From: Bacteroidia bacterium | GTDB lineage: Bacteria; Bacteroidota; Bacteroidia; UBA4408 | Reading direction: 5' to 3' | Assembly: GCA_043778625.1 (NCBI GenBank) | Contig: JAYWFU010000052.1 | Location: 1,197 to 65,196, forward strand | Length of the DNA: 64,000 bases | Part shown: one piece after another, positions 1 through 64,000 of the stretch | Position numbering within the stretch: the first letter of the stretch is position 1 | How the letters are laid out: each line of letters starts with the position of its first letter | Notes under the pieces: generated by a model | Databases searched by the model: none | Seen by the model: only the letters and a program-made list of their open reading frames with translations | What the model was told of the DNA's origin: nothing | Made by a program: the position numbers and the translations under genes

Positions 1-11
1 CATTTCTATGT

Positions 12-1040
12 TTAACGGAGTTCTTTTTCAATATTTTGTGTAGCTTTTTTTCCTAAAACGTCATTTAAAAATTTAGGTTTTAAGCCATGCCCAGGTCTAA
101 TTGAACGCAGGTTTTTTAATGTGAAAATATCTCCTATTTTAACATCGTCTACAACATAAAGTGAGCGTGAAAATTGCCGATTTTTTTCAACTTTAGACGA
201 AATAACAATTTCACTTTTTCCCATTGCTTTTTCCATCAAGCGTACATTATCCACCATTGATTTAAACTCATTAGGCTCCATTGAAAACTCAGCATCTGCA
301 CCACCTAACGAGCGTTCTAAAATAAAATTTTTTTCAATTACAACACCTCCTAATGCAGTAGCACCTAGTGGCACTAACTCTCCTAATGTATGATCAGAAA
401 GACCAACTAAGCAATTAAATGTGCTTTGTAGTGTAGGTATTACATTTAGATTAACTTCTTCTAATGGGGTTGGATATGCTGAGGTACATTTGAGTAAAAT
501 AATTTGATTATTACCTTCCGCTCTACAAGCTTCAACAGCATCTATAATATCTTCTTCACGCGCAATACCTGTAGAAATAATTATTGGCTTTTGTTTTGAT
601 GCCGCATATTTTATTAACGGAATATCGGTTATTTCAAACGATGCTATTTTATAAGCGGGTACATTAAGAGTTTCTAAAAAATCAACCGCTTCAATATCAA
701 ACGGCGAAGAAAAAAATAGCATTCCTAAATCCTCTGTAATTTTTTTTAATGGGGCGTGCCATTCCCACGGAGTAAAGGTTTGAGAATATAATTCAAATAA
801 AGATTTACCATCCCACAATGTTCCGCCTTCAATCATAAAATCCTTTTTTTGAGAGTCTATTGTAATTGATTCTGGTTTTACTGTTTGTAGTTTAACACAA
901 TCAGCACCAGCTTTTTTCATAGCATGAATTGTTTGTACCGCTAAGTCAAAATTTTGTAAATGATTACAAGATAATTCTGCAATAATAAAAGAGGGTTCTC
1001 CAATTCCTACTTTTCGACTTCCTACATTAATTGTTTTCAT
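12..1040 (-). CDS. NeuB/PseI-family nonulosonic acid (pseudaminic/legionaminic/N-acetylneuraminic acid) synthase
   Basis: 342 aa. N-terminal 'GEPSFIIAELSCNHLQNFDLA' TIM-barrel signature of NeuB-type synthases and a C-terminal SAF/antifreeze-like domain. Lies next to PseG-like and acetyltransferase genes. Confidence 0.85.
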   Translation of the reverse strand: MKTINVGSRKVGIGEPSFIIAELSCNHLQNFDLAVQTIHAMKKAGADCVKLQTVKPESITIDSQKKDFMIEGGTLWDGKSLFELYSQTFTPWEWHAPLKKITEDLGMLFFSSPFDIEAVDFLETLNVPAYKIASFEITDIPLIKYAASKQKPIIISTGIAREEDIIDAVEACRAEGNNQIILLKCTSAYPTPLEEVNLNVIPTLQSTFNCLVGLSDHTLGELVPLGATALGGVVIEKNFILERSLGGADAEFSMEPNEFKSMVDNVRLMEKAMGKSEIVISSKVEKNRQFSRSLYVVDDVKIGDIFTLKNLRSIRPGHGLKPKFLNDVLGKKATQNIEKELR

Positions 1041-1959
1041 AGTTTAGTAATTTTTTATAACACTCTGGGATTATTGATTTAAAAGGCTTTTTTGTAAAAA
1101 ATTTAATTCCTCTTCTACGTAAATAATCTCTAAAATCTTCCTCTTCTTCCATTAACTCACCCGAAGTCTCCATTGTATCTAGTTTAAAAACAACATTGTT
1201 ACACGCTATAGTAAATTCTTGCTCGTTAAATATAATTTTAGTGGTTAAATATTTAAATATTTTTTGATTTTCGTATTCCTTAATTATCTCTTTTACAAGT
1301 ATGTGATTTTTCTCTTTATTATGAATTGGATAATAATTTTCTTTAATAATTTTTACAGGAATACCAGCAGCTAAACACCCATCAGGTAAGTTTTTGTTAA
1401 TTAAAGTATTTACTCCTATTACAACATTATTTCCAATAATCGTGTTTGCTAACACCGTACTTTTTGCAGGAAGCCAAACATTACTACCAATATTTACCTC
1501 TCCAAATTGTGCTGGAAAACCCTTTAATACAGGAGGAAATGAACCATGTGTCCACACATCTACATATTCTCCAATTCCCACGTCGTCTCCAATAGTTATA
1601 GGGTAGTTTATATTAAGTTTTACATAAGCACAAATCATACAATGTTTCCCTACTGTTAACCTAGAGTTATAACTTAATTTCCCGCCATGTCCAACCACTA
1701 CGTTTGAGTCTAAAAACAAATATTCTCCAAACGAGCAACTCAATCCTGTAATATCATTTTTATGCCCAAAAATCGAGTTGTCATCTATTTTTAAATACTC
1801 TCCTATTAAAAAAGAATTATCGTTACCAATAACTACATCATTACCAATAATACACTTTGTGGCTCGTATAATATTGTTTTTACCAATTTTAAAATTGGTG
1901 CCAATAATTAACTCTTCTCCTATAAAGTAAGATGAATTACCTAAATCAATTTTTTTCAT
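1027..1959 (-). CDS. Hexapeptide-repeat (left-handed beta-helix) sugar acetyltransferase with ~100-aa C-terminal extension
   Basis: 310 aa. Repeated [LIV]-G-x-x-x-x hexapeptides (IGNNVVIG, IGDDVGIG, IGSNVWL...). 14-nt overlap with upstream gene suggests translational coupling. Confidence 0.7.
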   Translation of the reverse strand: MKKIDLGNSSYFIGEELIIGTNFKIGKNNIIRATKCIIGNDVVIGNDNSFLIGEYLKIDDNSIFGHKNDITGLSCSFGEYLFLDSNVVVGHGGKLSYNSRLTVGKHCMICAYVKLNINYPITIGDDVGIGEYVDVWTHGSFPPVLKGFPAQFGEVNIGSNVWLPAKSTVLANTIIGNNVVIGVNTLINKNLPDGCLAAGIPVKIIKENYYPIHNKEKNHILVKEIIKEYENQKIFKYLTTKIIFNEQEFTIACNNVVFKLDTMETSGELMEEEEDFRDYLRRRGIKFFTKKPFKSIIPECYKKLLNYENN

Positions 1960-3456
1960 TTTGAGAATTTAAATTCATAGTTATTGTACTTTTCTTTATT
2001 TATAGACACTTCGCTTGTTTTTTTGAAAAATATTTTTTCAAAAACTTTATTCAACGCAACATTAGATTGCTTTACTTGTGCTAAAAATTTAACTTTTGGG
2101 AATATGGTTTTAAGACTCCAAATAGCAGTTGTAAGCATAACCTCTCCGTATCCTTGTTTGCGAAATTTTACATCAATAGAATAATCTATTTCCGCACAGT
2201 TATTTACAATATCAAAGCGTACCTGACCTAGTGGTATATTGTTTTTTTCAAAAAAATACAATAGCGTTTTATCTGAATTTAATCGCGCTAAAAACCAAGT
2301 AGAATGACTTTCTAAAGTTATTAGATTTTGATTTATTGAGTTTTCTCTAACCTGTTGCTCATTTACCCAATTAAAATAGGTAGTTAAGTCGTTTTCTTGT
2401 GCTAGTCTTGCTTTGAGATTTCTTTCTTTTTCTAAATTTTCAAAAATTGAAACAATATTTTGTTGTGAATTACCTGAAAAAAATAAAGAGCGATGTTCTA
2501 AATATTTTGTGTAATTATTTATAATTCTAAAATTAGCGCATATTTTGCTTAAATTACTTATTCTAAATGCAAGGTTATTTTTCAGAAAATAAGAATAATT
2601 ATTTTTTTGATTATCTGCTGTTTTATACAAAAACAAAACACCTCCCACTGTAGCATATTCATACGATACAGTACTTGCAGAACAAATACCAACTGAAAAG
2701 TGTTGCATTAGTTCACACATTTTTTCTTCAGAAATGTTTTTGTGTACATTAATTTTAACATTAGGGTACTTGGTAATACAGGAATTTAACTCGTTGGTAA
2801 ATTTATAACAGCTTCCTATTACAATATCTATTTGTGTTATATCCTTTATCTTTAAGCATTGCTTTAGTGCTTTTAGTGTATAATTATAGATGTCAGTTCC
2901 TCCTAAATTTATGAAAGCACTTTTCATATCAAGTTGTTTAAAAGATTGTGCTGAATTATAAAAAAAAGATTGCCTAAGTATACTGTATTTTGTACCTAAA
3001 TACAAGCGAGTATAATGTTCTACTGAGTATTTTTTATTAGTAATTCCTCCACCATGATTAATGATAATATCAGCAACAAAATGACGGTTAAATAAATCAT
3101 CTATACAAACTAATTTAAAGCTATTTTCTTTTAAAATTTGCTCGTAGTTTGTATCAAAATTATAACAGTCAATAACTATTATGTCGTTTTTACTTAACAC
3201 ATGCCGAGCTATAAAAATAGCTTCATCAGCTATATTATCAAAAACAGGGATTTCAATTGTCTTACTACAAACTAACGGTATTTTGTTTGAGTAAAAATTC
3301 ATCAGTATGGCGTGTTAAAAATATACAATCAAACTTATTATTAATCATACTTGCTAAGCTAAGTAAGCGCATAACATCATGCCCATATCCTGTAGATGAA
3401 TTGCCATCTGCACGAAAAAAAACTTTATTGTTCTTTAATGCGGAATTAATTTCCAT
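1956..3456 (-). pseudogene. PseG-like UDP-sugar hydrolase fused to a C-terminal GNAT N-acetyltransferase (PseH-like); frame interrupted near 3265-3302
   Basis: The 63-aa ORF 3265..3456 ('VFFRADGNSSTGYGHDVMRLLSLA') matches the PseG N-terminus. The 448-aa ORF 1956..3302 continues the PseG fold and ends in a GNAT domain ('RFDIVNNCAEIDYSIDVKFRKQGYGEVML'). The two are in different frames with a 38-nt overlap, i.e. a single-base frameshift or sequencing indel. Confidence 0.6.
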
Positions 3457-4078
3457 AATCTGAATTAGGACGAACCAACTCTATACCTTTTTCAGCGAGT
3501 TCGTTAAGAGCTTGTGTAGTTAAGGGAGAATTTTTCATATTCAACTTAACGGGCTCAGCTTTGTTCATATACTCGTTTATATAACGGTCTAATTCAGGTC
3601 CTTTTTTAGCAAAAGAACATGCCGCTAAAATTCGTTCTTGAGACTCGTCAACTTTTAAAAACGAGGGGACAAATCTTTCAAAATAATCTAATACAAAATT
3701 CGGGAATAATTTTAAACGTACAGCATTACCGCTATGTAAAGTTCTCAAATTCCAAATTGCAAAATCTCCAACCTCAATATCTAATAATACTGATTTACCA
3801 GTTTTATTTTTGTGAGAACCTTGCTTAACTTTTAAACCGCCACTATAATTTTTGTGGTCTTGTGTATATATTCCAAAGCGCACAATTGGATAATCTCCCT
3901 TCCAGTCATCACCTTTATTAAATTCTCTATCTACATTATCTCTATGAAACCCTCTAAAACCAACACCAAACTGAAATGCACTATCTCCAAAATATACGAT
4001 TTCTTGCCCTAACAATTGCCTAACAATATTTAAAATTCGGTCATCTAAAAGCATTGGTCTAATTAAGTCCTTACTCAT
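3446..4078 (-). CDS. Phytanoyl-CoA dioxygenase (PhyH)-like 2OG/Fe(II) oxygenase, C-terminal portion; an upstream in-frame TGA separates it from the likely true N-terminus at 4261
   Basis: 210 aa with 'GFHRDNVD' (HxD iron ligands) and a later 'LHSG' His. The same frame continues through a TGA at 4130..4132 into 43 codons starting at an ATG at 4259..4261 ('MDTINKQKFEEDGYFLVKNLF', a typical PhyH N-terminus). Confidence 0.6.
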   Translation of the reverse strand: MSKDLIRPMLLDDRILNIVRQLLGQEIVYFGDSAFQFGVGFRGFHRDNVDREFNKGDDWKGDYPIVRFGIYTQDHKNYSGGLKVKQGSHKNKTGKSVLLDIEVGDFAIWNLRTLHSGNAVRLKLFPNFVLDYFERFVPSFLKVDESQERILAACSFAKKGPELDRYINEYMNKAEPVKLNMKNSPLTTQALNELAEKGIELVRPNSDYGN

Positions 4079-4355
4079 TAAATTACCTCTTAATCCACGG
4101 GCATTTTTATTTTTTATATTAAATACTAATCATTTTTTAGTATCAATTTCGTATTGTGCGTAACAGTTTTTTCTAAATATATTAACTTCTTCTTTAGTAA
4201 ATAAATTCTTTACTAAAAAATAACCATCTTCCTCAAATTTTTGTTTGTTAATTGTGTCCATTACAATTTTTTTTGTTCAATGTGTTTATTTATTGCTACT
4301 AAGTTAGGGTGTGTAAAGTAGTAGTTGTTTTACTTGTGTGCGAGTTAAATAAATG

Positions 4356-5087
4356 TTACCATTTTCGGGCTTCTAGTACTAAGCGAGCTAAGAGTATAAA
4401 TACTGCCGCAAGGCTTGCAAAATAAATAATATCGCGGGTATCAATAACGCCACGGCTTAACGATAGGTAATGTTGATTAATGCTCAAGGCGTAAAATAAG
4501 CCATCGAGATGAGCATCAACTAACAATTCGGCTACATAATCGAGCCCTGTATACGTTACAAAACATAGTAATAGTGCCGTTAAAAAAGCAATGATTTGAT
4601 TATCGGTTATGGCACTTGCAAATATACCAATAGCCACAAATCCAACTGATAGTAACACTAAACCAAGATACGAACCCCACGTGGCTCCTCCATCTAAATT
4701 ACCCTGCGGGAACCCCAAGTGATGTACTGAATAATAATATACCAAAGTAGGTAGTAACGCTATAATTACCAAGGTTACTCCTGCCCAAAATTTAGCTAAT
4801 ACTATGGTTAATTCGCTCAGGGGCTTTGTTACTAATAGCTCTAGTGTACCTAATTTTTTTTCGTCGGCAAAGGCACGCATAGTTATAGCAGGTATCAAAA
4901 ACATAAATACCCATGGAGCCATAGCAAATAAGGTGTCCATGTTGGCATAGCCTGCATCTAACAAATTACTTTCGCCCGGAAACACCCACATAAACAAACC
5001 TAGTAGTACAATAAATACTATCATTACCACGTAGCCAATAAGAGAGTTTAAAAAACTTTTTACCTCTTTACTATATAACGAATACAT
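4356..5087 (-). CDS. gldF: Gliding-motility ABC transporter permease GldF (ABC-2 family)
   Basis: 243 aa, six predicted TM segments. Global resemblance to Bacteroidetes GldF (sequence 'MYSLYSKEVKSFLNSLIGYVVMIVF...'; GldF is ~241 aa). Confidence 0.75.
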   Translation of the reverse strand: MYSLYSKEVKSFLNSLIGYVVMIVFIVLLGLFMWVFPGESNLLDAGYANMDTLFAMAPWVFMFLIPAITMRAFADEKKLGTLELLVTKPLSELTIVLAKFWAGVTLVIIALLPTLVYYYSVHHLGFPQGNLDGGATWGSYLGLVLLSVGFVAIGIFASAITDNQIIAFLTALLLCFVTYTGLDYVAELLVDAHLDGLFYALSINQHYLSLSRGVIDTRDIIYFASLAAVFILLARLVLEARKW

Positions 5088-5098
5088 TGGATTTTGCT

Positions 5099-6226
5099 TT
5101 AGTAATTAATTACCTGCTCCTCAATATCCACAGGTATTGCACGAGGTTCGTATTGTTGTGTACGTAGCTGTGGTTCGTAACCTGCCTCACGTATAGCCTC
5201 TTGTATGGTTTTGTACGTAAAGCGGTGTGGCGCACCTGCGGCCGACACCACGTTTTCTTCAATCATAATACTACCAAAATCGTTAGCGCCTGCTTTTAAG
5301 CACAATTGCGCCGTTTGCTTGCCTACCGTTAACCATGAGGCTTGTATGTTGTCAATGTTAGGTAACATCATGCGGCTAAGTGCTATCATGCGTATGTATT
5401 CGTCGGCACTTACGGTGTTTTTAATTCCTTTTAATCGGTTTAATAAAGTACCATCGTCCTGAAACGGCCATGGAATAAAAGCAATGAAGCCTTTGCTACT
5501 AGCAGGTTTTTCGCTTTGTACTTGGCGTATCCATGCCAAATGTTCAAAACGTTCGTAGATAGTTTCTACGTGTCCAAACATCATGGTGGCCGATGTGGTA
5601 ATGTTTAATTTATGTGCTGCGCGCATCACGTCCAGCCACTCCTGCCCTCCGCATTTACCCTTACTTATTAGCCTGCGCACACGATCGTTGAGTATTTCGG
5701 CACCTGGACCAGGTAAGCTATCTAATCCTGCAGCTTGTAGTGCCGCTAATACTTCGGTGTGAGTTTTACCTTCGAGTTTAGCAATGTGTGCCACTTCTGG
5801 CGGGCCCAGCGAATGTAGTTTTAAATTAGGATATAGTTGTTTTAATTCTTTAAACAAACCTACGTAATACGCCAAATTCAAGTCAGGGTGGTGCCCTCCT
5901 TGCAACAATAATTGCTCACCACCGTACTTAAATGTCTCTTCAATTTTTTGTTTGTAGGTTTCAATACTTGTAATATACGCTTCAGTATGCCCTGGTATAC
6001 GGTAAAAATTACAAAATTTACAATTGGCTATACACACGTTGGTAGTGTTTAAATTTCTATCAATAATCCAAGTAACATTTTTAGAATTGTTTTTTTTAAC
6101 ATTACGCAACGTATGCGCAACGTGCATTAAATCCGCCGTTGGGGCGTGTTCAAATAAATATACACCCTCTTCAATAGTTAAAAATTCGAAGTTAAGGGCT
6201 TTAGTGTATAGTTGCGAAAGTTGCAT
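5099..6226 (-). CDS. Radical SAM enzyme of the CofH/MqnC/MqnE family (futalosine-pathway menaquinone biosynthesis)
   Basis: 375 aa. 'CIANCKFCNF' CxxxCxxC radical-SAM cluster motif in the position typical of MqnC/MqnE. Length and C-terminal region match that family. MqnC and MqnE cannot be told apart by eye. Confidence 0.7.
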   Translation of the reverse strand: MQLSQLYTKALNFEFLTIEEGVYLFEHAPTADLMHVAHTLRNVKKNNSKNVTWIIDRNLNTTNVCIANCKFCNFYRIPGHTEAYITSIETYKQKIEETFKYGGEQLLLQGGHHPDLNLAYYVGLFKELKQLYPNLKLHSLGPPEVAHIAKLEGKTHTEVLAALQAAGLDSLPGPGAEILNDRVRRLISKGKCGGQEWLDVMRAAHKLNITTSATMMFGHVETIYERFEHLAWIRQVQSEKPASSKGFIAFIPWPFQDDGTLLNRLKGIKNTVSADEYIRMIALSRMMLPNIDNIQASWLTVGKQTAQLCLKAGANDFGSIMIEENVVSAAGAPHRFTYKTIQEAIREAGYEPQLRTQQYEPRAIPVDIEEQVINY

Positions 6227-6357
6227 GTTAAAATTAGTTTTAGTTTGTATTATTTAATGTAAAATACTAATGATATTTGACGATGTAAATATATTTTTTA
6301 TACTATTGTGAAACACAATAATTTTAAGAATAATTTTAGTACTACTATATTCACACA

Positions 6358-7437
6358 ATGGAAAACGAACAATTACCCAAAATAGGTATAAGCATAGGCG
6401 ATGTAAACGGAATAGGAATGGAAGTAACCATAAAATCGCTGTTAAATAAAGAAATTAACAAAACGTTTACCCCAATAGTATACGGTAGTAGTAAATTGGC
6501 TACTTTTTTTAAAAAAGAAATGCACCTTAACGATTTTAACTTTGCACTAGCTAAAGACCATAGCCAAATAAATCCTAAGCAAAGTAATATGCTGAATGCT
6601 TGGGATAATGAAATTAAAATAGAGCTCGGACAAGAAACTCCAATAGGTGGCGAGTACGCCATAAAATCGTTGCGTGCAGCGGTGGCCGACCTCAAAGCCA
6701 ACAAAATTGATGCACTGGTAACAGCACCCATTAACAAAAGTAATGTGCAAAGTAGTACGTTTAACTACAAAGGACATACTGATTATTTAGCCGCTGAATT
6801 TAACGTAGGCGATAATTATGCAATGATGCTGGTAAGCGATAAACTACGTGTATCGCTTATTACGGAGCATGTGCCACTATCGGAAGTGAGCAAAAATATT
6901 TCTATCGAAAAAATTGTAGCCAAAATAACAGTGATTAACGAGTCGCTTAAAAAAGATTTTTTAATCCCTCGCCCGCTCATAGCATTACTTGGGCTTAACC
7001 CACATGCGGGCGACAAAGGTCTGCTAGGTAAAGAGGAATTACAAATTATACTACCCGCTATTGAGTTGCTCAAACAAAAAGGAATTATGTGTTTTGGCCC
7101 TTATAGTGCCGATGGTTACTGGGCTAACAGCACTTACACTAAGTTTGACTGTACGGTAGCCATGTATCACGACCAAGGCTTAATACCGTTTAAACAACTT
7201 TGTTTTGATAACGGAGTAAATTTTACGGCAGGCTTACCCATAGTGCGTACATCGCCCGACCACGGCACAGCCTACGACATTGCCCCTAAATTTATTGCTG
7301 ATGAGAACAGTATGCGCCAAGCATTGTACACTGCCGTAGATATAGTTAAAAACAGAGCCCTACACGCCGAATGGACTAGCAATACCTTAGTCCCCAACCC
7401 ACGCTTGAGCCAACGAATAACTAACGCAAGGGAATAA
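6358..7437 (+). CDS. pdxA: 4-hydroxythreonine-4-phosphate dehydrogenase PdxA
   Basis: 359 aa. 'GDVNGIGMEV', 'LGLNPHAGD', 'RTSPDHGTAYDIA' PdxA signatures. Confidence 0.9.
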   Translation: MENEQLPKIGISIGDVNGIGMEVTIKSLLNKEINKTFTPIVYGSSKLATFFKKEMHLNDFNFALAKDHSQINPKQSNMLNAWDNEIKIELGQETPIGGEYAIKSLRAAVADLKANKIDALVTAPINKSNVQSSTFNYKGHTDYLAAEFNVGDNYAMMLVSDKLRVSLITEHVPLSEVSKNISIEKIVAKITVINESLKKDFLIPRPLIALLGLNPHAGDKGLLGKEELQIILPAIELLKQKGIMCFGPYSADGYWANSTYTKFDCTVAMYHDQGLIPFKQLCFDNGVNFTAGLPIVRTSPDHGTAYDIAPKFIADENSMRQALYTAVDIVKNRALHAEWTSNTLVPNPRLSQRITNARE

Positions 7438-7447
7438 GTTTTTAATA

Positions 7448-8674
7448 GTGACACTAAAGCAAAACATACCCTTTCGTTTTTATATTGTAGCGCGCTTATG
7501 TATTATGCTTGCGTTACATATACAAATGACTATTGTGGGCCTACAACTATATTACGAATATGACCGAAGTGCTTACGCATTGGGGTTGTTAGGTTTGTTT
7601 GAAGCTGCACCATTCATCATATTATCCTTGTTTAGTGGCTATATTGCTGATAAATACAACCGTAAAACAATATGGCTATTGGCTATTACTGGTTTTTTGT
7701 TAGCATCGTTTTTTTTATGGGCTACCACTAACCATATTATTAGTTTTTCGTTATTGCAAGGTAAAGAAATACTATACGCTGTTACATTTTTCTTAGGTAT
7801 ACTTAGGGCATTCACAGCATCAGCAGTGCCTCCATTATTATCACAAATAGTATCTCGCGAAAACATTACTGTAGCCTCTACCTGGAGTGCTACCTCGTGG
7901 TACATAGGCGGTATAGCAGGGCCTGCGGTAGGTGCTTATTTATATGGTACTACAGGCGCATCGATTTCGTATCAATTAAACTGTGTATTGTTTGCCATGG
8001 GTATAGTATTAATTATGTGTATAAAAGCTGGTACACAAATAAAGTCCGATAGTCGCGAGCCAATATTTACAAGCATTGCGCAAGGTTTTAAATTTGTACT
8101 AAGTAATAAAATTGTATTAGGCGCTATGTCTTTGGATATGTTAGGCGTATTGTTTGGCGACGCTATTGCACTGCTGCCCGTATTTAGCGATAAGGTATTA
8201 CACCTTGCACCCCAATATTATGGCTACCTGCGCATGGCACCTACCTTGGGTGCGCTTATTACTTCATTGGCATTAACACGTTATTCGCCACTAAACAATA
8301 CGGGTAATAAGTTATTAATATGTATGGCGTGTTTTGGAGCATTAAACATTGTAATGGGATTAAGTACGCAATACTACACCACATTCATTGTGCTGTTTTT
8401 AGCTGGCATGGCTGATAATGTTAGCGTAGTTATACGCCATAGCATAATGCAGTTAATGACTCCTGATGGTATGCGAGGCAGGGTATCAGCCATTAATAGT
8501 ATTTTTATAGGCTCGAGTAACGAAATTGGTGCTTACGAATGCGGGCTAGTGGCTCGTTTAATAGGTTTAGTACCCGCTATAGTGTTTGGTGGTAGCATAA
8601 CCATAGTGGTAGCAGTAGTTATAGCTATTGTAGTACCTACGTTGCGTAGGTTTGAATTAAAAAACCACATTTAA
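7448..8674 (+). CDS. MFS transporter
   Basis: 408 aa, ~12 TM helices, 'GYIADKYNRKT' MFS loop 2-3 motif. Confidence 0.75.
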   Translation: MTLKQNIPFRFYIVARLCIMLALHIQMTIVGLQLYYEYDRSAYALGLLGLFEAAPFIILSLFSGYIADKYNRKTIWLLAITGFLLASFFLWATTNHIISFSLLQGKEILYAVTFFLGILRAFTASAVPPLLSQIVSRENITVASTWSATSWYIGGIAGPAVGAYLYGTTGASISYQLNCVLFAMGIVLIMCIKAGTQIKSDSREPIFTSIAQGFKFVLSNKIVLGAMSLDMLGVLFGDAIALLPVFSDKVLHLAPQYYGYLRMAPTLGALITSLALTRYSPLNNTGNKLLICMACFGALNIVMGLSTQYYTTFIVLFLAGMADNVSVVIRHSIMQLMTPDGMRGRVSAINSIFIGSSNEIGAYECGLVARLIGLVPAIVFGGSITIVVAVVIAIVVPTLRRFELKNHI

Positions 8675-8840
8675 TTTTTTCAGTTAAATTATTAATTCTC
8701 ACATTATATCTTAATAAATAATATGTTAATAATTATTCCGCTACTTATCACTATTTAAACAAAAATAACATGGCAGTATTCATTTTTTAATTTTAATTTA
8801 GCACATAAATTAATAATCATTTTAAACAAAAAAATAACTC

Positions 8841-9716
8841 ATGGCAGTATTAGTAAACAAAAAATCAAAACTTATAGTTCAGGGTTTTACAGGTAGCGAA
8901 GGAACTTTTCATGCTGAGCAAATGATAGCTTACGGCACGCAACTAGTAGGTGGCGTTACGCCAGGCAAAGGCGGACAGGAGCATTTGGGCAAACCCGTAT
9001 TTAATACTGTAGCCGATGCTGTAACTAAAACAGGCGCTGACACTTCAATTATATTTGTACCGCCAGCATTTGCAGCCGATGCAATTATGGAAGCTGCTGA
9101 TGCAGGCATTAAAGTTATAGTATGTATTACTGAGGGTATACCTACCAAAGATATGATTGCTGCTAAAGCTTATTTAACAGGTAAAGATTGCCGCTTAGTT
9201 GGCCCTAACTGCCCAGGTATTATTACTGCCGACGAAGCCAAAGTAGGCATTATGCCAGGCTTTGTATTTAAAAAAGGACGTATTGGTATTGTATCGAAAT
9301 CGGGTACATTAACCTACGAAGCGGCTGACCAAGTGGCTAAGGCCGGTATGGGTATATCAACCGCTATTGGTATTGGTGGCGACCCTATTATTGGTACAAC
9401 TACTAAAGAAGCTGTTGAACTATTAATGAACGACCCTGAAACCGACGCAATAATAATGATAGGCGAAATAGGCGGAAGTCTTGAAGCCGAAGCTGCTCGC
9501 TGGGTTAAGGCTGACGGTAACCGCAAACCAGTAGTAGGCTTTATAGCTGGACAAACTGCGCCACCAGGGCGCCGTATGGGTCATGCTGGGGCTATTGTTG
9601 GTGGGGCTGACGATACTGCTGCTGCTAAAATGCAAATTATGCGCGATAACGGAATTCATGTTGTGGATAGCCCTGCACAAATTGGTGCTACTATGGCTAA
9701 AGCTATGAATATGTAA
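8841..9716 (+). CDS. sucD: Succinyl-CoA synthetase alpha subunit
   Basis: 291 aa. '[12 protein letters not shown]', 'SKSGTLTYE', '[12 protein letters not shown]', 'GHAGAI' (phosphohistidine loop). Confidence 0.95.
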
Positions 9717-9765
9717 TGTATTGCCCTAAGCTGGTATAAATACAATTATTTTTAATAATAAAAAA

Positions 9766-9800
9766 GTCCCTTACCCAAATTGTGTAAGGGACTTTTTTAT
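9766..9800 (+). terminator. Rho-independent terminator after sucD
   Basis: Stem gtcccttac / gtaagggac (9 bp) with 9-nt loop, followed by TTTTTT. Confidence 0.7.
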
Positions 9801-9840
9801 TTAATTTCACCTACTCTAAATTTAATACAACCCAACTACA

Positions 9841-11529
9841 ATGCTATCTAACAAAGAAATAAGTAACCTCATAAAATTAAATGCGCAGTTATTAGAACTA
9901 CACAACGGCAATGCATTTAAAATAAAAACACTCGTAAACGCAGCATTTAGATTAGGACGTATTGAACAACAATTATTTAGTTTATCGCAAGACGAACTCG
10001 AAAAAATAGAAGGAATAGGCAAAGGCATTGCTGCTAAAATAGTTGAAATTAGTACCACTGGAACCATTATCGATTTACAAGAGCTAATAGCCCAAACACC
10101 TGCTGGAGTTATTGATATAATGAGTATTAAAGGTGTAGGCCCTAAAAAAGTAGCTTTAATATGGAAAGAATTAGAAGTAGAAACAGTGGGCGAATTGTTA
10201 TATGCCTGCAAAGAAAATAGATTAGTAGATATAAAAGGCTTTGGCGAAAAAACGCAAGCAGAGGTTATTAAAGCCATTGAATTTAAGTTACAACATTCGG
10301 GGCAATACCACTACGCAAGTATTGAGGTAGTTGCTAACGAACTACTTACGCAACTACACCTAATTAAAGGGGTAAGTGCCGTTGCCATTACTGGCGATTT
10401 TTACCGTAAAACACCTACTATAAGTTATTTGCAATACGTAGTGCAGTGTGCTAATGTTGATTTTATTATCGCTCATTGCAACACAACCTACGGCAACGTT
10501 ACCACGGCAATTGACGCATATAACAATACTATTTTAAATTTTACTACTGATACAAGTATAAACATACAATTGGTAGTGAGCAGTGTAAATTCAATCGCAT
10601 TTAACCAGTTATATTACAGCTTTGCTAATGGCGATGGTATTTTTAAATTATTAAACATAACGGCAGCTCAACACAACTTAGCTACCGAAACCGAATTATT
10701 TGCACACGGAGGCTGGCCATATATAATACCCGAAATTCGTGAGGTATGCTACGCTCCTACCCTATTGCAAAACACTAACGCCAACGAGTTAGTACAACTG
10801 GCTAACTTACGGAGCATACTGCATTTTCATACCACCTACAGCGATGGCAAACACACACTAACACAAATGGCCAACCACGCACAACAACTTGGCTTTGGCT
10901 ATGTTGGCGTGTGCGACCACTCGCAAAGTGCATTTTATGCTAATGGCTTAACACCTGATAGAGTAGAACAACAACATATTGAAATTGAAAAATTAAATAA
11001 AACATATACTCCTGATTTTAAAATTTTTAAAGGTATTGAGTGCGATATTTTAAACAATGGCGATTTAGATTATACCAACGATGTGCTTGCCACCTTTGAT
11101 TTTGTAGTAGCCTCGGTACACAGTAATTTAAAAATGAATAAAACCAAAGCTACCGAGCGAGTATTACGCGCTATACACAATCCGTACACCACTATATTAG
11201 GGCATCCTACGGGTAGGTTGTTATTATCACGCCCTGGGTATGAATTGGAATGGGCCGAAATTTTTAAAGCCTGCGCCACAAAACAAGTTGTAATTGAACT
11301 TAACGCACACCCTTACCGTTTGGATTTAGACTGGACACTCATTCACCAAGCGCAGCAAGCAGGCTGTATGCTTAGTATTAACCCCGATAGCCACGAGATG
11401 CAAGGTTTTAATGACCTACAATACGGTGTACACGCTGCACGCAAGGGTTTACTTACTAAAAGTAATACATTTAATACACTTAATTTGCAGGAGTTTGAGC
11501 TGTATTTAAAAACAAAAAAGCGAGGATAA
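9841..11529 (+). CDS. polX: DNA polymerase X family (PolX) with C-terminal PHP phosphoesterase domain
   Basis: 562 aa. N-terminal HhH/pol-beta-like region ('IEGIGKGIAAKI', 'IKGVGPKKV') and C-terminal PHP motifs ('HFHTTYSDGKHTL', 'ASVHSN'). Confidence 0.8.
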   Translation: MLSNKEISNLIKLNAQLLELHNGNAFKIKTLVNAAFRLGRIEQQLFSLSQDELEKIEGIGKGIAAKIVEISTTGTIIDLQELIAQTPAGVIDIMSIKGVGPKKVALIWKELEVETVGELLYACKENRLVDIKGFGEKTQAEVIKAIEFKLQHSGQYHYASIEVVANELLTQLHLIKGVSAVAITGDFYRKTPTISYLQYVVQCANVDFIIAHCNTTYGNVTTAIDAYNNTILNFTTDTSINIQLVVSSVNSIAFNQLYYSFANGDGIFKLLNITAAQHNLATETELFAHGGWPYIIPEIREVCYAPTLLQNTNANELVQLANLRSILHFHTTYSDGKHTLTQMANHAQQLGFGYVGVCDHSQSAFYANGLTPDRVEQQHIEIEKLNKTYTPDFKIFKGIECDILNNGDLDYTNDVLATFDFVVASVHSNLKMNKTKATERVLRAIHNPYTTILGHPTGRLLLSRPGYELEWAEIFKACATKQVVIELNAHPYRLDLDWTLIHQAQQAGCMLSINPDSHEMQGFNDLQYGVHAARKGLLTKSNTFNTLNLQEFELYLKTKKRG

Positions 11530-11550
11530 TTTGTTAACCGTTGAGCTACA

Positions 11551-12513
11551 TTATTTGTTAATCAACCCAAAGTCAAGCGCAATCCAATAGGTGCTAAAAA
11601 AATCTTTATCAGCGGCAAACGTACCTACTGCTCCGCCTTGTATTGGTCCATTACCCGGGTCAATCATTAATGTATGACCTAAGTTATTTACTTCGTAAAA
11701 ACATACGGCATTACCATACTTGTATTTAGTAATGTTAGCTTGGTTATTAAATGCACTGTAAGTTGTGGTTGGTAGGCTATCTATGTTATGTAGTGCCGTC
11801 CATTGGTTAATGAGTGTGTACGAATTTTTAATGTTTACTACCAAATCATTTTTTCCGTGTAGTACTACTAATCGTGGATAAGGTTTAGCATAAGTTGGGT
11901 TTTGGGCGTGCACGTATTCTTTTAACTCATTAGCTGTATAACCGCTAGGGCTAAGCATTGTTTTTAAACTATTTAACGGATTTGCACTAGGCACAAAAGG
12001 CCCACCAGCTAATATTGCCCCTGCATTAAATAGTTGTGGATAATTGGCCAGTAGCGCTACACTCATTAGTGCGCCTGCTGATAAGCCATAGGCAAATATT
12101 TTAGTAGTATCTATTACATACTTTTTTTGCACTTCGTTTATCATTTGTTTTATAGAATATACTTCTCCGTTATCTTTTGTAATATCGTTTTGCAAAAACC
12201 AATCGAAACAGCCTTGCGGATTATTTAAAAATTTTTGCTGTGGATACAGTACATAAAAACCGTACTCGTCGGCCAACTTATTCCAACCAGATTGCTCCGC
12301 TATACTTTTAGCATTTTGCGTGCAACCATGTAGTACCACTACCAAAGGCTTTGGGGCATTACTACTATTAATGGGCACGTGTACAAACGCTTTTAAATTA
12401 CCTGGATTAGTCCCATAATCAGTTAAAGGTATTAAGTTCTGTTGTGCCAATGTTACCTCCGTAATGCAACAACTAAATAATAATACAATAAGGTTTATTA
12501 AAAAACAGTTCAT
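11551..12513 (-). CDS. Secreted esterase, PHB-depolymerase/LpqC family (alpha/beta hydrolase)
   Basis: Start placed at internal Met ('MNCFLINLIVLLFSCC' signal peptide), which abuts the wzc stop at 12515. 'VVVLHGCTQN' and the 'GLSAGA' GxSxG nucleophile elbow. Confidence 0.7.
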   Translation of the reverse strand: MNCFLINLIVLLFSCCITEVTLAQQNLIPLTDYGTNPGNLKAFVHVPINSSNAPKPLVVVLHGCTQNAKSIAEQSGWNKLADEYGFYVLYPQQKFLNNPQGCFDWFLQNDITKDNGEVYSIKQMINEVQKKYVIDTTKIFAYGLSAGALMSVALLANYPQLFNAGAILAGGPFVPSANPLNSLKTMLSPSGYTANELKEYVHAQNPTYAKPYPRLVVLHGKNDLVVNIKNSYTLINQWTALHNIDSLPTTTYSAFNNQANITKYKYGNAVCFYEVNNLGHTLMIDPGNGPIQGGAVGTFAADKDFFSTYWIALDFGLINK

Positions 12514-12514
12514 A

Positions 12515-14935
12515 TTACGCTCCAAATATTTTTTTGTACCACGGTTTGTTATCCTCGCTGCCATAGCCTGCCGAGTAGCTATAACCGTACACATAACTAT
12601 AGCCATAACCGTAAAGGTAGCCATAAGCTCCGTTGTAATTACGTGTATTATTACGCTTTACACCATTAAGTATGTACGACACCTTATCAATATTATTTAT
12701 CTTAAATATTTCTTCTGCATTTTCTACCGAACGCTTGTTGGCATAACCTGTATTTAATACAAATATGTTGGCATCGGTATATTTCATAAGTACTATACCA
12801 TCGGTTATTAAGCCAATTGGCGGCGTGTCTAATATCAAATAATCATAGTTAGCTTTGGCATAGGCTATTAACTCTTGCATTCGATTATTTAATATTAATT
12901 CGGACGCATTAGGCGGAATAGGCCCGCACACTATGGTACTTAGGTTATCCACACTGGTTGATTTTATTACGGCCTCAATTGGCAATTGCCCCGATAAATA
13001 GTTACTCATACCCACGTCCGACACTACATTCAACCCCTTATGTACCTTGGGGCGGTGCATATCCATTTCTACTACTAACACTTTTTTGTCAGACTTTGCA
13101 AGTAGTGCCGAAAGATTTAATGAGCAAAACGTTTTTCCTTCGCCCGGATTGTAAGATGTTATTAATATAACCCGCGATTCTTTTTTATGACTAATTAAAT
13201 ATTCTAGGTTAGTTCTAAATGTTCTAAACGATTCGGTAACAGGGGCTTTGGGATTAGCATTAACCACCAAGTACGACGATAGAGTTTCTTTAGCTTGCTG
13301 TATTTCGGCGATTATAGGGCGATGTGTGGCTAACTTTAATTCGTCAACGCTTTCAATTTTATCAAAAAACATTACACGCAAAAACACGAGTATCAAACTA
13401 ATAATGGCAGCTATACCTATGAAGGTAGTAATTATTTGTTTTTTGTCGGGAGCTACCACACCAATGTTTCGTGCTACTTCCACGATTTTGGTTTCGGGTA
13501 CTAAGCCTGCTTTTGTTATAATGGTGTTAGCACGTTTTTCTAACAAAAACAAATACATTTTTTCGTTTACCTGCAATTTACGCTGTATGTTAAGTATGTC
13601 GCGTTCTTTTTTTGGTATTGTTTTAATATTATTTTCGTATGTGCCAATTTGTTTTTGCACTCTACCACGTGCGCCAATTAAGGCTTTGCGCAAATTTACC
13701 AAGTAGGTTAGCAAGTTAGTTTTAACACGCCCCATTTTTTCGTCAGTAATTTTTAATGCCTCGTTACCTTCGTTGGTAGAGTACATTTGATTAATACGAG
13801 AAATTTGCATCGTGTATAATTCGTTTACGCTTTTGGTTAAAAAAGCATCGTCATTTAACACGTATACTGACGGTGGCAATAACACAGGGTCTTTATTCTC
13901 TACAATGTATTTTTCTAAGGCATCAATAGTCCCTAGCTTTAAGTTTAACTCAGTACTTTGCCCATCGTAAGCACTTAATTTGGTAAAATAATCTTTTTCT
14001 TGTTCGTCTAAATCCAATATCGATTTGGAGGATTTATAGTTTTCTAAATTATCTTCGATACCTGTAAGTACGCCCGTTACCTCTTCCAATTGCTTGTCAA
14101 TATAACGCAACGTATTATCGCTAATTTGATATTTAGTTTCTAATGTATTTTCGGTGTATAGTTGCGTAAGTGTATCCAAAAATGTTACGGCACGTTGCGC
14201 AATTTCGTCACGCACATTTATAGTCATAATAGTAGAGTTAGCGGCTACTGTAGCAGTTATAGCACCCTTAAACTTATTGGTAAGTGTTGTTTTATCATGA
14301 AACACTACATAATAATTTATTTCTTGCAACTCCTCCGCACTTTGCTTAGTAATGTTAAGTGCTCGTAGTTGAATAATAAATATATCGTTAGAAAACACTT
14401 CGTTATATTTTACTTTATCTATACGAGGCACACCGTTAAACGTATATTTAAGTTCTATATAAGTAGGGTTGTCAATTTTAATATATATTGGTACTTCGTA
14501 AAAGGTAGGCGATACATTTTTTACGGTAATTTTAAATGGCAAATTTTCGTATATCTCTGTAGTGCGTAAGCGCCCAGTGATGTAGTACGACACGTTTAAA
14601 TCCAGTTTATTTACAGCACGTGCCACTAAATCGTGCGACTTGAGTATGTTTACCTCGTCAGCATAATCCTTGTAATAGTCAGTCCACCACGGAAAACCAA
14701 TACCTTGGTTAATTTCTTGGCTATAACCAGTTTCTTTATTGTTTAATAATATTTGCGACTGGGCAGAATATATATCTACCATTTTGTAAGTATATACATA
14801 GCCTGCTGCTGCTGCAATGGTTATTAAGCTAATAACTATTAGTATGTTTTTACGAATAACACGTGCCGCAAAAGCTATGTCCTCAGCGTTTATAAGCGCT
14901 TTTTTTTTATTAAATTCTATATTGTTATTTTCCAT
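12515..14935 (-). CDS. wzc: Polysaccharide co-polymerase / BY-kinase (Wzc-like tyrosine autokinase)
   Basis: 806 aa. N-terminal Wzz-like periplasmic domain between two TM segments. Walker A 'SYNPGEGKTF'. C-terminal Tyr cluster 'GYLYGYGYSYVYGYSYSAGYG'. Confidence 0.85.
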   Translation of the reverse strand: MENNNIEFNKKKALINAEDIAFAARVIRKNILIVISLITIAAAAGYVYTYKMVDIYSAQSQILLNNKETGYSQEINQGIGFPWWTDYYKDYADEVNILKSHDLVARAVNKLDLNVSYYITGRLRTTEIYENLPFKITVKNVSPTFYEVPIYIKIDNPTYIELKYTFNGVPRIDKVKYNEVFSNDIFIIQLRALNITKQSAEELQEINYYVVFHDKTTLTNKFKGAITATVAANSTIMTINVRDEIAQRAVTFLDTLTQLYTENTLETKYQISDNTLRYIDKQLEEVTGVLTGIEDNLENYKSSKSILDLDEQEKDYFTKLSAYDGQSTELNLKLGTIDALEKYIVENKDPVLLPPSVYVLNDDAFLTKSVNELYTMQISRINQMYSTNEGNEALKITDEKMGRVKTNLLTYLVNLRKALIGARGRVQKQIGTYENNIKTIPKKERDILNIQRKLQVNEKMYLFLLEKRANTIITKAGLVPETKIVEVARNIGVVAPDKKQIITTFIGIAAIISLILVFLRVMFFDKIESVDELKLATHRPIIAEIQQAKETLSSYLVVNANPKAPVTESFRTFRTNLEYLISHKKESRVILITSYNPGEGKTFCSLNLSALLAKSDKKVLVVEMDMHRPKVHKGLNVVSDVGMSNYLSGQLPIEAVIKSTSVDNLSTIVCGPIPPNASELILNNRMQELIAYAKANYDYLILDTPPIGLITDGIVLMKYTDANIFVLNTGYANKRSVENAEEIFKINNIDKVSYILNGVKRNNTRNYNGAYGYLYGYGYSYVYGYSYSAGYGSEDNKPWYKKIFGA

Positions 14936-14974
14936 AGTAGTAGTTATAAATATGCTACAAAATAAATTGTATGC

Positions 14975-16231
14975 CTATGTTTTTTGAGGTTTCTTTTTGG
15001 CCGCTGGAAACAGTATGTTATTCAATATTAATCGATAGCCTGCTGAGTTAGGGTGTAGGTTTAAATCCGTTGGAGGGTCGCCCACTGCGTGCTGATAATC
15101 CTCAGGGTCGTGCCCTGCATAAAAAGTCCAAGTACCTTTGCCAAACTCACCATGTATGTATTTGGCTTCGCCTATGGCTTTGTTTTCGCCTAATATTAAT
15201 ACACCAGGTTTAATATACTCCTTACGAAACGCAGTGGTTTGCCCCATAAATCCTTTAATAATTTGCTCGTGATTTTGGCATAACATAGTAGGCACAATAT
15301 CCCACTTGGCACTAAATTCAAATAGGCTAAATACATCGTTTTCCTTACTTATTTTGCGAGTTTGTGTGGCATCAATATCCGAGTACTCGTACTCCATAGG
15401 GTTAGGGTGCAATTTAAAATTTTGAAACGCAAATGTATTTGTAAATTTTAATTTTGAATTAGCGTTAGGGTCGGACGCATCGCCATCAAACATATCCTCG
15501 CATATATCCACACCATCGGCAGCTAGAGCAATATCATAACTATCGGTACCGCTACACATCGTAAACAAAAAACCGCCACCTGCCGTAAACTCCTGTATGC
15601 GCTTGGCCACACCTAATTTAAGCTGCGACACTTTGTTAAATCCTAATTTAGTAGCGCGTGCTTCGGCGGCACGCTGTTCTTCTTGGTACCATGCTGCGTT
15701 GCGGTAAGCGGCATAAAACTTACCGTACTGCCCCGTAAAATCTTCGTGGTGCAGGTGTAGCCAATCGTAAGTGGGGAGCTTGCCTGCAATAATTTCTTCG
15801 TCGTATATTTTTTCGTAGGGTATTTCGGCGTACGCTAATACTAGTGTTACGGCATCGTCCCAAGGTTGCTTTGTTTTGGGGGTATACACTGCTATTTTGG
15901 GTGCTTTCTCTAACTTAACTACTTCCATATTAACTTGTGGGTCGGCTATTTCTTGAAGTATTAAATTTACTCGTGCATCAGCAATAACTTCGTAACTAAT
16001 ACCACGTATGTTAAGTTCATTTTCAACTGGTTGTAGATTTTTAATTAAAAAACTTCCGCCACGGTAGTTAAGCAACCACTGAATATCTACGTTATTGCTA
16101 ATAGTCCAATAGGCTAATCCGTAGGCTTTTAGGTGATTTTTTTGGCTTTCGTCCATAGGAATCAATAACGACGAGGCGTGTGCAACTACACTACACAACA
16201 GCACTACCACTAAACATATACTACGCATCAT
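14975..16231 (-). CDS. Secreted protein of unknown function with a class-I glutamine amidotransferase-like (ThuA/DJ-1-like) region
   Basis: 418 aa. Signal peptide 'MMRSICLVVVLLCSVVAHA'. 'KIAVYTP...' and 'GGGFLFTMCSGTD' resemble a GATase1-like nucleophile-elbow fold. It is not Wza. Confidence 0.45.
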   Translation of the reverse strand: MMRSICLVVVLLCSVVAHASSLLIPMDESQKNHLKAYGLAYWTISNNVDIQWLLNYRGGSFLIKNLQPVENELNIRGISYEVIADARVNLILQEIADPQVNMEVVKLEKAPKIAVYTPKTKQPWDDAVTLVLAYAEIPYEKIYDEEIIAGKLPTYDWLHLHHEDFTGQYGKFYAAYRNAAWYQEEQRAAEARATKLGFNKVSQLKLGVAKRIQEFTAGGGFLFTMCSGTDSYDIALAADGVDICEDMFDGDASDPNANSKLKFTNTFAFQNFKLHPNPMEYEYSDIDATQTRKISKENDVFSLFEFSAKWDIVPTMLCQNHEQIIKGFMGQTTAFRKEYIKPGVLILGENKAIGEAKYIHGEFGKGTWTFYAGHDPEDYQHAVGDPPTDLNLHPNSAGYRLILNNILFPAAKKKPQKT

Positions 16232-16299
16232 TACAACGATTTTTTATTATTGGAGTTAAAAATAGGTATTAAAACTGCTAACGCCTAACACAAAGTGTG

Positions 16300-17625
16300 C
16301 TAGTTATTTTGAGTGTTTAATTTTATTGTTTCGAAAGCAAATTTCATACATGAGCTTATGTACTCATCAATTTCGCTTAATAGTAATGGAGAAGTATGTA
16401 ATTTTTCTAATATTATTTTTTGATTAAAGGTTAATCTATAATATTCTTCATACAACCCAATACTTAATTCAAAAGTAATATTTTCGGTTTTACTGTTTTT
16501 TGCACCTATAAAGTTCATCTTCCAGCAAATTACATTTACATTGTGGTTGTGTTGCAACTGTTCTTTTAATAATGTAAATGAATTACCTACTTCTTCCTGT
16601 ATAACTCCACCTAAGTCAAAACTATTGGTATCGTTTGAAAGCACAAATAGTGTTTTAAATTCTAAAAGTTTTTCAGAAAGTTTTTGAACCAAAGGAATTA
16701 AATCATTCTCAATACATTTACTCACAATTTCATCAGTTCTACTATTGTTTTTTTCAACCGTTGCTAATTGTGCTTTTGTCCACAATGCAATTTCTTTTTG
16801 AATATCATCCATCTCTTCTATGCTTTCGCCCTTAGTGGCTTTTAAAGTAGTTTGTAAGCTCCATAAGGCTTGCTTAGCTATGTAATCCACAAAGGCATTA
16901 ATATTGCCTACATCAGCTTGATTAAGAGCGGCTAGGTAGTTTTTTTTATCTGCCGACTTTATAATTACAGGTGGTAAATTATTTTTAATTAATACATAAT
17001 TCATCAGCAAGCGAGATATTCTACCATTGCCATCATCAAACGGATGGATGCACACAAATTTGTAATGTAACTTAGCCGCAATTTCTATGGCATGCATTTC
17101 GTTATTAGCAATTGCATCAATATACCATTGCATTAACTCGCCCATTTTTATTGGAGTTTCGGCAGGAGAGGCATACTCAAACATTTCACCATTTTGCAAC
17201 CTTACCGAATTAGGGTGTTGCTTGTAATTACCTACTGTAATTAATCTACGAGTGGGGGTTCCGTCAAGCGTTTTAGCTTTTTTGTAAAAAGCACGTACTA
17301 ATATAGTTTCATTTAAGTTTTTAATAAACGTTTCGTTTAATGGACGCTCTGTATCTATTGCTAAATCTTGTATTAAGGCGTAAGCCAAATCATGCGCTTT
17401 CATTTCTTCTAACTCACGTAAATCGTGATTGCCATCAGTCCTATCAAAAAACAATAATAGCTCCGTATTGGCATACGTAAGCGTGTTACCCTCAATGTGG
17501 TTGCTATTGTAATTAAATTCTAACCTAAATTTTTTAGCTAACCTTTTTTTATTTTCAATAGTAATTGGTTGCAACTCGTTAATTTGAGTTACTAATGATT
17601 CAATTTCAGTTAAAATAGATTGCAT
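16300..17625 (-). CDS. Fic family AMPylase (Fido domain) with N-terminal inhibitory motif
   Basis: 441 aa. Canonical Fic motif 'HPFDDGNGRISR'. Upstream 'SNHIEG' fits the (S/T)xxxE(G/N) auto-inhibition helix of class II Fic. ~150-aa C-terminal extension. Confidence 0.85.
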   Translation of the reverse strand: MQSILTEIESLVTQINELQPITIENKKRLAKKFRLEFNYNSNHIEGNTLTYANTELLLFFDRTDGNHDLRELEEMKAHDLAYALIQDLAIDTERPLNETFIKNLNETILVRAFYKKAKTLDGTPTRRLITVGNYKQHPNSVRLQNGEMFEYASPAETPIKMGELMQWYIDAIANNEMHAIEIAAKLHYKFVCIHPFDDGNGRISRLLMNYVLIKNNLPPVIIKSADKKNYLAALNQADVGNINAFVDYIAKQALWSLQTTLKATKGESIEEMDDIQKEIALWTKAQLATVEKNNSRTDEIVSKCIENDLIPLVQKLSEKLLEFKTLFVLSNDTNSFDLGGVIQEEVGNSFTLLKEQLQHNHNVNVICWKMNFIGAKNSKTENITFELSIGLYEEYYRLTFNQKIILEKLHTSPLLLSEIDEYISSCMKFAFETIKLNTQNN

Positions 17626-17672
17626 TTTTATTCAGATTAGTTAATGTTTCGATAGCTAATTTTATTAGTTAA

Positions 17673-18038
17673 CTACCCATGTATAGCCTCGTAAGCCGCT
17701 TTAATAGTAGCACCTGCGTTGCCAATAAATATTTGGTTGTTTACAATAATTACAGGGCGTTTTAAAAACGTGTACTCCATGAGTATGTATTTTTCGTAAT
17801 CGGCCTCAGTAAGTACTAATTTATCGAGCCCAAGCGAGCGGTATTTCATAGCCTTACGACTAAATAAATTTTCGTGCGTACCTGCTAACCCAACCATAGT
17901 AATGAGCTCGGCAGGGGTTACTGGTGCTGATTTAATTTCGCGCAGTACTGTAGTAGCAGGCAAATTTAATTGGTCCATTATTTTGGTACAAGTGCGGCAA
18001 GTACTAAGGTAAAATACGGTTATTTTATTATTAGACAT
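17673..18038 (-). CDS. ArsC/Spx-family thioredoxin-fold protein
   Basis: 121 aa. N-terminal 'FYLSTCRTC' CxxC-type motif and length typical of the ArsC/Spx/YffB family. Confidence 0.7.
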   Translation of the reverse strand: MSNNKITVFYLSTCRTCTKIMDQLNLPATTVLREIKSAPVTPAELITMVGLAGTHENLFSRKAMKYRSLGLDKLVLTEADYEKYILMEYTFLKRPVIIVNNQIFIGNAGATIKAAYEAIHG

Positions 18039-18086
18039 TTTGATTTTAGGTTTATGTATATATTTAACAAATTTAAAAAAATAATA

Positions 18087-19151
18087 ATGCCAGTGAAGCC
18101 TGCTATTAACAATGTATTAAAGCATGTAAGTATTCAAAAAATAATTATCCCTATTGCATTAGGGTTAAGTTGCATTGCCTACTTATTGTACACCAAAATA
18201 ACCGCTAACACATTTAGCAACATTCGTTGGACTAACGTTTCTACACTTGCAATGCTACTTGCCCTGCTAATGCTTGCACTCCGCGACTTTGCCTACATGG
18301 TACGTATGCGTATATTAAGCAAGCAACACTTGAGTTGGAAACAGTGTTTTGACGTAGTATTTTGCTGGGAATTTGCTAGTGCAGTAGCACCTGGTGCTAT
18401 TGGTGGTGGATTTGCCTTTGCCATATTTGCACTACACAAAGAGCAACTACCATTGGGTAAAAGCCTAGCAATAGTGCTACTTACCAGCTTTTTTGATGGA
18501 TTGTTTTTTATCATAGGTGCACCGATTTTATACTTTACGTTTGGCAAAGCGCAATTATTTTACAATGTAACTAATTCAACACAAGTTATTAGCAATAGCC
18601 AAGCATTACACAGTGCGTTTTGGAGTATTTATTGCTTGGTAATAGTGTACAAATTAATAGTAGGTTACGCATTGTTTATAGATGCTGGCGCAATAAAAAA
18701 AATATTGCAAAAACTATTTAGCATACCGCTATTACAACGTTGGAAAGTAAAAGCCTTAGCCACTGGCGACGAACTTATTATAGCTTCGCAAGAATTAAAA
18801 CAAGAAACAGTAAGTTATTATTTAGGCGGATTTGTAGCCACGGTAGCATCATGGACGGCCCGCTTTACAATTGTTAACTGCATAATTATTGCATTTTCGG
18901 CTGGCGATATTCCCCAACTATTATTGTTTGCAAGGCAGGTAGTGGTAGGTATTTTAATGATGGGCACTCCAACCCCTGGCGGGGCGGGCTTAGCCGAACT
19001 TTCGTTTGGTAATTTTTATGGCGAATTTATTAACAATGCAGGTTTAACGGTAGCACTGGCACTGTTGTGGCGTATGTTTTCGTATTATCCGTATTTAATT
19101 ATGGGGGCAATAGTAGTACCCCGTTGGCTGCGTAGAGTAATAGCTAATTAA
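18087..19151 (+). CDS. UPF0104/LPG-synthase-TM-like integral membrane protein
   Basis: Start moved to the internal ATG ('MPVKPAINN...') to avoid overlap with the ArsC-like gene. ~8 TM helices with a Gly-rich C-terminal region 'GTPTPGGAGLAELSF', typical of the flippase-like family. Confidence 0.5.
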   Translation: MPVKPAINNVLKHVSIQKIIIPIALGLSCIAYLLYTKITANTFSNIRWTNVSTLAMLLALLMLALRDFAYMVRMRILSKQHLSWKQCFDVVFCWEFASAVAPGAIGGGFAFAIFALHKEQLPLGKSLAIVLLTSFFDGLFFIIGAPILYFTFGKAQLFYNVTNSTQVISNSQALHSAFWSIYCLVIVYKLIVGYALFIDAGAIKKILQKLFSIPLLQRWKVKALATGDELIIASQELKQETVSYYLGGFVATVASWTARFTIVNCIIIAFSAGDIPQLLLFARQVVVGILMMGTPTPGGAGLAELSFGNFYGEFINNAGLTVALALLWRMFSYYPYLIMGAIVVPRWLRRVIAN

Positions 19152-19172
19152 ATTAAGTAAAATAAAATAAAC

Positions 19173-19727
19173 TTATTTGTGTTTTTCGAGTTTATCCAAC
19201 TTACTATTAATATTGTTGAGTAGTTCAAATTGTTTGGCTTGTGTATCAAACAACGTTTTAATTTGTTCCTCAAGCAATAAATTCATTTTTTGATGCAGAC
19301 TTCTAATTTCCATCTCTGCTTTAAGATTTATTAAATAATCGCTTTCGCCTCGTACCCGATCTTTTTCCTCCTGACGGTTTTGACTCATCATAATTATTGG
19401 TGCTTGTAATGCTGCAATACACGACAATATAAGATTCATTAATATGAACGGATAAGGGTCAAAATGCGCTCCGACTGGCGTAAGTACGTTAAATAAAATC
19501 CAGACGGTTAATATACAACCGAACAAAATAATAAATTTCCAGCTCCCTCCAAAGCGCGCCACTTTATCGGAAATAAGTTGCCCTCGAGTTACTAGTTCCT
19601 CTTGTGGCTGCTGTAATTTATTAATAATTAATTCTTCCTCGGTAATTGCATCTTGTACTATTTGATGTAATTTTAAAAGATTTTCATTACCTTTTTTTAA
19701 TAATTGTTCTACGGGTTTATTTTTCAT
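19173..19727 (-). CDS. DUF1003 family membrane protein
   Basis: 184 aa. Two TM helices flanked by coiled-coil. 'FGGSWKFIILFG' resembles the DUF1003 core. Confidence 0.6.
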   Translation of the reverse strand: MKNKPVEQLLKKGNENLLKLHQIVQDAITEEELIINKLQQPQEELVTRGQLISDKVARFGGSWKFIILFGCILTVWILFNVLTPVGAHFDPYPFILMNLILSCIAALQAPIIMMSQNRQEEKDRVRGESDYLINLKAEMEIRSLHQKMNLLLEEQIKTLFDTQAKQFELLNNINSKLDKLEKHK

Positions 19728-19771
19728 AGTGTGCTATTGTGGTATTTTTCATTGTTAAAAAAAAATACTAC

Positions 19772-20983
19772 CTACTTATTCAAATTAAGCAAGTGCCCCA
19801 TTTTTTCTTTTTTAGTAAGCAAGTATTTTTCGTTGTGCGGATTACTTGGTATTTCAATAGCAATAGTTTGAGTAATGGTTAAACCATACCCAATAAGCCC
19901 TGCACGTTTTTTAGGATTATTACTTAATAATTTTATTTTACTAATCCCTAGTTTGCGTAATATTTGCGCTCCTACTCCGTAGTCGCGCTCGTCCATTTTA
20001 AATCCTAATTTTATATTAGCATCCACCGTATCATAGCCTTGCTCTTGCAGTTCGTAGGCTTTAAGTTTATTCATTAAACCTATACCCCTACCCTCTTGGT
20101 TCATGTACAATATAACGCCTTGCCCTGCAGTTTCAATAGCTTGCATTGCGGCATGTAGCTGTGCACCACAATCGCAGCGGCACGAGCCAAATACATCACC
20201 CGTAACGCACGACGAATGCACGCGCACCAGTACCTCATCATCTTCTTTCCACTCGCCTTTAATTAGGGCAATATGTTCGTTATTGTTTAGCAATTCTTTA
20301 AAACCTACTAACTTAAAATCGCCGTACTCGGTAGGCATATTCACAGTAACTACGCGTTCTACAAGGCTTTCGGTACGTATGCGATATTCAATTAAATCTT
20401 TAATTGAAATTATTTTTAAATTAAATTTCTTGGCCACAATTAACAAATCGGGCAGGCGTGCCATAGTGCCGTCGTCGTTCATTATTTCAACAATAACGCC
20501 TGATGGATCGAGGCCTGCTAGGCGTGCTAAATCGGTGGCCGCCTCGGTATGCCCTGCACGGCGCAATACACCCTCTTTGCGTGCACGCAACGGAAATATA
20601 TGCCCAGGTTTGCCCAATTCTTCGGGGCGAGTGGCTGGGTTTACTAATGCAAGTATTGTTTTGGCTCGGTCTTGGGCTGATATTCCTGTAGTGCAACCAT
20701 GGCCTATTAAATCAACTGATACTGTAAACGGTGTTTCGTAAGCAGCGCTATTAGCAGTAACCATGAGGTTAAGCCCTAGCTTTTCGCAACGCTCTTCGAG
20801 TATTGGGGCGCATATTAAGCCACGCCCCTCTTTGGCCATAAAATTTATTATTTCGGGCGTTACCGTTTGCGCGGCGCACAAAAAATCGCCTTCATTTTCG
20901 CGGTCTTCATCATCAACAACAATAATAACTTTTCCGTTTTTTATGTCTTCAATAGCTTCGGGTATAGTGTTTAGTACGCTCAT
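19772..20983 (-). CDS. ribBA: Bifunctional 3,4-dihydroxy-2-butanone-4-phosphate synthase / GTP cyclohydrolase II
   Basis: 403 aa. RibB '[11 protein letters not shown]' plus RibA zinc motif '[20 protein letters not shown]'. Confidence 0.95.
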
Positions 20984-21053
20984 TTATAATGTAGATAATA
21001 GATGTTAGATAATAGGTTAGACTTTAGATGATAGGTAATAAGATGGTTTAATA

Positions 21054-22217
21054 TTAATTAAAAATAATATTTTCGAGTAATGTGCAGTTATTGTCCCAAT
21101 CAAAATTATTTACCACAAACTCGTTTCCACTATCGGCTATTGTATTTGCTAACGTAGTATTTTCGAGTAATGTAAAAATATGTTGTGTGTATTCCTCAGG
21201 GGTATTCCCAATTAATATAGATTGGTTGTGAGTGGCCATTAATGCGTTATTAGCCAAGGACGAGGTTATACAAGGTATGTTCATACTCATGGCTTCCAAT
21301 AATTTATTTTGTAAACCTGTACCAATATTCATAGGGGCAATAAATATGCGGGACGATGCGTAACATAGCCGTAAATCCTCCACCCAGCCTGTTACTATAA
21401 CGTTGCTAGAAGCTAAGCGTTTAACAGCAGGCGCAGGATTATGGCCTGCAATAGTTACTTTTATATGTGGATATTTAACCTTAACAAGTGGTATTATTTT
21501 CTCGACCAAGTATATGGCACTATCCACATTAGGCGGGTAACTCATGTTACCTGTAAATAATAAATCGGTTGTTTTGGGTACATCTGTTTTTTTAAAATAA
21601 TTGGTATCCACACCGTTAGCTACAATGTGTATACGTTCTTTAAACGGATGATTAATTAGGTCTTTATCCTGTTGCGATATAATTACTTTTTGTTCAAAAT
21701 AATCAAATATTTTTCGCTCGTACCGTTTAAGGCGGTGGTATTCTAACTTAAATACTGGGCGTAAAAATATATTTTCTTTTTCTATACGGCGCTCCATTCC
21801 CTTACTTAGCACATCCATATAATCTAATGTTTTATCGGCTTTGGTATAATATTTTAAATATTCGGACGTACGTATTAACTGGCAAAAAACCTTGTCAGGA
21901 TTGTAATGATACAGCAGCGCATTAATTTTGAGTTGCGCATAGCGCGAATAAAAATACCCTACTTGAATAGGCTTGGTGCTAAACACGGCTTTGAGTACTT
22001 GGTACACAATGCCATATTTGGGTAGATTAATAATATGAATTGCGGTACAATATTTTTTAAGTTCGTCAATAGACGATTGTTCTACGATGGCGTCGTTGAG
22101 GCAACACAGCACAATTTCATGATTTTGCGACAAGCGTTTTATTTGATGAAACGCACGTAACTTATCGCCTTTTTCGAGCGGGTAAGGTATGCGCGATAAC
22201 AACACAAATAATTTCAT
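21054..22217 (-). CDS. Glycosyltransferase family 4 (GT-B, group 1)
   Basis: 387 aa. C-terminal 'IFIAPMNIGTGLQNKLLEAMSMNIPCI' E-x7-E-like GT4 region. Confidence 0.8.
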   Translation of the reverse strand: MKLFVLLSRIPYPLEKGDKLRAFHQIKRLSQNHEIVLCCLNDAIVEQSSIDELKKYCTAIHIINLPKYGIVYQVLKAVFSTKPIQVGYFYSRYAQLKINALLYHYNPDKVFCQLIRTSEYLKYYTKADKTLDYMDVLSKGMERRIEKENIFLRPVFKLEYHRLKRYERKIFDYFEQKVIISQQDKDLINHPFKERIHIVANGVDTNYFKKTDVPKTTDLLFTGNMSYPPNVDSAIYLVEKIIPLVKVKYPHIKVTIAGHNPAPAVKRLASSNVIVTGWVEDLRLCYASSRIFIAPMNIGTGLQNKLLEAMSMNIPCITSSLANNALMATHNQSILIGNTPEEYTQHIFTLLENTTLANTIADSGNEFVVNNFDWDNNCTLLENIIFN

Positions 22218-22320
22218 TTTGTAAATAATGTACAGACGGTTATATTTTGCGCTAAATTAGTTATTAATGCGGTATAATAGCGCGTGTTTTTAATAGACAA
22301 ATATTTTATAAGTAACAAGT

Positions 22321-24411
22321 TTATTTCAACGATAAGTTTACTGTAAAATCATCAGTATAAAGCCACTGCTTATCAGGATTATAAATGTAAATTTTTAATA
22401 CCGAATGGGGTTTAATTACACTAAATGGTATAAAATCATTTACAAACGCATTGTACCAATTGCCTTGGGCAGTTACATATTTAGCGATGGGTTGCTCAAT
22501 GTGATGATACGACCCTAGCTCGTTTTCTAGCGAAATGATAATTTTTGCACTACACTCACTTTTAGTAAGGCATTGGGTATTTACACCTACACTTAATTTA
22601 TGGTAAGTACTATGGCACAGTATGCTATCGGTAGGTATGGCAAAAGTAGCCGAGTACTCTGCTACTTTACTCGAAAAACTACCCGCATACTTTTGGTCTT
22701 TAACACTACTGGCAGCATCTACGTACCAGTATTTATTAGATTTTACTTCAAATGTACAGGTGTCGTTAATAAGTACTTTTACATCAAATGCGTTGTACCT
22801 AAGTTTGTAAATTTTTAAATCAATAGTTGCATCATCAATAACTAATGTGGCGTTGGAGGTATCAACCGCACGTACAAACATAGGCAAGGTATTTATAGTA
22901 TTACCACTAATGCTAAGCGTATGGCCATTCATTACTAAATAATTGGCAGCACTATTACCAATACAACTATCAATATTAGGTTGAAAATATTCGTAACTTA
23001 TACAATTGCTATAGTTACCAAAGCCTGCATAATACCTAATAATATTGGCTAGTATTTCGTCGGAAATAATGTTAGCCGTGGGGTGCTCACGCACAAATTT
23101 GCTCAGTACTTGCTGTTGTGTACGGTACTTAATTTTACAGGCATACGTGTAATTAGTATAACTAAATATACCTTGTATGGTTATGAAACCCACTAAGAAC
23201 ATTGCTTTTTTATACTTGTAATTTGAATTAATAAACGTAAATATTATAAGTAATAACGCAGTAAGTAGTGTTGCTGTGTAATAAGGTTCTTGCTTAAAAT
23301 AAAGCGCTATAACTGTTAGTACTACCCCCACACTCCCAATAAAGATTCGGCTATTTTTTAATAGTACATGCTCCTTAACAATTGGCGCAAAAGCAATAGC
23401 GCCAACAGGTACTAAATACATAAAGTGCCTAATATCAGGGCACATGGGGCTATACGAAGTTATTGAAACCGACATAAAATTAGCGGCTAATAATCCAACA
23501 ATAAAAAATGAAATGAATAAATCGGCAGAGTTATTAGCCCCTAGTACTAACGTAAAACGTTGTTGACTAAATAAATAACCTATTACCACAACCCCACACA
23601 ACAGCATAGTACTTACATTAAGCACTTCAACAAAGCCAATAGATAAGCGATTAATTAAATATTGAATAGGCTGATGGCTGTAGCTACAGTTATTTAAGTA
23701 TTCGTTGCTATATATTGCTTTTAGCCTACTAAATGCGTTGCCATTAATAAAATAAAACGAAGTAAGATACACCACCAAAAACAATATAATAAACAAAGAG
23801 GCGTATTTCCAAAACAATATATTCCGTTTCTTAACTATATCGATAATCATTAAAAACGTATACGGAATTACCAACAAAATAATGTCCTCCTTAGCCAAAA
23901 AACCAAGTATAATTCCTGCCGAAAATAGTGCCGCATAGCGCAATGGATTTGCTTCTCCGCCATCAAATTTATGCTTGTGCAATGCATACATAGTAATAAT
24001 TACACTTACGGTTAGGTAAGAATCGGCCATGAGTTTATCCATATAAAACAAGGTCCAGCAATCTTGTACATACACGCTTAGCACAAGCACTGTAATAAAC
24101 ACACCTTGCTTACGCACTATGACATGTACTATTAACACACCAATACTATTAATAACGACGGAGGGCAGAGCACTGGCAAAATCAGTAATGCCAAATATAT
24201 AGTAAGATAATGCCGTTAAAAACAAGGTAGGGAAACGATACGTAAAATGCTCGTTCCAGTTAAACTTGCCATGCAATACATCAGCTGATAGTTGTGCAAA
24301 TAACATATCATCAAACCCATAATGGCCAATATAACTAAAGCAATGCGTAGCTATAATAATAGTTATAAAAAACAACACTATAAATTGATGTGTGTAACGC
24401 TGTAGATTCAT
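22321..24411 (-). CDS. GT-C fold membrane glycosyltransferase (ArnT/PMT/family-39-like) with ~270-aa C-terminal soluble domain
   Basis: 696 aa. ~12 N-terminal TM helices with early 'DD' loop ('HYGFDDMLFA'), typical of GT-C enzymes. C-terminal half is hydrophilic. Confidence 0.5.
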   Translation of the reverse strand: MNLQRYTHQFIVLFFITIIIATHCFSYIGHYGFDDMLFAQLSADVLHGKFNWNEHFTYRFPTLFLTALSYYIFGITDFASALPSVVINSIGVLIVHVIVRKQGVFITVLVLSVYVQDCWTLFYMDKLMADSYLTVSVIITMYALHKHKFDGGEANPLRYAALFSAGIILGFLAKEDIILLVIPYTFLMIIDIVKKRNILFWKYASLFIILFLVVYLTSFYFINGNAFSRLKAIYSNEYLNNCSYSHQPIQYLINRLSIGFVEVLNVSTMLLCGVVVIGYLFSQQRFTLVLGANNSADLFISFFIVGLLAANFMSVSITSYSPMCPDIRHFMYLVPVGAIAFAPIVKEHVLLKNSRIFIGSVGVVLTVIALYFKQEPYYTATLLTALLLIIFTFINSNYKYKKAMFLVGFITIQGIFSYTNYTYACKIKYRTQQQVLSKFVREHPTANIISDEILANIIRYYAGFGNYSNCISYEYFQPNIDSCIGNSAANYLVMNGHTLSISGNTINTLPMFVRAVDTSNATLVIDDATIDLKIYKLRYNAFDVKVLINDTCTFEVKSNKYWYVDAASSVKDQKYAGSFSSKVAEYSATFAIPTDSILCHSTYHKLSVGVNTQCLTKSECSAKIIISLENELGSYHHIEQPIAKYVTAQGNWYNAFVNDFIPFSVIKPHSVLKIYIYNPDKQWLYTDDFTVNLSLK

Positions 24412-24602
24412 AATAAAATATAATAGAAATTCTGAAGTGAAAAAAACAAATGTGCAAAAAACAATTTACTAATTTTTAAAATTGTAAATTATATGCTTAA
24501 AATTACAATTGTGAATAAGTAACCCAATAAATTACTAGCTATTACTAACTCAAATTAAAAAACACATTAAATTTGCGTTTAATAATAAACACGAAGTAAC
24601 TA

Positions 24603-24974
24603 ATGCAAAACATATTTATAGCCTCTACTTCTTTAACACCTCGCATTGTATTAAACAGCAATACATTGGAGTTTTCGGTATCGGGGAAGTCATGCCCAGA
24701 AGATGGCTTAACCTATTATAAATTCGTAACCGATTATATTGAGACTATTAAGCTATCGGAGATTGAAAATTTTACCTTTAAATTTGATTTAGAGTATGCC
24801 AATACCTCATCAGCAAAAGCATTTGTAAATATAATTTACAAAATGCAAGAGCTTAACAACCCTAGTGTTATATGGATGTACGAGCAAGACGATGACGAAA
24901 TACTTGAATTAGGTACGGATATATCTACCATTGTAAATGTTCCGTTTACGTTTATTATTAAAAAAAATCAATAA
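24603..24974 (+). CDS. DUF1987 (SiaC-like) partner-switch regulatory protein
   Basis: 123 aa. 'TPRIVLNSNTLEFSVSGKSCPED' and 'LEYANTSSAKAF' match the DUF1987/SiaC pattern, including the NTSS Thr-containing loop. Confidence 0.6.
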   Translation: MQNIFIASTSLTPRIVLNSNTLEFSVSGKSCPEDGLTYYKFVTDYIETIKLSEIENFTFKFDLEYANTSSAKAFVNIIYKMQELNNPSVIWMYEQDDDEILELGTDISTIVNVPFTFIIKKNQ

Positions 24975-24997
24975 CTCACAATTTAAACAAAAAAAAC

Positions 24998-25408
24998 ATG
25001 TATCCAGCAGAAATGGTATTACCAATGAAAGCCGAGCTTACTCAAGCTGGTTTCGAAGATTTAACAACTCCAGCACAAGTTGATGCTGCCATAGCAAGCC
25101 CAGGCACAGTGCTTGTGGTTGTAAACTCAGTGTGTGGTTGCGCTGCAGGCGCAGCTCGCCCAGGTGTAAAAGCAAGCCTCGACAACGCCAAAAAACCAAT
25201 GAAAATTACTACTGTATTTGCAGGATTTGATAGCGATGCTGTTGCTCAAGCACGTACGCATTTTGCACCATTCCCGCCATCATCGCCATGTGTAGCATTG
25301 TTCAAAGATGGTAAATTACAACACTTTATTGAGCGTCACAATATTGAGGGTCGCTCGGCAGCTATGATTGCTGAACATCTAAAAGCAGCCTACGACGAAT
25401 TTTGTTAA
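24998..25408 (+). CDS. Bacilliredoxin-like protein (YphP/YqiW, DUF1094, BrxA/BrxB family)
   Basis: 136 aa. Near-identical architecture to B. subtilis YphP: 'VVPMKAELTQAGFEDLTT', redox 'NSVCGCAAG', 'PSSPCVALFKDGKLQHFIERHNIEG'. Confidence 0.8.
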   Translation: MYPAEMVLPMKAELTQAGFEDLTTPAQVDAAIASPGTVLVVVNSVCGCAAGAARPGVKASLDNAKKPMKITTVFAGFDSDAVAQARTHFAPFPPSSPCVALFKDGKLQHFIERHNIEGRSAAMIAEHLKAAYDEFC

Positions 25409-25436
25409 TTTGAGTCTTCACACTCCACAAATCAAA

Positions 25437-25470
25437 GCGTTACATTATTAGTTAATGTAGCGCTTTTTTT
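25437..25470 (+). terminator. Rho-independent terminator after the bacilliredoxin-like gene
   Basis: gcgttacatta / taatgtagcgc stem (one G·U) followed by TTTTTTT. Confidence 0.65.
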
Positions 25471-25549
25471 ATAATTAAAAACTGACAATACGTTTTAGCA
25501 CCAAAAAATAAACGTACATTTGAATTTATTAAAATTAAAGAAATTTATT

Positions 25550-26362
25550 ATGCTTAAAAATTTACTATCATTAGTTATTGTATCGTTAATAGTAACAACC
25601 GTATTTGCTCAAAAAGGTAAATTAGTTAAAACAAGTAGTGAAGACGTGTCACTATTAAAGTTATCGTTTCAAAACGGTAACTGGAACGAAGTAGATCGAT
25701 TATTTGCTGCAAACACAAAAACTACTGACAGTACCTTTATAGCATTGCAAAGTGCTTACAACATAATGAACGATAGTTTAAAAAATAAATATACCTATAT
25801 AACCAATAAACAAAAACCTAAGTGCATAAGTATTAACGGTGCCGAATCAGTTGACCCTAGAAACCCTAATGTTACCTACGTGTGGACAATGCCCAACGGC
25901 GAAGAAAAAGAAGGAACGATAATAACACATTGCTTTGCAGATACCGGAATTCAGAGAGTAAAACTAACGTTTAAAGACAATGGTAGCGACATGAAATTTA
26001 TTGATGATACTGTACTTACCATACACATACAAATACCCCCTGCAAATGTTACAGGGGGTAATATACAAGGCGTAAACACTACTAAACAGTATGAGGCCAA
26101 TAGCGTGTATGGCAACGATGCTGAATACGTGTGGGATACTAAAGATGATAAATATTACACTGGCAAAATTGCCAAAATTAAGTACGAGCGTGAGGGAGTG
26201 TACCGTTTAACTTGTTATATTAAAAATAAAATTAATCCCGCTAGTCCAATATTAGTAGTGGAACAAAAAGTAGCTGTTACACGCAGCTATGTACGAGGAA
26301 GTACTATTGTAAGTACCGTAAACGAACACTATCAAGAAAAAACGGGTACTGTAACTAAATAA
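25550..26362 (+). CDS. Secreted protein with PKD-like Ig fold(s)
   Basis: Start placed at internal Met giving signal peptide 'MLKNLLSLVIVSLIVTTVFAQ'. 'YVWTMPNGEEKEGTIITHCFADTGIQRVKLTFKDNGS' resembles a PKD domain. The printed sequence and the ORF track may be offset by 1 nt here. Confidence 0.5.
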   Translation: MLKNLLSLVIVSLIVTTVFAQKGKLVKTSSEDVSLLKLSFQNGNWNEVDRLFAANTKTTDSTFIALQSAYNIMNDSLKNKYTYITNKQKPKCISINGAESVDPRNPNVTYVWTMPNGEEKEGTIITHCFADTGIQRVKLTFKDNGSDMKFIDDTVLTIHIQIPPANVTGGNIQGVNTTKQYEANSVYGNDAEYVWDTKDDKYYTGKIAKIKYEREGVYRLTCYIKNKINPASPILVVEQKVAVTRSYVRGSTIVSTVNEHYQEKTGTVTK

Positions 26363-26395
26363 GTAACCCTACTAATTAGTTAGCTAAACATAATA

Positions 26396-28228
26396 ATGTA
26401 CTCTTTTTTATCAATATTGCGTAATACCTTTGCATTCGTTGTTGATTATGAAGGCAAAGTAATTGGTTATAGCAATTGGTTTAGTACACAAGGCATAGTG
26501 TTAAATCAACAAAGCCATTTAAACAACTTTGTTATTGATTTTAACGCCACATCACTAACTAACTTAATAAGTGAAAACAAACCTTATGTTATTGACTTCT
26601 TTGTTAAAAAAAAACATAAGTTTTTTGAACTAACCTGCGAGGTTATTGATAGTAAAAGTTACTTACTGTTAGGGAACGACGTTACCCAATTAAAATCAAC
26701 TTTACAGGAGCTTAATTTTGTAAGTAATATATCGGAGTTAAATGTTACTCGTTTGCACAAAACATTATTGCAATTAGAAATATCAAAAACTACCTTGTTA
26801 GAAAGTAAATTATCAAAGGAACAAATGATGGCACACATGAGCCACGAGGTACGCTCGCCATTAAATGTAATACACGGTTTTACTGAATTATTAGCAGATA
26901 CTAAGTTAACTAACGAGCAAACGGAGTATGTAAATACAATAAAATTTGCAAACGAAAATTTAATAAATTTAGCCAATAGTATCCTTAATTTTTCGAAGCT
27001 AGAAGCTGGTAAATACAACGTTAACAAATCAAAGGTAAATGTAGCTGTACTTATTAATAAGAGTATTAACGCCTTTAAAATAAAGGCACAAGAAAAATCA
27101 ATAGCAATAACTCTTAACAATACCCTTACTACTGATAAATTATATTGGATTGATGTAACTCATTATTCTCAAATAATAATTAATTTATTAAGTAATGCTA
27201 TAAAATTTACGCCACAAGGTACTATTACAGTAACTGTAAGTTATAGTAATAACGAGTTAATAACGCAAGTAAAAGATAGTGGTATAGGCATACCTAAAGC
27301 ACACCAACAAAGTGTGTTTAATACCTTTGAGCAAGTACCCAACTCACCTTACAACACGCTAGGTACAGGCTTAGGCCTAACTATTGTTAAGCAATTGGTA
27401 ACTCTCAATAACGGTACTATTGTGCTAAACAGCTCCCCAAATAAAGGCACTGCATTTACGGTAACACTACCTACTACTGAGGTTACAGCTACAGTTACTA
27501 CAGCTAGTAATACACAACTATCTCACGATTTAAGTAATTATACTATTTTGGTAGCCGAAGATCAGGTGCTTAATCAAACCTTAATACGTAAAATTCTTAC
27601 TAAGGCCAAAGCAACAGTAACTGTTGTAAATAATGGTAAGGAAGCGCTAGATGCAATTATTCAAAATAAAACACATTATAACTTAGTGTTACTAGACATA
27701 AACATGCCTGTACTCAACGGTATTATTACTACCGAAAACTTACGTAATAAATTAAATTATTACGCTCCCATTATTTGCCTAACAGCTGATGCAAACCCTG
27801 CTACTTATACTCAAGTAATGATTGCTGGCGGCAATGGCGTTATTACTAAGCCGTTTGATGTTAATGATTTAATTCACCTCATTACAACTCAAACGGAGTA
27901 TAAAATATCGTTTGACTACTTTGATAATTTGGCAGAAAAAGATATTGATTTTCGTAATGAATTAATTGATAATTGCATAACATCTATTAAAACTGACGCA
28001 ATAGCATTGGCTAATACTTATGCTAGTAATCAACACAAAAAAGCAATAGACTTAATTCATAATTTAAAAGGTACAACTGCAATGTTTTATTGTAGTACAT
28101 TTAACCACGAAATTACAAGTGTTAATACTATTATTAACGAAAGAGAACTTACTAAGGAAGAACACTTTTCATTTTTAGAAAAAACGAATTCTTTTATTTA
28201 CAGCGTACTACACAATTTTAAAAATTAA
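26396..28228 (+). CDS. Cytoplasmic hybrid sensor histidine kinase (PAS-like N-term, HisKA, HATPase_c, REC, Hpt)
   Basis: 610 aa with no TM segments. H-box 'MSHEVRSPLN', G-box 'GTGLGLTIVKQLV', REC 'ILVAEDQ...LLDINMPVLNG', C-terminal 'HNLKGTTAMF' Hpt-like HxxKG. Confidence 0.85.
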   Translation: MYSFLSILRNTFAFVVDYEGKVIGYSNWFSTQGIVLNQQSHLNNFVIDFNATSLTNLISENKPYVIDFFVKKKHKFFELTCEVIDSKSYLLLGNDVTQLKSTLQELNFVSNISELNVTRLHKTLLQLEISKTTLLESKLSKEQMMAHMSHEVRSPLNVIHGFTELLADTKLTNEQTEYVNTIKFANENLINLANSILNFSKLEAGKYNVNKSKVNVAVLINKSINAFKIKAQEKSIAITLNNTLTTDKLYWIDVTHYSQIIINLLSNAIKFTPQGTITVTVSYSNNELITQVKDSGIGIPKAHQQSVFNTFEQVPNSPYNTLGTGLGLTIVKQLVTLNNGTIVLNSSPNKGTAFTVTLPTTEVTATVTTASNTQLSHDLSNYTILVAEDQVLNQTLIRKILTKAKATVTVVNNGKEALDAIIQNKTHYNLVLLDINMPVLNGIITTENLRNKLNYYAPIICLTADANPATYTQVMIAGGNGVITKPFDVNDLIHLITTQTEYKISFDYFDNLAEKDIDFRNELIDNCITSIKTDAIALANTYASNQHKKAIDLIHNLKGTTAMFYCSTFNHEITSVNTIINERELTKEEHFSFLEKTNSFIYSVLHNFKN

Positions 28229-28235
28229 CCTACTC

Positions 28236-29201
28236 ATGAAACATTATTTATTTTTTTGTTTACTGCTTTTTTCAGCAATTACTGCTGTAGTAGCTCAGCC
28301 TATTCCGTCAAAATATAATAATATTGAGTTTTTGCAAACATTTGGCAATAAAGCTTCTGCTGCTTGGGGCGATGATGATTATGTGCAGACAAATTTTGTA
28401 GCTGTACCACTAGATTACAAGCAGCCACTTTACATACGTATATTTGATGCGAATTGTGGTGGTGCGCACGACCAAATAAATGGCACATATAACACCAAAA
28501 CAAAATTTACCGTGTATGGCGGCAACGGGGCGTATAGCAACGAGGACGCACGAAAAATTAACCCTGTTAATAATTATGATAGTGGAGTACTATTATATAC
28601 CAAAGTGTTTGATAATTCGCCTGAATTTGATAATAACTGGTTTACTTTTGGGCCAATAAACCCAAGCGAGGGCGAGTTTGACAAAGAATTAAATGCGCAT
28701 GTGTTTAAAATTATAACTGAGGGTATATCAGGCGACGATGGTAATATGTATAATTATTACATTAGTACTAGTGGTACTGATAATAAACCTATTGAGGGAC
28801 TAAATACTTTTGCTTATGAAATTAGTTTTAGAATGCAACCTAGTGCCGAACAAAAACAAATACATATTTACCCATTTGTAGATAAACAAGTAGTAAGTAT
28901 TACGCAAAACAATTTTGATTTTGATAACCTAGGTTTTGTACGTTTAACAAGCGTTGCCAAAAAAGTAAATATTCAAGAGGCATCGTTAGATGGTACTTGG
29001 GCCAAAACATTAGCCAAAATAACTGAAGCCGAATTAAATACATCGCTAGATTATTGTATTGTAAACACGAGTACTAAAACTAACGATGCCACATTGTACT
29101 TTGTAAACCAATATGGCAAAGCCATTCCGTTTTTTACTACACCTATTGGTGGACTACCTAAATACAAATACAAAATTAATATAAGCTACGATGTGGAATA
29201 A
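28236..29201 (+). CDS. Secreted hypothetical protein
   Basis: 321 aa. Signal peptide 'MKHYLFFCLLLFSAITAVVAQ'. No recognisable catalytic motifs. Tight spacing (8 nt) to upstream HK. Confidence 0.55.
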   Translation: MKHYLFFCLLLFSAITAVVAQPIPSKYNNIEFLQTFGNKASAAWGDDDYVQTNFVAVPLDYKQPLYIRIFDANCGGAHDQINGTYNTKTKFTVYGGNGAYSNEDARKINPVNNYDSGVLLYTKVFDNSPEFDNNWFTFGPINPSEGEFDKELNAHVFKIITEGISGDDGNMYNYYISTSGTDNKPIEGLNTFAYEISFRMQPSAEQKQIHIYPFVDKQVVSITQNNFDFDNLGFVRLTSVAKKVNIQEASLDGTWAKTLAKITEAELNTSLDYCIVNTSTKTNDATLYFVNQYGKAIPFFTTPIGGLPKYKYKINISYDVE

Positions 29202-32200
29202 TATATATATAGTTAACTATGTATATATTACCATACTATCAGTACTTGCAACAGTAAGTACTACTACAGCACAACTTGTTAATATAAAACAATTTAATAC
29301 CGAAACAGTATTAAACCAACGGTATGTATACCATTTTTCGCAATTGCCTAATCGTTCAATAGTAATGAGTACCAACGAAGGATTAGTGCTATACGATGGC
29401 AATAAATTTATCAACTACAGTACTAAAAACGGATTAGCCAATGATTTTGCAACCTGCCACGTAACCGACAAACAGGGCAATACGTGGGTAGGGCATTATC
29501 AAAACGGGGTGTCGTTAATTAACAACAAAGGCATTGCAACAAAACTACTTGCTACTGAATTAGCCTCTACCAAAGTAAGTGGCATTTATGTGCATTATAC
29601 TAGTGCAATTAGTTATACTGTGTACGTGTGCACTATGGGCAAAGGGGTGTACTTACTCAATAATTTAGGCCAAGTGGTAAAGCACAACTCTACCGAAAGT
29701 GTTATTTTTAACTGTGAAATAAATAACCACCAACTATTTACAGCATCCGAGCTAGGCATTACAATAACTAATGTAATTAATAATAAAACAATATATACTA
29801 CTGATAGTATTACGGGCAACGAAGTAACTGCAAGCTGCTATATGAAGGGAAGTTGGTACGTAGCATTAAAAAATAATACTATTTGCAAGCTCCAAAACAA
29901 TGCACTAAAACCAATATATCATTACCCTAATCTTGAGGCTAAGTTGGTGCAGTTAGTACCCTTTAATAATCAATTGCTTATTAATACATTTAATAACGGC
30001 GTACTTACGTTAGATATAACTACGCACCTTGCATCAAATTATTATACTAATTACTATGGGTTAAACACTACACTAATACAAAGTGTATTTGTTGATGACG
30101 AAAATAGTGTATGGCTTGGCAGCTATGGTAGTGGGGCAATACAACTACTCCAACAACAATTTACTAATTATACCACTACTACTACTACTCAATTAACAAG
30201 TATTAATGCCATTGTAAAAAACGAAACGGACAAAACAGTTTTTATAGCAAGTAATACCACACTGCTAAAGTACAACGAGGATATTAATACACTAAAAAAC
30301 AAACTAGAATTAAACGATAAAATAACCTGTCTTGCCCAACAAAATGATACTTTGTGGATAGGTACCGAGAACAAAGGCGTTTATCTATACCGCATAGCTA
30401 CACATTTGCTTAGTTCGTTTAATACATTGTACCAGTTGCCATTACAACAAGTTAACGCTATTAAACAGTACGGCAAGCAGATGTACATAGCCACTAACAA
30501 TGGCTTACATGTGTATAACCTTTATAGTAAACATATTAAAACATTTACCACTAAAGAAGGCTTACTACACAATAATATTTACACTATTTGCATCGACAAA
30601 TTAGGGCGTATATGGTTTGCGGCACATGGCGCAGGTATTTTTTATTTAAAAGACAAAGAGTTTGTAGTATTTAAAGATGTAGAAGGACTAAATTTATTTA
30701 ACATAAATTCAATAACGGCTGATGATAACAATACCCTGTGGATAGCTACAGAGGGCGATGGCGTGTTTAAGTACGAACGTAATAAATTTACAAACTACCG
30801 CACTGCTAACGGACTATTAAGCAACTATTGCTACGGCATAACTACTGATGGCAAAGGAGGGGTGTGGGTAATGAATAAAAATGGCTTGAGCTATAAAAAA
30901 AGTAACCAAAAATATTTTACTACGTTGCAAACTAACGATGGTGTATTGGTTAACAACTTTAATTTAAATGCATTATTAAACTACAAAAATGAAGAGCTGT
31001 TTTTTGGTGGCGAAAACGGAATGGTGCACTATTCGTTCACAAAATCAAAACTATTGTTTACTCCGCCCACCTTACAATTGTATAATGTATTAATTAACGG
31101 TGTACCCACCGCTATAACAAACAATAATTTACAACTACCTTATGATAAATATGACGTTGTTATTAATTATAATGCCACTACATTTTTACACCACGAAAAA
31201 GTACGTTACAGATATATGCTCAAAGGGCTCGAAACTAAATGGAATGAAAATAGTAGCGGTACATCAAGCAATTATCCGCACTTAACTGATGGTACCTATA
31301 CTTACGAATTGTATGCCACGAACGTGGATGGAATTGAAACAGTAGTGCCCATAACTTTTACCTTAATTATTGACAAGCCTTTTTACAAAAAATGGTGGAC
31401 CTATGTTTTATTAGCCTTAATGATTGTAATAGCAACTCAACTTTTTATAAAATATAAATTAAAAAAACTAACTGACGAACGCATCAAACTAAAAGCCTTA
31501 ATTGAAAAACGTACAGGACAATTACGTAATGAAAAAAATAATTTAGAAACTGCAAAACAACAGCTCGAAATAATTAATAACGACATGACTGATTCTATTA
31601 ATTATGCTAAACTAATACAAGATGCTATATTGCCTAAGTCTGATAAAATAAAACAAACGTTTCCTAATTACTTTGTGTTTTATGCACCTAGAGATATTGT
31701 AAGTGGCGATTTTTATTTTCATACCCGCAAATTCAATAAAACAATATTTATAGTAGGCGATTGTACTGGGCATGGTGTGCCTGGTGGCTTTATGAGTATG
31801 ATAAGTAATACATTAATTAATAAAATAATAAACGATATTATTCAAGAGCCAATTAATCCAGCTGAGATTATAACGGAACTGCAACACAATATTGTGAAAG
31901 AATTAAATCAGCAGGATGCAGAAACCTCATCGCGCGACGGCCTAGATTTAGTAATATGTATCATTGACGACACTACGCATGAATTGCACATTAGTGGAGC
32001 TGGCAGACCTGTGTATCACGTAAGTAATGGTATATTAACTGAGTATAAAGGATCTGCGTTTGGTGTGGGAGGCTACGATGCTGGGGTTAAAAAAGAATAT
32101 CCACATTATGTAGTTAACTATACCATCGGCGATTTTGTGTACATGTGTAGCGATGGATACGCTGACCAATTTGGTGGTGCTGCAAAACGAAAATTTATGA

Positions 32201-32343
32201 GCAAACAACTTAAAGCACTATTTGAAACTAATGCCCACCTACCAGCAGCACAACAACAGCAAATAATTAAAGATACATTTTATAACTGGAAAAATACATT
32301 ACAACAAATTGACGATGTTATTGTACTAGGTCTTGGATTGTAA
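29191..32343 (+). CDS. Membrane sensor phosphatase: periplasmic two-component-regulator beta-propeller + Y_Y_Y domain, single TM, coiled coil, cytoplasmic PP2C/SpoIIE-type Ser/Thr phosphatase
   Basis: 1050 aa. Repeated propeller blades ('...WIGT/WFA...GL..Y'). Y_Y_Y 'YRYMLKGLETKWNENSSG...GTYTYELYATN'. TM 'WWTYVLLALMIVIATQLFI'. PP2C motifs 'VSGDFYF', 'IVGDCTGHGVPGGF', 'DGLDLVICIID', 'CSDGYADQFGG'. Confidence 0.8.
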   Translation: MWNNIYIVNYVYITILSVLATVSTTTAQLVNIKQFNTETVLNQRYVYHFSQLPNRSIVMSTNEGLVLYDGNKFINYSTKNGLANDFATCHVTDKQGNTWVGHYQNGVSLINNKGIATKLLATELASTKVSGIYVHYTSAISYTVYVCTMGKGVYLLNNLGQVVKHNSTESVIFNCEINNHQLFTASELGITITNVINNKTIYTTDSITGNEVTASCYMKGSWYVALKNNTICKLQNNALKPIYHYPNLEAKLVQLVPFNNQLLINTFNNGVLTLDITTHLASNYYTNYYGLNTTLIQSVFVDDENSVWLGSYGSGAIQLLQQQFTNYTTTTTTQLTSINAIVKNETDKTVFIASNTTLLKYNEDINTLKNKLELNDKITCLAQQNDTLWIGTENKGVYLYRIATHLLSSFNTLYQLPLQQVNAIKQYGKQMYIATNNGLHVYNLYSKHIKTFTTKEGLLHNNIYTICIDKLGRIWFAAHGAGIFYLKDKEFVVFKDVEGLNLFNINSITADDNNTLWIATEGDGVFKYERNKFTNYRTANGLLSNYCYGITTDGKGGVWVMNKNGLSYKKSNQKYFTTLQTNDGVLVNNFNLNALLNYKNEELFFGGENGMVHYSFTKSKLLFTPPTLQLYNVLINGVPTAITNNNLQLPYDKYDVVINYNATTFLHHEKVRYRYMLKGLETKWNENSSGTSSNYPHLTDGTYTYELYATNVDGIETVVPITFTLIIDKPFYKKWWTYVLLALMIVIATQLFIKYKLKKLTDERIKLKALIEKRTGQLRNEKNNLETAKQQLEIINNDMTDSINYAKLIQDAILPKSDKIKQTFPNYFVFYAPRDIVSGDFYFHTRKFNKTIFIVGDCTGHGVPGGFMSMISNTLINKIINDIIQEPINPAEIITELQHNIVKELNQQDAETSSRDGLDLVICIIDDTTHELHISGAGRPVYHVSNGILTEYKGSAFGVGGYDAGVKKEYPHYVVNYTIGDFVYMCSDGYADQFGGAAKRKFMSKQLKALFETNAHLPAAQQQQIIKDTFYNWKNTLQQIDDVIVLGLGL

Positions 32344-32447
32344 GCCGTAAACAGAGTAATTAAGCCGCAAACACACCTATGTTCATTATTAATTAAAAAA
32401 ATAATGAAATTAATTATAAAAATAGTTGGGTAAAATTTATTAATAAC

Positions 32448-32455
32448 TATATTTG
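32448..32455 (+). promoter_or_regulatory. Candidate Bacteroidetes sigma-A -7 box (TAnnTTTG) upstream of rpmE
   Basis: 'TATATTTG' ~33 nt upstream of the rpmE ATG with a TTG-containing element ~20 nt further upstream. By-eye match to the Bacteroidetes promoter consensus. Confidence 0.35.
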
Positions 32456-32487
32456 CAGTCAATAATAAAAAATAGAACTAAAAAATT

Positions 32488-32754
32488 ATGAAAAAAGAAA
32501 TTCACCCAGAAAGTTACCGTTTGGTAGTATTTAAAGATATGTCAGCTGACTACTCATTTATAACAAAATCATGTATTGATACAAAAGATACTGTTAAATG
32601 GGAAGATGGTAACGAATATCCATTAGTAAAATTAGAAATTTCTAATCAAAGTCATCCGTTTTATACTGGTAAAACTAAAATATTAGACATAGCTGGTCGT
32701 ATTGATAAATTTAATGCACGAGCATCTAAAAAAGCAACTACTACTACTAAGTAA
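32488..32754 (+). CDS. rpmE: 50S ribosomal protein L31 type B (zinc-independent paralogue)
   Basis: 88 aa. '[10 protein letters not shown]', 'HPFYTGK'. Lacks the CxxC zinc ribbon, which indicates type B. Confidence 0.9.
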
Positions 32755-32804
32755 TTATAATTTTCTTGTTAGTTGAGAAATCTATAATCGTTTACAAACT
32801 ATTA

Positions 32805-32834
32805 AGACATATACTCTGCGTATATGTCTTTTTT
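32805..32834 (+). terminator. Rho-independent terminator after rpmE
   Basis: agacatata / tatatgtct stem, 7-nt loop, then TTTTT. Confidence 0.6.
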
Positions 32835-32887
32835 AGTTTTGGCAAATAGTACACTACAAACTCACTATACTTTATTCCACTTTTACT

Positions 32888-34132
32888 ATGAATACCACCT
32901 ATACCGTAGCCGAACGTTTTTTGCGTTATGTGCAAATAGATACTCAAAGCGATGCCGCCAGCCCAACTTGCCCAAGCACTCCCAAACAAAAAAACTTAAG
33001 TGCATTATTAGTACAAGAGCTTAAAGCAATGGGAATAACCGATGCACAGCTTGACGAAAATGGCTATGTATATGCCACACTACCTAGTAACAGTGCAAAA
33101 CAAAATGTGCCTACAATTTTCTTTTGCGCACACGTGGATACTGCCCCTGATTGTAGCGGCACAAACGTAAAACCAATTGTACACACTAACTATCAAGGGC
33201 AAGATATTGTGTTACCCGATGATATTACACAGGTGCTTACCACTAACAAGCACCCACAATTATTACAACAAATTGGTAACGATATTATTACCGCCAGTGG
33301 CCTTACATTACTGGGGTCAGACGATAAATCGGGTGTAGCCGAAATAATGGATGCTGCACATTACTTAATTAATAATCCTGAAATTAAACACGGCACAATA
33401 AAATTATTTTTTACCCCTGACGAAGAAATTGGTCGAGGTGTAGATAAAGCAAACCTAGGATTACTTAACGCTGATTTTGGCTACACGCTTGATGGCGGCG
33501 AAGTAGGCGACCTTGAAGAGGAAACATTTAGTGCTGATGGTGCCACACTTATTATTAACGGCGTAAGTACACACCCTGGATATGCTTACAATAAAATGGA
33601 AAATGCTATGAAAATAGCGGGCGAAATTATAGCAGCCATACCACGTAACGCAAGCCCAGAAGGCACTAAGGGTATGGAAGGATTTGTGCACCCCGTAAGT
33701 ATTAATGGCGTGTTAGAGCATTGCGAAGTACAATTTATACTCCGTAATTTTGTTACTGCTAACCTAATTAAACACAAACAATTACTAGAAAATACGGTAG
33801 TAGAAGTATTAAAAAAATACCCTAATAGCAGCTATACTATAACCACCCGTGAGCAATATCGTAATATGAAAGAGGTGTTAGTACAGCACCCCAATATTGT
33901 GGGCTATGCCGAAGAAGCTATTAAACGTATAGGACTAACACCCAACAAAAACAGCATACGTGGCGGCACAGATGGTTCGCGCTTATCATTTATGGGGTTG
34001 CCTTGCCCTAACTTATTTGCGGGGGAGCATGCCATACACAGCAAACACGAATGGGTGAGTATACAAGATATGCAAAAATCCGTTGATGCTATTGTAGAAA
34101 TATGCAAAGTTTGGGAAGAAAAAAGTAATTAA
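32888..34132 (+). CDS. pepT: Peptidase T (tripeptide aminopeptidase, M20B)
   Basis: 414 aa. 'ERFLRYVQIDTQSD', 'FFCAHVDTAPD', 'LLGSDDKSGVAEIM', 'FTPDEEIG'. Confidence 0.9.
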   Translation: MNTTYTVAERFLRYVQIDTQSDAASPTCPSTPKQKNLSALLVQELKAMGITDAQLDENGYVYATLPSNSAKQNVPTIFFCAHVDTAPDCSGTNVKPIVHTNYQGQDIVLPDDITQVLTTNKHPQLLQQIGNDIITASGLTLLGSDDKSGVAEIMDAAHYLINNPEIKHGTIKLFFTPDEEIGRGVDKANLGLLNADFGYTLDGGEVGDLEEETFSADGATLIINGVSTHPGYAYNKMENAMKIAGEIIAAIPRNASPEGTKGMEGFVHPVSINGVLEHCEVQFILRNFVTANLIKHKQLLENTVVEVLKKYPNSSYTITTREQYRNMKEVLVQHPNIVGYAEEAIKRIGLTPNKNSIRGGTDGSRLSFMGLPCPNLFAGEHAIHSKHEWVSIQDMQKSVDAIVEICKVWEEKSN

Positions 34133-34142
34133 AAAAAAGCTA

Positions 34143-34532
34143 ATGAAATATTTATTAACGGTTATTATAGCCATAACACTAACAATAACAGGCTATGCAC
34201 AAGATTTACGTAAAAATGGGTCAGTAATTGGAACCATTGAACACAATGGCGACGTGCGTTTGAACGGCAGTATTAAAGGACGTTTTGAGACCAATGGCGC
34301 TATTAGAGTAAACGGAAGCGTCAAAGGGCAAATAGAAACTAATGGTGCTATTCGTAAAAATGGCTCAATAATAGGCTACGTAGAAACCAATGGCGACATT
34401 CGTGTAAACGGTAGTATTGTAGGCCGTATTGAAACCAACGGCGACATACGCAAAAACGGAAGTATAATAGGGTCAGCCCAAGGTGTACGCAAGGAGTACA
34501 CTGCCGTTATGTTCTTTTTCGATTTCTTTTAA
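34143..34532 (+). CDS. Small secreted protein made of ~5.5 tandem 16-aa repeats (…ETNGxIRxNGSxxGxI…)
   Basis: 129 aa. Signal peptide 'MKYLLTVIIAITLTITGYAQ'. Periodic 48-nt repeats visible in DNA. Hydrophobic 'VMFFFDFF' C-terminus. Confidence 0.6.
   Translation: MKYLLTVIIAITLTITGYAQDLRKNGSVIGTIEHNGDVRLNGSIKGRFETNGAIRVNGSVKGQIETNGAIRKNGSIIGYVETNGDIRVNGSIVGRIETNGDIRKNGSIIGSAQGVRKEYTAVMFFFDFF
34212..34476 (+). repeat. Degenerate 48-bp tandem repeat (×~5.5) inside the small secreted protein gene
   Basis: Recurring 'gaaaccaatggcgacattcgtgtaaacggtagtattgtaggccgtatt'-like units. Confidence 0.6.
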
Positions 34533-34604
34533 GACCAATAATCTACTACTAAAATTCATTGCCTATATTCGCACAAAATCAACTTACAATTTATCAAAAA
34601 CACC

Positions 34605-36356
34605 ATGTACAGAACTCATACCTGCGGACAACTTACTATTGCAAATGCTAATGAAACAGTAACACTTAGTGGCTGGCTACAACGTAGCCGAGACCTTGGC
34701 GGAATGACGTTTATTGACCTCCGCGACCGTTACGGAATTACGCAACTTGCTTTTAACATGGAAACTAATGCACAATTGTGTGAAGCTGCCCGAAAGCTTG
34801 GACGTGAGTACGTGCTGCAGATTACAGGTACTGTAAAAGAGCGTGAAAGCAAAAATGCAAAAATACTTACGGGCGATATTGAGTTAATAGTAACGGAATT
34901 AAAAGTATTAAACCAATCGGCTACACCACCCTTTACCATTGACGATGCTACCGATGGTGGCGACGAACTGCGTATGAAATATCGCTACTTAGATTTGCGC
35001 CGTAATGCAGTGCGTAAAAACTTAGAGCTGCGCCACCGCATGGCTATTGAAACTCGTAACTATTTAGATAAATTAAGTTTTTTGGAAGTAGAAACTCCTG
35101 TACTTATAAAATCAACGCCCGAAGGCGCCCGCGATTTTGTAGTGCCAAGCCGTATGAATCAAGGCGAGTTTTATGCCTTGCCACAAAGCCCACAAACGTT
35201 TAAGCAACTACTTATGGTGGGTGGTTTTGATAGGTATTACCAAATTGTAAAATGCTTTAGAGACGAGGATTTGCGTGCCGACCGCCAACCCGAGTTTACT
35301 CAAATAGATTGCGAAATGTGTTTTGTGGAGCAGGAAGATATTTTAAACACATTTGAAGGCTTGATTAAACATTTATTTAAAACTGTTAAAGGTATTGATA
35401 TACCTACGCTTACCCGCATGACCTTTGCCAATGCTATGAAATACTATGGTAACGACAAACCCGATATTCGTTTTGATATGAAGTTTGTATACCTCAAAGG
35501 CGAAGGCACAGACCTTACGTCGGGTAAGGACTTTAAGGTATTTGATGATGCCGAAAACGTAATTGCAATTAACGCAGTAGGGGCAGCTAATTATACCCGC
35601 AAGCAAATTGACGAACTTACCGAACGGGTAAAACGCCCGCAAATAGGGGCTACAGGGCTAGTGTATGCACGTGTAACCGACCAAGGAGTTAAATCAAGCG
35701 TAGACAAGTTTTATGATACCGATACCCTACAACACTGGGCTACTGCCACCAATGCTCAAGACGGCGACTTACTACTGATACTTGCAGGCACACTACATAA
35801 AACCCGCAAAGCCATGGCAGAACTGCGCTTAGAGATGGGCACACGCCTAGGTTTACGTAACCCTGATACGTTTGCAGCGCACTGGGTAGTGGATTTTCCG
35901 ATGTTAGAATGGGACGAAGAAACTAGCCGTTATCACGCTATGCACCACCCGTTTACAAGCCCTAAACTAGAGGATATTCACTTATTAAACAGCAACGCTG
36001 GTGCGGCACGTGCCAATGCGTATGATATGGTAATAAACGGAGTAGAAGTAGGTGGAGGCTCAATACGCATACACGACGCTGCATTGCAAGCACAAGTGTT
36101 TGGTTTACTTGGTTTTACTAAAGAGCAAGCCGAGTATCAATTTGGATTTTTGATGAATGCCTTTAAATACGGCGCACCACCACACGGCGGTATTGCTTTT
36201 GGTTTTGATAGATTATGCTCATTATTTGGCGGTAGCGAAACTATACGTGATTATATTGCTTTTCCTAAAAACAATTCAGGGCGAGATATTATGATAGACG
36301 CACCAAGTCTAATAAGCCCAGAGCAAATGACTGAGTTGGGTATAGCGAGTAAATAA
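34605..36356 (+). CDS. aspS: Aspartate--tRNA ligase
   Basis: 583 aa. 'RTHTCGQL', 'FIDLRDRYG', class II motifs '[18 protein letters not shown]', 'GGGSIRIHD', '[14 protein letters not shown]'. Confidence 0.95.
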
Positions 36357-36370
36357 TTAAAGAAAATAAC

Positions 36371-36424
36371 ACAACAAATTCGGCCTTGCTTTGTGTTATC
36401 ACAAAGCAAGGCCGAATTTGTTGT
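36371..36424. terminator. Bidirectional terminator: perfect 25-bp inverted repeat with 4-nt loop between convergent aspS and AI-2E transporter genes
   Basis: acaacaaattcggccttgctttgtg-ttat-cacaaagcaaggccgaatttgttgt. A/T-rich on both flanks. Confidence 0.7.
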
Positions 36425-36463
36425 TTACTATTAATTGTTGTAACCACTATTAAATTACACTAA

Positions 36464-37558
36464 TTATTTATAGTGTTTTTTTAATTTTATTTTAGCTACT
36501 GTAGTAGTTGGCAAGGTATCGCCCAGTAATAACCCCCATGGTTTTAAAGAGGGTACATGCTCGCATATTACTTTAATGATAGCAGTAAGTGGTATGGATA
36601 AAAACATACCCGCTACACCCCACAAAGCACTTCCACAAAGCACTACTATGATAGCTGCCAAAGCATTAATTTTTACTTTAGAGGCTACTATCTTAGGCGA
36701 AATATAATGATTATCAATAAACTGAATTACAACATATACCAATAGCACTAATACAAAATAAGTGCTAGTAGATTTGGTAGTGATAGCCACAATAGCAGGT
36801 AATGCCACCGCTACTATTCCACCAATGTAAGGGATAACATTTAACAATGCACCTATTATTCCAAGTATTATAGCGTAATCAATACCAATAATTAATAAGC
36901 CTACTGAATTAAGAATAGCAATAATAAAGGCTTCGATTAATAAGCCAAGTAAGTATTTTTGAATAATTAATTTCGTTTTTGTTAATACTTGATTAACAGC
37001 TACTAAGTGATTAGCACCAAACAGTTGACGAATAAAGTCGAGTAATAATGGTTTGTAATACAAAAACATAACTACGTATACCGGTATTAATGCTAATACA
37101 AACATACCATGCCCCATTGAGGATACCGCAGCACCAATATATGATTTACCCGTATTAATTATTGCAATTTTAGCATCAGCTAAGAGTACATTAATTTTAA
37201 TAGTACTAATGTTAAAATAAGTTGATGCCCAAGTAACAGAAAGTTTGCCAGCCTCATAAAATTTATCAACTAATAATGGATAAGTTTCTGACAACATACT
37301 TAACTGCGATGAAATAAAAATTAGTAGTGCCATTGTAAGCAGCAATACGATGCTAATTGCAAGTACAATGGCTACTGTATGATTAGTTTTTTTTGCTACT
37401 AAAAAATTAACAATAGGATTAAGTGCTATGGCAATAATTACAGAATATACTATTGGTAAAATAATAGCTTGCACCATGTAAAGCATAGTTACTAAAGCTA
37501 ATACCCCTATAAAAATTAACGCTAATTTACTAGAGATGCGAGTGGTAGTATTGGTCAT
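36464..37558 (-). CDS. AI-2E family transporter (UPF0118/PerM-like)
   Basis: 364 aa, 8 TM helices. Conserved C-terminal 'GMFLSIPLTAIIKVICEH' region. Confidence 0.75.
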   Translation of the reverse strand: MTNTTTRISSKLALIFIGVLALVTMLYMVQAIILPIVYSVIIAIALNPIVNFLVAKKTNHTVAIVLAISIVLLLTMALLIFISSQLSMLSETYPLLVDKFYEAGKLSVTWASTYFNISTIKINVLLADAKIAIINTGKSYIGAAVSSMGHGMFVLALIPVYVVMFLYYKPLLLDFIRQLFGANHLVAVNQVLTKTKLIIQKYLLGLLIEAFIIAILNSVGLLIIGIDYAIILGIIGALLNVIPYIGGIVAVALPAIVAITTKSTSTYFVLVLLVYVVIQFIDNHYISPKIVASKVKINALAAIIVVLCGSALWGVAGMFLSIPLTAIIKVICEHVPSLKPWGLLLGDTLPTTTVAKIKLKKHYK

Positions 37559-37738
37559 TGTTGTGTTATTAGTTCCTTATAATTAGCGTATTACCGTTAG
37601 TAGCTTTTTTAACTATTTTTAATTTAAAAACAGGTTGGTAGGTTGTTTGTTTAACTGTTAGTGGTTGAATACTAATTTTACTCAATACGAGCAATGCAGC
37701 AATACTTCCCATTAATATAATAATCAAAATTAGTTTCA

Positions 37739-38122
37739 TTACGGCTGTTTGGGTTGAAAATTATCTTTAATAAAATTTGCCAGTACTGATTTAATATCCG
37801 TGGCATTTTTGGATACAATACTGGAAATACCCGTTTGTAACAACACACCTAATAGTTGCTTTATGGGGTTGTGGGTACTGCCTACCACAATACTTTTGGC
37901 TACGTAACCCGTGGCATAGCTTAATACGGCATTTATAACATTGCCTTTAAAATTAGGTGGGGCTAAAATATTTTTAATAGTAGTTGTTATTAAGTTAAGC
38001 TGTTTTAAATTATCATAGGTTATGGTAAGTTGCTCTTTTAATAAAAGTTCTTCGTTAGTTTGATTAGCAGTAAGCACTGCGATACGTGCATTTAACTGGG
38101 TTAGATTAGTTATGGTTTCCAT
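37739..38122 (-). CDS. Hypothetical protein (third member of conserved YtxH/holin-like/hypothetical trio)
   Basis: 127 aa, no motifs recognised. 1-nt gap to the upstream gene. Confidence 0.5.
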   Translation of the reverse strand: METITNLTQLNARIAVLTANQTNEELLLKEQLTITYDNLKQLNLITTTIKNILAPPNFKGNVINAVLSYATGYVAKSIVVGSTHNPIKQLLGVLLQTGISSIVSKNATDIKSVLANFIKDNFQPKQP

Positions 38123-38123
38123 G

Positions 38124-38465
38124 CTAGTTTAAGCTATTGTAAATAATACTATTGGTTATACGATTTTGGATAGTTGTGCGCATAAATAAATACACAATTA
38201 AACCCGCAATTAAATACACTACCGAAACTGCAAAAAACCCATAATACACTTTGCCCAATACATCACCTAACCAAAGTGATGCACCAATAGTTATTAAAAT
38301 TACAAATAGAGCCGCTATTATAAAAAGTAGGGTGCTAAACATAAGGTTGCCCACAAGGTGTGCCGACTTATGTATGGCTTTGAGCTTGATTAGTTCAATG
38401 CTCGTTTTACCGTATTTTTCAGCTCTTTCGAGTAGTGGTTCTATTTGTAATAAATTGGGTTCCAT
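38124..38465 (-). CDS. Phage-holin-family (Holin-X-like) small membrane protein
   Basis: 113 aa. Two TM helices after an N-terminal amphipathic region ('TSIELIKLKAI'). Confidence 0.5.
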   Translation of the reverse strand: MEPNLLQIEPLLERAEKYGKTSIELIKLKAIHKSAHLVGNLMFSTLLFIIAALFVILITIGASLWLGDVLGKVYYGFFAVSVVYLIAGLIVYLFMRTTIQNRITNSIIYNSLN

Positions 38466-38510
38466 GGTTTTGCTAATTAATGGGATAATATAATTTTTTG
38501 GGTAATTGAA

Positions 38511-38789
38511 TTAACTCAATTGAGTTTTTATGTCATTAGTTACGTCGTGCATTGTTTGCTTGCCTTTGGCATACATATCAGTAGCTTCGGTATTAGCCGC
38601 TTTAAATTTTTGCGTAAATTGGGTTATTATATCTTCCAATTTTTCTTTTAATTCATCGGTAGAGTCATTGGCTTTAGTAGCTAATTTTTTGCGAGTTTCC
38701 GAGCCTTTATCTGGAGCAAATAATATTCCTAATAATGCTCCTGCGGCTGCCCCAGCCAATACTCCTATTAATACATTTGATTTGTTCAT
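38511..38789 (-). CDS. YtxH domain protein
   Basis: 92 aa. 'GVLAGAAAGALLGILFAPDKGSETRKKL' matches the YtxH N-terminus. Confidence 0.7.
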   Translation of the reverse strand: MNKSNVLIGVLAGAAAGALLGILFAPDKGSETRKKLATKANDSTDELKEKLEDIITQFTQKFKAANTEATDMYAKGKQTMHDVTNDIKTQLS

Positions 38790-38838
38790 GATTTCTATTT
38801 TTTTAAGGTTAAGTTTATAAATGATTGCTTGATTAAAT

Positions 38839-38994
38839 TTAGAGGATTTTACGTCCTTGTATTACTCTTAATATTACCGATATAAGTGCAATTACAAGCA
38901 GCACATGTATTAACCCTCCTAGGTTGTAGCCAATAAAGCCTATTGCCCAGCCAATAATTAATAGTATTGCCAAAGTATAGAGTAAGTTTCCCAT
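38839..38994 (-). CDS. lmo0937-family small membrane protein (not in ORF track, <60 aa)
   Basis: Hand translation: MGNLLYTLAILLIIGWAIGFIGYNLGGLIHVLLVIALISVILRVIQGRKIL. Matches the ~50-aa lmo0937 family ('LLIIGWAIGF'). Confidence 0.5.
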   Translation of the reverse strand: MGNLLYTLAILLIIGWAIGFIGYNLGGLIHVLLVIALISVILRVIQGRKIL

Positions 38995-39017
38995 AATAAC
39001 AGTGTGTTTGTATTATT

Positions 39018-39596
39018 TTAAAGATGTAGTGCTAAACCAATTGAAGAAACACCTGTAGATAAATCGAGGAAAATACCTGCTTTATTGGTAATATGATATT
39101 CGGCACCCACGTGCGCATCAAGGTATAATGGATTGTAATTGTTATAGAGATTTCTGTTACCCGCATAATCATTTTCCCACACTACTCGTTTGTAAACAAA
39201 ACCTAACGAAGCTGCAGCATAAAAATCCCACTTAGCGCCCGCTTCCAATAGTCTATCAAAATAATACGTACCCTTTACACCAATAGGTATATAAGTGGAA
39301 CGATAACTATATGACCTATACGACGGATCGTAATATGGTTTGTTAGGATTACCCCAATAATAATTACTACGACTACTATAAATACTAATAAATGGCGCCA
39401 GTGTTAAATCTTTAGCAACATCAAACTCATAATTAATTGTTAGTGGTAATGAATTAGCTGCGTAACCATAGTAGCCCGTACCAATCCCTATGTTTAGTGT
39501 ATTACCATGTTTTTCGCTCGTTTTTACTTCCTGTGCTATACTGCTGTTAGTTGCCACTATTAATAATACAACTACTGTGTTTATTATTGTTTTCAT
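39018..39596 (-). CDS. Outer-membrane beta-barrel protein (porin-family/OmpA-like barrel)
   Basis: 192 aa. Signal peptide. Alternating Tyr/Gly-rich beta-strand pattern. C-terminal 'GLALHL' with aromatic residues near the end. Confidence 0.6.
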   Translation of the reverse strand: MKTIINTVVVLLIVATNSSIAQEVKTSEKHGNTLNIGIGTGYYGYAANSLPLTINYEFDVAKDLTLAPFISIYSSRSNYYWGNPNKPYYDPSYRSYSYRSTYIPIGVKGTYYFDRLLEAGAKWDFYAAASLGFVYKRVVWENDYAGNRNLYNNYNPLYLDAHVGAEYHITNKAGIFLDLSTGVSSIGLALHL

Positions 39597-39619
39597 AATT
39601 TTAATTTAATTAGTATTAC

Positions 39620-40270
39620 TTATTTATATAATTTATAACCTACTGTTGCTTGATACCACACGTTTTTATAACGAGGAGTGGTAGATGTGCCATCGCCAGC
39701 ATTAGTTTGTAAATCCCAGTTGGCACGTGCGCTAATAATAAAATGTTTCATATTAATATCAATACCACATACTGCACTAAAAATGTTTTTGCGAATATTG
39801 TCTTGCTTAAACTCTTGTTCTTGCTGATAGCTTACTAGGGAACTAGAAAACACATCTTTTTGATTTATTAAGTACGAAAACTGTGGCCCAGCAAGTAATG
39901 TAATAAATTCGCTTGGTTTTAATAAAAATTGTACTGGTATGTCAACGTAAGTGGTTGTTCTCGAAAAATCGTACTTACTACCAAGTATACTACCATTGCC
40001 CTTAAAGCCCTTTTGCGATAACAATATTTCTGGCTGCAAGCCAATATACTTGTCTATTGGTATAGCTACTAAAGCACCTGCTACAAAACCTACTTTAGCA
40101 TCAGTATTAAACTGCTCGCCTTTGGCATCGTATACGTTTGAGTAATTTAAACCTCCTCTAAAACCAAGTTGAAGTTTTTCTCTGTTATCTATATCGTCAG
40201 TACTGCTCTGTGCCACCACTACCGTAGTAGTTATTGTAAATAATGCGGCAATTATTGTTAATGTTTTCAT
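39620..40270 (-). CDS. Outer-membrane beta-barrel protein (OMP_b-brl_2/porin family)
   Basis: 216 aa. Signal peptide 'MKTLTIIAALFTITTTVVVAQ'. C-terminal 'ATVGYKLYK' ending in an aromatic-rich strand. Confidence 0.6.
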   Translation of the reverse strand: MKTLTIIAALFTITTTVVVAQSSTDDIDNREKLQLGFRGGLNYSNVYDAKGEQFNTDAKVGFVAGALVAIPIDKYIGLQPEILLSQKGFKGNGSILGSKYDFSRTTTYVDIPVQFLLKPSEFITLLAGPQFSYLINQKDVFSSSLVSYQQEQEFKQDNIRKNIFSAVCGIDINMKHFIISARANWDLQTNAGDGTSTTPRYKNVWYQATVGYKLYK

Positions 40271-40310
40271 AATTTTTAGTTGTTTTTAGTTATTAATTTA
40301 TTTGTTGATA

Positions 40311-40772
40311 TTATTTAGCATTATTAACATTTATGTCTTTTATTGCTGTTCCTAGTTCGTCCATATCATGGTTAAACTCACGCTTAAACGATTCCCACTT
40401 GTCCTTACCCTCAGCTTTGTATTCGTCCATACGTTTTTTAGCAGTAGTATTTTTTTCTTCTAATGCTTCAATTTTTTTAGTGTACTCGGCTTTTACTTCT
40501 TTTTTCTCGGCTTTAATTCTAGCTTTCAAATCTGTGATGAGTTTATTGTTACTCTCAATTTTTTCTTGTGTTGTTGCTCTATAAATAGCAATATCAGCTT
40601 CATATTCTTGGTTAGCATCAACTAAAGCAACAGTTGCGTCTTTTACTTCTTCGTTAGCTTCGGCTACATTTTCTTTAGCTTCCTTTACTTTTTGTTCAGC
40701 GCTACTGCAGCCTGTAGTAATTAGTGTAGCGGTTAGTATAACTGATGCTAGGCTTAGGGTTGAGTTTTTCAT
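40311..40772 (-). CDS. Coiled-coil lipoprotein
   Basis: 153 aa. Lipobox 'LITTGCSS'. Lys/Glu-rich heptads. Confidence 0.55.
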   Translation of the reverse strand: MKNSTLSLASVILTATLITTGCSSAEQKVKEAKENVAEANEEVKDATVALVDANQEYEADIAIYRATTQEKIESNNKLITDLKARIKAEKKEVKAEYTKKIEALEEKNTTAKKRMDEYKAEGKDKWESFKREFNHDMDELGTAIKDINVNNAK

Positions 40773-40818
40773 AGTTTTAATTTTTTGTTAAATTGGTAAT
40801 ACGTTACTTGTTAAGTGT

Positions 40819-41007
40819 TTATAAGGCAGCTATTATTGAGTGTAACTCCTCTTTTGTTTTTCCTAATTTCACTTGCAATCTTCCTATCATTTCGTCTTGC
40901 TTGCCTTCAATTAGTAATACATCGCTATCTGTTAATAATGCAAATTGTTGTTTTAACTTGCCTTTTGTTTCATTCCAATTTCCTTTTAATTCGGTTAAAT
41001 TTTTCAT
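40819..41007 (-). CDS. CsbD-family general stress protein
   Basis: 62 aa. '[39 protein letters not shown]' is a typical CsbD sequence. Confidence 0.75.
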
Positions 41008-41206
41008 ATTATCTAATTTTAGTTTGTGTTATTATTACACTACAAATGTGCGTCTATCAAAGGTTAAAAGTGTTACACAAGTTATACTATAAGTTATATC
41101 ATTCACACATTGCATTATTAGTTAATTGATATGCTAATTAAGTAACAAACCTTTTAAGGTGTTGATTTCATTACGTTTTAACACCTATCAAGCACTAAAA
41201 TAAGCG

Positions 41207-41239
41207 CAAAAAAAAGCATCGTACTTAATGTACGATGCT
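41207..41239 (-). terminator. Rho-independent terminator downstream of the HK/RR operon (minus strand)
   Basis: agcatcgtac / gtacgatgct 10-bp stem, 5-nt loop. Run of A on the plus strand gives a T-run on the minus strand. Confidence 0.6.
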
Positions 41240-41267
41240 TAATTAAAAGAAAATAAGAGGCTTAAAA

Positions 41268-41702
41268 TCACATTCTATCCATATACCAGTTTAATTGTTT
41301 TTGCATTTTTTTAATTTTAAAAATAGTAGTTATGTTTTTTTGTAATCGCACAAAAGCAGTTTCGCTTTTAACCACGTAATCAAACGCATTGTGATGCATA
41401 CAATTAATAGCCACTTCTATTTTATCTTGCGACGATAGCATAATAACAGGTGTGTCTACATTAAACTCTTTTATTTTATCTAATGTTTGTAAGCCATTCA
41501 TTGCATTTTTATCAATACCATCTAAATGATAATCTAATATTATAACATCAGGGTTTTGCGCTAATTCTTTTATGCATAATTCGCCAGTAGCAAAAGTTTT
41601 AATGTCAAAATTAGCATGCTGGAGAAATTCTATTTCTAACGATTTTAAAAGTAGTGCATCATCATCTACCAAAAATAATTTTATTAGGCTGGCATCGTTC
41701 AT
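41268..41702 (-). CDS. Single-domain response regulator (REC)
   Basis: 144 aa. 'FLVDDDALLLK', 'IILDYHLDG', 'IMLSSQ'. Overlaps the HK stop by 4 nt. Confidence 0.8.
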   Translation of the reverse strand: MNDASLIKLFLVDDDALLLKSLEIEFLQHANFDIKTFATGELCIKELAQNPDVIILDYHLDGIDKNAMNGLQTLDKIKEFNVDTPVIMLSSQDKIEVAINCMHHNAFDYVVKSETAFVRLQKNITTIFKIKKMQKQLNWYMDRM

Positions 41703-44434
41703 TTTTTATTTTTTTTAATTGTATTAAACTCTTCCGTTAATTCTTTACAAGCTTGCTGGCATACACTATCTAATTGCATCACCATATCATGTATGCTATC
41801 CGTTTGTTGTTGTGTGCTTGCGTATTCTTGTATTTTTTTTGCCATGGTTTCAAAATCAGCATGTATGCCCACTATCGAAAACGAAGGAATTATTTTATGT
41901 GCTGCTGCTTTTAATGTAGCCCAATCTTTATCCATCAAACTATTTTTCATAGCCGTGAGCAATGGAGGAGTTTGTTCGAGGTATAACGCAATCATTTGCA
42001 TCATCAAATCAGGATTCGATTTTGTGCGTTGCATTAAATAATTCAAATCAATACATTTCTTTATTTCATTTTCTACAGTAACTACTTCTTTATTTTCGTC
42101 AACAAGCTTTACTAAATTAATAATCTTAGTATATAATAATCGTTCATCTACTGGCTTCGCTATATAATCATTCATACCCACGGCTTTGCATTTGGCTACA
42201 TCTACGGTGGTAACATCGGCCGTTAGGGCAATAATAGGAATGTTAGATTTCATTACGGTACGAATATGGTCAGTGGCTTCAAAGCCATTCATTTCAGGCA
42301 TTTGCAAATCCATCAAAATAATATCGTAGGTGTTTACTATTAATTTTTCAACTGCAATTCGTCCATTTGCCGCAATATCACACCCAAACCCAAAATCATC
42401 GAGCAGAGTTTTCATTAATAATTGGTTAAGAGCAATGTCCTCCACCACCAATATTTTTATTGGCTTAACAGCTACATCAGTGGCTATTATGTCGGTAGTT
42501 ACCTCTCCCGTTGTATTCGTTTTTAAAAACGGTAAGGTAACTCTAAACACCGACCCCTCCCCTAATGTACTATTAACGGTTATTGTGCCACCTTGGGGTT
42601 CAACTAATTGTTTTACAATAGCTAAGCCTAAGCCTGTGCCTCCGTACAAACGCGAAGTACCACTGGTAGCCTGCTGAAAATTCTCAAACACGTGTTCCAT
42701 TTTACTCTCCGAAATACCTATGCCGGTATCAGCTACTTCAAATGCAATAACTACCTGCTCATCATCTTGGCTAAGTAAATTAACACTTACGGTTATTTTT
42801 CCTGTATTGGTAAACTTAACAGCATTACTTACTAAGTTTAAAATAATTTGGTGCAATCGCACGGAGTCGCCCACTAATACACTAGGTATGTTAGCGTCGT
42901 AATGTTTAACCAACTGTAAATTTTTTTCCTGAATTTTAAGTTCAAACAAATGTAACATAGCCGCTATTGATGATGCCATTTTAAAAGGCGTTTGTTCAAA
43001 TGTCATTTTTCCAGCATCTACTTTTGCTAAATCTAATATGTCGTTAATCAATACAATTAGGGCGTCGCCACTTACTTTAATAGCTTGTAAATATTCTTTT
43101 TGCTTGGGCGACAACTCCGTTTTTAACACCACTTTAGTAAAACCAATAATAGCATTCATTGGCGTACGAATTTCATGGCTCATATTTGATAAAAACTGTT
43201 GCTTTGCCTTAACTGCTTCCTCAGCTATTTGCGTGGCTAACTCCGCTTTAGTTTTAGCTTCCTCAGCAAATGTAGTGGCTAACTCCGCAAATACTTTTGC
43301 TTCAATTAATTCAGTTTCAAATCGTTTTTGCTCCGTTACATCTCTCGCTGCTGCAAACACGCCTAATACTCTTCCTTTATCATCACGGTAAACCGATCCA
43401 TTATACACTACCTGCGTTAGCTTTCCGTTTTTGTGCCGAATAGTAAGTGGATAATCAGATACCACTCCTTTTTCAAATACTTGCTTGTACACTTCTCTCG
43501 CTTTTAGCGGTTCAGTAAAATAGTCAGCGAAATCAGTACCAATTAATTTTTCGCGTTTTTCGCCTGTAACTTTAACCGACGCTTCATTTACATCGGTAAT
43601 TTTTCCGCCTAGCGATATTGTTATTAATGGATCAGTGGAAGCCTCTATTAAACTACGTACATACTGTGAAGCCTGCTTTTGCGAATTACTAAACGCCTCT
43701 AATTCCTTAGCTTCAATTTCTCGTTTGTATTTTTCTTTATTCTGAAAATCCAACTCTTCATCAGCAATAATTAATTCGGCCGCACGTTTTTCTTTTTCAT
43801 CATTTTGAAACGCCAATTCTTTATTGGCTATAACTAATTCGTTGGCACGCTTTTGTTTTTCTTTATTCTGAAAATCCAACTCTTCGTCAGCAATAATTAA
43901 TTCGGCTGCTCGCTTTTCTTTTTCATCATTTTGAAACGCTAACTCTTTATTGGCTATAACCAATTCATTAGCTCGTTTTTCTTTTTCCTCGTTTTGAAAT
44001 ATAAGTTCCTTATTAGCCGTAGTTAATGCAGTTATGTCCCTATCAATGGTTGCAATACCTATAATTGCACCGTTGTCGTCTTTAATGGGCAGTATGTACA
44101 ATGACACATCAATGCTTACCCCGCTTTTGGTAATGCGCTTAGTTTGATATTGAGTAATGTTATGCCCCGCAATAATTTGTGCCGTTAATTGTGCGTACTC
44201 ATTAATGTTGCTTGCCGGAATAATAAGATTTACGTTTTTGCCAATAATTTCGGCGGCGGTGTAGCCATATATTATTTCGGCACCATTATTCCACGAAGTA
44301 ATAACACCAGCTAGTGTTTTAGTTTTTATGGCTAAATCCGAAAATTCAATAATTAACGACGATAAACTTCCGCTTTTTTCGTAGGCAACTAATCTATCAA
44401 AGTCAGCATTTTGGTTGGCAATTTTATCTATCAT
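41699..44434 (-). CDS. Multi-domain hybrid sensor kinase (PAS domains, repeated coiled-coil linker, HisKA, HATPase_c, REC, Hpt)
   Basis: 911 aa. H-box 'MSHEIRTPMN', 'GGTGLGLAIVKQLV', REC 'ILVVEDIALNQ...LMDLQMPEMNG', C-terminal Hpt 'AHKIIPSFSIVG'. Confidence 0.85.
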   Translation of the reverse strand: MIDKIANQNADFDRLVAYEKSGSLSSLIIEFSDLAIKTKTLAGVITSWNNGAEIIYGYTAAEIIGKNVNLIIPASNINEYAQLTAQIIAGHNITQYQTKRITKSGVSIDVSLYILPIKDDNGAIIGIATIDRDITALTTANKELIFQNEEKEKRANELVIANKELAFQNDEKEKRAAELIIADEELDFQNKEKQKRANELVIANKELAFQNDEKEKRAAELIIADEELDFQNKEKYKREIEAKELEAFSNSQKQASQYVRSLIEASTDPLITISLGGKITDVNEASVKVTGEKREKLIGTDFADYFTEPLKAREVYKQVFEKGVVSDYPLTIRHKNGKLTQVVYNGSVYRDDKGRVLGVFAAARDVTEQKRFETELIEAKVFAELATTFAEEAKTKAELATQIAEEAVKAKQQFLSNMSHEIRTPMNAIIGFTKVVLKTELSPKQKEYLQAIKVSGDALIVLINDILDLAKVDAGKMTFEQTPFKMASSIAAMLHLFELKIQEKNLQLVKHYDANIPSVLVGDSVRLHQIILNLVSNAVKFTNTGKITVSVNLLSQDDEQVVIAFEVADTGIGISESKMEHVFENFQQATSGTSRLYGGTGLGLAIVKQLVEPQGGTITVNSTLGEGSVFRVTLPFLKTNTTGEVTTDIIATDVAVKPIKILVVEDIALNQLLMKTLLDDFGFGCDIAANGRIAVEKLIVNTYDIILMDLQMPEMNGFEATDHIRTVMKSNIPIIALTADVTTVDVAKCKAVGMNDYIAKPVDERLLYTKIINLVKLVDENKEVVTVENEIKKCIDLNYLMQRTKSNPDLMMQMIALYLEQTPPLLTAMKNSLMDKDWATLKAAAHKIIPSFSIVGIHADFETMAKKIQEYASTQQQTDSIHDMVMQLDSVCQQACKELTEEFNTIKKNKK
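43733..43995 (-). repeat. Near-perfect ~132-bp tandem duplication inside the hybrid HK linker region
   Basis: Encodes the duplicated peptide 'KEKRANELVIANKELAFQNDEKEKRAAELIIADEELDFQN'. The two DNA copies differ at only a few positions. Confidence 0.7.
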
Positions 44435-44439
44435 TTAGT

Positions 44440-45021
44440 TTAATTTATGTCGTTATTGCCACCTATATCTTCAATAGGATTTCGGCGTTTATCTTTTAAT
44501 TGCTTAAAGTGAGAAGGTGTTAAGCCTGTAATTTTTTTAAACTGAGTGGACAAATGCGCAACACTACTGTAGTTCATCTTCCAAGCTATTTCGGTTATCG
44601 TTAATTCGTCGTACATAATTAGTTCTTTAATATGCTCCACTTTGTGCATAATTAAAAATTGAGCAATTGTAACACCCTGTACTTCGCTAAATAAATTGGC
44701 TAAGTAAGTGTAATCGTAATTTAGTTTTTCGGCTAAATAATCGGAGAAATTAGTTTTAACTACCTCATCGTTATGATACACCATTTGAGTAATTACACTT
44801 TTAATTTTTTCAATTAAAATAGCTTTTTTATCGTCCATTAACTCTAGCCCTGTATCTACTAAGCCTATTTTCAGTAGCTCGCGTTGCTCATCAGTTATAG
44901 TTTCCATTATTTCTACTTCGCCTAATTCCACTAACATAAAATGCAAACCTAATTTTTTAAGTTCTTCTTTCACCATTATTTTACAACGATTACTTACCAT
45001 ATATTTTATGTATATTTTCAA
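44440..45021 (-). CDS. AraC-family transcriptional regulator
   Basis: 193 aa. C-terminal AraC HTH 'ITEIAWKMNYSSVAHLSTQFKKITGLTPSHF'. Confidence 0.75.
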   Translation of the reverse strand: MKIYIKYMVSNRCKIMVKEELKKLGLHFMLVELGEVEIMETITDEQRELLKIGLVDTGLELMDDKKAILIEKIKSVITQMVYHNDEVVKTNFSDYLAEKLNYDYTYLANLFSEVQGVTIAQFLIMHKVEHIKELIMYDELTITEIAWKMNYSSVAHLSTQFKKITGLTPSHFKQLKDKRRNPIEDIGGNNDIN

Positions 45022-45125
45022 CTAAATAGGTATATTATTGTTTTAGTGAAGATGCACTATTAAAACTCAACATCTATATTTTATTTAGCATTAAAATATG
45101 CTAAATAAAAAAGCGAAAAAATGAG

Positions 45126-45659
45126 CTATTCTGGGTTTGAAACTGGCGGAATTAATAACTGATACATGCTCTCGTCATCAAACCCTGTGGCAGTTTTATT
45201 CCATTGTTTCTTAATACCCACACATTCAAAATTTAAGCGATTAAATAATTGAATACTTGGTGTATTACTCACACCTATATTAGCGTATAATTGGTGTAAT
45301 AGCAAGGTATGTGTAGCGTAATTAATTAGTGTTTGTAGGGCATCGGTGGCATAACCTTGTTGCCTATAATCAGTATTGCCAATTAGTATACCTACGCCTG
45401 CACGTGCGTGCAAGGGGTTGTAATCAAATAAATCAATAGTACCAATAGGCGTGTTGTTGTGTGTAGTAATTACAAAACGAACTTGCTTGGTGGTGTGTAG
45501 GTCGTAAGAGCTATCGCGCAAATAGTTTTGCAATACTAACTTGCTGTAAGGCATTAGTGTACCACTTACTTGCCAGTTGTTTACATCGTTTTCCCAAGCA
45601 TAAAGTACTGCAATATCAGCAGGTTCAATAGGGCGTAATAGTGTTTTAATGCCACGCAT
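45126..45659 (-). CDS. GNAT family N-acetyltransferase (RimJ/RimL-like)
   Basis: 177 aa. 'IGILIGNTDYRQQGYATDAL' acetyl-CoA binding motif A (Q/RxxGxG/A). Confidence 0.8.
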   Translation of the reverse strand: MRGIKTLLRPIEPADIAVLYAWENDVNNWQVSGTLMPYSKLVLQNYLRDSSYDLHTTKQVRFVITTHNNTPIGTIDLFDYNPLHARAGVGILIGNTDYRQQGYATDALQTLINYATHTLLLHQLYANIGVSNTPSIQLFNRLNFECVGIKKQWNKTATGFDDESMYQLLIPPVSNPE

Positions 45660-45668
45660 TGGGTAAGA

Positions 45669-46250
45669 TTATTTTTGTTCTAAAATATTTTTCACATTGC
45701 GCAAACTCTCTTGCAACGCACCTCCTAACATACCTTCTATATTCATAAATAATAGCATAATATTCATAGGGTAAGGCATTGACGAGGCAAAACCCCACGA
45801 TAAAGTAGTACGCTCAGCATCAATAGCCGTTAAGCTCATGCAAGTATTAGCTAAGCCTGCAAAGGGTTTTATAAAACGAATTACAAATTCAATTTTTTCA
45901 CCTTCGGTGATACGTACAATTTCTTGTTCGCCTTTGCCTACGCTTTTATTAGTACTATCCCATGCGTGTGTAAAACCTACATTACCGTCAATGCCTGTGT
46001 AAGTAGTGGCGGCGTCAGGGTCCATCATTACCCATTTAGAATAATTATGCTGATTTTTTACCTCTTTTACATAATTAAACACCTGGGCAGAAGGTGCTTT
46101 AATAGTAATGCTGCGAAGTAGTGTGTAGTGTTTTCTGGTAAAAGATGCGGTTATCAACAACACTACAATAAAAGTAACAAATGCAATAAGTAGTATAAAT
46201 AAAATTGACATAGCTAATTTGACTGGGATTAACGTTAAATAATTTTTCAA
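45669..46250 (-). CDS. SRPBCC (START/Bet v1-like) family protein with N-terminal TM anchor
   Basis: 193 aa. N-terminal TM, then ~150-aa region with the helix-grip pattern. Confidence 0.5.
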   Translation of the reverse strand: MKNYLTLIPVKLAMSILFILLIAFVTFIVVLLITASFTRKHYTLLRSITIKAPSAQVFNYVKEVKNQHNYSKWVMMDPDAATTYTGIDGNVGFTHAWDSTNKSVGKGEQEIVRITEGEKIEFVIRFIKPFAGLANTCMSLTAIDAERTTLSWGFASSMPYPMNIMLLFMNIEGMLGGALQESLRNVKNILEQK

Positions 46251-46382
46251 ATTTATTGTTTATTATCATTAGCACAACAAAAATAGTTTGTGCATAATCA
46301 TTTTTAAAAACACAGGTGTATTTTCAATGTTTTAAGTACATTTAGGTTTTTAAAAATTCAAATTTATTATATCGTATTATTT

Positions 46383-48119
46383 ATGTCAACCAACTATTTA
46401 TATCCGCTAATTGCTACTGCTATAATGCTTACCGCTTGCCATAGCAAAAAAAATGCAGTAAATAACACGCAACGTAACACACCCAACTTGAGCGAAAATT
46501 TACAGCTCGAATTTGATAGAACTTTTTACAATGCCAACAAAGAAAAAATGTTGGGCAATACGGAGCAGGCGGCAAATTTGTTTTCGCGCTGCTTGCAAAT
46601 AAACGAGCGTAGCGGTGTGTGTAATTACGAGTTAGCACTTATTTATTACAAACAACAACGTATGACGGAATGTAACCTGTTTGCAAAGCGTGCCGCTGAG
46701 CTAGAACCTACTAACACGTGGTATAACGAACTGTACGCACAAGTGTTGGTTAGCAAAAAAGACTATACTAATGCAGCAGTAGTGTACAAAAACATTACCA
46801 CCCAGCATCCTACAAAGCGCGAATATTACGACGAAGAAGCAGCAATTTATTTAATACAAAACAAATTTGACGATGCCATAGCCGTGTACGACCGTGTAGA
46901 AAAACAATTTGGAATTACAGAAGATGTGGTTAATAATAAGCGTCAAATATTTTTAAAGCAAAACAAGTTAGATAAAGCTGCTAAGGAGGTTGATAAATTA
47001 ATAAAACTGCACCCAGAAGATGCCCGTTATTACGGCATGATGGCCGAAATGTACATGGCTAATAATCAGTCGCAAAAAGCGTATTCGTATTTGCAAAAAG
47101 CATTAGTGGCTGATAGTAATAATGTAAATGTGCACTTGGCATTAAGCGACTACTACCGTGCTAATAAAGAATATGACAAATCGTATGTGGAACTAAAAAA
47201 ATCGTTTGCAAGCCCTAGTTTAGATGTGGACACTAAAATGAAAGTGCTATTGAGCTACTATGATGTTACTGAAAAAGACAACGCAAAACTAAAGCAACAG
47301 GCTGCGGAGCTTATTGCTATTATGAAAACTATACACCCCCAAGATGCCCGTAGTTACTTTATTGCGGGTGATTTTTTGTATCGGGATAAAAAGTTAAAAG
47401 AAGCTGCTACCGAATTTGAAGAGGGATTAAAATACGACAAGGAAAAATTTCCTGCTTGGAATCAAACTATTGTGGTGTACAGTGAGCTGCAAGATTACGA
47501 AAGTATGCTACGAGTAAGCAACCAAGCCATTGAACTGTTTCCTAACCAAGCGCCTTTGTTTTTGTATAAGGGTGTGGCACTTATGCAAAAAAAAGAATAT
47601 AAAGAAGCCGTTAAAAGTTTGAAAGAAGGCGCAAGTATAACTATTGATAACGATGCTATGCTCACCAGTTTTAACATGTATTTAGGCGATAGTTACCATG
47701 CTGATAACGAGCATAAAAACTCTGACGACAGTTATGAAAAAGCATTGAAACTTGATCCCAATAATATTTATGTGCTTAATAACTACGCTTATTACTTAAG
47801 TGAGCGTGGCACTAACCTTGAACGTGCTGAGGAAATGAGCGCCAAAACACTAAAGTTAGAACCTACGATAGCTAATTACCAAGATACGTACGCATGGATA
47901 TTGTACAAACAAAAAAAATATAGTGATGCCTTAATTTGGCAACAAAAAGCAATACAAGGCTCAATCCCATCGGCGGTTATGCAAGAGCACTTAGGGGATA
48001 TCTACTATCAATTAAACGAACCCGACAAGGCCCTAGAATACTGGTTACAAGCCAAAGGTAAAGCGGGAGTAAGTACCTTTTTGGATAAAAAAATTGCGGA
48101 TAAAAAACTGTACGAATAA
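46383..48119 (+). CDS. TPR-repeat lipoprotein
   Basis: 578 aa. Lipobox 'LTACHS'. Many 34-aa TPR units ('YYRANKEYDKSYVELKK', 'AWILYKQKKYSDALIW'). Confidence 0.75.
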   Translation: MSTNYLYPLIATAIMLTACHSKKNAVNNTQRNTPNLSENLQLEFDRTFYNANKEKMLGNTEQAANLFSRCLQINERSGVCNYELALIYYKQQRMTECNLFAKRAAELEPTNTWYNELYAQVLVSKKDYTNAAVVYKNITTQHPTKREYYDEEAAIYLIQNKFDDAIAVYDRVEKQFGITEDVVNNKRQIFLKQNKLDKAAKEVDKLIKLHPEDARYYGMMAEMYMANNQSQKAYSYLQKALVADSNNVNVHLALSDYYRANKEYDKSYVELKKSFASPSLDVDTKMKVLLSYYDVTEKDNAKLKQQAAELIAIMKTIHPQDARSYFIAGDFLYRDKKLKEAATEFEEGLKYDKEKFPAWNQTIVVYSELQDYESMLRVSNQAIELFPNQAPLFLYKGVALMQKKEYKEAVKSLKEGASITIDNDAMLTSFNMYLGDSYHADNEHKNSDDSYEKALKLDPNNIYVLNNYAYYLSERGTNLERAEEMSAKTLKLEPTIANYQDTYAWILYKQKKYSDALIWQQKAIQGSIPSAVMQEHLGDIYYQLNEPDKALEYWLQAKGKAGVSTFLDKKIADKKLYE

Positions 48120-48148
48120 ACGACAAAAAACTACCGCTTAACTAGCTA

Positions 48149-49000
48149 ATGAAAAACTACTCCAATTATTATTTCTTACAATTGCTTGCTTTAACTTGCC
48201 TCCTTAACACTTCGTTGGGATGTAGGTATCGCAAAGGTTTACCCATTAAACCTAAAGAAGAAATAAAGCCTGTGGTAGATAACCGCCCTGCATTGCAGTT
48301 GGTAAAAAAACAACACGATAACGAATTACAGTTTACTTGGTTAAGCGCAAAGGCAAGTATTGAAACCGAAGCTAATGGCGAAAATCAAAACTTTGATGCC
48401 ACTATTCGTATACGCAAAGACAGTGTAATATGGATATCGATAAGCCCTGCTTTAGGTATTGAAGTAATGCGTGTGATTATTACGCCTGATACGGTTAAGT
48501 ACATGAACCGTCTTAATAACACTTATTTTGTTGATGCCGTATGCAAAATTAACGATTTAATACAAGCTGATTTCGACTTTGATATGATACAAAACTTGCT
48601 AATAGGTAATAGCTTTGAATACTACGACGACGACCAATTAAAAACCAGCATTGAGGATAATAATTATTTGATAAGTTCGGTACGCAAAGGGAAATTAAAA
48701 CGCTTAACAACCAATAATAACGGCACTTCCGAAAGGTCGTCGGTTCAAAGTATGTGGCTCGAACCTTTAAATTTTAAGCTGGTAAAACTTCGCCTTGATG
48801 AATTTACCAGCCAACGTGAATTGATAGCTGAATACACTAACTTTAAAATCGTGGATAGTACGCAGCTAATGCCACACCACATTAGTGTAAATGTTAAAGC
48901 ACAAAAAACAATTGTGGTACGTGCTACTTACAATAAAGTTAAATTAAATCAAGTAATGGAACTACCTTTTAAAATTCCGGCTAAATATACTCGTAAATAA
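48149..49000 (+). CDS. DUF4292-like lipoprotein (LolB-like fold)
   Basis: 283 aa. Lipobox 'SLGCRY'. Conserved position between a TPR protein and an M23 peptidase in Bacteroidetes. Confidence 0.5.
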   Translation: MKNYSNYYFLQLLALTCLLNTSLGCRYRKGLPIKPKEEIKPVVDNRPALQLVKKQHDNELQFTWLSAKASIETEANGENQNFDATIRIRKDSVIWISISPALGIEVMRVIITPDTVKYMNRLNNTYFVDAVCKINDLIQADFDFDMIQNLLIGNSFEYYDDDQLKTSIEDNNYLISSVRKGKLKRLTTNNNGTSERSSVQSMWLEPLNFKLVKLRLDEFTSQRELIAEYTNFKIVDSTQLMPHHISVNVKAQKTIVVRATYNKVKLNQVMELPFKIPAKYTRK

Positions 49001-49005
49001 TAAGT

Positions 49006-50361
49006 ATGAAAAAAATATGTTTATATAGTTGTATATGTATATACGTGCTAATTGGCGTGGCATACGGACAATCAAAAAAGGATTTAGAAACTAAAAAAAA
49101 GAAACTTCAATCGGATATTAAGCTTACCAAAAACTTGCTAGAAGAAACCAAGGAAAACAAAAAACAATCGTTAACGCAATTGGTAACGCTTAATAAAAAA
49201 ATAGGAATGCACGAAGAACTTATTACCACCATAAGTTCGCAGGTATCGTTATTGGATAGAGAAATTACCGAAAACACTACCAATGTACAGCAGCTTACTA
49301 CTGAACTAAAAACACTTAAAGACGAGTACGCATTAATGATTAAGTACGCCTACAAAAACAAAGGTACATATGATAGGTTAATGTTTTTAATGTCGTCAGC
49401 TAGTTTTAATCAAGCCTATAACAGATTAAAATATATGCAACAATACAGTACCTACCGTCAAACTCAAGGTAAATTAATACTAAGTAAGCAACAGGAATTA
49501 ATAGCAAAAATAAATGAATTGCATTTGGCCAAAGGTGAAAAAGTAACACTAGTGGTGGAACAAAAAAACCAAGTAGGCGAGCTTAATGGCGAAAAACAAA
49601 CGCAAGAAAAATCGCTAGTACAATTACAACAAAAAGAAAAAGAATTAAAAAACGAGTTAAAGAAAAAACAAGACGATGCCTATAAGTTGCAAATAGCCAT
49701 ACAAGCCATAATAGAAGAAGAAATACGCAAGGCTAGAGAATTAGCCATTAAAGAACAAGCCAGAAAAGCAGTTGAGTTAGCTGCTGCTAAAGAAAAGGAA
49801 CGTTTAGCTCTAGAGAAAAAAAATAATTTAAAAAAAGATAAAAAAGATCCTAAAAAAGAAATAGAAAAACCTATTGCAGTAAAGGAAATTAAAGTGGCCG
49901 AGCCTAAAGCCAATGTATTGCTATTAACGCCTGAGGCTCAAAGTTTAAGTAATTCGTTTGAAGCCAATAAAGGTCGCTTGCCTTGGCCAGTGGTAGAGGG
50001 CGTTATTACAAGTAAATTTGGTGTGCACGACCATCCAGTACTCAAAAACATTAAAGTTAAAAACGACGGAGTAAACATTAGTACCAAACGAGGAGCAGGT
50101 GTACGCGCAATATTTGAGGGTGAAGTTACTGGCGTGGTAAGCATACCTAACGCTGGCAAGGCAGTAATAGTGCGCCATGGCGATTACCTAAGCGTATACA
50201 CTAACCTAAGCGAAGTAAATGTTAAAAAAGGCGATAAGTTAAAACTGAAACAAGCCATTGGTGCCGTAAACGTGGACGAGGATAACAAAAGCGAATTTCA
50301 ATTACAGATATGGAAAGGTAGCAATACCCTTGACCCACAAAGCTGGATTTATGATAATTAA
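49006..50361 (+). CDS. Coiled-coil M23 family metalloendopeptidase (EnvC-like murein hydrolase activator)
   Basis: 451 aa. Long coiled coil. C-terminal M23 motifs 'GVNISTKRGAGVRAIFEGEV', 'VIVRHGDYLSVYTNL'. Confidence 0.8.
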   Translation: MKKICLYSCICIYVLIGVAYGQSKKDLETKKKKLQSDIKLTKNLLEETKENKKQSLTQLVTLNKKIGMHEELITTISSQVSLLDREITENTTNVQQLTTELKTLKDEYALMIKYAYKNKGTYDRLMFLMSSASFNQAYNRLKYMQQYSTYRQTQGKLILSKQQELIAKINELHLAKGEKVTLVVEQKNQVGELNGEKQTQEKSLVQLQQKEKELKNELKKKQDDAYKLQIAIQAIIEEEIRKARELAIKEQARKAVELAAAKEKERLALEKKNNLKKDKKDPKKEIEKPIAVKEIKVAEPKANVLLLTPEAQSLSNSFEANKGRLPWPVVEGVITSKFGVHDHPVLKNIKVKNDGVNISTKRGAGVRAIFEGEVTGVVSIPNAGKAVIVRHGDYLSVYTNLSEVNVKKGDKLKLKQAIGAVNVDEDNKSEFQLQIWKGSNTLDPQSWIYDN

Positions 50362-50365
50362 ACCT

Positions 50366-51091
50366 ATGAGCATGAGTATGAGTATGAACACAACCGCAAT
50401 AGTATTAGCAGGAGGCTTAGGTACACGCTTACGCACAGTAGTAACAGATGTACCCAAACCTATGGCATTGGTTAATGGGAAACCTTTTTTGTATTACGTG
50501 CTTACACAATTACATCAGGCGGGCATTACGCACGTGGTGTTATCAGTAGGGTATAAATGGGAAACTATACGTAATTATTTTGGGCAAGAGTTTAACAGAA
50601 TTAAAATTGAGTATTGTGTAGAGGAAGCCCCTCTTGGCACGGGAGGGGCTATTAAAGCTGCCATGCAACTGTGCACTACTGCTAATATAGTAGTACTTAA
50701 TGGCGATTCTATTTTTAATTTTAATCTACAACAATTTATTAATAAACCATTAACTACCCCTGTGGCTATGGCAATACGTGTGGTGAATGATGCCGCGCGC
50801 TACGGTACAGTAAGCGTTGATGCTAAAGGTAGCATTACTCATTTTGTTGAAAAAACAGGCTTAATACAGCAAGGCACTATTAACACAGGAATTTATTTAA
50901 TTAATAAGCAACAATTTTTAGATAATTGCCCCAGTGAAAATAAATTTTCGATTGAGCAAGATTATTTTCAACACATTGTGCAACATCAACACATACAAGG
51001 CTATATGGCACAAGGCTACTTTATTGACATAGGTATACCTGAAGATTATGCACGTGCACAACACGAACTACACACGTCATTTAACCTATAA
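50366..51091 (+). CDS. Sugar-1-phosphate nucleotidyltransferase (HddC/GMP-like, heptose or mannose-1-P guanylyl/cytidylyltransferase)
   Basis: Start moved to 'MSMSMSMNTTAIVLAGGLGTRL' (G-x-G-T-R nucleotide-binding loop), which begins just after the M23 peptidase stop. Confidence 0.75.
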   Translation: MSMSMSMNTTAIVLAGGLGTRLRTVVTDVPKPMALVNGKPFLYYVLTQLHQAGITHVVLSVGYKWETIRNYFGQEFNRIKIEYCVEEAPLGTGGAIKAAMQLCTTANIVVLNGDSIFNFNLQQFINKPLTTPVAMAIRVVNDAARYGTVSVDAKGSITHFVEKTGLIQQGTINTGIYLINKQQFLDNCPSENKFSIEQDYFQHIVQHQHIQGYMAQGYFIDIGIPEDYARAQHELHTSFNL

Positions 51092-51105
51092 AAACTCTAG
51101 CGCTG

Positions 51106-51651
51106 ATGAACTTACAACACCTGCAAATTAACAAATCGTGGACATTATTCTTGGATAGAGATGGTGTAATAAACGAGCGTGTAGTAGGCGATTATGTAAA
51201 GCAAGTAGCCGAATTTGTGTTTACCCACAATGCGTTATTCGCAATTAAAAAACTAAGCAAACTTGTAGGGCATACTATTGTAGTAACTAACCAACAAGGC
51301 ATAGGCAAAGGCTTGTACACTCACTCTGCATTAGCACAGGTACATGCACACATGCTAAGTAATGTAGTGGCAGTGGGTGCAACAATTGATGCAGTATATT
51401 ACGCCCCCGATTTAGCAGCTGATAACAACTTACTCCGCAAACCTAATATTGGTATGCCATTGCAAGCGCAACAACAATTTACAGATATTAATTTTACTAA
51501 AAGTATAATGGTAGGCGATAGCCTCTCAGACATGCAAATGGGGCGCAACATAGGCGCAGTATGTGTTTGGGTAGGCACTGATGTTATTGATGCACAATGG
51601 TTCGATTATCAATTTAACTCACTATGGGAATTTGCACAGTGCAAATTTTAA
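51106..51651 (+). CDS. gmhB: D,D-heptose 1,7-bisphosphate phosphatase-like HAD-IIIA hydrolase
   Basis: 181 aa. 'LFLDRDGVINE' DxD motif, 'VVTNQQGIGKG', 'GDSLSDMQMG'. Confidence 0.75.
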   Translation: MNLQHLQINKSWTLFLDRDGVINERVVGDYVKQVAEFVFTHNALFAIKKLSKLVGHTIVVTNQQGIGKGLYTHSALAQVHAHMLSNVVAVGATIDAVYYAPDLAADNNLLRKPNIGMPLQAQQQFTDINFTKSIMVGDSLSDMQMGRNIGAVCVWVGTDVIDAQWFDYQFNSLWEFAQCKF

Positions 51652-51657
51652 AACTTA

Positions 51658-53265
51658 CTAAACACTAGTTGTATTTTTTGGAGTTGTAGTGCTAGGCAAA
51701 TATTGAAACAAAAATAAATTAAGCATTAACCCATAAAAACCAACACCTGCTTGGGTTTCAAGGGTATCTTCATTTAAAAATGATAGCAAAATAATTACTG
51801 CAAATGCACTAAATAATTTGTTATTGCCTATCTGCTTGGCAATAAATAACCAAGCTAATACAATACACAATACCCCAATTACCCCAAACGTAGCCAAAAA
51901 AGTAAGGAATTGATTATGGGCATGAAACCAGTTTTTTTCGGCCAAAGGTACTTGTAATGCTTTATATACTTGCTGTGTAGCAACTTCTATATTACCTGTA
52001 CCCACACCTATTAATTTATGTTGCTTAAATACCTGCCAAGCGGTACGAGCAAAATATACGCGCATAACTACTGAGTGTCCGTTAGGCGTAAAACCCATTT
52101 TGTAATTATTATACTCGTACAATAATTCGTACAAACGCCCTAATGGGTTTAATTTGTTTTGATACAAATAATTGGGCACACCTCTGTTAATGCTTGCTAT
52201 TTCGGCATTTGAAAGTGCTAACACTCCACGAGCATCTTTGGTTAAATGTTTGGAAGCCAAAAAGCGTAGCACAGTATAATGTTTACCTGTTGTACGATTT
52301 TTCCCTGCAAATAAAGAGTCGCCATGGGTACGTAATAGCCAGTATTTTTTTAGTTCATCTAGGTTAACACAACTATCAATTGATGCTCCGTTTTCGCACA
52401 TTCCACCAAAGCTAGTGGTGTGGTACCCATGTTTGTATAATGTATTATTAGGCATAGTTAATACCGAATTGGGTTGGTAATAAAAGCCTGCATTTATTGT
52501 ATTTATTTTATTAATTAATACACTTACTAACATAATTAAAAGTAATGTACCAGCTACCAACCATTTAGTTTGACGGTGGACTACCGCTAAATACAATGCT
52601 CCAACGCCCACTAACATTACAATAATAACAATACCTGTAAGCGATTGTAAGAATATTAAAAATGCTATAAACACTACAACGCCACTAGCATAATACATTT
52701 TATAACTTGCAGTTGTAAAATAATAGTAGATGCATACTGCTACACAAAAACAAATAAATAACGAAAACCTAATGTGAGATATAAACATAGATATAGCACG
52801 AGGCTCGTGTATGTGGCTAACCACAACATTTGCCAAGCAAATAAGTATAGCTACTAAGTTAGCCAGTACAAAAAAATGTAATACCACTTTTATCATTCGG
52901 TAATTAATAGCAGCCGTTTGCGCCATTACCAATGGTATTAATAATAGTGGTAATTTGTGGCGTAAATCGTGCAGGGCATAATGCGTAGGTGCTGAGTATA
53001 ATACGCCCAATAACGTAATACCAAAAATAGTACTGCTAGCTACTAGCTTGTATTTGTTAAGTTTAAGCAACTGCCATTTTAATTGCCAACGTGGGTCGGC
53101 TAACCATACACCTACAATCCAAAATACACTCATGCCCGTAAGCCACTTGCTTAATGGTAGCCCAATAGCCAATAACACAAAACCAACGCTATACAAAGTA
53201 TTGTGTAGCGTTGGTTTTGTAAATAATTTAATTACTGTGTTACGTGTATTTTGTAATAGTTGCAT
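51658..53265 (-). CDS. O-antigen ligase / polymerase family membrane protein (Wzy_C)
   Basis: 535 aa, multi-TM. 'NWFHAHNQFLTFLATFGVIG' matches the O-antigen ligase H-x-H-N motif region. Confidence 0.6.
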   Translation of the reverse strand: MQLLQNTRNTVIKLFTKPTLHNTLYSVGFVLLAIGLPLSKWLTGMSVFWIVGVWLADPRWQLKWQLLKLNKYKLVASSTIFGITLLGVLYSAPTHYALHDLRHKLPLLLIPLVMAQTAAINYRMIKVVLHFFVLANLVAILICLANVVVSHIHEPRAISMFISHIRFSLFICFCVAVCIYYYFTTASYKMYYASGVVVFIAFLIFLQSLTGIVIIVMLVGVGALYLAVVHRQTKWLVAGTLLLIMLVSVLINKINTINAGFYYQPNSVLTMPNNTLYKHGYHTTSFGGMCENGASIDSCVNLDELKKYWLLRTHGDSLFAGKNRTTGKHYTVLRFLASKHLTKDARGVLALSNAEIASINRGVPNYLYQNKLNPLGRLYELLYEYNNYKMGFTPNGHSVVMRVYFARTAWQVFKQHKLIGVGTGNIEVATQQVYKALQVPLAEKNWFHAHNQFLTFLATFGVIGVLCIVLAWLFIAKQIGNNKLFSAFAVIILLSFLNEDTLETQAGVGFYGLMLNLFLFQYLPSTTTPKNTTSV

Positions 53266-53283
53266 TACTATAGCTAACGCAAT

Positions 53284-54999
53284 TTATTTCTTTTTAGTAT
53301 TGCTTTTTTTATCTTTGTTTTCAATACTTGCCACAGGCTTCAACAAACTACTGTATTTATCTTTGTCATTCAATACTTCAATTGCGTTGGCAACATCAGT
53401 ATCGTGTGCTAATGTGTTTTGCGTGCGCCCTTTTTGGTAGTAATAGCGTGCCACAATTTCACTTTCTAACAAGCGTTTTACCTCGACTTTAAAGGTTTCT
53501 AAATCCTCTACTTTGTTATGTGTTAATTTAATTTTTAATGCATCGTACTCGGCTTGCGCACGGTCAAAATATTTTTCATTTTCGGCACTTTCTTTTAAGT
53601 CTTTTAATAATTTTTCGCTTTTGGTAGTATAGTCATATTCTTTGGATGCTGCGTATTCGCAAAACTCTTTATAGTCTGCATCAGTTAACGCAAACTCTTT
53701 GGCTGATGCTATTGTAGCGTGCTTTAAGCGATAGGTAGTTGCATAGTCAAACAACACACTTTTATTAGCAAGGCTAGTTGCAATTTTACTATATACTTTG
53801 GGTGTAGTTTTAATATCGGGCAATACTCCTCCACCATCGTACACGGTACGCCCACTTTTGGTTTTAAAGGGTTTCATTAAGCTGTCGGGTACTTTACCCA
53901 CACTACCATCTTCGTTACGGTTGGTATAGTCCAAGGCTTGTATGCAACGTCCGCTTGGTATATAATATTTAGCAATAGTAATTTTAAGCTGTGCGTTATA
54001 GCTTAGCTTACGAGTATTTTGCACTAATCCTTTACCAAATGTACGTTGCCCAATAATTACGCCTCTATCCAAATCCTGTATAGCGCCTGATACAATTTCG
54101 CTGGCTGATGCTGAGCCACTACTCACTAACACTGCTATTGGTACTGATTGATCCAACGGAGTATTAATTGTTTTGTACGTTTTTTCATTTTCTTTTACTT
54201 TACCACGTGTTACTACTACTTCCTGTCCTTTATCCACAAATGTATTTACAATATTTACGGCTTCGTTCAGTAGCCCACCAGGGTTACCACGTAGGTCAAG
54301 TACTATGCCTTTAAGATTGTCGTTCTTTTTTAAATCAATTACAGCCTCTTTAATTTCGCCCGAAGCATTTTCGGTAAATCCGCTCAAGGCAATGTAGCCA
54401 ATAGTTTCGTTAAGCATACCGTGGTAGGGTACGTTTTTAATTTTAATTTCTTCGCGTGTAATTTTCTTTTCCAAGTTTTTAGTTTCTCCTTCGCGCTCTA
54501 TCATAAGCGTAACCGTAGTACCTGGCGCACCTTTGAGGAGTTTACTTACATCATCACTTTTTTTGCCTTTCATTGATTTACCATCAATTTCAATAATTTT
54601 ATCGCCAGCACGTAAGTCAGCTTTAAAAGCAGGATAGTTTTCATAAGGGTCGGCTATAATTACGTAACCATTGTTGGTACGAATAGTTGATCCCACGCCT
54701 CCATATTGCCCAGTGGTCATAAAACGATAGTCCTCCACATCGGATTCTGGAATATAGTTGGTGTAAGGGTCTAACGACTCCAGCATTTCGTCAATGCCTT
54801 TTTTAATCATTTGCCCAGGCTTAGTTTCGTCCACGTAATACATATTTACTTCGCGAAACAGGCTTGCAAAAATATCGAGATTTTTAGCTATTTCAAAGTA
54901 AGCTTCGTCAGGTTTATTAAGTGCTAGTAACGATACAGAACCCGCTAATACTAGCGATGTAACTACTTTGCGTTTATGATTTTTGAATATTGATAGCAT
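53284..54999 (-). CDS. ctpA: S41 family carboxyl-terminal processing protease (PDZ + S41)
   Basis: 571 aa. PDZ 'GDKIIEIDGKSMKG'. S41 catalytic 'VLVSSGSASASEI' and 'TFGKG'. Confidence 0.9.
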   Translation of the reverse strand: MLSIFKNHKRKVVTSLVLAGSVSLLALNKPDEAYFEIAKNLDIFASLFREVNMYYVDETKPGQMIKKGIDEMLESLDPYTNYIPESDVEDYRFMTTGQYGGVGSTIRTNNGYVIIADPYENYPAFKADLRAGDKIIEIDGKSMKGKKSDDVSKLLKGAPGTTVTLMIEREGETKNLEKKITREEIKIKNVPYHGMLNETIGYIALSGFTENASGEIKEAVIDLKKNDNLKGIVLDLRGNPGGLLNEAVNIVNTFVDKGQEVVVTRGKVKENEKTYKTINTPLDQSVPIAVLVSSGSASASEIVSGAIQDLDRGVIIGQRTFGKGLVQNTRKLSYNAQLKITIAKYYIPSGRCIQALDYTNRNEDGSVGKVPDSLMKPFKTKSGRTVYDGGGVLPDIKTTPKVYSKIATSLANKSVLFDYATTYRLKHATIASAKEFALTDADYKEFCEYAASKEYDYTTKSEKLLKDLKESAENEKYFDRAQAEYDALKIKLTHNKVEDLETFKVEVKRLLESEIVARYYYQKGRTQNTLAHDTDVANAIEVLNDKDKYSSLLKPVASIENKDKKSNTKKK

Positions 55000-55560
55000 A
55001 GTGCAATTATTTTAATTATAATGTAATGTGAGCGTATTTAAAATACGCTATTAATTTCATATCAAATGTAGAAAAAATAGTTGGATAGTTGTAATTAGTA
55101 ATCAATAGCGTGCTAATCGATTAAAAATAAAAAAATAAGAGAACGTATTTAAGTAGGTAGTTTACAATTTAAGAATATTCACAACTGTATATTTACACTT
55201 AAAATTTTATCTTTCGTATAAATAGTAGCAACGCGTTGGGGCTACACTAATTGGTAACCCCAACAAACAAATAATATAAAACTTAAGTAATATAACTGCA
55301 GGCTTGCCTAAATTTTGTGTTAGTTAAAATTGGAGTAAACGGATTGTTTGATTTAGCAAAAGTAAGCCCTTGGATTTTTGCGGTAGAAAGTGTATAATTG
55401 TGTACATGCAACATAAGCAGTAACACTACGAGCCCGCAATTGCACATTTAATTTTGCTAAACACATAAGCCTAGGCTTAACAAAACCAAAAGAGCTAAAT
55501 TTTGCCCCTGTACCACAACCAAAAGTTGTAAATTATAAAGAGTAAAACAACAACAAACAC

Positions 55561-58500
55561 ATGACTTTAGACCAGTACATTCAAAACATAAACCAACGCT
55601 ATAAGTTAGGAAACGCCACAGAACATACTTTTCGTGGCGATTTGCAACAACTGCTCGAAAGTGTAGTGCCCGAAATTAGAGCAACCAACGAACCCAAAAG
55701 ACAAACCTGTGGCGCACCCGACTATATTCTTACCAAAAAAGAAATTCCTGTAGGTTTTATTGAAGCAAAAGATATTGGCGACAAAGACCTTGAGGGACTA
55801 AAAAAAACAGGAAACAAAGAACAGTTTGACCGTTATAAGGCCTCGTTGCACAACCTAATATTTACTGACTATTTAGACTTTCATTTATACATTGACGGAG
55901 TATTTGTAACTAAAATTGCAATTGCTCAACTACACAACGGAACCATTGTTCCGTTGCCTAACAACTTTGCTGCATTTACAAACCTTATCAAAGACTTTTG
56001 TGGTTATATTGGGCAAACGATAAAAAGCTCGAAAAAACTGGCAGAAATGATGGCGGGCAAAGCACGCTTACTTTCTGATGTTATTGAACAAGCGTTAACA
56101 AGTGATGAAGTTAAAAACGAAAACAGCACGCTTAAAGACCAAATGAACGCCTTCAAGCAACTACTTATTCACGACATTACCCCCAAAGGCTTTGCCGACG
56201 TGTATGCCCAAACCATTGCTTACGGTATGTTTGCGGCGCGCTTGCACGACCCTACTTTACCTACTTTTAGCCGACAGGAAGCTGCCGAGTTAATTCCAAA
56301 ATCAAACCCATTTTTGCGCAAACTGTTTGGCTACATTGCAGGCCCCGATATCGACGACCGTATAAAGTGGATAGTAGATAGCTTGGTGGAAATATTTTTG
56401 GCGTGCAATGTAGCCGAGATTTTAAAAAACTACGGAAAAACAACAAAAATGGAAGACCCAATCATCCATTTTTACGAAACTTTTTTGAGTGAATACGACC
56501 CTAAGCTCCGTAAGGCACGCGGTGTGTGGTACACGCCTGCACCCGTTGTAAACTTTATTGTGCGAGCGGTGGATGATATTTTAAAAACAGAATTTGATTT
56601 GCCCAACGGACTTGCCGATAATAGCAAAATAAAAATACTAGTAGATGTACAAGGCAAAAAAACTGAACAAGAAGTACACAAAGTACAACTACTTGACCCT
56701 GCCACAGGTACAGGAACTTTTTTGGCGGAAGTGGTAAAACACATTCACAAAAAATTTGAAGGCCAGCAAGGCATTTGGAGCAAGTATGTAGAAACCCATT
56801 TATTGCCTCGCCTCAATGGCTTTGAGTTGCTAATGGCAAGTTACGCAATGGCACATTTGCAATTAGATTTACTACTTACCGAAACAGGCTACAAGCCAAC
56901 AACCGACCAACGACTTAGAGTGTATCTAACCAATAGTTTGGAAGAAAGCCACCCCGATACCGGTACCCTGTTTGCCAACTGGCTAAGTACCGAAGCCAAC
57001 GAAGCCAACCATATTAAACGCGACACGCCCGTAATGTGTATTATTGGTAATCCGCCTTATGCCGTAAGTAGCACAAATAAAAATGAGTGGATTCAAAGCC
57101 TAATTGCAGATTATAAAAAAGACTTGAATGAACGTAAAATAAATTTAGATGATGATTATATAAAATTTATACGCTATGGACAGCACTTTATTGATAAGAA
57201 TGGAAGTGGCATTTTAGCATACATTTCAAACAACAGTTTTATTGATGGTATTACACATCGTCAGATGCGCAAAAATCTATTAGAAAGCTTTGATAAAATT
57301 TATGTTCTCGATTTGCACGGTAGTGCTAAAAAGAAAGAAACTTGCCCTGATGGTAGCACCGACCAAAACGTTTTTGACATAATGCAAGGCGTAAGTATAA
57401 ATTTATTTGTAAAAACAGGCAAGAAAAAACCTAACGAACTAGGTAAAGTACTACACTATAGCCTGCAAGGCATGCGGGAGATTAAATACGACTTTTTAAC
57501 CCGCAACACATTACAAACACTTCCTTGGCAACAACTACAATATATTCAACCCAATTATTTTTTTGCACCTAAAAATTTTGATGGTGCAGTTGATTATGAA
57601 AAAGGATTTAAAGTAGATGAATTGTTTGAAATAAATTCAAACGGAATAGAAACACATAAAGATGAACTAACAATTCAAGATAGTCTACAAAAAATTAACG
57701 TAATAAAAAAAGATTTTGAGAATCTTACCGAAGACGAAATAAAATTAAAATTTCTTATTTCAAAAGAAGGTAGGGATTGGAAAGTTGTGACAGCTAAAAA
57801 TGATATTATAAAAAATAATCCACTTGTATCAAAAATCTTGTATCGCCCTTTTGATGAGCGTTATACTTTATATACAGGTACTACAAAAGGTTTTTTTGCG
57901 TGGCCTAGAAATAACGTAATGAAGGAATTTGTTGGGAAAGATAATATAGGGTTTTGTGCTAAAAGACAAAACATTCATTCCTTTTCATACGTTTTTTTGG
58001 TAAATAAAATTACAGAGTCTTGTGTATTTGAAAGTGCATTTGCAAAAACTAATATTTTCCCTCTTTACCTTTACTCTGATACGAGTGGTCAGTTAGGGTT
58101 ACAGGAAAGTAGTGAGAGAACGTCAAACCTAAACACCGAAATTATAAAACAAATTGCAGAGAAATTGGGTTTAACTTTTACGAATGAAAAAGAAACAACC
58201 AAAGGCACATTTGCACCCATTGACATTTTAGACTATATATATGCAGTATTGCACAGCCCAACGTACCGCTCAACCTACAAAGAGTTTTTAAAAATAGATT
58301 TTCCTAGAGTACCCCATCCTAAAGACAAAGAAACGTTTTGGCAATTAGTAAAACTGGGCGGAGCAATACGACAACTACATTTATTAGAAACCCCAATAGT
58401 TGAAAAATATATTACCCAATATCCAATAGATGGCAACAATGTAGTTGGTAAACCAAAATACCAAGACGGTAAAGTGTACATTAACGACACCCAGTATTTT

Positions 58501-58686
58501 GCCAACGTGCCGCAAGTGGCTTGGGAGTTTTATATTGGAGGATATCAACCCGCCCAAAAGTGGCTCAAAGACCGCAAAGAGCGCACGCTTGAATTTGACG
58601 ATATATTACATTATCAAAAAATAATAGTAGCACTTTATGAAACGAATAGGCTAATGAAAGAAATTGATAAGATTGAGATTAACTAA
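55561..58686 (+). CDS. Type IIG/IIL-like single-chain restriction-modification enzyme (N-terminal PD-(D/E)xK nuclease, gamma-class N6-adenine methyltransferase, C-terminal target-recognition region)
   Basis: 1041 aa. N-terminal 'GAPDYILTKK...GFIEAKD' fits PD…(D/E)xK. AdoMet motif I region 'LDPATGTGTFL'. Motif IV 'IGNPPYAVSS' (NPPY). ~350-aa C-terminal domain. No companion genes. Confidence 0.7.
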   Translation: MTLDQYIQNINQRYKLGNATEHTFRGDLQQLLESVVPEIRATNEPKRQTCGAPDYILTKKEIPVGFIEAKDIGDKDLEGLKKTGNKEQFDRYKASLHNLIFTDYLDFHLYIDGVFVTKIAIAQLHNGTIVPLPNNFAAFTNLIKDFCGYIGQTIKSSKKLAEMMAGKARLLSDVIEQALTSDEVKNENSTLKDQMNAFKQLLIHDITPKGFADVYAQTIAYGMFAARLHDPTLPTFSRQEAAELIPKSNPFLRKLFGYIAGPDIDDRIKWIVDSLVEIFLACNVAEILKNYGKTTKMEDPIIHFYETFLSEYDPKLRKARGVWYTPAPVVNFIVRAVDDILKTEFDLPNGLADNSKIKILVDVQGKKTEQEVHKVQLLDPATGTGTFLAEVVKHIHKKFEGQQGIWSKYVETHLLPRLNGFELLMASYAMAHLQLDLLLTETGYKPTTDQRLRVYLTNSLEESHPDTGTLFANWLSTEANEANHIKRDTPVMCIIGNPPYAVSSTNKNEWIQSLIADYKKDLNERKINLDDDYIKFIRYGQHFIDKNGSGILAYISNNSFIDGITHRQMRKNLLESFDKIYVLDLHGSAKKKETCPDGSTDQNVFDIMQGVSINLFVKTGKKKPNELGKVLHYSLQGMREIKYDFLTRNTLQTLPWQQLQYIQPNYFFAPKNFDGAVDYEKGFKVDELFEINSNGIETHKDELTIQDSLQKINVIKKDFENLTEDEIKLKFLISKEGRDWKVVTAKNDIIKNNPLVSKILYRPFDERYTLYTGTTKGFFAWPRNNVMKEFVGKDNIGFCAKRQNIHSFSYVFLVNKITESCVFESAFAKTNIFPLYLYSDTSGQLGLQESSERTSNLNTEIIKQIAEKLGLTFTNEKETTKGTFAPIDILDYIYAVLHSPTYRSTYKEFLKIDFPRVPHPKDKETFWQLVKLGGAIRQLHLLETPIVEKYITQYPIDGNNVVGKPKYQDGKVYINDTQYFANVPQVAWEFYIGGYQPAQKWLKDRKERTLEFDDILHYQKIIVALYETNRLMKEIDKIEIN

Positions 58687-59194
58687 CAGTATAAAATTAA
58701 ACACAAAATGATTAGAAAATTAAACGAACACCATATTACATAATTACTTAGGCTTAAAAAGACTAGTATAGGTTACCAACTAATTGAAACAAAAAGCATA
58801 ATTATTATTGTGTATTATACCTTATTTCGTGAGGATGCGAACTAAGGCGGAATGTGTTATTTTTAAATACAAATTATTTTATAATAAAGCCGTGTAATCC
58901 TCTTTTATTTCATCCCAACAAATAACAACATTACTATATTTGTGCTTAATGATAAACAACGACCCGACTTCAGATGCTATATAGCGGGTTCTTTTTTGAA
59001 ATCAGATGTGACAGCTCTAAATTAGGAGTAAAATTATTACTTTTATGCTAACGAAAATTCGTTTAGGACACTACTAATTAGTAATTTTAATGGCCTATAA
59101 AACCACTAATTTAATAGTTGATTTTGGGGTGTATTTATATAAAGAATAATTTATTAACATTACACCGAGTGTTAATCAAAAAAAAAATCAAGCC

Positions 59195-60466
59195 ATGAAT
59201 TTACTTTTAACTAAAGCCACTATTATAGATAAAAAAAGTGCGTATCATTTGCAACAAATGGACATACATATTGTTGATGGAAGGATTATAAATATTGAAA
59301 AAAAAATTGCTAACACTACTAACGCTACTGTAATTAGTGCTAATAATTTACATGTATCTAACGGTTGGATAGATTTGAATTGTAATGTAAAAGAGCCTGG
59401 TTTTGAACACAAAGAAACGTTAGAAAGTGTTTGTGCCGCTGCTGCTCAAGGTGGTTTTACCAGTATTGTTGCCATGCCTACCACCCAGCCAATTACTGAT
59501 AGTAAAAGTAATATTGCCTACATAATTAATGCCACACAACATAGCGCAGTTAACGTATTGCCCGTAGGAGCTATTACGCAGCAATGCCAAGGCAAACACT
59601 TAGCCGAATTATACGACATGCAACTAGCAGGAGCCATAGCATTTAGCGACGGTAAACGTACAATAGCTGATGCAGGGCTTGTTAGTAGAGCAATGCAATA
59701 CGTACAGCCATTTAATGGCAAATTATTTTTGCATAGCGATGATAAAAATATTTCGCTAAAAGCGCAAGCCAACGAGGGCACAGTAGCCACCACTATAGGC
59801 TTAAAAGGTGCACCAGCATTGGCTGAACATATTATGGTACAACGCAATATTATGTTAGCAGAGTATACTAATACAACTATGCACTTAAGTAATATATCAA
59901 GTGCTAAATCAATAACATTAATTAACGATGCTCGTGCCAAAGGAGTAGCAATTACTTGTGATGTAGCGGCACACTACTTGTTGTTAGACGATAGTACTTT
60001 AACAGCATTTAACAGTAATTACAAATTTTATCCGCCCCTACGCAATTCCAATAATAAGCAAGCACTTATAGTTGCATTGGCTACTAAAGCTATTACTGCA
60101 ATAACTAGCGACCATACCCCTGAGCCTACTGAGGAAAAAGACGTAGAATTTGAAAATGCGGCTTATGGTATAATAGGATTAGAAACCGCTTTTGCAGTGG
60201 CTCGCACCGCTACACATAGTACAGTACCAATTGAAGACTTAATACATACATTAACCTATGGCCCAGCACAAGTATTAGGTATACCCATTACACCTATAGC
60301 TGTAAATGAATTAGCTTGTATTACCTTATTTGACACTAGTATAGAGTGGACATTTGAAACGCAACACATACGCTCACTAAGTAACAACACTCCGTTCATA
60401 AACACACTATTTACAGGTAAAGCATTGGGAATAATAAATAAAAATAAATACATGAAAAGCAACTAA
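59195..60466 (+). CDS. Dihydroorotase-like amidohydrolase with substituted metal-binding histidines (likely non-catalytic PyrC'-type)
   Basis: 423 aa. Aligns to the DHOase signature 'D-[LV]-H-V-H-[LF]-R-E-P-G' as 'IDLNCNVKEPG' (both His→Asn). 'SDHTPEP' replaces 'SDHAPH'. Confidence 0.75.
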   Translation: MNLLLTKATIIDKKSAYHLQQMDIHIVDGRIINIEKKIANTTNATVISANNLHVSNGWIDLNCNVKEPGFEHKETLESVCAAAAQGGFTSIVAMPTTQPITDSKSNIAYIINATQHSAVNVLPVGAITQQCQGKHLAELYDMQLAGAIAFSDGKRTIADAGLVSRAMQYVQPFNGKLFLHSDDKNISLKAQANEGTVATTIGLKGAPALAEHIMVQRNIMLAEYTNTTMHLSNISSAKSITLINDARAKGVAITCDVAAHYLLLDDSTLTAFNSNYKFYPPLRNSNNKQALIVALATKAITAITSDHTPEPTEEKDVEFENAAYGIIGLETAFAVARTATHSTVPIEDLIHTLTYGPAQVLGIPITPIAVNELACITLFDTSIEWTFETQHIRSLSNNTPFINTLFTGKALGIINKNKYMKSN

Positions 60467-60551
60467 ATTAGTTCCAATTACTTACTTTTTTTGAGTATAT
60501 TTGAAAGACGTTGGATAAAATGTAGTTGTTCATATTTTAAATAAAGTAATT

Positions 60552-62102
60552 ATGAAATTAGCTTTTAAATTAATTGTATTAATTATTGTAGCAAGTGTTT
60601 TATTACTCAGCAATTATTCTCGGTGCTTAGCCACAGTACTTACGGCTACAGGTTGCCCAGGCCCTGTAAATTGGAACGCCAGTAGTAATCCATTTGGTAC
60701 TACACCAGCCATTGGTGACACATTAATTATACCCACAGGTTGCGAACTTACACTCACCGCAACTTCATTTAACCTTACTGCAACCAATATTACCTTAATA
60801 ATTAATGGCACACTTAGTTGTAATGCAGGTTGTAGTTTAAACTTAGCCACTGGAGCTACTATAAACGTACCACAAGGCGGAGTTATTACTGCTACAAGTC
60901 CCTTAACTAGCAATGCTGCTATAAACGTGGCAGGAGTTACCTCACCCGTTTGGAAAGCAACCCTAAATGGCACTGTGGAGGGAGGAATTGGTGCTGGGTT
61001 TGTACTAGGCGGTACTAATAAATGTTACTTTTCATCTGCGGTAGTTATTACCTCCGAAACTGGTGGTAGCTGCGTCAGTTCAGTAAGTAATGGTTGTGCG
61101 CAAAATGGAGCAATAAGCATTTATACCAAATGTTTAACAGCTGGTGGAGTAGCTGGTGCAGGCTGTACTAGCCCATGTAATTACTCCGTATTTAGTGGGT
61201 TTGGCTATCAAATGTGCAATGGTACTAATGTTACAGGCAATTGTAATAATGGTGCGCAACGTATGGGCATAGTATTTAATGTACCCACGGGTTGCACTGC
61301 TACGGTATTAGCTGAGTTTAAAGTTAGAACTGGCGCACCCACAAATGCTTGCTCTAATTCTGGTGTAGATGCTGGCGATACCATGCGGTTATGTAACGGA
61401 GCAGGGTGTACTATTTACACAGGTAGTGCTAACGCTAATATAAGCCAATCAATAGTGCAAGTAGGTCCTGGTACTATATTGGTAGCAGGTACATCTAACC
61501 GTTCCGAAGAAATTATTACCTATTCGTTTTCAAAAATGGGAGTGTGCGCTGGAGGATGTTCAGTATTGCCAGTTTCGTTTTTAACTATTTCGGGAGATGT
61601 TGCTAACAGTACTGCATCAATTGCTTGGAGTACAGCTTCGGAGGTAAATAATCATTACTTTACAATTGAAAAAAGCACTGATGCTATACACTACGTTGAA
61701 GTAGGAAACATAGAGGGGGCTGGTACAACAAGTAGCATGCACAACTATAATTTTTCGTTTGAGCAAGCCTATAATTCAACATTATACATCCGTATAAAAC
61801 AAACGGATTATGATGGTAAATTTTCGTATAGCAATACCGTGGTTACTAACACTAACACACCTCACACTAACATAGCGCTAACACTTAGCCCCAACCCTAC
61901 TAATTACGGACTTACACTACAAAGCAGTTTGGGTATAATTGAGTATATACGCATAATTGACGTAACAGGCATTGAACGTATTATACTTAGTAACAATAAT
62001 GCTACTTCGTTCGTTGATGTAAGTAAACTATCCGCAGGTATCTATTTTATTAGCGTAACAATCAATGGTGCTCAACATATTGCAAAATTTATAAAGGAAT
62101 AA
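60552..62102 (+). CDS. Secreted Gly/Thr/Ala-rich protein with T9SS C-terminal sorting domain
   Basis: 516 aa. Signal peptide. C-terminal ~80 aa 'LTLSPNPTNYGLTL...DVSKLSAGIYFISVTINGAQHIAKFIKE' matches the type-A Por/T9SS CTD pattern. Confidence 0.7.
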   Translation: MKLAFKLIVLIIVASVLLLSNYSRCLATVLTATGCPGPVNWNASSNPFGTTPAIGDTLIIPTGCELTLTATSFNLTATNITLIINGTLSCNAGCSLNLATGATINVPQGGVITATSPLTSNAAINVAGVTSPVWKATLNGTVEGGIGAGFVLGGTNKCYFSSAVVITSETGGSCVSSVSNGCAQNGAISIYTKCLTAGGVAGAGCTSPCNYSVFSGFGYQMCNGTNVTGNCNNGAQRMGIVFNVPTGCTATVLAEFKVRTGAPTNACSNSGVDAGDTMRLCNGAGCTIYTGSANANISQSIVQVGPGTILVAGTSNRSEEIITYSFSKMGVCAGGCSVLPVSFLTISGDVANSTASIAWSTASEVNNHYFTIEKSTDAIHYVEVGNIEGAGTTSSMHNYNFSFEQAYNSTLYIRIKQTDYDGKFSYSNTVVTNTNTPHTNIALTLSPNPTNYGLTLQSSLGIIEYIRIIDVTGIERIILSNNNATSFVDVSKLSAGIYFISVTINGAQHIAKFIKE

Positions 62103-62323
62103 ATAATACCTAATTTCAGCAATTAAATTTACGAAAAATTTTAGTGGTAAAATTTTATTATAAACTTGCTATTAAAGCATTTGTTATAGTTGAAAAACAG
62201 CGTTTATTAAATATCAAATTCTAATAAAATCACATCATGTTTTTTTGAATCAATTGTAATGGTTTAAATTATTTATTGTTCATTATCAATACTATCTTTG
62301 TGAGTAATTACTTACACCACATA

Positions 62324-63778
62324 ATGAACACTAAACACGTATTAGTAACACTTGTTACACTGGCCTTTAACACCAATAGTTGGGCACAAAAAACGGTTAC
62401 TCTTAATCAATGTATTACTCAGGCAATAACCAGTAATTTGCAAGTATTGCAACAGCAGTATGCAACACATACAGCACAAGTAAATGCCTTACAAACCAAA
62501 GCTAATACCCTACCCAGCGTTAATGCTTATGGCACACACAATTATAATTTTGGGCAAACTATTGATAGATTTACTAACCAATTTATACAAGGTAAAGCCG
62601 TGCAAAGTAATAATTTTTATGTGCAAGGTGCCTGGACATTATTTTCGGGCTTGCAAAATTACAACACTATACAACAAGCTAATAATAGTTTGCTTGCAAG
62701 CAGATACGATTACGATAATACACGTAATACTATTATTCAAACTGTGGCACAAACGTACTTACAAGTATTGTTAAATACTGAAATATTGGGTGTCACCAAA
62801 AATCAATTAGCGCAAACTACCACTAATATTGAGGTAATAACTAAGCGTGTAAATGCAGGTAGTACGCCCCGTTTGGATTTACTAACTATGCAAGCACAAA
62901 AAGCTACTGAAGAATTAACTAGCGTAAATGCACAAAATAATTATGAATTAAGTATGCTCAGCTTATTGCAATTAATGAACGAAACTGAAGTTACCTCGCT
63001 TACCCTTGCCCCTATTGAAAACATGGATAGCTACTTGTTAAATAATACTCCTGTAAATGGTACTGACCTATATGTACAAGCACAAAAAAACAGACCTGAA
63101 ATAGCAAGCGCTGAAGCGAAATTAAAAAGCGCATTGTTTGCACGCCGCACTAGTCAAGGTGTTGCGCTACCTACACTTACCTTTAATGCAAGTGTAGGTA
63201 CAGGTTACTCGGGGCAAAGTAAAGAGCTTGTGGGTGTACCCAAAGTAAGCGGAGCCGCACTATCAGGCTATGCTGAGTTTGTAAATCCATTAACTAATCA
63301 AGTAATACAAGCACCTACTTATACCCCTACGTTTGATTATGTAACCCGTACCAAAGGCTTTGGCACACAGGTTAAGAATAATGTAAATCAATCAGTAGGC
63401 TTTAGTTTGCAAGTGCCTATATTTAATAATTTACGTGCCCACACAGGCGTGCAGCGCGCACGCATACAAGAGCAAATAGCCCAAGTAAACGTAGCAACAG
63501 CTAAGCAACAATTATACAAAACCATACAACAAGCAGTGTTAGAAACTACCACTGCACAAAACAAATTAACCGCTACAGCAGCACTACTTAATGTGCAAAA
63601 AGAAACCTACCTACAAGCCACACAGCGCTTTGAGGTAGGACTATTGAACAGTATAGATTATTTAAAAATTAAAACCAATTTAGCCAAAGCTGAATCAGAT
63701 TACGTGCAAAGTAAATACGAATATGTATTTAAAAAAACAATCGTACAATTTTATGCCACAAATAAAATTGAATTGTAA
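62324..63778 (+). CDS. TolC-family outer membrane efflux protein
   Basis: Start at internal Met giving signal peptide 'MNTKHVLVTLVTLAFNTNSWAQ'. Two repeated halves with coiled-coil/beta-strand pattern typical of the OEP family. Confidence 0.8.
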   Translation: MNTKHVLVTLVTLAFNTNSWAQKTVTLNQCITQAITSNLQVLQQQYATHTAQVNALQTKANTLPSVNAYGTHNYNFGQTIDRFTNQFIQGKAVQSNNFYVQGAWTLFSGLQNYNTIQQANNSLLASRYDYDNTRNTIIQTVAQTYLQVLLNTEILGVTKNQLAQTTTNIEVITKRVNAGSTPRLDLLTMQAQKATEELTSVNAQNNYELSMLSLLQLMNETEVTSLTLAPIENMDSYLLNNTPVNGTDLYVQAQKNRPEIASAEAKLKSALFARRTSQGVALPTLTFNASVGTGYSGQSKELVGVPKVSGAALSGYAEFVNPLTNQVIQAPTYTPTFDYVTRTKGFGTQVKNNVNQSVGFSLQVPIFNNLRAHTGVQRARIQEQIAQVNVATAKQQLYKTIQQAVLETTTAQNKLTATAALLNVQKETYLQATQRFEVGLLNSIDYLKIKTNLAKAESDYVQSKYEYVFKKTIVQFYATNKIEL

Positions 63779-63900
63779 ATTTTAATTTCGTTGTAATATT
63801 ACATTAGCAACAGCACATTACTCCGTTGAAAACTTTACAACCAATAGTAGCACAATTGTTGTAAATGCTTATTTTTGAATACATAATCCAAAACAATCTA

Positions 63901-64000
63901 TGCAACAGCTCCTACGTACTTATTTACACGCTACACTAATATTAGTTTGGCTGTTAACTTACGTAAATTACAGTGTGCAAGCACAAAGTAAACTTAAAAG
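63901..64000 (+). CDS. 5' end of an ORF, possibly an efflux periplasmic adaptor (runs off the window)
   Basis: ATG at 63901 followed by a hydrophobic N-terminus 'MQQLLRTYLHATLILVWLLTYVNYSVQAQ'. Position after TolC suggests an efflux partner. Truncated by the window end. Confidence 0.3.

Follow-up and report, generated by a model that had tools for sequence, protein, structure and literature searches.

A SiaA-like phosphatase with a propeller sensor in a local variant of a widespread Bacteroidota operon

Six genes on the same strand occupy positions 24603 to 32343 of the window, the whole 64,000-nucleotide stretch of Bacteroidia DNA that we analysed (Table 1). The open reading frames proposed by a first-pass annotation hold at their exact coordinates; for the PKD gene, the gene callers choose the ATG at 25550, whereas the earlier frame spanned 25520-26362. 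When domains were searched with HMMs, all of the earlier gene and domain calls were recovered bar one, the Hpt domain of the hybrid kinase.

Table 1. Genes, protein regions and putative regulatory elements of the locus (window positions).
Feature	Position	Strand	Remarks
Promoter-like TAAATTTG	24568..24575	+	Fits Bacteroidota -7 consensus TAnnTTTG; ends 28 nt before ATG of SiaC-like gene
SiaC-family (DUF1987) protein, 123 aa	24603..24974	+	PF09345, PDB 6kko_C
BrxA/BrxB-type bacilliredoxin, 136 aa	24998..25408	+	TIGR04191, PF06491
Intrinsic-terminator-like hairpin, predicted	25434..25476	+	14-bp stem, 5-nt loop, then T7
Promoter-like TACATTTG	25515..25522	+	Second TAnnTTTG match; ends 28 nt before ATG 25550 of PKD gene
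Secreted PKD-domain protein	25550..26362	+	270 aa from ATG 25550; 280 aa from TTG 25520
Cytoplasmic hybrid histidine kinase, 610 aa	26396..28228	+	HisKA (H150), HATPase_c, REC (D434), helical C-terminus
U321, secreted 321-aa protein	28236..29201	+	Large unannotated family, tandem beta-sandwich domains (predicted)
Sensor, extracytoplasmic part, residues 1-734	29191..31392	+	Signal/anchor segment, Reg_prop beta-propeller, Y_Y_Y
Sensor, single transmembrane segment, residues 735-753	31393..31449	+	
Sensor, linker helix and SiaA-type PP2C, residues 777-1050	31519..32340	+	Cytoplasmic

As had been claimed, the first gene encodes a DUF1987/SiaC protein with an NTSS loop (PF09345, E=1.1e-23, 83.7 bits, cutoff 24.5). 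Its score with the NCBIfam SiaC equivalog, 52 bits, is under the 150-bit cutoff of that model. The protein aligns with Pseudomonas aeruginosa SiaC (PDB 6kko_C, E=2.5e-6), NTSS on NTSS, and Thr68 lies within this loop (codon ACC at 24804-24806), at a position conserved as Thr or Ser. The gene that follows does encode a CGC bacilliredoxin (Brx; TIGR04191, E=2e-58, 196 bits, cutoff 100; PF06491, E=4e-60), with CGC at residues 46-48.

The product of the third gene combines a PKD domain (E=5e-11) with a signal-like hydrophobic segment at its N-terminus, which agrees with the secreted PKD-like protein originally described; its family (F13) is related to the PKD part of a PD40/PKD (PorE-like) family (F2). 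The histidine kinase (HK) had been read as a soluble HK-REC-Hpt protein. HisKA, HATPase_c and REC domains were found, the 135 N-terminal residues carry no domain assignment and the protein lacks any hydrophobic segment. The Hpt part was not corroborated: the isolated C-terminus gave no Pfam match even at E<=10 and no Hpt match among PDB sequences, and for its single-sequence AF2 model, helical with a pLDDT of 61, Hpt structures appeared only at ranks 13-14 (E about 3). An HNLKG motif at residue 555 is the sole pointer to Hpt.

U321 has the signal-like N-terminus expected of the secreted 321-aa protein first described, and it matched no Pfam or NCBIfam family. Its AF2 model has a pLDDT of 85.5, and a conserved C-terminal tail, PIGGxPKYKYK, is predicted to be disordered. 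The last gene (29191-32343) encodes the propeller/Y_Y_Y/TM/PP2C(SpoIIE) protein as first read: Reg_prop (E=5e-18), Y_Y_Y (E=6e-10) and SpoIIE/PP2C matches were obtained, and hydrophobic segments lie at residues 5-23 and 735-753, the second being the one transmembrane (TM) segment. The PP2C domain matches the NCBIfam SiaA model NF038263 (E=3e-47, model positions 389-654 of 658), and its sole PDB match at E<=0.001 is SiaA (6k4e_A, E=9e-29), with 266 residues aligned and four Asp-containing motifs identical (SGDFY838, DCTGHG857, SDGYADQ987 and DDVIVLG1041). Judged by its sequence, the PP2C appears to be catalytically intact, with SiaA as its closest characterised relative.

The PKD, HK, U321 and sensor genes form the tightly spaced, partly overlapping operon that had been proposed, with gaps of 33, 7 and -11 nt, and the SiaC-like and Brx genes are separated by 23 nt. 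The gap between Brx and the PKD gene is 141 nt, or 111 nt if the TTG start is used. A predicted hairpin begins 26 nt past the Brx stop codon and is followed by a U-run; its RNA fold has an energy of -17.3 kcal/mol (z = -6.9), which none of 200 shuffles equalled. The SiaC-Brx unit is predicted to end at this hairpin, with read-through possible. Matches to TAnnTTTG occur in the window at chance frequency (119 found against 115 expected), so that both promoter-like boxes are weak evidence.

In close relatives the two halves of the block lie apart. In the MAG GCA_014376525.1, SiaC-Brx is found on contig 122 (L004) and PKD-HK-U321 on contig 165 (L008); SiaC-Brx (L116) and the downstream operon (L002) are also apart in sample 3300080850. 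The gene order at L001/L009 is topoisomerase-PKD-HK-U321-PP2C, without SiaC or Brx, and the PP2C there is 65% identical to that of the window. Conserved synteny of SiaC/Brx with the PP2C operon, the lack of which the first-pass annotation had named beforehand as refuting its reading, is thus absent in the closest relatives outside the window's lineage (L001/L009, L004/L008 and L116/L002). Because of the hairpin, the 141-nt gap as opposed to 33, 7 and -11 nt further downstream, and the separate contigs in relatives, we treat the block as two units.

The downstream unit belongs to a recurrent arrangement. Among 80 species-level U321 loci, a propeller gene lies directly after U321 in 70, at a median gap of 11 nt (<=50 nt in 59 of 64), and a PKD-containing gene (F2 or F13) is immediately upstream in 66. 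The conserved core is therefore U321 plus a propeller/Y_Y_Y sensor, with a PKD-domain protein. Sensor outputs differ: 42 loci have PP2C, 8 have HK and about 12 have no recognised output domain, about 10 of the latter stopping 13-32 aa beyond the last TM segment. The propeller/Y_Y_Y-PP2C fusion, initially taken to be unusual, is hence seen in more than half of these loci and in at least 26 protein clusters. Since the output domain varies, the site of U321 action is probably periplasmic, on the sensor's input side.

PorP/SprF is present in 53 of the 80 loci and an F6 HAMP-HK gene in 22; a CHU_C cargo gene was found for representatives of the upstream families F4 (27/80 loci) and F17, and at L003. 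Usually, the U321-sensor core closes a T9SS type-B cassette (CHU_C cargo, PorP/SprF, PD40/PKD). The window's operon has no CHU_C cargo or PorP genes, so its link to T9SS comes only by homology with other loci. Outside the window, a hybrid HK in this operon position was seen only at L001/L009 and L008, loci of close relatives; it is an insertion confined to this group.

Among 150 U321 representatives, 43 have a long extension C-terminal to U321; the five examined with Pfam all proved to be PKD arrays. In another 25 U321 is C-terminal; of 14 tested, it is preceded by Big_1, Invasin_D3 or TIG domains in six and by a BlaR1-type M56 transducer in one. PKD similarity to the window's own PKD protein is shown by 36 of the 150. 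No U321-propeller fusion was found. Pfam and NCBIfam searches recognised no T9SS C-terminal signal in U321. From its structure model, U321 appears to be a tandem beta-sandwich binding module; other proteins carry it joined to PKD arrays or to invasin-like stalks. The conservation of U321 is well above that of the sensor (46-55% against 25-33% identity), so the sensor may not be its main partner.

We found no gene for a HATPase_c_2-type kinase (SiaB/RsbW), a STAS protein or a GGDEF protein in the block or elsewhere in the 64-kb window, nor anywhere within the first 81,688 nt of the source contig; for the kinase and STAS this widens an absence already reported for the block. A SiaC-type protein is nevertheless a plausible PP2C substrate, because the PP2C is SiaA-like and SiaC-like genes join the U321-PP2C operon in two distant lineages with differing arrangements: three tandem SiaC-like genes precede F2-U321-PP2C at L012, and L053 reads cargo-PorP-F2-U321-PP2C-SiaC. 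Such a gene lies within 10 kb at 2/80 U321 loci (2/42 with PP2C output), a number not statistically separable from chance, the background density of SiaC not being known. The proposal stays plausible because Bacteroidota SiaA-like PP2Cs in general have no adjoining substrate gene. The adjacent SiaC-like protein, with its Thr68, can be put forward tentatively as the best candidate, though it is less likely than not to be the substrate.

In the SiaABCD partner-switching system of P. aeruginosa the substrate of SiaA is SiaC (PMC8457831; bioRxiv 10.1101/674879). The window resembles it in having a sensor that is anchored in the membrane and ends in a PP2C domain, and a DUF1987/SiaC protein with threonine at position 68 of an NTSS loop. 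It differs in that neither a SiaB kinase nor a SiaD diguanylate cyclase is encoded within 82 kb of its contig, a propeller/Y_Y_Y domain takes the place of the N-terminal region of SiaA, the SiaC-like protein scores below the equivalog cutoff and is encoded in a separate transcription unit without conserved adjacency, and nothing in SiaABCD corresponds to U321 or the PKD protein. In Bacteroides HTCS, a propeller/Y_Y_Y sensor is fused to HK, REC and an AraC-type HTH. Both have periplasmic Reg_prop and Y_Y_Y followed by a single TM segment, an architecture shared by many sequence matches of the window's sensor; in contrast to HTCS, the window's output is a PP2C phosphatase, and its sensor comes with a dedicated secreted protein, U321, and lies outside any polysaccharide utilisation locus.

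Hybrid HKs are genetically associated with partner-switching-type PP2Cs elsewhere too. HptB-HsbR-HsbA of P. aeruginosa (PMC8457831) and RsbK-RsbY-RsbV of Bacillus cereus (PMC9912610) are hybrid-HK phosphorelays driving a PP2C partner switch, so the HK-PP2C pairing is not unprecedented in itself. However, the PP2C of those systems bears a phosphoryl-receiving N-terminal REC, whereas that of the window has no REC and has its own periplasmic sensor; the likeness of the HK is one of gene association alone. Related loci share with T9SS type-B CTD cargo/PorP(SprF)/PorE-like cassettes (PMC9143113; PMC12618676) a PorP/SprF gene upstream in the same operon (the 53 loci above), together with PD40/PKD (PorE-like) and, where examined, CHU_C cargo genes. 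Those published descriptions that were accessible include neither a U321-like gene nor a sensor phosphatase, and the window's operon has lost cargo and PorP and keeps a small PKD protein. In line with the first-pass annotation, we found no description of this operon or gene set in the searchable literature.

A single module made up of all six genes is very unlikely. In it, the adjacent SiaC-like protein would be phosphorylated by the hybrid HK or by a kinase encoded far away and dephosphorylated by the propeller-PP2C, with thiol-redox input coming from the bacilliredoxin. In its favour, the genes are close and on one strand, the PP2C is SiaA-like, Thr68 is conserved, SiaC-like genes are operonic with U321-PP2C at L012 and L053, and SiaC and Brx stay paired in three lineages despite differing flanks. 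This reading is countered by the predicted terminator, by the separation of the halves in the nearest relatives and by the restriction of the HK to a narrow clade, and both Brx and such an HK are missing from L012 and L053. SiaC is a neighbour at 0/28 other Brx loci, which also speaks against the redox input, and to our knowledge no HisKA-type kinase has been described that acts on the threonine of a SiaC or STAS protein.

Unlikely, in our estimate, is that U321 and the PKD protein are secreted or surface adhesin-like binding proteins, merely co-expressed with or regulated by a sensor that responds to some other signal, from the envelope or the surroundings. U321 tips invasin-like stalks and heads long PKD arrays, as is typical of adhesins, it is usually found next to T9SS type-B surface-protein cassettes and its conservation far exceeds that of the sensor; yet the sensor adjoins it across three output classes at a spacing tighter than simple co-regulation would predict, it has no recognisable T9SS C-terminal signal, and one fusion places it at the sensor position of a BlaR1-type transducer. 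The PP2C might instead feed no SiaC/STAS switch and act on the hybrid HK, its REC or the targets of a Hanks-type kinase. At 40/42 PP2C-type loci, as for other Bacteroidota SiaA-like PP2Cs, no SiaC, STAS or anti-sigma-type kinase gene adjoins, and an HK gene recurs in the operons (F6 HAMP-HK in the 22 loci, the hybrid HK in the window). We nonetheless consider this decidedly unlikely: removal of phospho-His or phospho-Asp by PP2Cs is not known to us, the recurring HKs are mutually non-homologous, and the only solved PP2C relative at E<=0.001, SiaA, has SiaC as its substrate (PMC8457831).

The block is probably best explained as two independent transcription units, the second a PKD/U321/propeller co-sensor operon with a SiaA-type partner-switch output. 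Unit 1 (24603-25408) would comprise a SiaC-family phospho-switch protein and a bacilliredoxin, closed by an intrinsic terminator, and would neighbour unit 2 (25550-32343) by happenstance in the window's lineage. U321 and the sensor are almost always adjacent and tightly spaced, whatever the output domain. U321 and the PKD protein may serve as extracytoplasmic ligand-binding co-sensors for the propeller domain, which in most species would report on the neighbouring T9SS type-B cargo/PorP/PorE-like surface complex. The PP2C would then dephosphorylate a SiaC-type or STAS-type switch protein phosphorylated by a kinase encoded elsewhere. Unit 2 would be a lineage-specific form of an uncharacterised envelope-sensing operon that is widespread in Bacteroidota.

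The first-pass annotation had placed six open reading frames on one strand and read them as a candidate phospho-signalling module. All six were found where it had placed them, on the forward strand; the reading as one module did not survive. A terminator-like hairpin stands between the bacilliredoxin (Brx) and PKD genes, and folded as RNA it reached −17.3 kcal/mol (z = −6.9), a stability matched by none of 200 shuffled sequences. It divides the block into unit 1, the SiaC-like and Brx genes, and unit 2, which encodes the PKD protein, the hybrid histidine kinase (HK), the secreted 321-aa protein (U321) and the propeller/Y_Y_Y/PP2C sensor. Gene spacing agrees with this split: 23 nt separate SiaC from Brx and 141 nt separate Brx from the PKD start codon at 25550, while the intervals within unit 2 are 33, 7 and −11 nt. 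A TAnnTTTG match precedes each unit, ending 28 nt upstream of the ATG, but carries little weight because across the window the motif is about as common as expected by chance. Scanning the same stretch against Rfam and for tRNAs gave no matches.

Features of the window and its source contig
Feature	Location	Strand	Description
SiaC-like (DUF1987) protein	24603-24974	+	unit 1; 123 aa
Bacilliredoxin (Brx)	24998-25408	+	unit 1; BrxA/BrxB type
Terminator-like hairpin	25434-25476	+	14-bp stem, then seven T; 26 nt after Brx stop
PKD protein	25520-26362	+	unit 2; signal-like N-terminus, secreted
Hybrid HK	26396-28228	+	unit 2; 610 aa; HisKA, HATPase_c, REC
U321	28236-29201	+	unit 2; 321 aa; signal-like N-terminus, secreted
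Sensor	29191-32343	+	unit 2; 1050 aa; Reg_prop, Y_Y_Y, SpoIIE/PP2C
129-aa signal-peptide protein	34143-34532	+	nearly all repeated NGS-I/V-x-G-x-I/V-E-T-NG-x-IR motif
Second signalling cluster	41268-45021	-	AraC-type HTH 44440-45021; PAS-PAS-HisKA-HATPase-REC hybrid kinase 41699-44434; stand-alone REC 41268-41702
1041-aa protein	55561-58686	+	N6_Mtase, Eco57I/MmeI-type methylase and Type_ISP_C specificity domains; preceded by 560-nt intergenic gap
Por_Secre_tail protein	60552-62102
Adjacent Ig_7 and CHU_C (type-B T9SS signal) proteins	L120:11777-13973 (source contig)		about 1-3 kb beyond left end of window

Loci from other genomes and metagenomes keep the two units apart. L001 (on the same contig as L009), whose PP2C protein is 65% identical to that of the window, has the order topoisomerase, PKD protein, HK, 320-aa protein and PP2C protein, with SiaC and Brx absent. 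L002 (60%) retains the genes for the 320-aa and PP2C proteins alone, and in L003 (31%) genes for a 314-aa protein and the PP2C protein follow those for a CHU_C protein, PorP/SprF and a PD40/PKD/OmpA protein. Conversely, a SiaC homologue 67% identical to that of the window is followed by Brx on contig 122 of the metagenome-assembled genome GCA_014376525.1 (L004), with no kinase or phosphatase gene within 10 kb, and the PKD-HK-U321 genes of the same genome lie on contig 165 (L008). At L116 (SiaC homologue 60%), from the metagenome sample that also yielded L002, the order is coaBC, DUF4835, SiaC, Brx, FAD oxidase. It follows that the SiaC-Brx pair and the PP2C operon are distinct modules, brought together only in the lineage of the window. 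An 11-kb contig on which SiaC, U321 and the PP2C protein all have homologues probably derives from a very close relative (79-88% identity). We conclude that the six-gene block is a juxtaposition peculiar to the lineage, with Brx and the hybrid HK as neighbours that are likewise lineage-specific.

The assignment of the 123-aa product to SiaC/DUF1987 was upheld (PF09345: score 83.7 bits, cutoff 24.5, E=1.1e-23, spanning model positions 1-118 of 120). In an alignment with Pseudomonas aeruginosa SiaC (6kko_C, E=2.5e-6) the NTSS loops coincided, making Thr68, the equivalent of T68 in that protein, the predicted phospho-acceptor. As its score against the NCBIfam model for the biofilm regulation phosphoprotein SiaC (NF038265) was 52.1 bits, below the equivalog cutoff of 150, the protein is a member of the SiaC family and not a functional equivalog. 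A metagenome scan with a six-sequence SiaC alignment returned 156 pattern matches, of which none was confirmed as a relative.

Its neighbour is a BrxA/BrxB bacilliredoxin as annotated (TIGR04191: score 196.3 bits, cutoff 100, E=2e-58), with CGC at residues 46-48. The proposed thiol-redox input through Brx found no support, since a SiaC-like neighbour was missing from every one of the 28 further metagenomic loci, whose Brx proteins are 61-78% identical; even the pairing of SiaC with Brx is specific to its clade. We also considered that a coaBC-DUF4835 context is the usual setting of Brx, with SiaC inserted into it, and rejected this because that context is absent from the other 28 loci. At 1 of the 80 species-level U321 loci compared (L056, Imperialibacter), a bacilliredoxin gene 57% identical to that of the window directly follows the propeller-sensor gene in opposite orientation, about 2.7 kb downstream of U321; this is probably coincidence.

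The HK is soluble, with no hydrophobic segment, and its three domains all scored above Pfam cutoffs (SHEVRSP at residue 149, DINMP at residue 434). Among the domain calls of the first-pass annotation the Hpt domain of this protein was the only one left unconfirmed; the others held. Pfam returned no Hpt (PF01627) at E<=10 for the isolated C-terminus, and no Hpt match was found among PDB sequences. A single-sequence model of the region was helical at low confidence (pLDDT 61) and placed Hpt folds at ranks 13-14 with E about 3, so that the HNLKG motif at residue 555 is the sole feature in favour of the domain. Among the relatives, the hybrid HK of the window has its position only in L001/L009 and L008. 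The suggestion that it phosphorylates the SiaC-like switch is left without support.

The sensor architecture was recovered in full. Reg_prop (E=5e-18) and Y_Y_Y (E=6e-10) domains are bounded by one N-terminal hydrophobic segment and a single transmembrane segment (residues 735-753), followed by the PP2C/SpoIIE domain (PF07228, 60.4 bits against a cutoff of 25). Residues 777-1050, comprising the PP2C domain and its linker, aligned to positions 389-654 of the 658-position NCBIfam SiaA model (E=3e-47); the 161 bits obtained fall under the 700-bit SiaA cutoff because the N-terminal sensor differs. The P. aeruginosa SiaA phosphatase structure 6K4E (E=9e-29) was the only PDB match to the domain at E<=0.001, and the motifs SGDFY, DCTGHG, SDGYADQ and DDVIVLG, which hold the metal-binding aspartates, are identical in the two proteins. 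Given the SiaA match and these shared motifs, the phosphatase is probably a functional enzyme of SiaA type; SiaA itself is known to act on SiaC (PMC8457831). The SiaA-like phosphatase is still credible, and so is a possible SiaC-type substrate.

Conserved synteny between DUF1987 and PP2C genes was not found in relatives: operonic SiaC-like genes occurred at 2 of the 80 loci, both from distant lineages, a count statistically indistinguishable from chance. At L012 three tandem SiaC-like genes, the middle one frameshifted, precede genes for a PD40/PKD (PorE-like) protein, U321 and PP2C; at L053 a single operon encodes cargo, PorP, the PD40/PKD protein, U321, PP2C and SiaC. The SiaC-like copies at both have Thr or Ser at the phospho-acceptor position, and neither locus has a kinase gene next to SiaC. 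An iterated SiaC HMM run across the 80 loci added nothing to three BLAST hits. The L012 trio (6474-7967), in a metagenome-assembled genome labelled Chlorobiota, lies directly 5′ of the PD40/PKD-U321-PP2C genes; the frameshift splits its middle copy into 6883-7086 and 7118-7285, and a REC plus LuxR-type regulator (5344-6168) is divergent from it.

Other Bacteroidota SiaA-like PP2Cs likewise have no adjacent SiaC, STAS or kinase gene (for example L117, L118 and L119), so for enzymes of this class a lack of synteny argues only weakly against a SiaC-type substrate. L117 carries four TPR-PP2C (SpoIIE) paralogues in tandem on one strand (1035-9134), and in Microscilla marina (L118) a Y_Y_Y-GAF-PP2C gene adjoins a propeller-PP2C gene. 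Bacteroidota appear to possess large arrays of orphan sensor phosphatases. Consistent with the first-pass annotation, HATPase_c_2/SiaB/RsbW-type kinases and STAS proteins were absent from the 64-kb window and from positions 1-81,688 of the source contig (95,679 nt), and ORFs of the same regions included no GGDEF protein (SiaD-type diguanylate cyclase).

Better supported, and of wider reach, is the conserved trio that U321 forms with the PKD protein and the propeller sensor. U321 matched no family in Pfam or NCBIfam, and belongs to a large unannotated family in which over 1,000 clusters retain 46-55% identity with the window protein; an exhaustive profile search gave 714 clusters at the 50% identity level, and at least 513 species-representative genomes carry a member. 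A propeller protein is encoded directly 3′ of U321 at 70 of the 80 species-level loci (median gap 11 nt), and a PKD-containing gene lies directly 5′ at 66, belonging either to the PD40/PKD family or to the small PKD family of the window. The output of the sensor varies: PP2C in 42 loci, HisKA/HATPase in 8 and no recognised output domain in 12, about 10 of which are proteins of ~865 aa ending 13-32 residues past the last transmembrane segment. Such ~865-aa propeller/Y_Y_Y proteins adjoin U321 in Cytophagales-type genomes (L055:10918-13512, L020, L024, L027, L032, L043, L056, L058, L075).

Fusions were surveyed in the best 150 representative U321 clusters. U321 is N-terminal to a long extension in 43, and all five extensions scanned with Pfam held PKD repeats, numbering 2 to 15; similarity to the PKD protein of the window was detected in 36 of the 150. 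These fusions provide a Rosetta-stone link between two genes of the window operon. In a further 25 the U321 module is C-terminal. Among 14 of these scanned, six carry Big_1/Invasin_D3/TIG stalks, one a BlaR1-type M56 domain and seven no recognised N-terminal domain. The tip of an invasin-like stalk is the place of the receptor-binding domain in such adhesins. The M56 fusion, P0258 (613 aa), has an N-terminal BlaR1-type Peptidase_M56 transducer and the U321 module at residues 325-609, where the extracytoplasmic sensor domain normally sits. Fusion to a propeller, PP2C or HK domain was seen in none of the 150. Invariant residues of U321 include the acidic clusters GDDD and GDDG, and its conserved C-terminal tail, PIGGxPKYKYK, is disordered in the predicted model and could be a docking peptide.

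The wider surroundings of the trio point to type IX secretion (T9SS). PorP/SprF occurs at 53 of the 80 loci, and the large upstream genes of L003 and of representatives of two families, F4 (27 of 80 loci) and F17, encode CHU_C type-B T9SS signals. A HAMP histidine kinase (1,240 aa) heads the operon at 22 loci, mostly labelled Bacteroidales. At L021 (14118-15460) and 16-17 similar loci, again mostly labelled Bacteroidales, the propeller-PP2C gene is followed at once by conserved, oppositely oriented genes for a LuxR-type (GerE) regulator and a hemerythrin-domain protein. With the HAMP kinase, this pair could form a two-component regulator dedicated to the cassette. Genes recurring downstream in Bacteroidales comprised those for the LuxR-type regulator, hemerythrin, Era/EngA GTPases, an ABC ATPase and a pseudouridine synthase, with no STAS protein or kinase among them. 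L054 and L083 carry tandem PD40/PKD-U321-PD40/PKD-U321 genes before a single propeller sensor, and in Ekhidna NZ_OZ243102.1 the U321-sensor pair occurs at two distinct loci (L057, L058), so that in some genomes the module has expanded paralogously.

The CHU_C and Por_Secre_tail proteins of the source contig show that the organism has T9SS cargo, though its U321 operon lacks cargo of its own. Elsewhere in the window, the 129-aa repeat protein weakly matched bactofilin and the '5-fold beta-flower' family, and the 1041-aa protein looks, from its domains, like a single-polypeptide restriction-modification enzyme.

Comparison with described systems sets the window operon apart from each. The nearest characterised relation is SiaABCD, with which the window shares the phosphatase fold and a SiaC switch protein but not SiaB, SiaD, the operon linkage or the sensor type; it therefore works at most like Sia and is not a member. 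The periplasmic Reg_prop/Y_Y_Y sensor is of the kind found in Bacteroides hybrid two-component systems, but the cytoplasmic part is PP2C only, with no HK, REC or AraC-type HTH. The T9SS type-B CTD/PorP/PorE-like cassette is the usual genomic context of U321 and the sensor in most species; the window operon, in contrast, has neither CHU_C cargo nor PorP/SprF genes, and the published description of the cassette mentions no phosphatase or U321-like gene (PMC9143113). HptB-HsbR-HsbA and RsbK-RsbY are precedents for hybrid-HK-to-PP2C signalling, but both need a REC domain in the phosphatase, which the window protein lacks. For an RsbU/RsbV/RsbW-type switch, STAS antagonist and anti-sigma kinase genes were not found within 82 kb. 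In line with the first-pass statement that no described system with this gene set was known, no account of the operon was found in the searchable literature; a classification paper on bacterial PP2Cs mentions neither propeller nor Y_Y_Y domains, DUF1987 or SiaA.

Membrane sensor-PP2Cs are numerous in Bacteroidota, and the searchable open-access literature assigns them no substrate or signal. A joint reading, which we regard as speculative and on balance improbable, would make U321, the PKD protein and the propeller/Y_Y_Y sensor an unrecognised envelope-sensing input module of at least 500 Bacteroidota species, normally placed on T9SS type-B surface-protein cassettes and able to exchange one output (PP2C, HK or none) for another. 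Where the output is a SiaA-type PP2C, it and the phylum's many orphan sensor-PP2Cs would converge on threonine phospho-switch proteins of the SiaC family; with no diguanylate cyclase nearby, these would need a target other than a SiaD-type cyclase. For the individual parts, the SiaA-like catalytic domain and the occasional operonic SiaC-like genes nominate SiaC-family proteins as the output, and U321, a specific and very widespread partner of one sensor class, is a candidate for the input side. The recurrent genomic link of this sensor class to T9SS type-B cassettes suggests that the display of surface proteins is monitored or regulated.

Follow-up and report, generated by a model that had tools for sequence, protein, structure and literature searches.

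A gene for a SiaC-like protein of the DUF1987 family and a bacilliredoxin gene (brx) together make up one predicted transcription unit in an uncultured member of the Bacteroidia, running from a promoter box through the siaC-like gene and brx to a terminator. Judged by sequence, the DUF1987 gene occupies the place of the brx leader, between brx and the promoter box of solo brx genes, so that both proteins would come from one predicted transcript. We consider it most likely, with a probability of about 0.5, that this is a lineage-specific two-gene operon whose genes are co-transcribed and in which the target of the adaptor is not necessarily Brx. Each gene looks ordinary for its family, and it is the combination that appears to be new. 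No co-mention of bacilliredoxin and DUF1987 was found in the literature searched, in line with a first-pass annotation of the same DNA that had called the arrangement undescribed. The window referred to below is the whole stretch of DNA analysed, 64,000 nucleotides in length.

Results

The two genes and their products

The siaC-like gene (24603-24974, forward strand) encodes a protein of 123 aa that matches the SiaC/DUF1987 profile PF09345 with an E value of 1.1e-23 and 83.7 bits (gathering cutoff 24.5), covering profile positions 1-118 of 120. Its score against the NCBIfam SiaC equivalog model NF038265 is 52.1 bits, under the cutoff of 150, and identity to SiaC is 23-25%; by these measures the protein is not a SiaC orthologue. 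The predicted fold is nevertheless that of SiaC. The AF2 model has a pLDDT of 94, its best PDB match in Foldseek is P. aeruginosa SiaC (6KKO_D; TM 0.88, rmsd 1.6 Å), and the top eight PDB matches are SiaC chains throughout, with SpoIIAA/STAS proteins giving weak matches (TM 0.45-0.5).

In P. aeruginosa SiaC, Thr68 is the phospho-acceptor, and N67, T68 and S69 at the start of helix alpha2 form the face that binds SiaD, binding being abolished by phosphorylation (PMC8457831). The N67-T68-S69 triad of the window protein aligns with LNTSS of 6KKO, T68 marks the N-terminus of a helix spanning residues 68-81 in the model, and the triad is invariant in all eight members of the subfamily (a six-sequence alignment plus two further members). 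In total 56 of the 123 residues are invariant, the functional triad among them, and dN/dS values of 0.12-0.23 indicate purifying selection. The sole cysteine, C31, lies within GKSCPEDG; it is kept in the window protein and its 88% relative and replaced by Tyr in the other six of the eight members, so that the alignment holds no conserved Cys.

DUF1987 as a whole is widespread, with about 2,500 cluster representatives at E<=1e-3, and the exhaustive HMMER search also returned many two-copy DUF1987 proteins of 240-280 aa. Tandem DUF1987 genes occur at a contig end (L016:7575-8363, L017:696-1484), on a contig that looks phage-like by its content of mostly short ORFs without a Pfam match and a glucosaminidase. 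In many other DUF1987 proteins of Bacteroidota, P0133 and P0138-P0146 among them, Ile takes the place of Thr68 within FNISSSK and S69/S70 are retained; if phosphorylated at all, these proteins would have to use another acceptor.

The second gene of the pair, brx (24998-25408, forward strand), encodes a bacilliredoxin of the BrxA/BrxB (YphP/YqiW) family, 136 aa in length, with a C46-G47-C48 active site. It matches the TIGR04191 BrxA/BrxB model over positions 1-136 of 136 (196.3 bits, cutoff 100) and PF06491 with an E value of 3.9e-60 (202 bits). The match to B. subtilis YphP (3FHK) is end-to-end with an E value of 1.9e-35, that to 7RZB has an E value of 5e-25, and the segment VVNSVCGCAAG reads the same in the window Brx and in YphP. 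With profile matches of this strength, both ORFs are real genes by sequence and not chance ORFs; the coordinates and family assignments given to them by the first-pass annotation, as well as the 23-nt gap between them, were borne out. Its view that the bacilliredoxin is strikingly close to Firmicute YphP did not hold up, since more than 100 Bacteroidota Brx clusters lie at 74-82% identity to the window protein. The gene thus appears to be the clade's ordinary bacilliredoxin, placed inside a tight Bacteroidota Brx cluster.

Purifying selection also acts on brx, with dN/dS of 0.01-0.09, and the CGC motif is unaltered in the seven Brx sequences of the paired clade. Eight Brx residues are specific to that clade (A4, E5, L8, Q16, F92, V99, Q108 and A130), four of them within the first 16 positions, including K8L. 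These residues could reflect co-adaptation or mere phylogeny; with a clade so narrow, the substitutions may be no more than phylogenetic signal. The G+C content of brx is 45%, compared to 32% for the siaC-like gene and a window mean of 35%. We considered a horizontal origin of brx on account of this value and rejected it, given the position of the protein inside the tight Bacteroidota Brx cluster; the high G+C probably reflects an Ala/Gly/Pro-rich, strongly constrained sequence.

The expected role of this Brx would be the reduction of S-bacillithiolated (or N-methyl-bacillithiolated) protein cysteines via C46-G-C48. For many Bacteroidetes, synthesis of BSH or N-methyl-BSH has been documented or predicted (PMC6282198). 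Profile searches of the 64-kb window detected no bshA, bshB, bshC or Bdr/YpdA genes; a glycosyltransferase at 21054-22217 was considered as BshA and rejected, being of the stp1-like/PEP-CTERM type. We found no biochemical work on Bacteroidota Brx in the literature searched.

One promoter box and one predicted terminator

The established -7 promoter consensus for Bacteroidota is TAnnTTTG, which occurs in the window at a background of about 0.0009 per nt per strand. A box of this type, TAAATTTG (24568-24575, forward strand), stands 28 nt before the siaC-like ATG. The 23-nt intergenic spacer (24975-24997) is A-rich and contains neither a promoter box nor a hairpin. Downstream of brx, folding against shuffled sequences points to an intrinsic terminator (25434-25473, forward strand) with a 14-bp stem, a 5-nt loop and a T7 run; the hairpin proper (25434-25466) has a dG of -19.5 kcal/mol and a z score of -6.1 versus shuffles, and is directly followed by the seven T's. 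The shared terminator of the first-pass annotation, placed at 25437-25470, is essentially this element, and co-transcription of the pair is corroborated by the box upstream of siaC, the lack of one in the gap and the predicted terminator after brx. A separate -7 box, TACATTTG (25515-25522, forward strand), would serve the downstream operon and not the pair, marking the two as distinct transcription units.

The same layout recurs at the other paired loci. TAnnTTTG is found 31-44 nt upstream of siaC in six of the seven (the window, L002, L007, L014, L047 and L048), the exception being L001 with only the near-match TACTTTTA, and it is missing from the siaC-brx gap in all seven. In the window, as in L002, L047 and L048, brx is followed by a hairpin and its T-run; at L001 the hairpin has no T-run, and the L007 contig ends within the hairpin. 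At solo brx loci of other Bacteroidota, TAnnTTTG lies 22-50 nt upstream of the brx ATG itself (24 of 27 loci).

The pair is conserved in one clade

The SiaC-like subfamily is small. A collection of 5.8 billion proteins contained eight members, at 60% identity or more and at least 224 bits, and the closest sequence beyond these reached 97 bits and 40% identity. HMMER over 1.84 billion representatives returned a single 50%-identity cluster at E<=1e-30, with the next match at 99 bits. A synteny scan with the SiaC-like alignment found two loci among genome contigs, both from the same clade, and zero among metagenome contigs; this sparse yield is explained by the rarity of the subfamily, as confirmed by the HMMER search over 1.84 billion representatives.

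In every subfamily contig long enough to show the neighbor, brx lies directly downstream on the same strand. The paired loci are the window, L002, L001/L006, L007/L049, L047, L048 and L014, and the gap between the two genes varies among them from 23 nt in the window to 24 (L014), 31 (L002), 69 (L048), 76 (L047), 103 (L007/L049) and 111 nt (L001/L006). Synonymous sites are saturated between sublineages (dS at least 1), and both genes show dN/dS values well under 1.

The pair was found in three flank contexts. The window and L002 have a divergent PMT_2 gene upstream and, downstream, an operon encoding a PKD protein, a hybrid kinase, a 321-aa protein and a SpoIIE protein. The other contexts have coaBC-DUF4835 upstream: L001 is followed by opposite-strand PTL_trimer genes, L014 by an FAD oxidase, and L047 and L048 share the coaBC-DUF4835 flank. 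The whole 64-kb window lacks coaBC and DUF4835, and neither was found near solo brx genes. An older DUF4835-DUF1987 linkage was also considered and rejected, as distant DUF1987 genes (L015, L018) have unrelated upstream neighbors.

Outside the clade, a DUF1987 ORF was found near brx at none of 34 Bacteroidota loci (about 30 distinct), among them the nearest sister, two further clusters that were looked up and 28 loci from metagenomes (61-78% identity). The nearest sister brx (82% identity) is solo and sits beside ccmE and clpB. On this basis we rejected the idea that the pairing is general to Bacteroidota Brx; as far as the sequences reach, it is limited to a single small clade of uncultured Bacteroidia. 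The first-pass annotation had proposed comparative synteny as a check, and the pair is indeed conserved in relatives, though in this one narrow clade only. Its refuting condition joined a lack of bacillithiol genes to a lack of conservation; the second part is answered by this conservation, and as to the first, the 64-kb window contains no bsh genes.

Candidate signaling partners

Among ORFs of at least 100 aa, the 64-kb window contains neither a SiaB-type (HATPase_c_2) kinase nor a GGDEF protein. The partner switch that the first-pass annotation placed at this locus needs a kinase, and in that form the proposal is not supported by the window. By sequence, the window offers a single candidate phosphatase for the SiaC-like protein, a Reg_prop/Y_Y_Y sensor fused to a SpoIIE-type PP2C (29191-32343, forward strand; 1050 aa; PF07228, PF07494, PF07495), whose PP2C part scores 161 bits against the NCBIfam SiaA phosphatase model (cutoff 700). 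This gene belongs to another operon, 3.8 kb downstream of the pair; the linkage is restricted to the window/L002 sublineage and is missing in L001, L014 and L047. Of a full partner-switching set (adaptor, kinase, PP2C and output), the parts are not all linked and the adaptor alone is constant.

The first three genes of the downstream signaling operon (25550-29201, forward strand), likewise seen only in the window/L002 sublineage, encode a PKD-domain protein (25550-26362), a hybrid histidine kinase/receiver (26396-28228) and a 321-aa protein (28236-29201) with a hydrophobic, signal-peptide-like N-terminus and no Pfam or NCBIfam match. There is an 11-nt overlap between the gene of this last protein and the one for the SpoIIE sensor-phosphatase, and the 321-aa protein is kept in L002; it may be an accessory subunit of the SpoIIE sensor.

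On an unrelated Bacteroidota contig, a TPR-SpoIIE phosphatase gene (L010:269-2542, L011:273-2546) lies 3.4 kb upstream of a solo brx, and its PP2C domain is 35% identical to that encoded at 31501-32340 of the window (E 2e-48). SpoIIE-type phosphatases are numerous in Bacteroidota, so that this proximity may be a coincidence, or else a recurrent neighborhood.

Other features of the window

A second signaling cluster (41268-45021, reverse strand) encodes a PAS-PAS hybrid histidine kinase/receiver of 911 aa, a stand-alone receiver and an AraC-type regulator. A further gene of thiol-redox type lies 6.5 kb upstream of the pair and encodes a small protein of the ArsC/Spx family (17673-18038, reverse strand; PF03960, with the Spx/MgsR model at 28 bits, below its cutoff); it is adjoined by a Fic-domain gene (16300-17625). 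Surface-polysaccharide genes are scattered at 12-3302, 12515-14935, 21054-24411 and 51658-53265, and the set includes a NeuB sialic-acid synthase, hexapeptide and GNAT transferases, a Wzz/GNVR tyrosine-kinase-type co-polymerase, an stp1-like PEP-CTERM-type glycosyltransferase, a PMT_2 glycosyltransferase and a Wzy_C ligase. A single 1041-aa protein (55561-58686, forward strand) combines N6_Mtase/MmeI_Mtase/Eco57I matches with a Type_ISP_C specificity domain (E 1e-81), an arrangement resembling that of a single-chain Type IIL/ISP-like restriction-modification enzyme. Neither Rfam families nor tRNAs were detected in the window.

Discussion

We propose that the promoter of a housekeeping bacilliredoxin gene was captured, in the course of the history of one clade, by the gene of a Thr-switched adaptor. 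From its fold and its triad, the SiaC-like protein is most likely an adaptor switched by Thr phosphorylation that would bind its target when unphosphorylated. A PP2C phosphatase would reset the adaptor, the candidate in this sublineage being the Reg_prop/Y_Y_Y-SpoIIE protein, and the kinase would have to be encoded elsewhere. Since a kinase of the SiaB/HATPase_c_2 type was found nowhere in the 64 kb, it is from residue conservation alone that we infer the phospho-switch. In its own operon the locus is, by gene content, a DUF1987 module without SiaA, SiaB or SiaD. The persistence of the pair through flank rearrangement can be attributed to the dependence of brx on the promoter before siaC, which is sufficient by itself: splitting the pair would silence a strongly conserved brx, and adjacency would be kept without any interaction between the proteins. 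Caution is therefore warranted, as adjacency maintained by promoter dependence need not mean protein interaction.

A direct functional coupling of the SiaC-like protein and Brx is plausible and forms the main rival, yet we regard it as less probable by a good measure. Here the unphosphorylated adaptor would bind the co-translated Brx, thereby activating, inhibiting or retargeting it, and phosphorylation of Thr68 would release it, with the consequence that a Ser/Thr kinase/PP2C signal gates protein de-bacillithiolation. SiaC acts on the product of a neighboring gene through its N67-T68-S69 face, and the authors of the eLife study generalized from this, proposing that DUF1987 proteins modulate the product of the adjoining gene (PMC8457831); this would favor direct action on Brx over mere co-expression. 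The invariant triad, the operon linkage in every subfamily member seen and the eight clade-specific Brx substitutions, half of them in the N-terminal 16 residues, are consistent with such a switch, as is the occurrence of related SpoIIE-type PP2Cs less than 4 kb from brx both here and at the unrelated solo locus L010. However, adjacency is already accounted for by the upstream promoter, and the preservation of the pair across at least three flank breakpoints, none inside it, would arise by chance with an estimated probability of about 0.3 if three targets were equally open to breakage. In addition, Brx is solo in all other Bacteroidota sampled, and the part of SiaD targeted by SiaC is a coiled-coil stalk, to which Brx has nothing comparable. 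The stronger version, in which the adaptor is a dedicated phosphorylation-switched regulator of Brx, and protein-thiol redox would respond to an external signal by way of the sensor PP2C and a kinase encoded elsewhere, seems to us slightly more doubtful still.

It is also conceivable, though rather unlikely, that the DUF1987 gene was inserted once into the brx leader in the clade ancestor and persists by inertia, encoding an adaptor that has lost its signaling partners and has no role tied to the locus. The narrowness of the clade, the tiny subfamily and the lack of a nearby kinase or output gene would fit such a history. Against it stand the low dN/dS at saturated dS and the invariant residues, triad included, which argue for sustained selection on the protein, as well as the well-formed SiaC fold of the AF2 model. 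Least probable by far is the redox gate suggested by the first-pass annotation, in which oxidative stress would lead to S-bacillithiolation of the DUF1987 protein and Brx would reverse it: de-bacillithiolation of proteins is ascribed to Brx in Firmicutes (as cited in PMC6282198) and the window protein has its one cysteine, but with C31 a Tyr in most members and no other conserved Cys, a thiol switch cannot be the conserved function of the pair.

Under the preferred reading of a co-transcribed, lineage-specific operon, the pair offers a modest lead that phosphorylation signaling might touch thiol-redox repair. To our knowledge, no protein regulators of bacilliredoxins are known, and DUF1987 has been studied in essentially one system, with one paper in the literature searched naming the family, despite being widespread. 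The conserved operon yields a concrete and cheap hypothesis, namely that a SiaC-type phospho-adaptor binds Brx. Were the adaptor indeed a dedicated regulator of Brx, a SiaC-family protein would for the first time have a target other than a cyclase, and a bacilliredoxin would have its first known regulator. If Brx is not bound, the locus would instead be a clean case of gene capture, in which the newcomer has come to lie between a housekeeping gene and the promoter serving it.

Comparison with known systems

The closest parallel to the adaptor is SiaC of the P. aeruginosa SiaABCD system (PDB 6KKO, 6KKP, 7E6G), with which it has the PF09345 family, the fold and a similar size in common, as well as N67-T68-S69, which has the same numbering and likewise stands where helix alpha2 begins. 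In contrast to SiaABCD, no siaB kinase or siaD GGDEF cyclase lies nearby and the operon partner is a bacilliredoxin. The PP2C of the window also differs from SiaA, belonging to a separate operon and carrying a Reg_prop/Y_Y_Y sensor in place of the SiaA architecture. DUF1987 has been described as structurally related to STAS (PMC8457831), and the STAS modules RsbV/RsbW/RsbU, SpoIIAA/AB/E and HsbA/HsbD likewise feature a small phosphorylatable adaptor with a SpoIIE/RsbU-type PP2C near. The window adaptor, however, is not of the STAS family by sequence, and the window encodes neither an anti-sigma-type kinase nor, as an output, a sigma factor or cyclase. The bacilliredoxin shares a full-length TIGR04191 match with BrxA (YphP) and BrxB (YqiW) of B. 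subtilis and S. aureus (3FHK, 7RZB), from the identical VVNSVCGCAAG to the conserved C-terminal DxxC. Its host, unlike theirs, is one of the Bacteroidia, in which either BSH or N-methyl-BSH may serve as the thiol, and its gene is set behind a DUF1987 gene and is predicted not to be transcribed alone.

Follow-up and report, generated by a model that had tools for sequence, protein, structure and literature searches.

The Type IIL enzyme DrdV of Deinococcus wulumuqiensis (1029 aa; PDB 7lo5 and 7lvv) carries in one chain a PD-ExK nuclease, a helical connector, a gamma-class m6A methyltransferase and a TRD, and this helicase-less protein is an active endonuclease with active-site residues E25, D64, E79 and K81 (10.1101/2021.01.06.425610). 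It recognises CATGNAC and cuts at 10/8. The MmeI family (Type IIL; 5hr4) and Eco57I (Type IIG) have the same single-chain layout of nuclease, methyltransferase and TRD. In Type ISP enzymes such as LlaGI and LlaBIII, an SF2 helicase-translocase and a coupler are placed between nuclease and methyltransferase, giving proteins of ~1570 aa that cut after ATP-driven collision. As to the genetic settings of such genes, sedentary chromosomal integrons carry defence genes (10.1101/2024.07.02.601686), and integrons are reported to be rare in complete Bacteroidetes genomes (10.1101/2022.02.28.482270).

Within the window, by which we mean the whole stretch of 64,000 nucleotides analysed here, we observe one intact restriction-modification (RM) gene of 1041 codons at 55561..58686 (+ strand, ATG start), which we assign from sequence comparison to DrdV-like Type IIL enzymes, a subtype of Type IIG. 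We consider it highly probable that it is an intact DrdV-type RM gene that came from a mobile unit and is now a stranded, ameliorated cassette gene.

Domain architecture and family of the enzyme

The initial annotation had proposed a single polypeptide combining a nuclease, a gamma-class m6A methyltransferase and a C-terminal TRD, and this description of the 1041-aa protein holds. The PADLOC model REase_MTase_IIG scores 1161 bits across the full-length protein, and Pfam returns Type_ISP_C over residues 687-1033 (E 1.4e-81), Eco57I (E 1e-10), N6_Mtase and MmeI_Mtase (residues 367-576, E 5e-9), with the Eco57I and MmeI_Mtase matches confined to the catalytic methyltransferase core. The motifs follow the order X (YTP, ~324-326), I (379-387) and IV (497-500), and then the TRD. 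One polypeptide thereby contains, from N- to C-terminus and in the order known from DrdV, the PD-(D/E)xK nuclease, helical connector, gamma-class N6-adenine methyltransferase and TRD.

The family profile matches DrdV (7lo5; E 4.8e-95) and LlaBIII (E 3.1e-80), with profile positions 285-1009 aligned to DrdV residues 271-980 (E 4e-90). Among PDB sequences, the protein used as a single sequence finds LlaBIII as its best match, along with DrdV (E 2.5e-30) and LlaGI, and the same three enzymes are the best Foldseek matches (E ~1e-28), the query here being a low-confidence AF2 model (mean pLDDT 57.7, below 50 over residues 61-324) in which the TRD alone is well modelled. The methyltransferase and TRD domains are related to those of Type ISP enzymes, with homology extending over the module formed by the methyltransferase and the Type_ISP_C TRD (profile E 3e-80 and 1e-73). 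The protein is nevertheless no true Type ISP enzyme, because the helicase is absent: Pfam detects no helicase, ResIII or ISP_coupler domain in it at E <= 0.1, and the LlaGI and LlaBIII chains have 1406-1578 aa, against 1041 aa here. The MmeI/Eco57I-like layout named in the initial annotation stands as far as the single chain is concerned, whereas membership in the MmeI family gives way to the DrdV-like Type IIL assignment: the MmeI_Mtase core is the sole MmeI match, with no match to an MmeI-type N-terminal nuclease, spacer or TRD, and neither the PDB sequence matches nor the best 50 Foldseek matches include MmeI. Two further candidates were rejected, BREX PglX (NCBIfam BREX-6 PglX, 10.9 bits; cut-off 900) and the MADS methyltransferase (MAD2, 25.5 bits; cut-off 720), the neighbouring genes being housekeeping genes. 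We recover at least 150 full-length relatives of ~1040 aa with 39-67% identity, and 3906 clusters at E < 1e-30; the RM gene is one more member of a very large, already known family, and every family-invariant residue is present in it.

The individual domains, all encoded on the + strand, differ markedly in conservation. The nuclease domain (residues ~1-135, 55561..55965, boundary approximate) is delimited by the DrdV profile alignment and a weak Pfam HSDR_N match (E 0.011), and contains the PD...ExK catalytic motif PDYILTKKEIPVGFIEAKD (P53-D71, 55717..55773). A PD-(D/E)xK fold is predicted for it from sequence, the AF2 model being unreliable in this domain (pLDDT below 50). Its alignment to DrdV residues 6-129 is in register yet weak (domain E 0.32), and pairs E25, D64, E79 and K81 of DrdV with E21, D54, E68 and K70. 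In an alignment of 48 relatives (40% mean identity), E21, P53, E68 and K70 are invariant, as are NPPY, D379 and G383 of the methyltransferase, and at least 90% of the 48 have D54; the catalytic residues of the nuclease are retained, and identity to close relatives across the domain is 86%. The connector (residues ~136-300, 55966..56460, boundary approximate), placed as in DrdV (10.1101/2021.01.06.425610), is predicted by the low-confidence model to be all-helical and is 92% identical among close relatives. The methyltransferase domain (residues ~301-640, 56461..57480; Pfam N6_Mtase, Eco57I and MmeI_Mtase) carries motif I, DPATGTGTF (56695-56721), and motif IV, NPPY (57049-57060), both of which, like the PD...ExK motif, were correctly placed in the initial annotation.

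The C-terminal region is divided into a variable TRD core (residues 641-860, 57481..58140) and the conserved Type_ISP_C part (residues 861-1041, 58141..58683), which is 85% identical in close relatives. The core shares 31-49% identity with the 119 closest relatives, compared with 85-92% for the remaining protein (85-95% for the frame in close relatives overall), and a search with the TRD only gave a best match of 51% among the matches listed, in which the window's own protein is absent. Residues 641-860 thus probably set the recognition sequence, and because this core is variable inside a conserved frame, its specificity is unsampled.

A mechanism may be proposed by analogy with DrdV, which is ~25-30% identical in the aligned methyltransferase-TRD region. 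The C-terminal TRD would read a short asymmetric site, and the methyltransferase would flip one adenine and methylate one strand only, marking host DNA. The PD-ExK nuclease would be unable to reach DNA bound by its own subunit and would instead cut, a short and fixed distance away from the site, DNA to which a second enzyme molecule is bound at such a site. Since the nuclease would act on another molecule's DNA, double-strand cleavage would need three or four enzyme-site complexes to be assembled. Cleavage would then fall on unmodified phage DNA with several sites; at isolated unmodified sites in host DNA, methylation would come first. The DrdV site CATGNAC and its 10/8 cut are not transferable, because the two TRD cores are unrelated in detail; the methyltransferase-TRD region as a whole is only remotely similar, and the nuclease domains barely align.

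Cassette arrays in related loci

In related loci, the RM gene lies in same-strand cassette arrays, with attC-like elements of 133-136 nt, here called element B, between one cassette and the next. These elements have invariant AAC...GTT ends, a constant length and a long imperfect palindrome whose pairing is preserved despite sequence change, with compensatory changes at 12 of 12 stem pairs. Using our own model R2 rather than the attC model of IntegronFinder, we find same-strand ORFs parted by such AAC...GTT palindromes. RM loci totalling 0.82 Mb contain ~70 matches, almost always on the same strand as the genes and at most six in any one locus, and control loci totalling 1.1 Mb contain a single match. 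The ORF units between elements vary by locus, and similarity between loci 5' of the RM gene starts exactly at GTTGGGC (GTTRRRY). Genes that follow the RM gene in other loci include those for SIR2, PLD, HNH and DUF262 proteins, which are typical of defence islands. As a point against recombination at element B, some identical cassettes diverge ahead of it (L095 versus L115).

A second element, hairpin A (~103 nt), precedes the RM gene in ~35 related loci. It is sited just 5' of the RM start and, in neighbouring cassettes, just past the final ORF. In 25 loci other than that of the window, its stem is 94% paired, with compensatory changes at 10 pairs, and the covariance model R1 returns no match in 1.1 Mb of control Bacteroidota loci.

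These arrays resemble integrons in having defence-rich, same-strand units of one to several ORFs, parted by AAC...GTT imperfect palindromes of uniform length with a boundary at GTTRRRY, and in the presence of a recombinase related to Xer and IntI beside element B in two loci (L085 and L002). They differ from integrons in the extra hairpin A alongside the elements, in cassettes that often hold at least two genes, and in the recombinase itself, which is paired with an IS91-like Y2 transposase and falls below the integron-integrase cut-off: TIGR02249 matches the recombinases of L085, L002 and L151 in two pieces with 153-192 bits against a cut-off of 265, and the three match the archaeal XerA/integron-integrase model about equally well.

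From their form and arrangement, we infer that the B elements are recombination sites. A competing and rather unlikely reading takes A and B in the related loci as a terminator and a REP-like intergenic repeat spread in defence islands, and the arrays as ordinary operons. Hairpin A does resemble a bidirectional intrinsic terminator (A-tract, stem, U-tract), nearly the same A+B module is found after ORFs that are unrelated (L103 and L112), the neighbouring recombinases score under the integrase cut-off (192 versus 265 bits), and cassette recombination is deduced from sequence rather than from a directly observed event. A dispersed repeat, however, accounts poorly for the attC hallmarks of element B (AAC/GTT end triplets, a covarying imperfect palindrome and a fixed length), for the placement of nearly all copies on the gene strand, for the units that differ among loci, and for locus similarity that begins exactly at GTTRRRY.

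The gaps around the gene in the window

The RM gene is bordered by housekeeping genes. The upstream gap of 561 bp (55000-55560) is common to a divergent S41 peptidase gene at 53284..54999 (-), and the downstream gap of 508 bp (58687-59194) precedes an amidohydrolase gene at 59195..60466 (+). Both sizes had been given correctly and both gaps exceed ten times the median of 39.5 bp, but they are not the longest pair in the window: the longest gaps measure 561, 552, 544, 508 and 495 bp, such that the upstream gap leads by only 9 bp and the downstream one is fourth.

A degraded copy of hairpin A lies in the upstream gap at 55414..55517 (+; model R1, 59.5 bits, E 1e-14), with ~7 of its 17 stem pairs broken. 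The Bacteroidota -7 promoter box has the form TAnnTTTG in the promoter literature on Bacteroides and Flavobacterium. A perfect match to this pattern, TAATTTTG (55449..55456, +), has arisen inside the degraded 5' arm of the hairpin, 104 nt before the ATG, and by this pattern match is a candidate promoter. A candidate -7 box of the divergent S41 peptidase gene, TACATTTG (55070-55063, - strand), was likewise found by pattern match. The remaining upstream gap (55000..55413) includes ~310 bp without any match.

Downstream, at 58708..58797 (+), we observe what is left of a partner gene from a 219-aa family, a relic spanning its first 30 codons that was detected by a family HMM match. It begins 22 nt past the RM stop codon and has an in-frame TAA at codon 12. 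The HMM, built from 90 family members, finds in this relic its best match in the six-frame translation of the whole window, at HMM positions 1-30; 15 of 30 residues are shared with the partner protein of L172, and the junction DNA is 77% identical. An intact, uncharacterised gene of this family follows the Type IIL gene after 18-21 nt in at least four related loci (L141, L169, L172 and L173), and a tightly coupled downstream gene is very frequent in relatives of the RM gene. The view that such an enzyme needs no partner genes is therefore true of DrdV, whereas relatives often have a coupled downstream gene and the window copy once had one. The suggestion of an acquired defence gene with eroded signs of mobility is borne out by the degraded cassette hairpin upstream and the partner-gene relic downstream.

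Other traces of mobility are few. There is no tRNA gene in the window, as had been noted, and a non-exhaustive tblastn with one integrase and one IS91-like partner found no homolog of either in it, in keeping with the integrase-free region first described. No direct repeats had been seen either, which is correct save for one imperfect 20-mer, present at 55083 and again at 59066 with 16 of 20 positions identical, that we take to be chance. The GC content of the RM gene is 0.369, compared with 0.362 +/- 0.039 for the window, and GC3 and codon usage are also window-typical, so the transfer was not recent or the donor was similar; base composition gives no support for recent transfer. In the nearest genomes available, whose S41 peptidase is 83-85% identical, synteny is lost on the RM-gene side, and none of them offers a clean empty site for comparison.

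A solitary, compositionally ameliorated gene among housekeeping genes, its cassette context and partner gene lost, could be read as an orphan DNA methyltransferase kept for epigenetic regulation, with the nuclease silenced in a way invisible in the sequence. This is improbable, as the catalytic nuclease residues are all intact in a domain 86% identical to that of close relatives, and the hypervariable TRD core has the pattern of arms-race specificity, not of a fixed regulatory motif.

It is more improbable still that the flanks are functional and control the RM gene through regulatory RNAs, for instance an antisense RNA, or through small genes, for instance one for a controller protein. The length of the gaps and the conserved structured element upstream in relatives would favour such a role, but the window's own copy of hairpin A is broken, folding relative to shuffled sequence gives a z-score of 0.03 for both gaps, Rfam has no match in either, and neither contains an ORF of more than 54 aa or any ORF with homologs. 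Compared with 87 related loci, the flanks share nothing outside 55414-55517 and 58654-58797. Nothing is assignable in the remaining downstream gap (58798..59194), where a search for a coding remnant, a structured RNA and an attC-like element detected none. Model R2 also finds no element B anywhere in the window (E <= 1), nor, with filters off, anything above 10.3 bits in 54800-59400; the window locus differs from an integron in that no attC-like element is left.

Origin and significance of the locus

The last alternative, a truncated or degenerate Type ISP enzyme that has lost its helicase-translocase and would act at most as a methyltransferase, is hardly credible: Type_ISP_C is the strongest Pfam match, LlaBIII the best single-sequence PDB match, and relatives are named 'type ISP restriction/modification enzyme' (NCBI product) or 'predicted helicase', but helicase and ISP_coupler domains are missing from the protein, the 1040-aa architecture is itself that of a vast conserved family, DrdV of equal layout cleaves DNA with no helicase (10.1101/2021.01.06.425610), and the nuclease residues are conserved, which is unexpected for an idle nuclease.

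Under the preferred reading of a stranded cassette gene, the RM gene would have come from a mobile cassette unit of which nothing but this gene is intact in the genome. The unit would have lost ~7 of 17 hairpin pairs, all of its partner gene but 30 codons with a stop, and its attC-like element, and its remnant would now sit between housekeeping genes. Beyond the single locus, we tentatively suggest a wider picture that, taken jointly, falls short of probable: the RM family may be common cargo of an integron-like, possibly undescribed cassette system of environmental Bacteroidota, the window gene an escaped and domesticated cassette fossil, and the enzyme frame a recombination scaffold for TRD-core swaps. 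Such a system would comprise the attC-like sites of 133-136 nt, an insulator hairpin, a short Xer/IntI-related recombinase and sometimes an IS91-like transposase, and the frame, ~90% identical across orders, would serve the swapping of TRD cores.

The RM gene is unsurprising as such; for enzyme hunters, its unsampled TRD makes a new Type IIL specificity possible. Its seemingly empty flanks are interpretable as cassette remains, a degraded hairpin on one side and a dead partner gene on the other, and so illustrate how a defence gene may become stranded in a chromosome. The relatives of the gene point to defence-rich, integron-like cassette arrays in Bacteroidota and, if these arrays are confirmed to be recombination-active, the idea of integrons as defence biobanks would extend beyond Proteobacteria.

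A DrdV-like Type IIL enzyme with a variable recognition core

The restriction-modification (RM) gene was correctly spotted in the initial annotation, and its identity can be refined: it is an intact, DrdV-like Type IIL gene of a known, very large family. The ORF at 55561-58686 (+) begins with ATG and encodes 1041 aa, and the three motifs quoted for it (the nuclease signature and methyltransferase motifs I and IV) are present at 55717-55773, 56695-56721 and 57049-57060. Pfam places a Type ISP C-terminal specificity domain (Type_ISP_C) at residues 687-1033 (E 1.4e-81), a catalytic N6-adenine methyltransferase core at residues ~300-585 (N6_Mtase, Eco57I and MmeI_Mtase matches) and a weak HSDR_N-type nuclease signal at residues 51-113. 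The PADLOC Type IIG model scores 1161 bits with a match starting at residue 2, while the BREX and MADS methyltransferase models score far under their family cut-offs. Relatives carry the NCBI/JGI names "type ISP restriction/modification enzyme" or "predicted helicase"; a Type ISP enzyme is ruled out here because Pfam finds no helicase, ResIII or ISP-coupler domain in the window protein.

Among solved structures, the single sequence matches LlaBIII, DrdV and LlaGI. A family profile of 48 full-length relatives (mean identity 40%) matches DrdV with an E of 4.8e-95 over profile positions 285-1009, and the N-terminal domain aligns weakly, in register, with DrdV residues 6-129. In DrdV, D64 and E79 are metal ligands, E25 is a further active-site residue, and K81 is the PD-ExK lysine, the mutation of which abolishes catalysis (10.1101/2021.01.06.425610). 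The profile alignment maps D64, E79, K81 and E25 to D54, E68, K70 and E21 of the window protein. All 48 relatives have E21, P53, E68, K70 and NPPY (497-500), and at least 90% of them retain D54. The window protein resembles DrdV in having a nuclease, a helical connector, a gamma-class methyltransferase and a target recognition domain (TRD), and both are helicase-less. An AlphaFold2 model from 60 close relatives, which is too shallow an alignment, is poor (mean pLDDT 57.7, below 50 in the N-terminal third); its best fold matches are LlaBIII, DrdV and LlaGI (E ~1e-28), followed by BrxX and CamA at nineteen orders of magnitude weaker, and MmeI is not among its top 50.

DrdV recognises an asymmetric site, methylates one adenine on one strand and cleaves 10 and 8 bp downstream. 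Its nuclease domain works in trans, on the DNA of another site-bound subunit; for a double-strand break, enzyme-DNA complexes must form a trimer or tetramer, and methylation competes kinetically with this assembly (10.1101/2021.01.06.425610). Because the architecture and active-site residues are shared, the same logic of one-strand methylation, in-trans cutting and multi-complex assembly most likely applies, by analogy, to the window enzyme.

An exhaustive profile-free search returned 3906 clusters (50% identity) at E < 1e-30, the best 150 of which are mostly full-length (~1040 aa) and 39-67% identical. More than 8000 relatives were obtained in a word-indexed search; the best 120 are all full length and 73-81% identical, and come from Flavobacterium, Empedobacter, Moheibacter, Alkaliflexus, Bacteroidales and many metagenomes. 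Full-length homologs are carried by 48 plasmid records, across phyla, and by none of 50,697 phage records. When close relatives are compared to the window protein, residues 1-640 and 881-1041 are 81-96% identical, whereas residues 641-860, the TRD core, are only 32-46% identical, and identity in this core is at most 49% in all 270 relatives sampled. Such mosaic identity is the pattern expected of a conserved frame that exchanges or rapidly diversifies its specificity-determining core. On these alignments, the TRD core of the window copy appears unsampled, and its recognition sequence is not readable from any relative. A TRD-only database search gave short proteins only and missed the window's own protein, and thus, that search does not prove the TRD to be unique.

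Two variations on the TRD were seen among relatives. The proteins P0274, P0275 and P0276 are stand-alone, Type_ISP_C-only proteins of 330-400 aa on long contigs, which could be products of split genes or specificity subunits in their own right. In P0061 and P0064 (1218-1222 aa), a DUF559 domain (Vsr-like endonuclease, PF04480) is inserted inside the Type_ISP_C TRD; their genes lie at L085:3533-7201 and L086:3062-6730, where L-numbers denote related loci with RM homologs.

Gaps, hairpin A and a partner relic around the RM gene

The window derives from a 95.7-kb metagenome contig (ENA ERZ27314321, k141_270776), and all neighbours of the RM gene are Bacteroidota housekeeping genes. The divergent upstream neighbour encodes an S41/PDZ C-terminal processing peptidase (53284-54999, -) and the downstream neighbour an amidohydrolase of the dihydroorotase type (59195-60466, +), with genes for a TPR protein, an M23 peptidase, a nucleotidyl transferase and O-antigen ligase-like, T9SS-sorted and outer-membrane efflux proteins farther away. 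As first described, the ORF has long flanks, 561 bp upstream (55000-55560) and 508 bp downstream (58687-59194), far above the median gap in the window of 39.5 bp. Both had been called the longest in the window, which is true of the 561-bp gap alone, by 9 bp only, because three other long gaps of 495-552 bp are found at 32344-32887, 38466-39017 and 40773-41267. The longest ORF in the RM flanks is at most 54 aa and, with the exception of a 30-codon relic, none has homologs. Structured RNA was likewise rejected, with no Rfam match in the flanks (gathering threshold; E ≤ 1) and fold z-scores of 0.03. A flanking 20-nt direct repeat at 55083 and 59066 is 16/20 identical in AT-rich DNA and was treated as chance.

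No similarity emerged when the window flanks were globally aligned to the Alkaliflexus flanks; a short conserved hairpin came up only with local blastn. By local comparison, related loci share a conserved non-coding stretch 5' of the RM gene. In a 26-locus alignment, this stretch forms a long hairpin (hairpin A), with a 17-bp stem that contains two conserved A.A mismatches and a variable tip and is extended by A-tract/U-tract pairing; the words that flank it are GCCAACGC. Compensatory changes occur at 10 of the 17 pairs (RNAalifold), 94% of cells are paired, and none of 500 shuffles matches the observed covariation. The covariance model of hairpin A, R1, has a match directly 5' of the RM gene in ~35 of 87 related loci and further copies elsewhere within these loci, always on the strand of the gene; 1.1 Mb of control Bacteroidota loci gave no match. 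The window copy lies at 55414-55517 (59.5 bits) with ~7 of the 17 pairs broken. One of its changes makes 55449-55456 agree fully with the -7 promoter box of the Bacteroidota; this site counts as no more than a candidate promoter. The other ~310 bp of the upstream gap match nothing.

Three further observations concern hairpins or upstream regions. At 55236-55265, the window has a short hairpin, GTTGGGGC-(14 nt)-GCCCCAAC, the arms of which resemble the cassette-boundary words GTTRRRY and RYYYAAC in reversed order. Weak R1 matches on both strands at 36355-36436 (18.3 and 15.9 bits, E 0.18 and 0.81) lie between the convergent genes 34605-36356 (+) and 36464-37558 (-), and this site is probably an ordinary bidirectional terminator. 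In one related locus, a tRNA gene (L160:18-91, 69 bits) is found ~190 nt 5' of the RM start.

On the downstream side, related loci very often have a second gene 0-36 nt 3' of the RM gene or overlapping its stop by 4 nt. These second genes are diverse, including SIR2-like, PLD-like, HNH, DUF262 and truncated MCRA-like genes and many without a family. One product of 219 aa, without a Pfam family, matches the window right after the RM stop: an HMM built on 90 members of this partner family aligns its positions 1-30 to 58708-58797, with an in-frame TAA at codon 12, and this is its top match in a six-frame translation of the whole 64-kb window. The DNA spanning the RM stop and partner start is 77% identical between the window and L172, and an intact 219-aa gene lies 18-21 nt after a Type IIL gene in L141, L169, L172 and L173. 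Together, the relic, the L172 match and the intact pairs elsewhere argue that the window formerly had an RM-plus-partner pair, with the partner now reduced to its first 30 codons and the ~400 bp beyond them unassignable. The partner module (L169:6001-7055, L172:6001-7079, L173:2698-3776 and L141 downstream of 7741) also contains small ORFs after the 219-aa gene, an overlapping one of ~70 aa that shares the N-terminal motif ETGMGYQ/H with the 219-aa protein and a proline/lysine-rich one of 46 aa.

The truncated MCRA (oleate hydratase-like) ORF overlaps the RM stop by 4 nt in five loci, including L087:9135-10502, L095:3402-4796, L115:4760-6154 and L124:4531-5901; it covers profile positions 96-495 of 495 and has a novel 25-aa N-terminus. 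In L172:1-9078, two Type IIL genes that share 66% and 71% identity with the window protein stand in tandem ahead of a Type I HsdM gene, in what looks like a stacked defence island.

Integron-like arrays in related loci

In related loci, R1 matches mapped on the ORFs place the start of hairpin A at, or overlapping, the stop of the last ORF of a unit, and the distance from hairpin A to the next start codon is 20-45 nt. Between hairpin A and the next unit sits element B, an attC-like element of 133-136 nt that starts with ..YAAC-A and finishes with ..CC-GTTRRRY. Although variable in sequence, it retains a stem of 12 pairs, all of which show compensatory changes. The corresponding model, R2, finds ~70 copies at E < 0.01 in 0.82 Mb of RM loci, four of them in the Alkaliflexus imshenetskii genome, compared to one copy in 1.1 Mb of control loci and none in the window. 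The copies are nearly all on the gene strand, with up to six per 9 kb. Similarity between loci 5' of the RM gene begins exactly at GTTGGGC, the point at which integron cassettes begin.

Same-strand cassette arrays separated by element B, often together with hairpin A, are seen with R2 and R1 at L168:50-8842, L112:3349-12747, L142:624-9891, L002:13284-20822 and L093:867-7234. Their cargo is Type IIL RM and other defence-type genes, and Alkaliflexus has a Hachiman-like pair of HamA and a helicase. In L085 and L002, an Xer/IntI-related tyrosine recombinase (Phage_int_SAM_4 + Phage_integrase) adjoins element B divergently and is co-oriented with an IS91-like Y2 transposase (L085:1066-3209; L002:18526-20596). 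These two recombinases and a homolog in L151 score 153-192 bits against the integron-integrase model TIGR02249, under its cut-off of 265.

In their features, the element B arrays recall the attC sites of integrons and also sedentary chromosomal integrons, where defence genes are known to be stored (10.1101/2024.07.02.601686). Complete Bacteroidetes genomes are reported to contain integrons only rarely (10.1101/2022.02.28.482270), but integrons have been detected in the phylum. Because some array details are at odds with a simple integron model and recombination was seen in none, we describe the RM-carrying arrays as "integron-like", on the basis of their resemblance in sequence features.

Probable acquisition of the RM gene

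Different genomes have the RM gene in unrelated neighbourhoods, and in 80 related genomes, compared with the S41 peptidase as an anchor, it is not beside the S41 gene. In the empty-site comparison, the nearest genomes retain just the S41-Wzy pair, which makes this comparison uninformative. The varied neighbourhoods, the absence beside S41 and the cassette relics in the flanks support acquisition of the gene, and the earlier proposal of eroded mobility signatures is upheld in a specific form by these relics. Compositional signs of transfer were not found: the gene does not differ from the rest of the window in GC, GC3 or codon usage, and thus, the acquisition is old or the donor was similar. 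The RM gene adds to a known, very large family a new member whose TRD core is unsampled; of greater interest as a lead are the integron-like arrays, outside the window, in which the DrdV-like RM family is carried in Bacteroidota.
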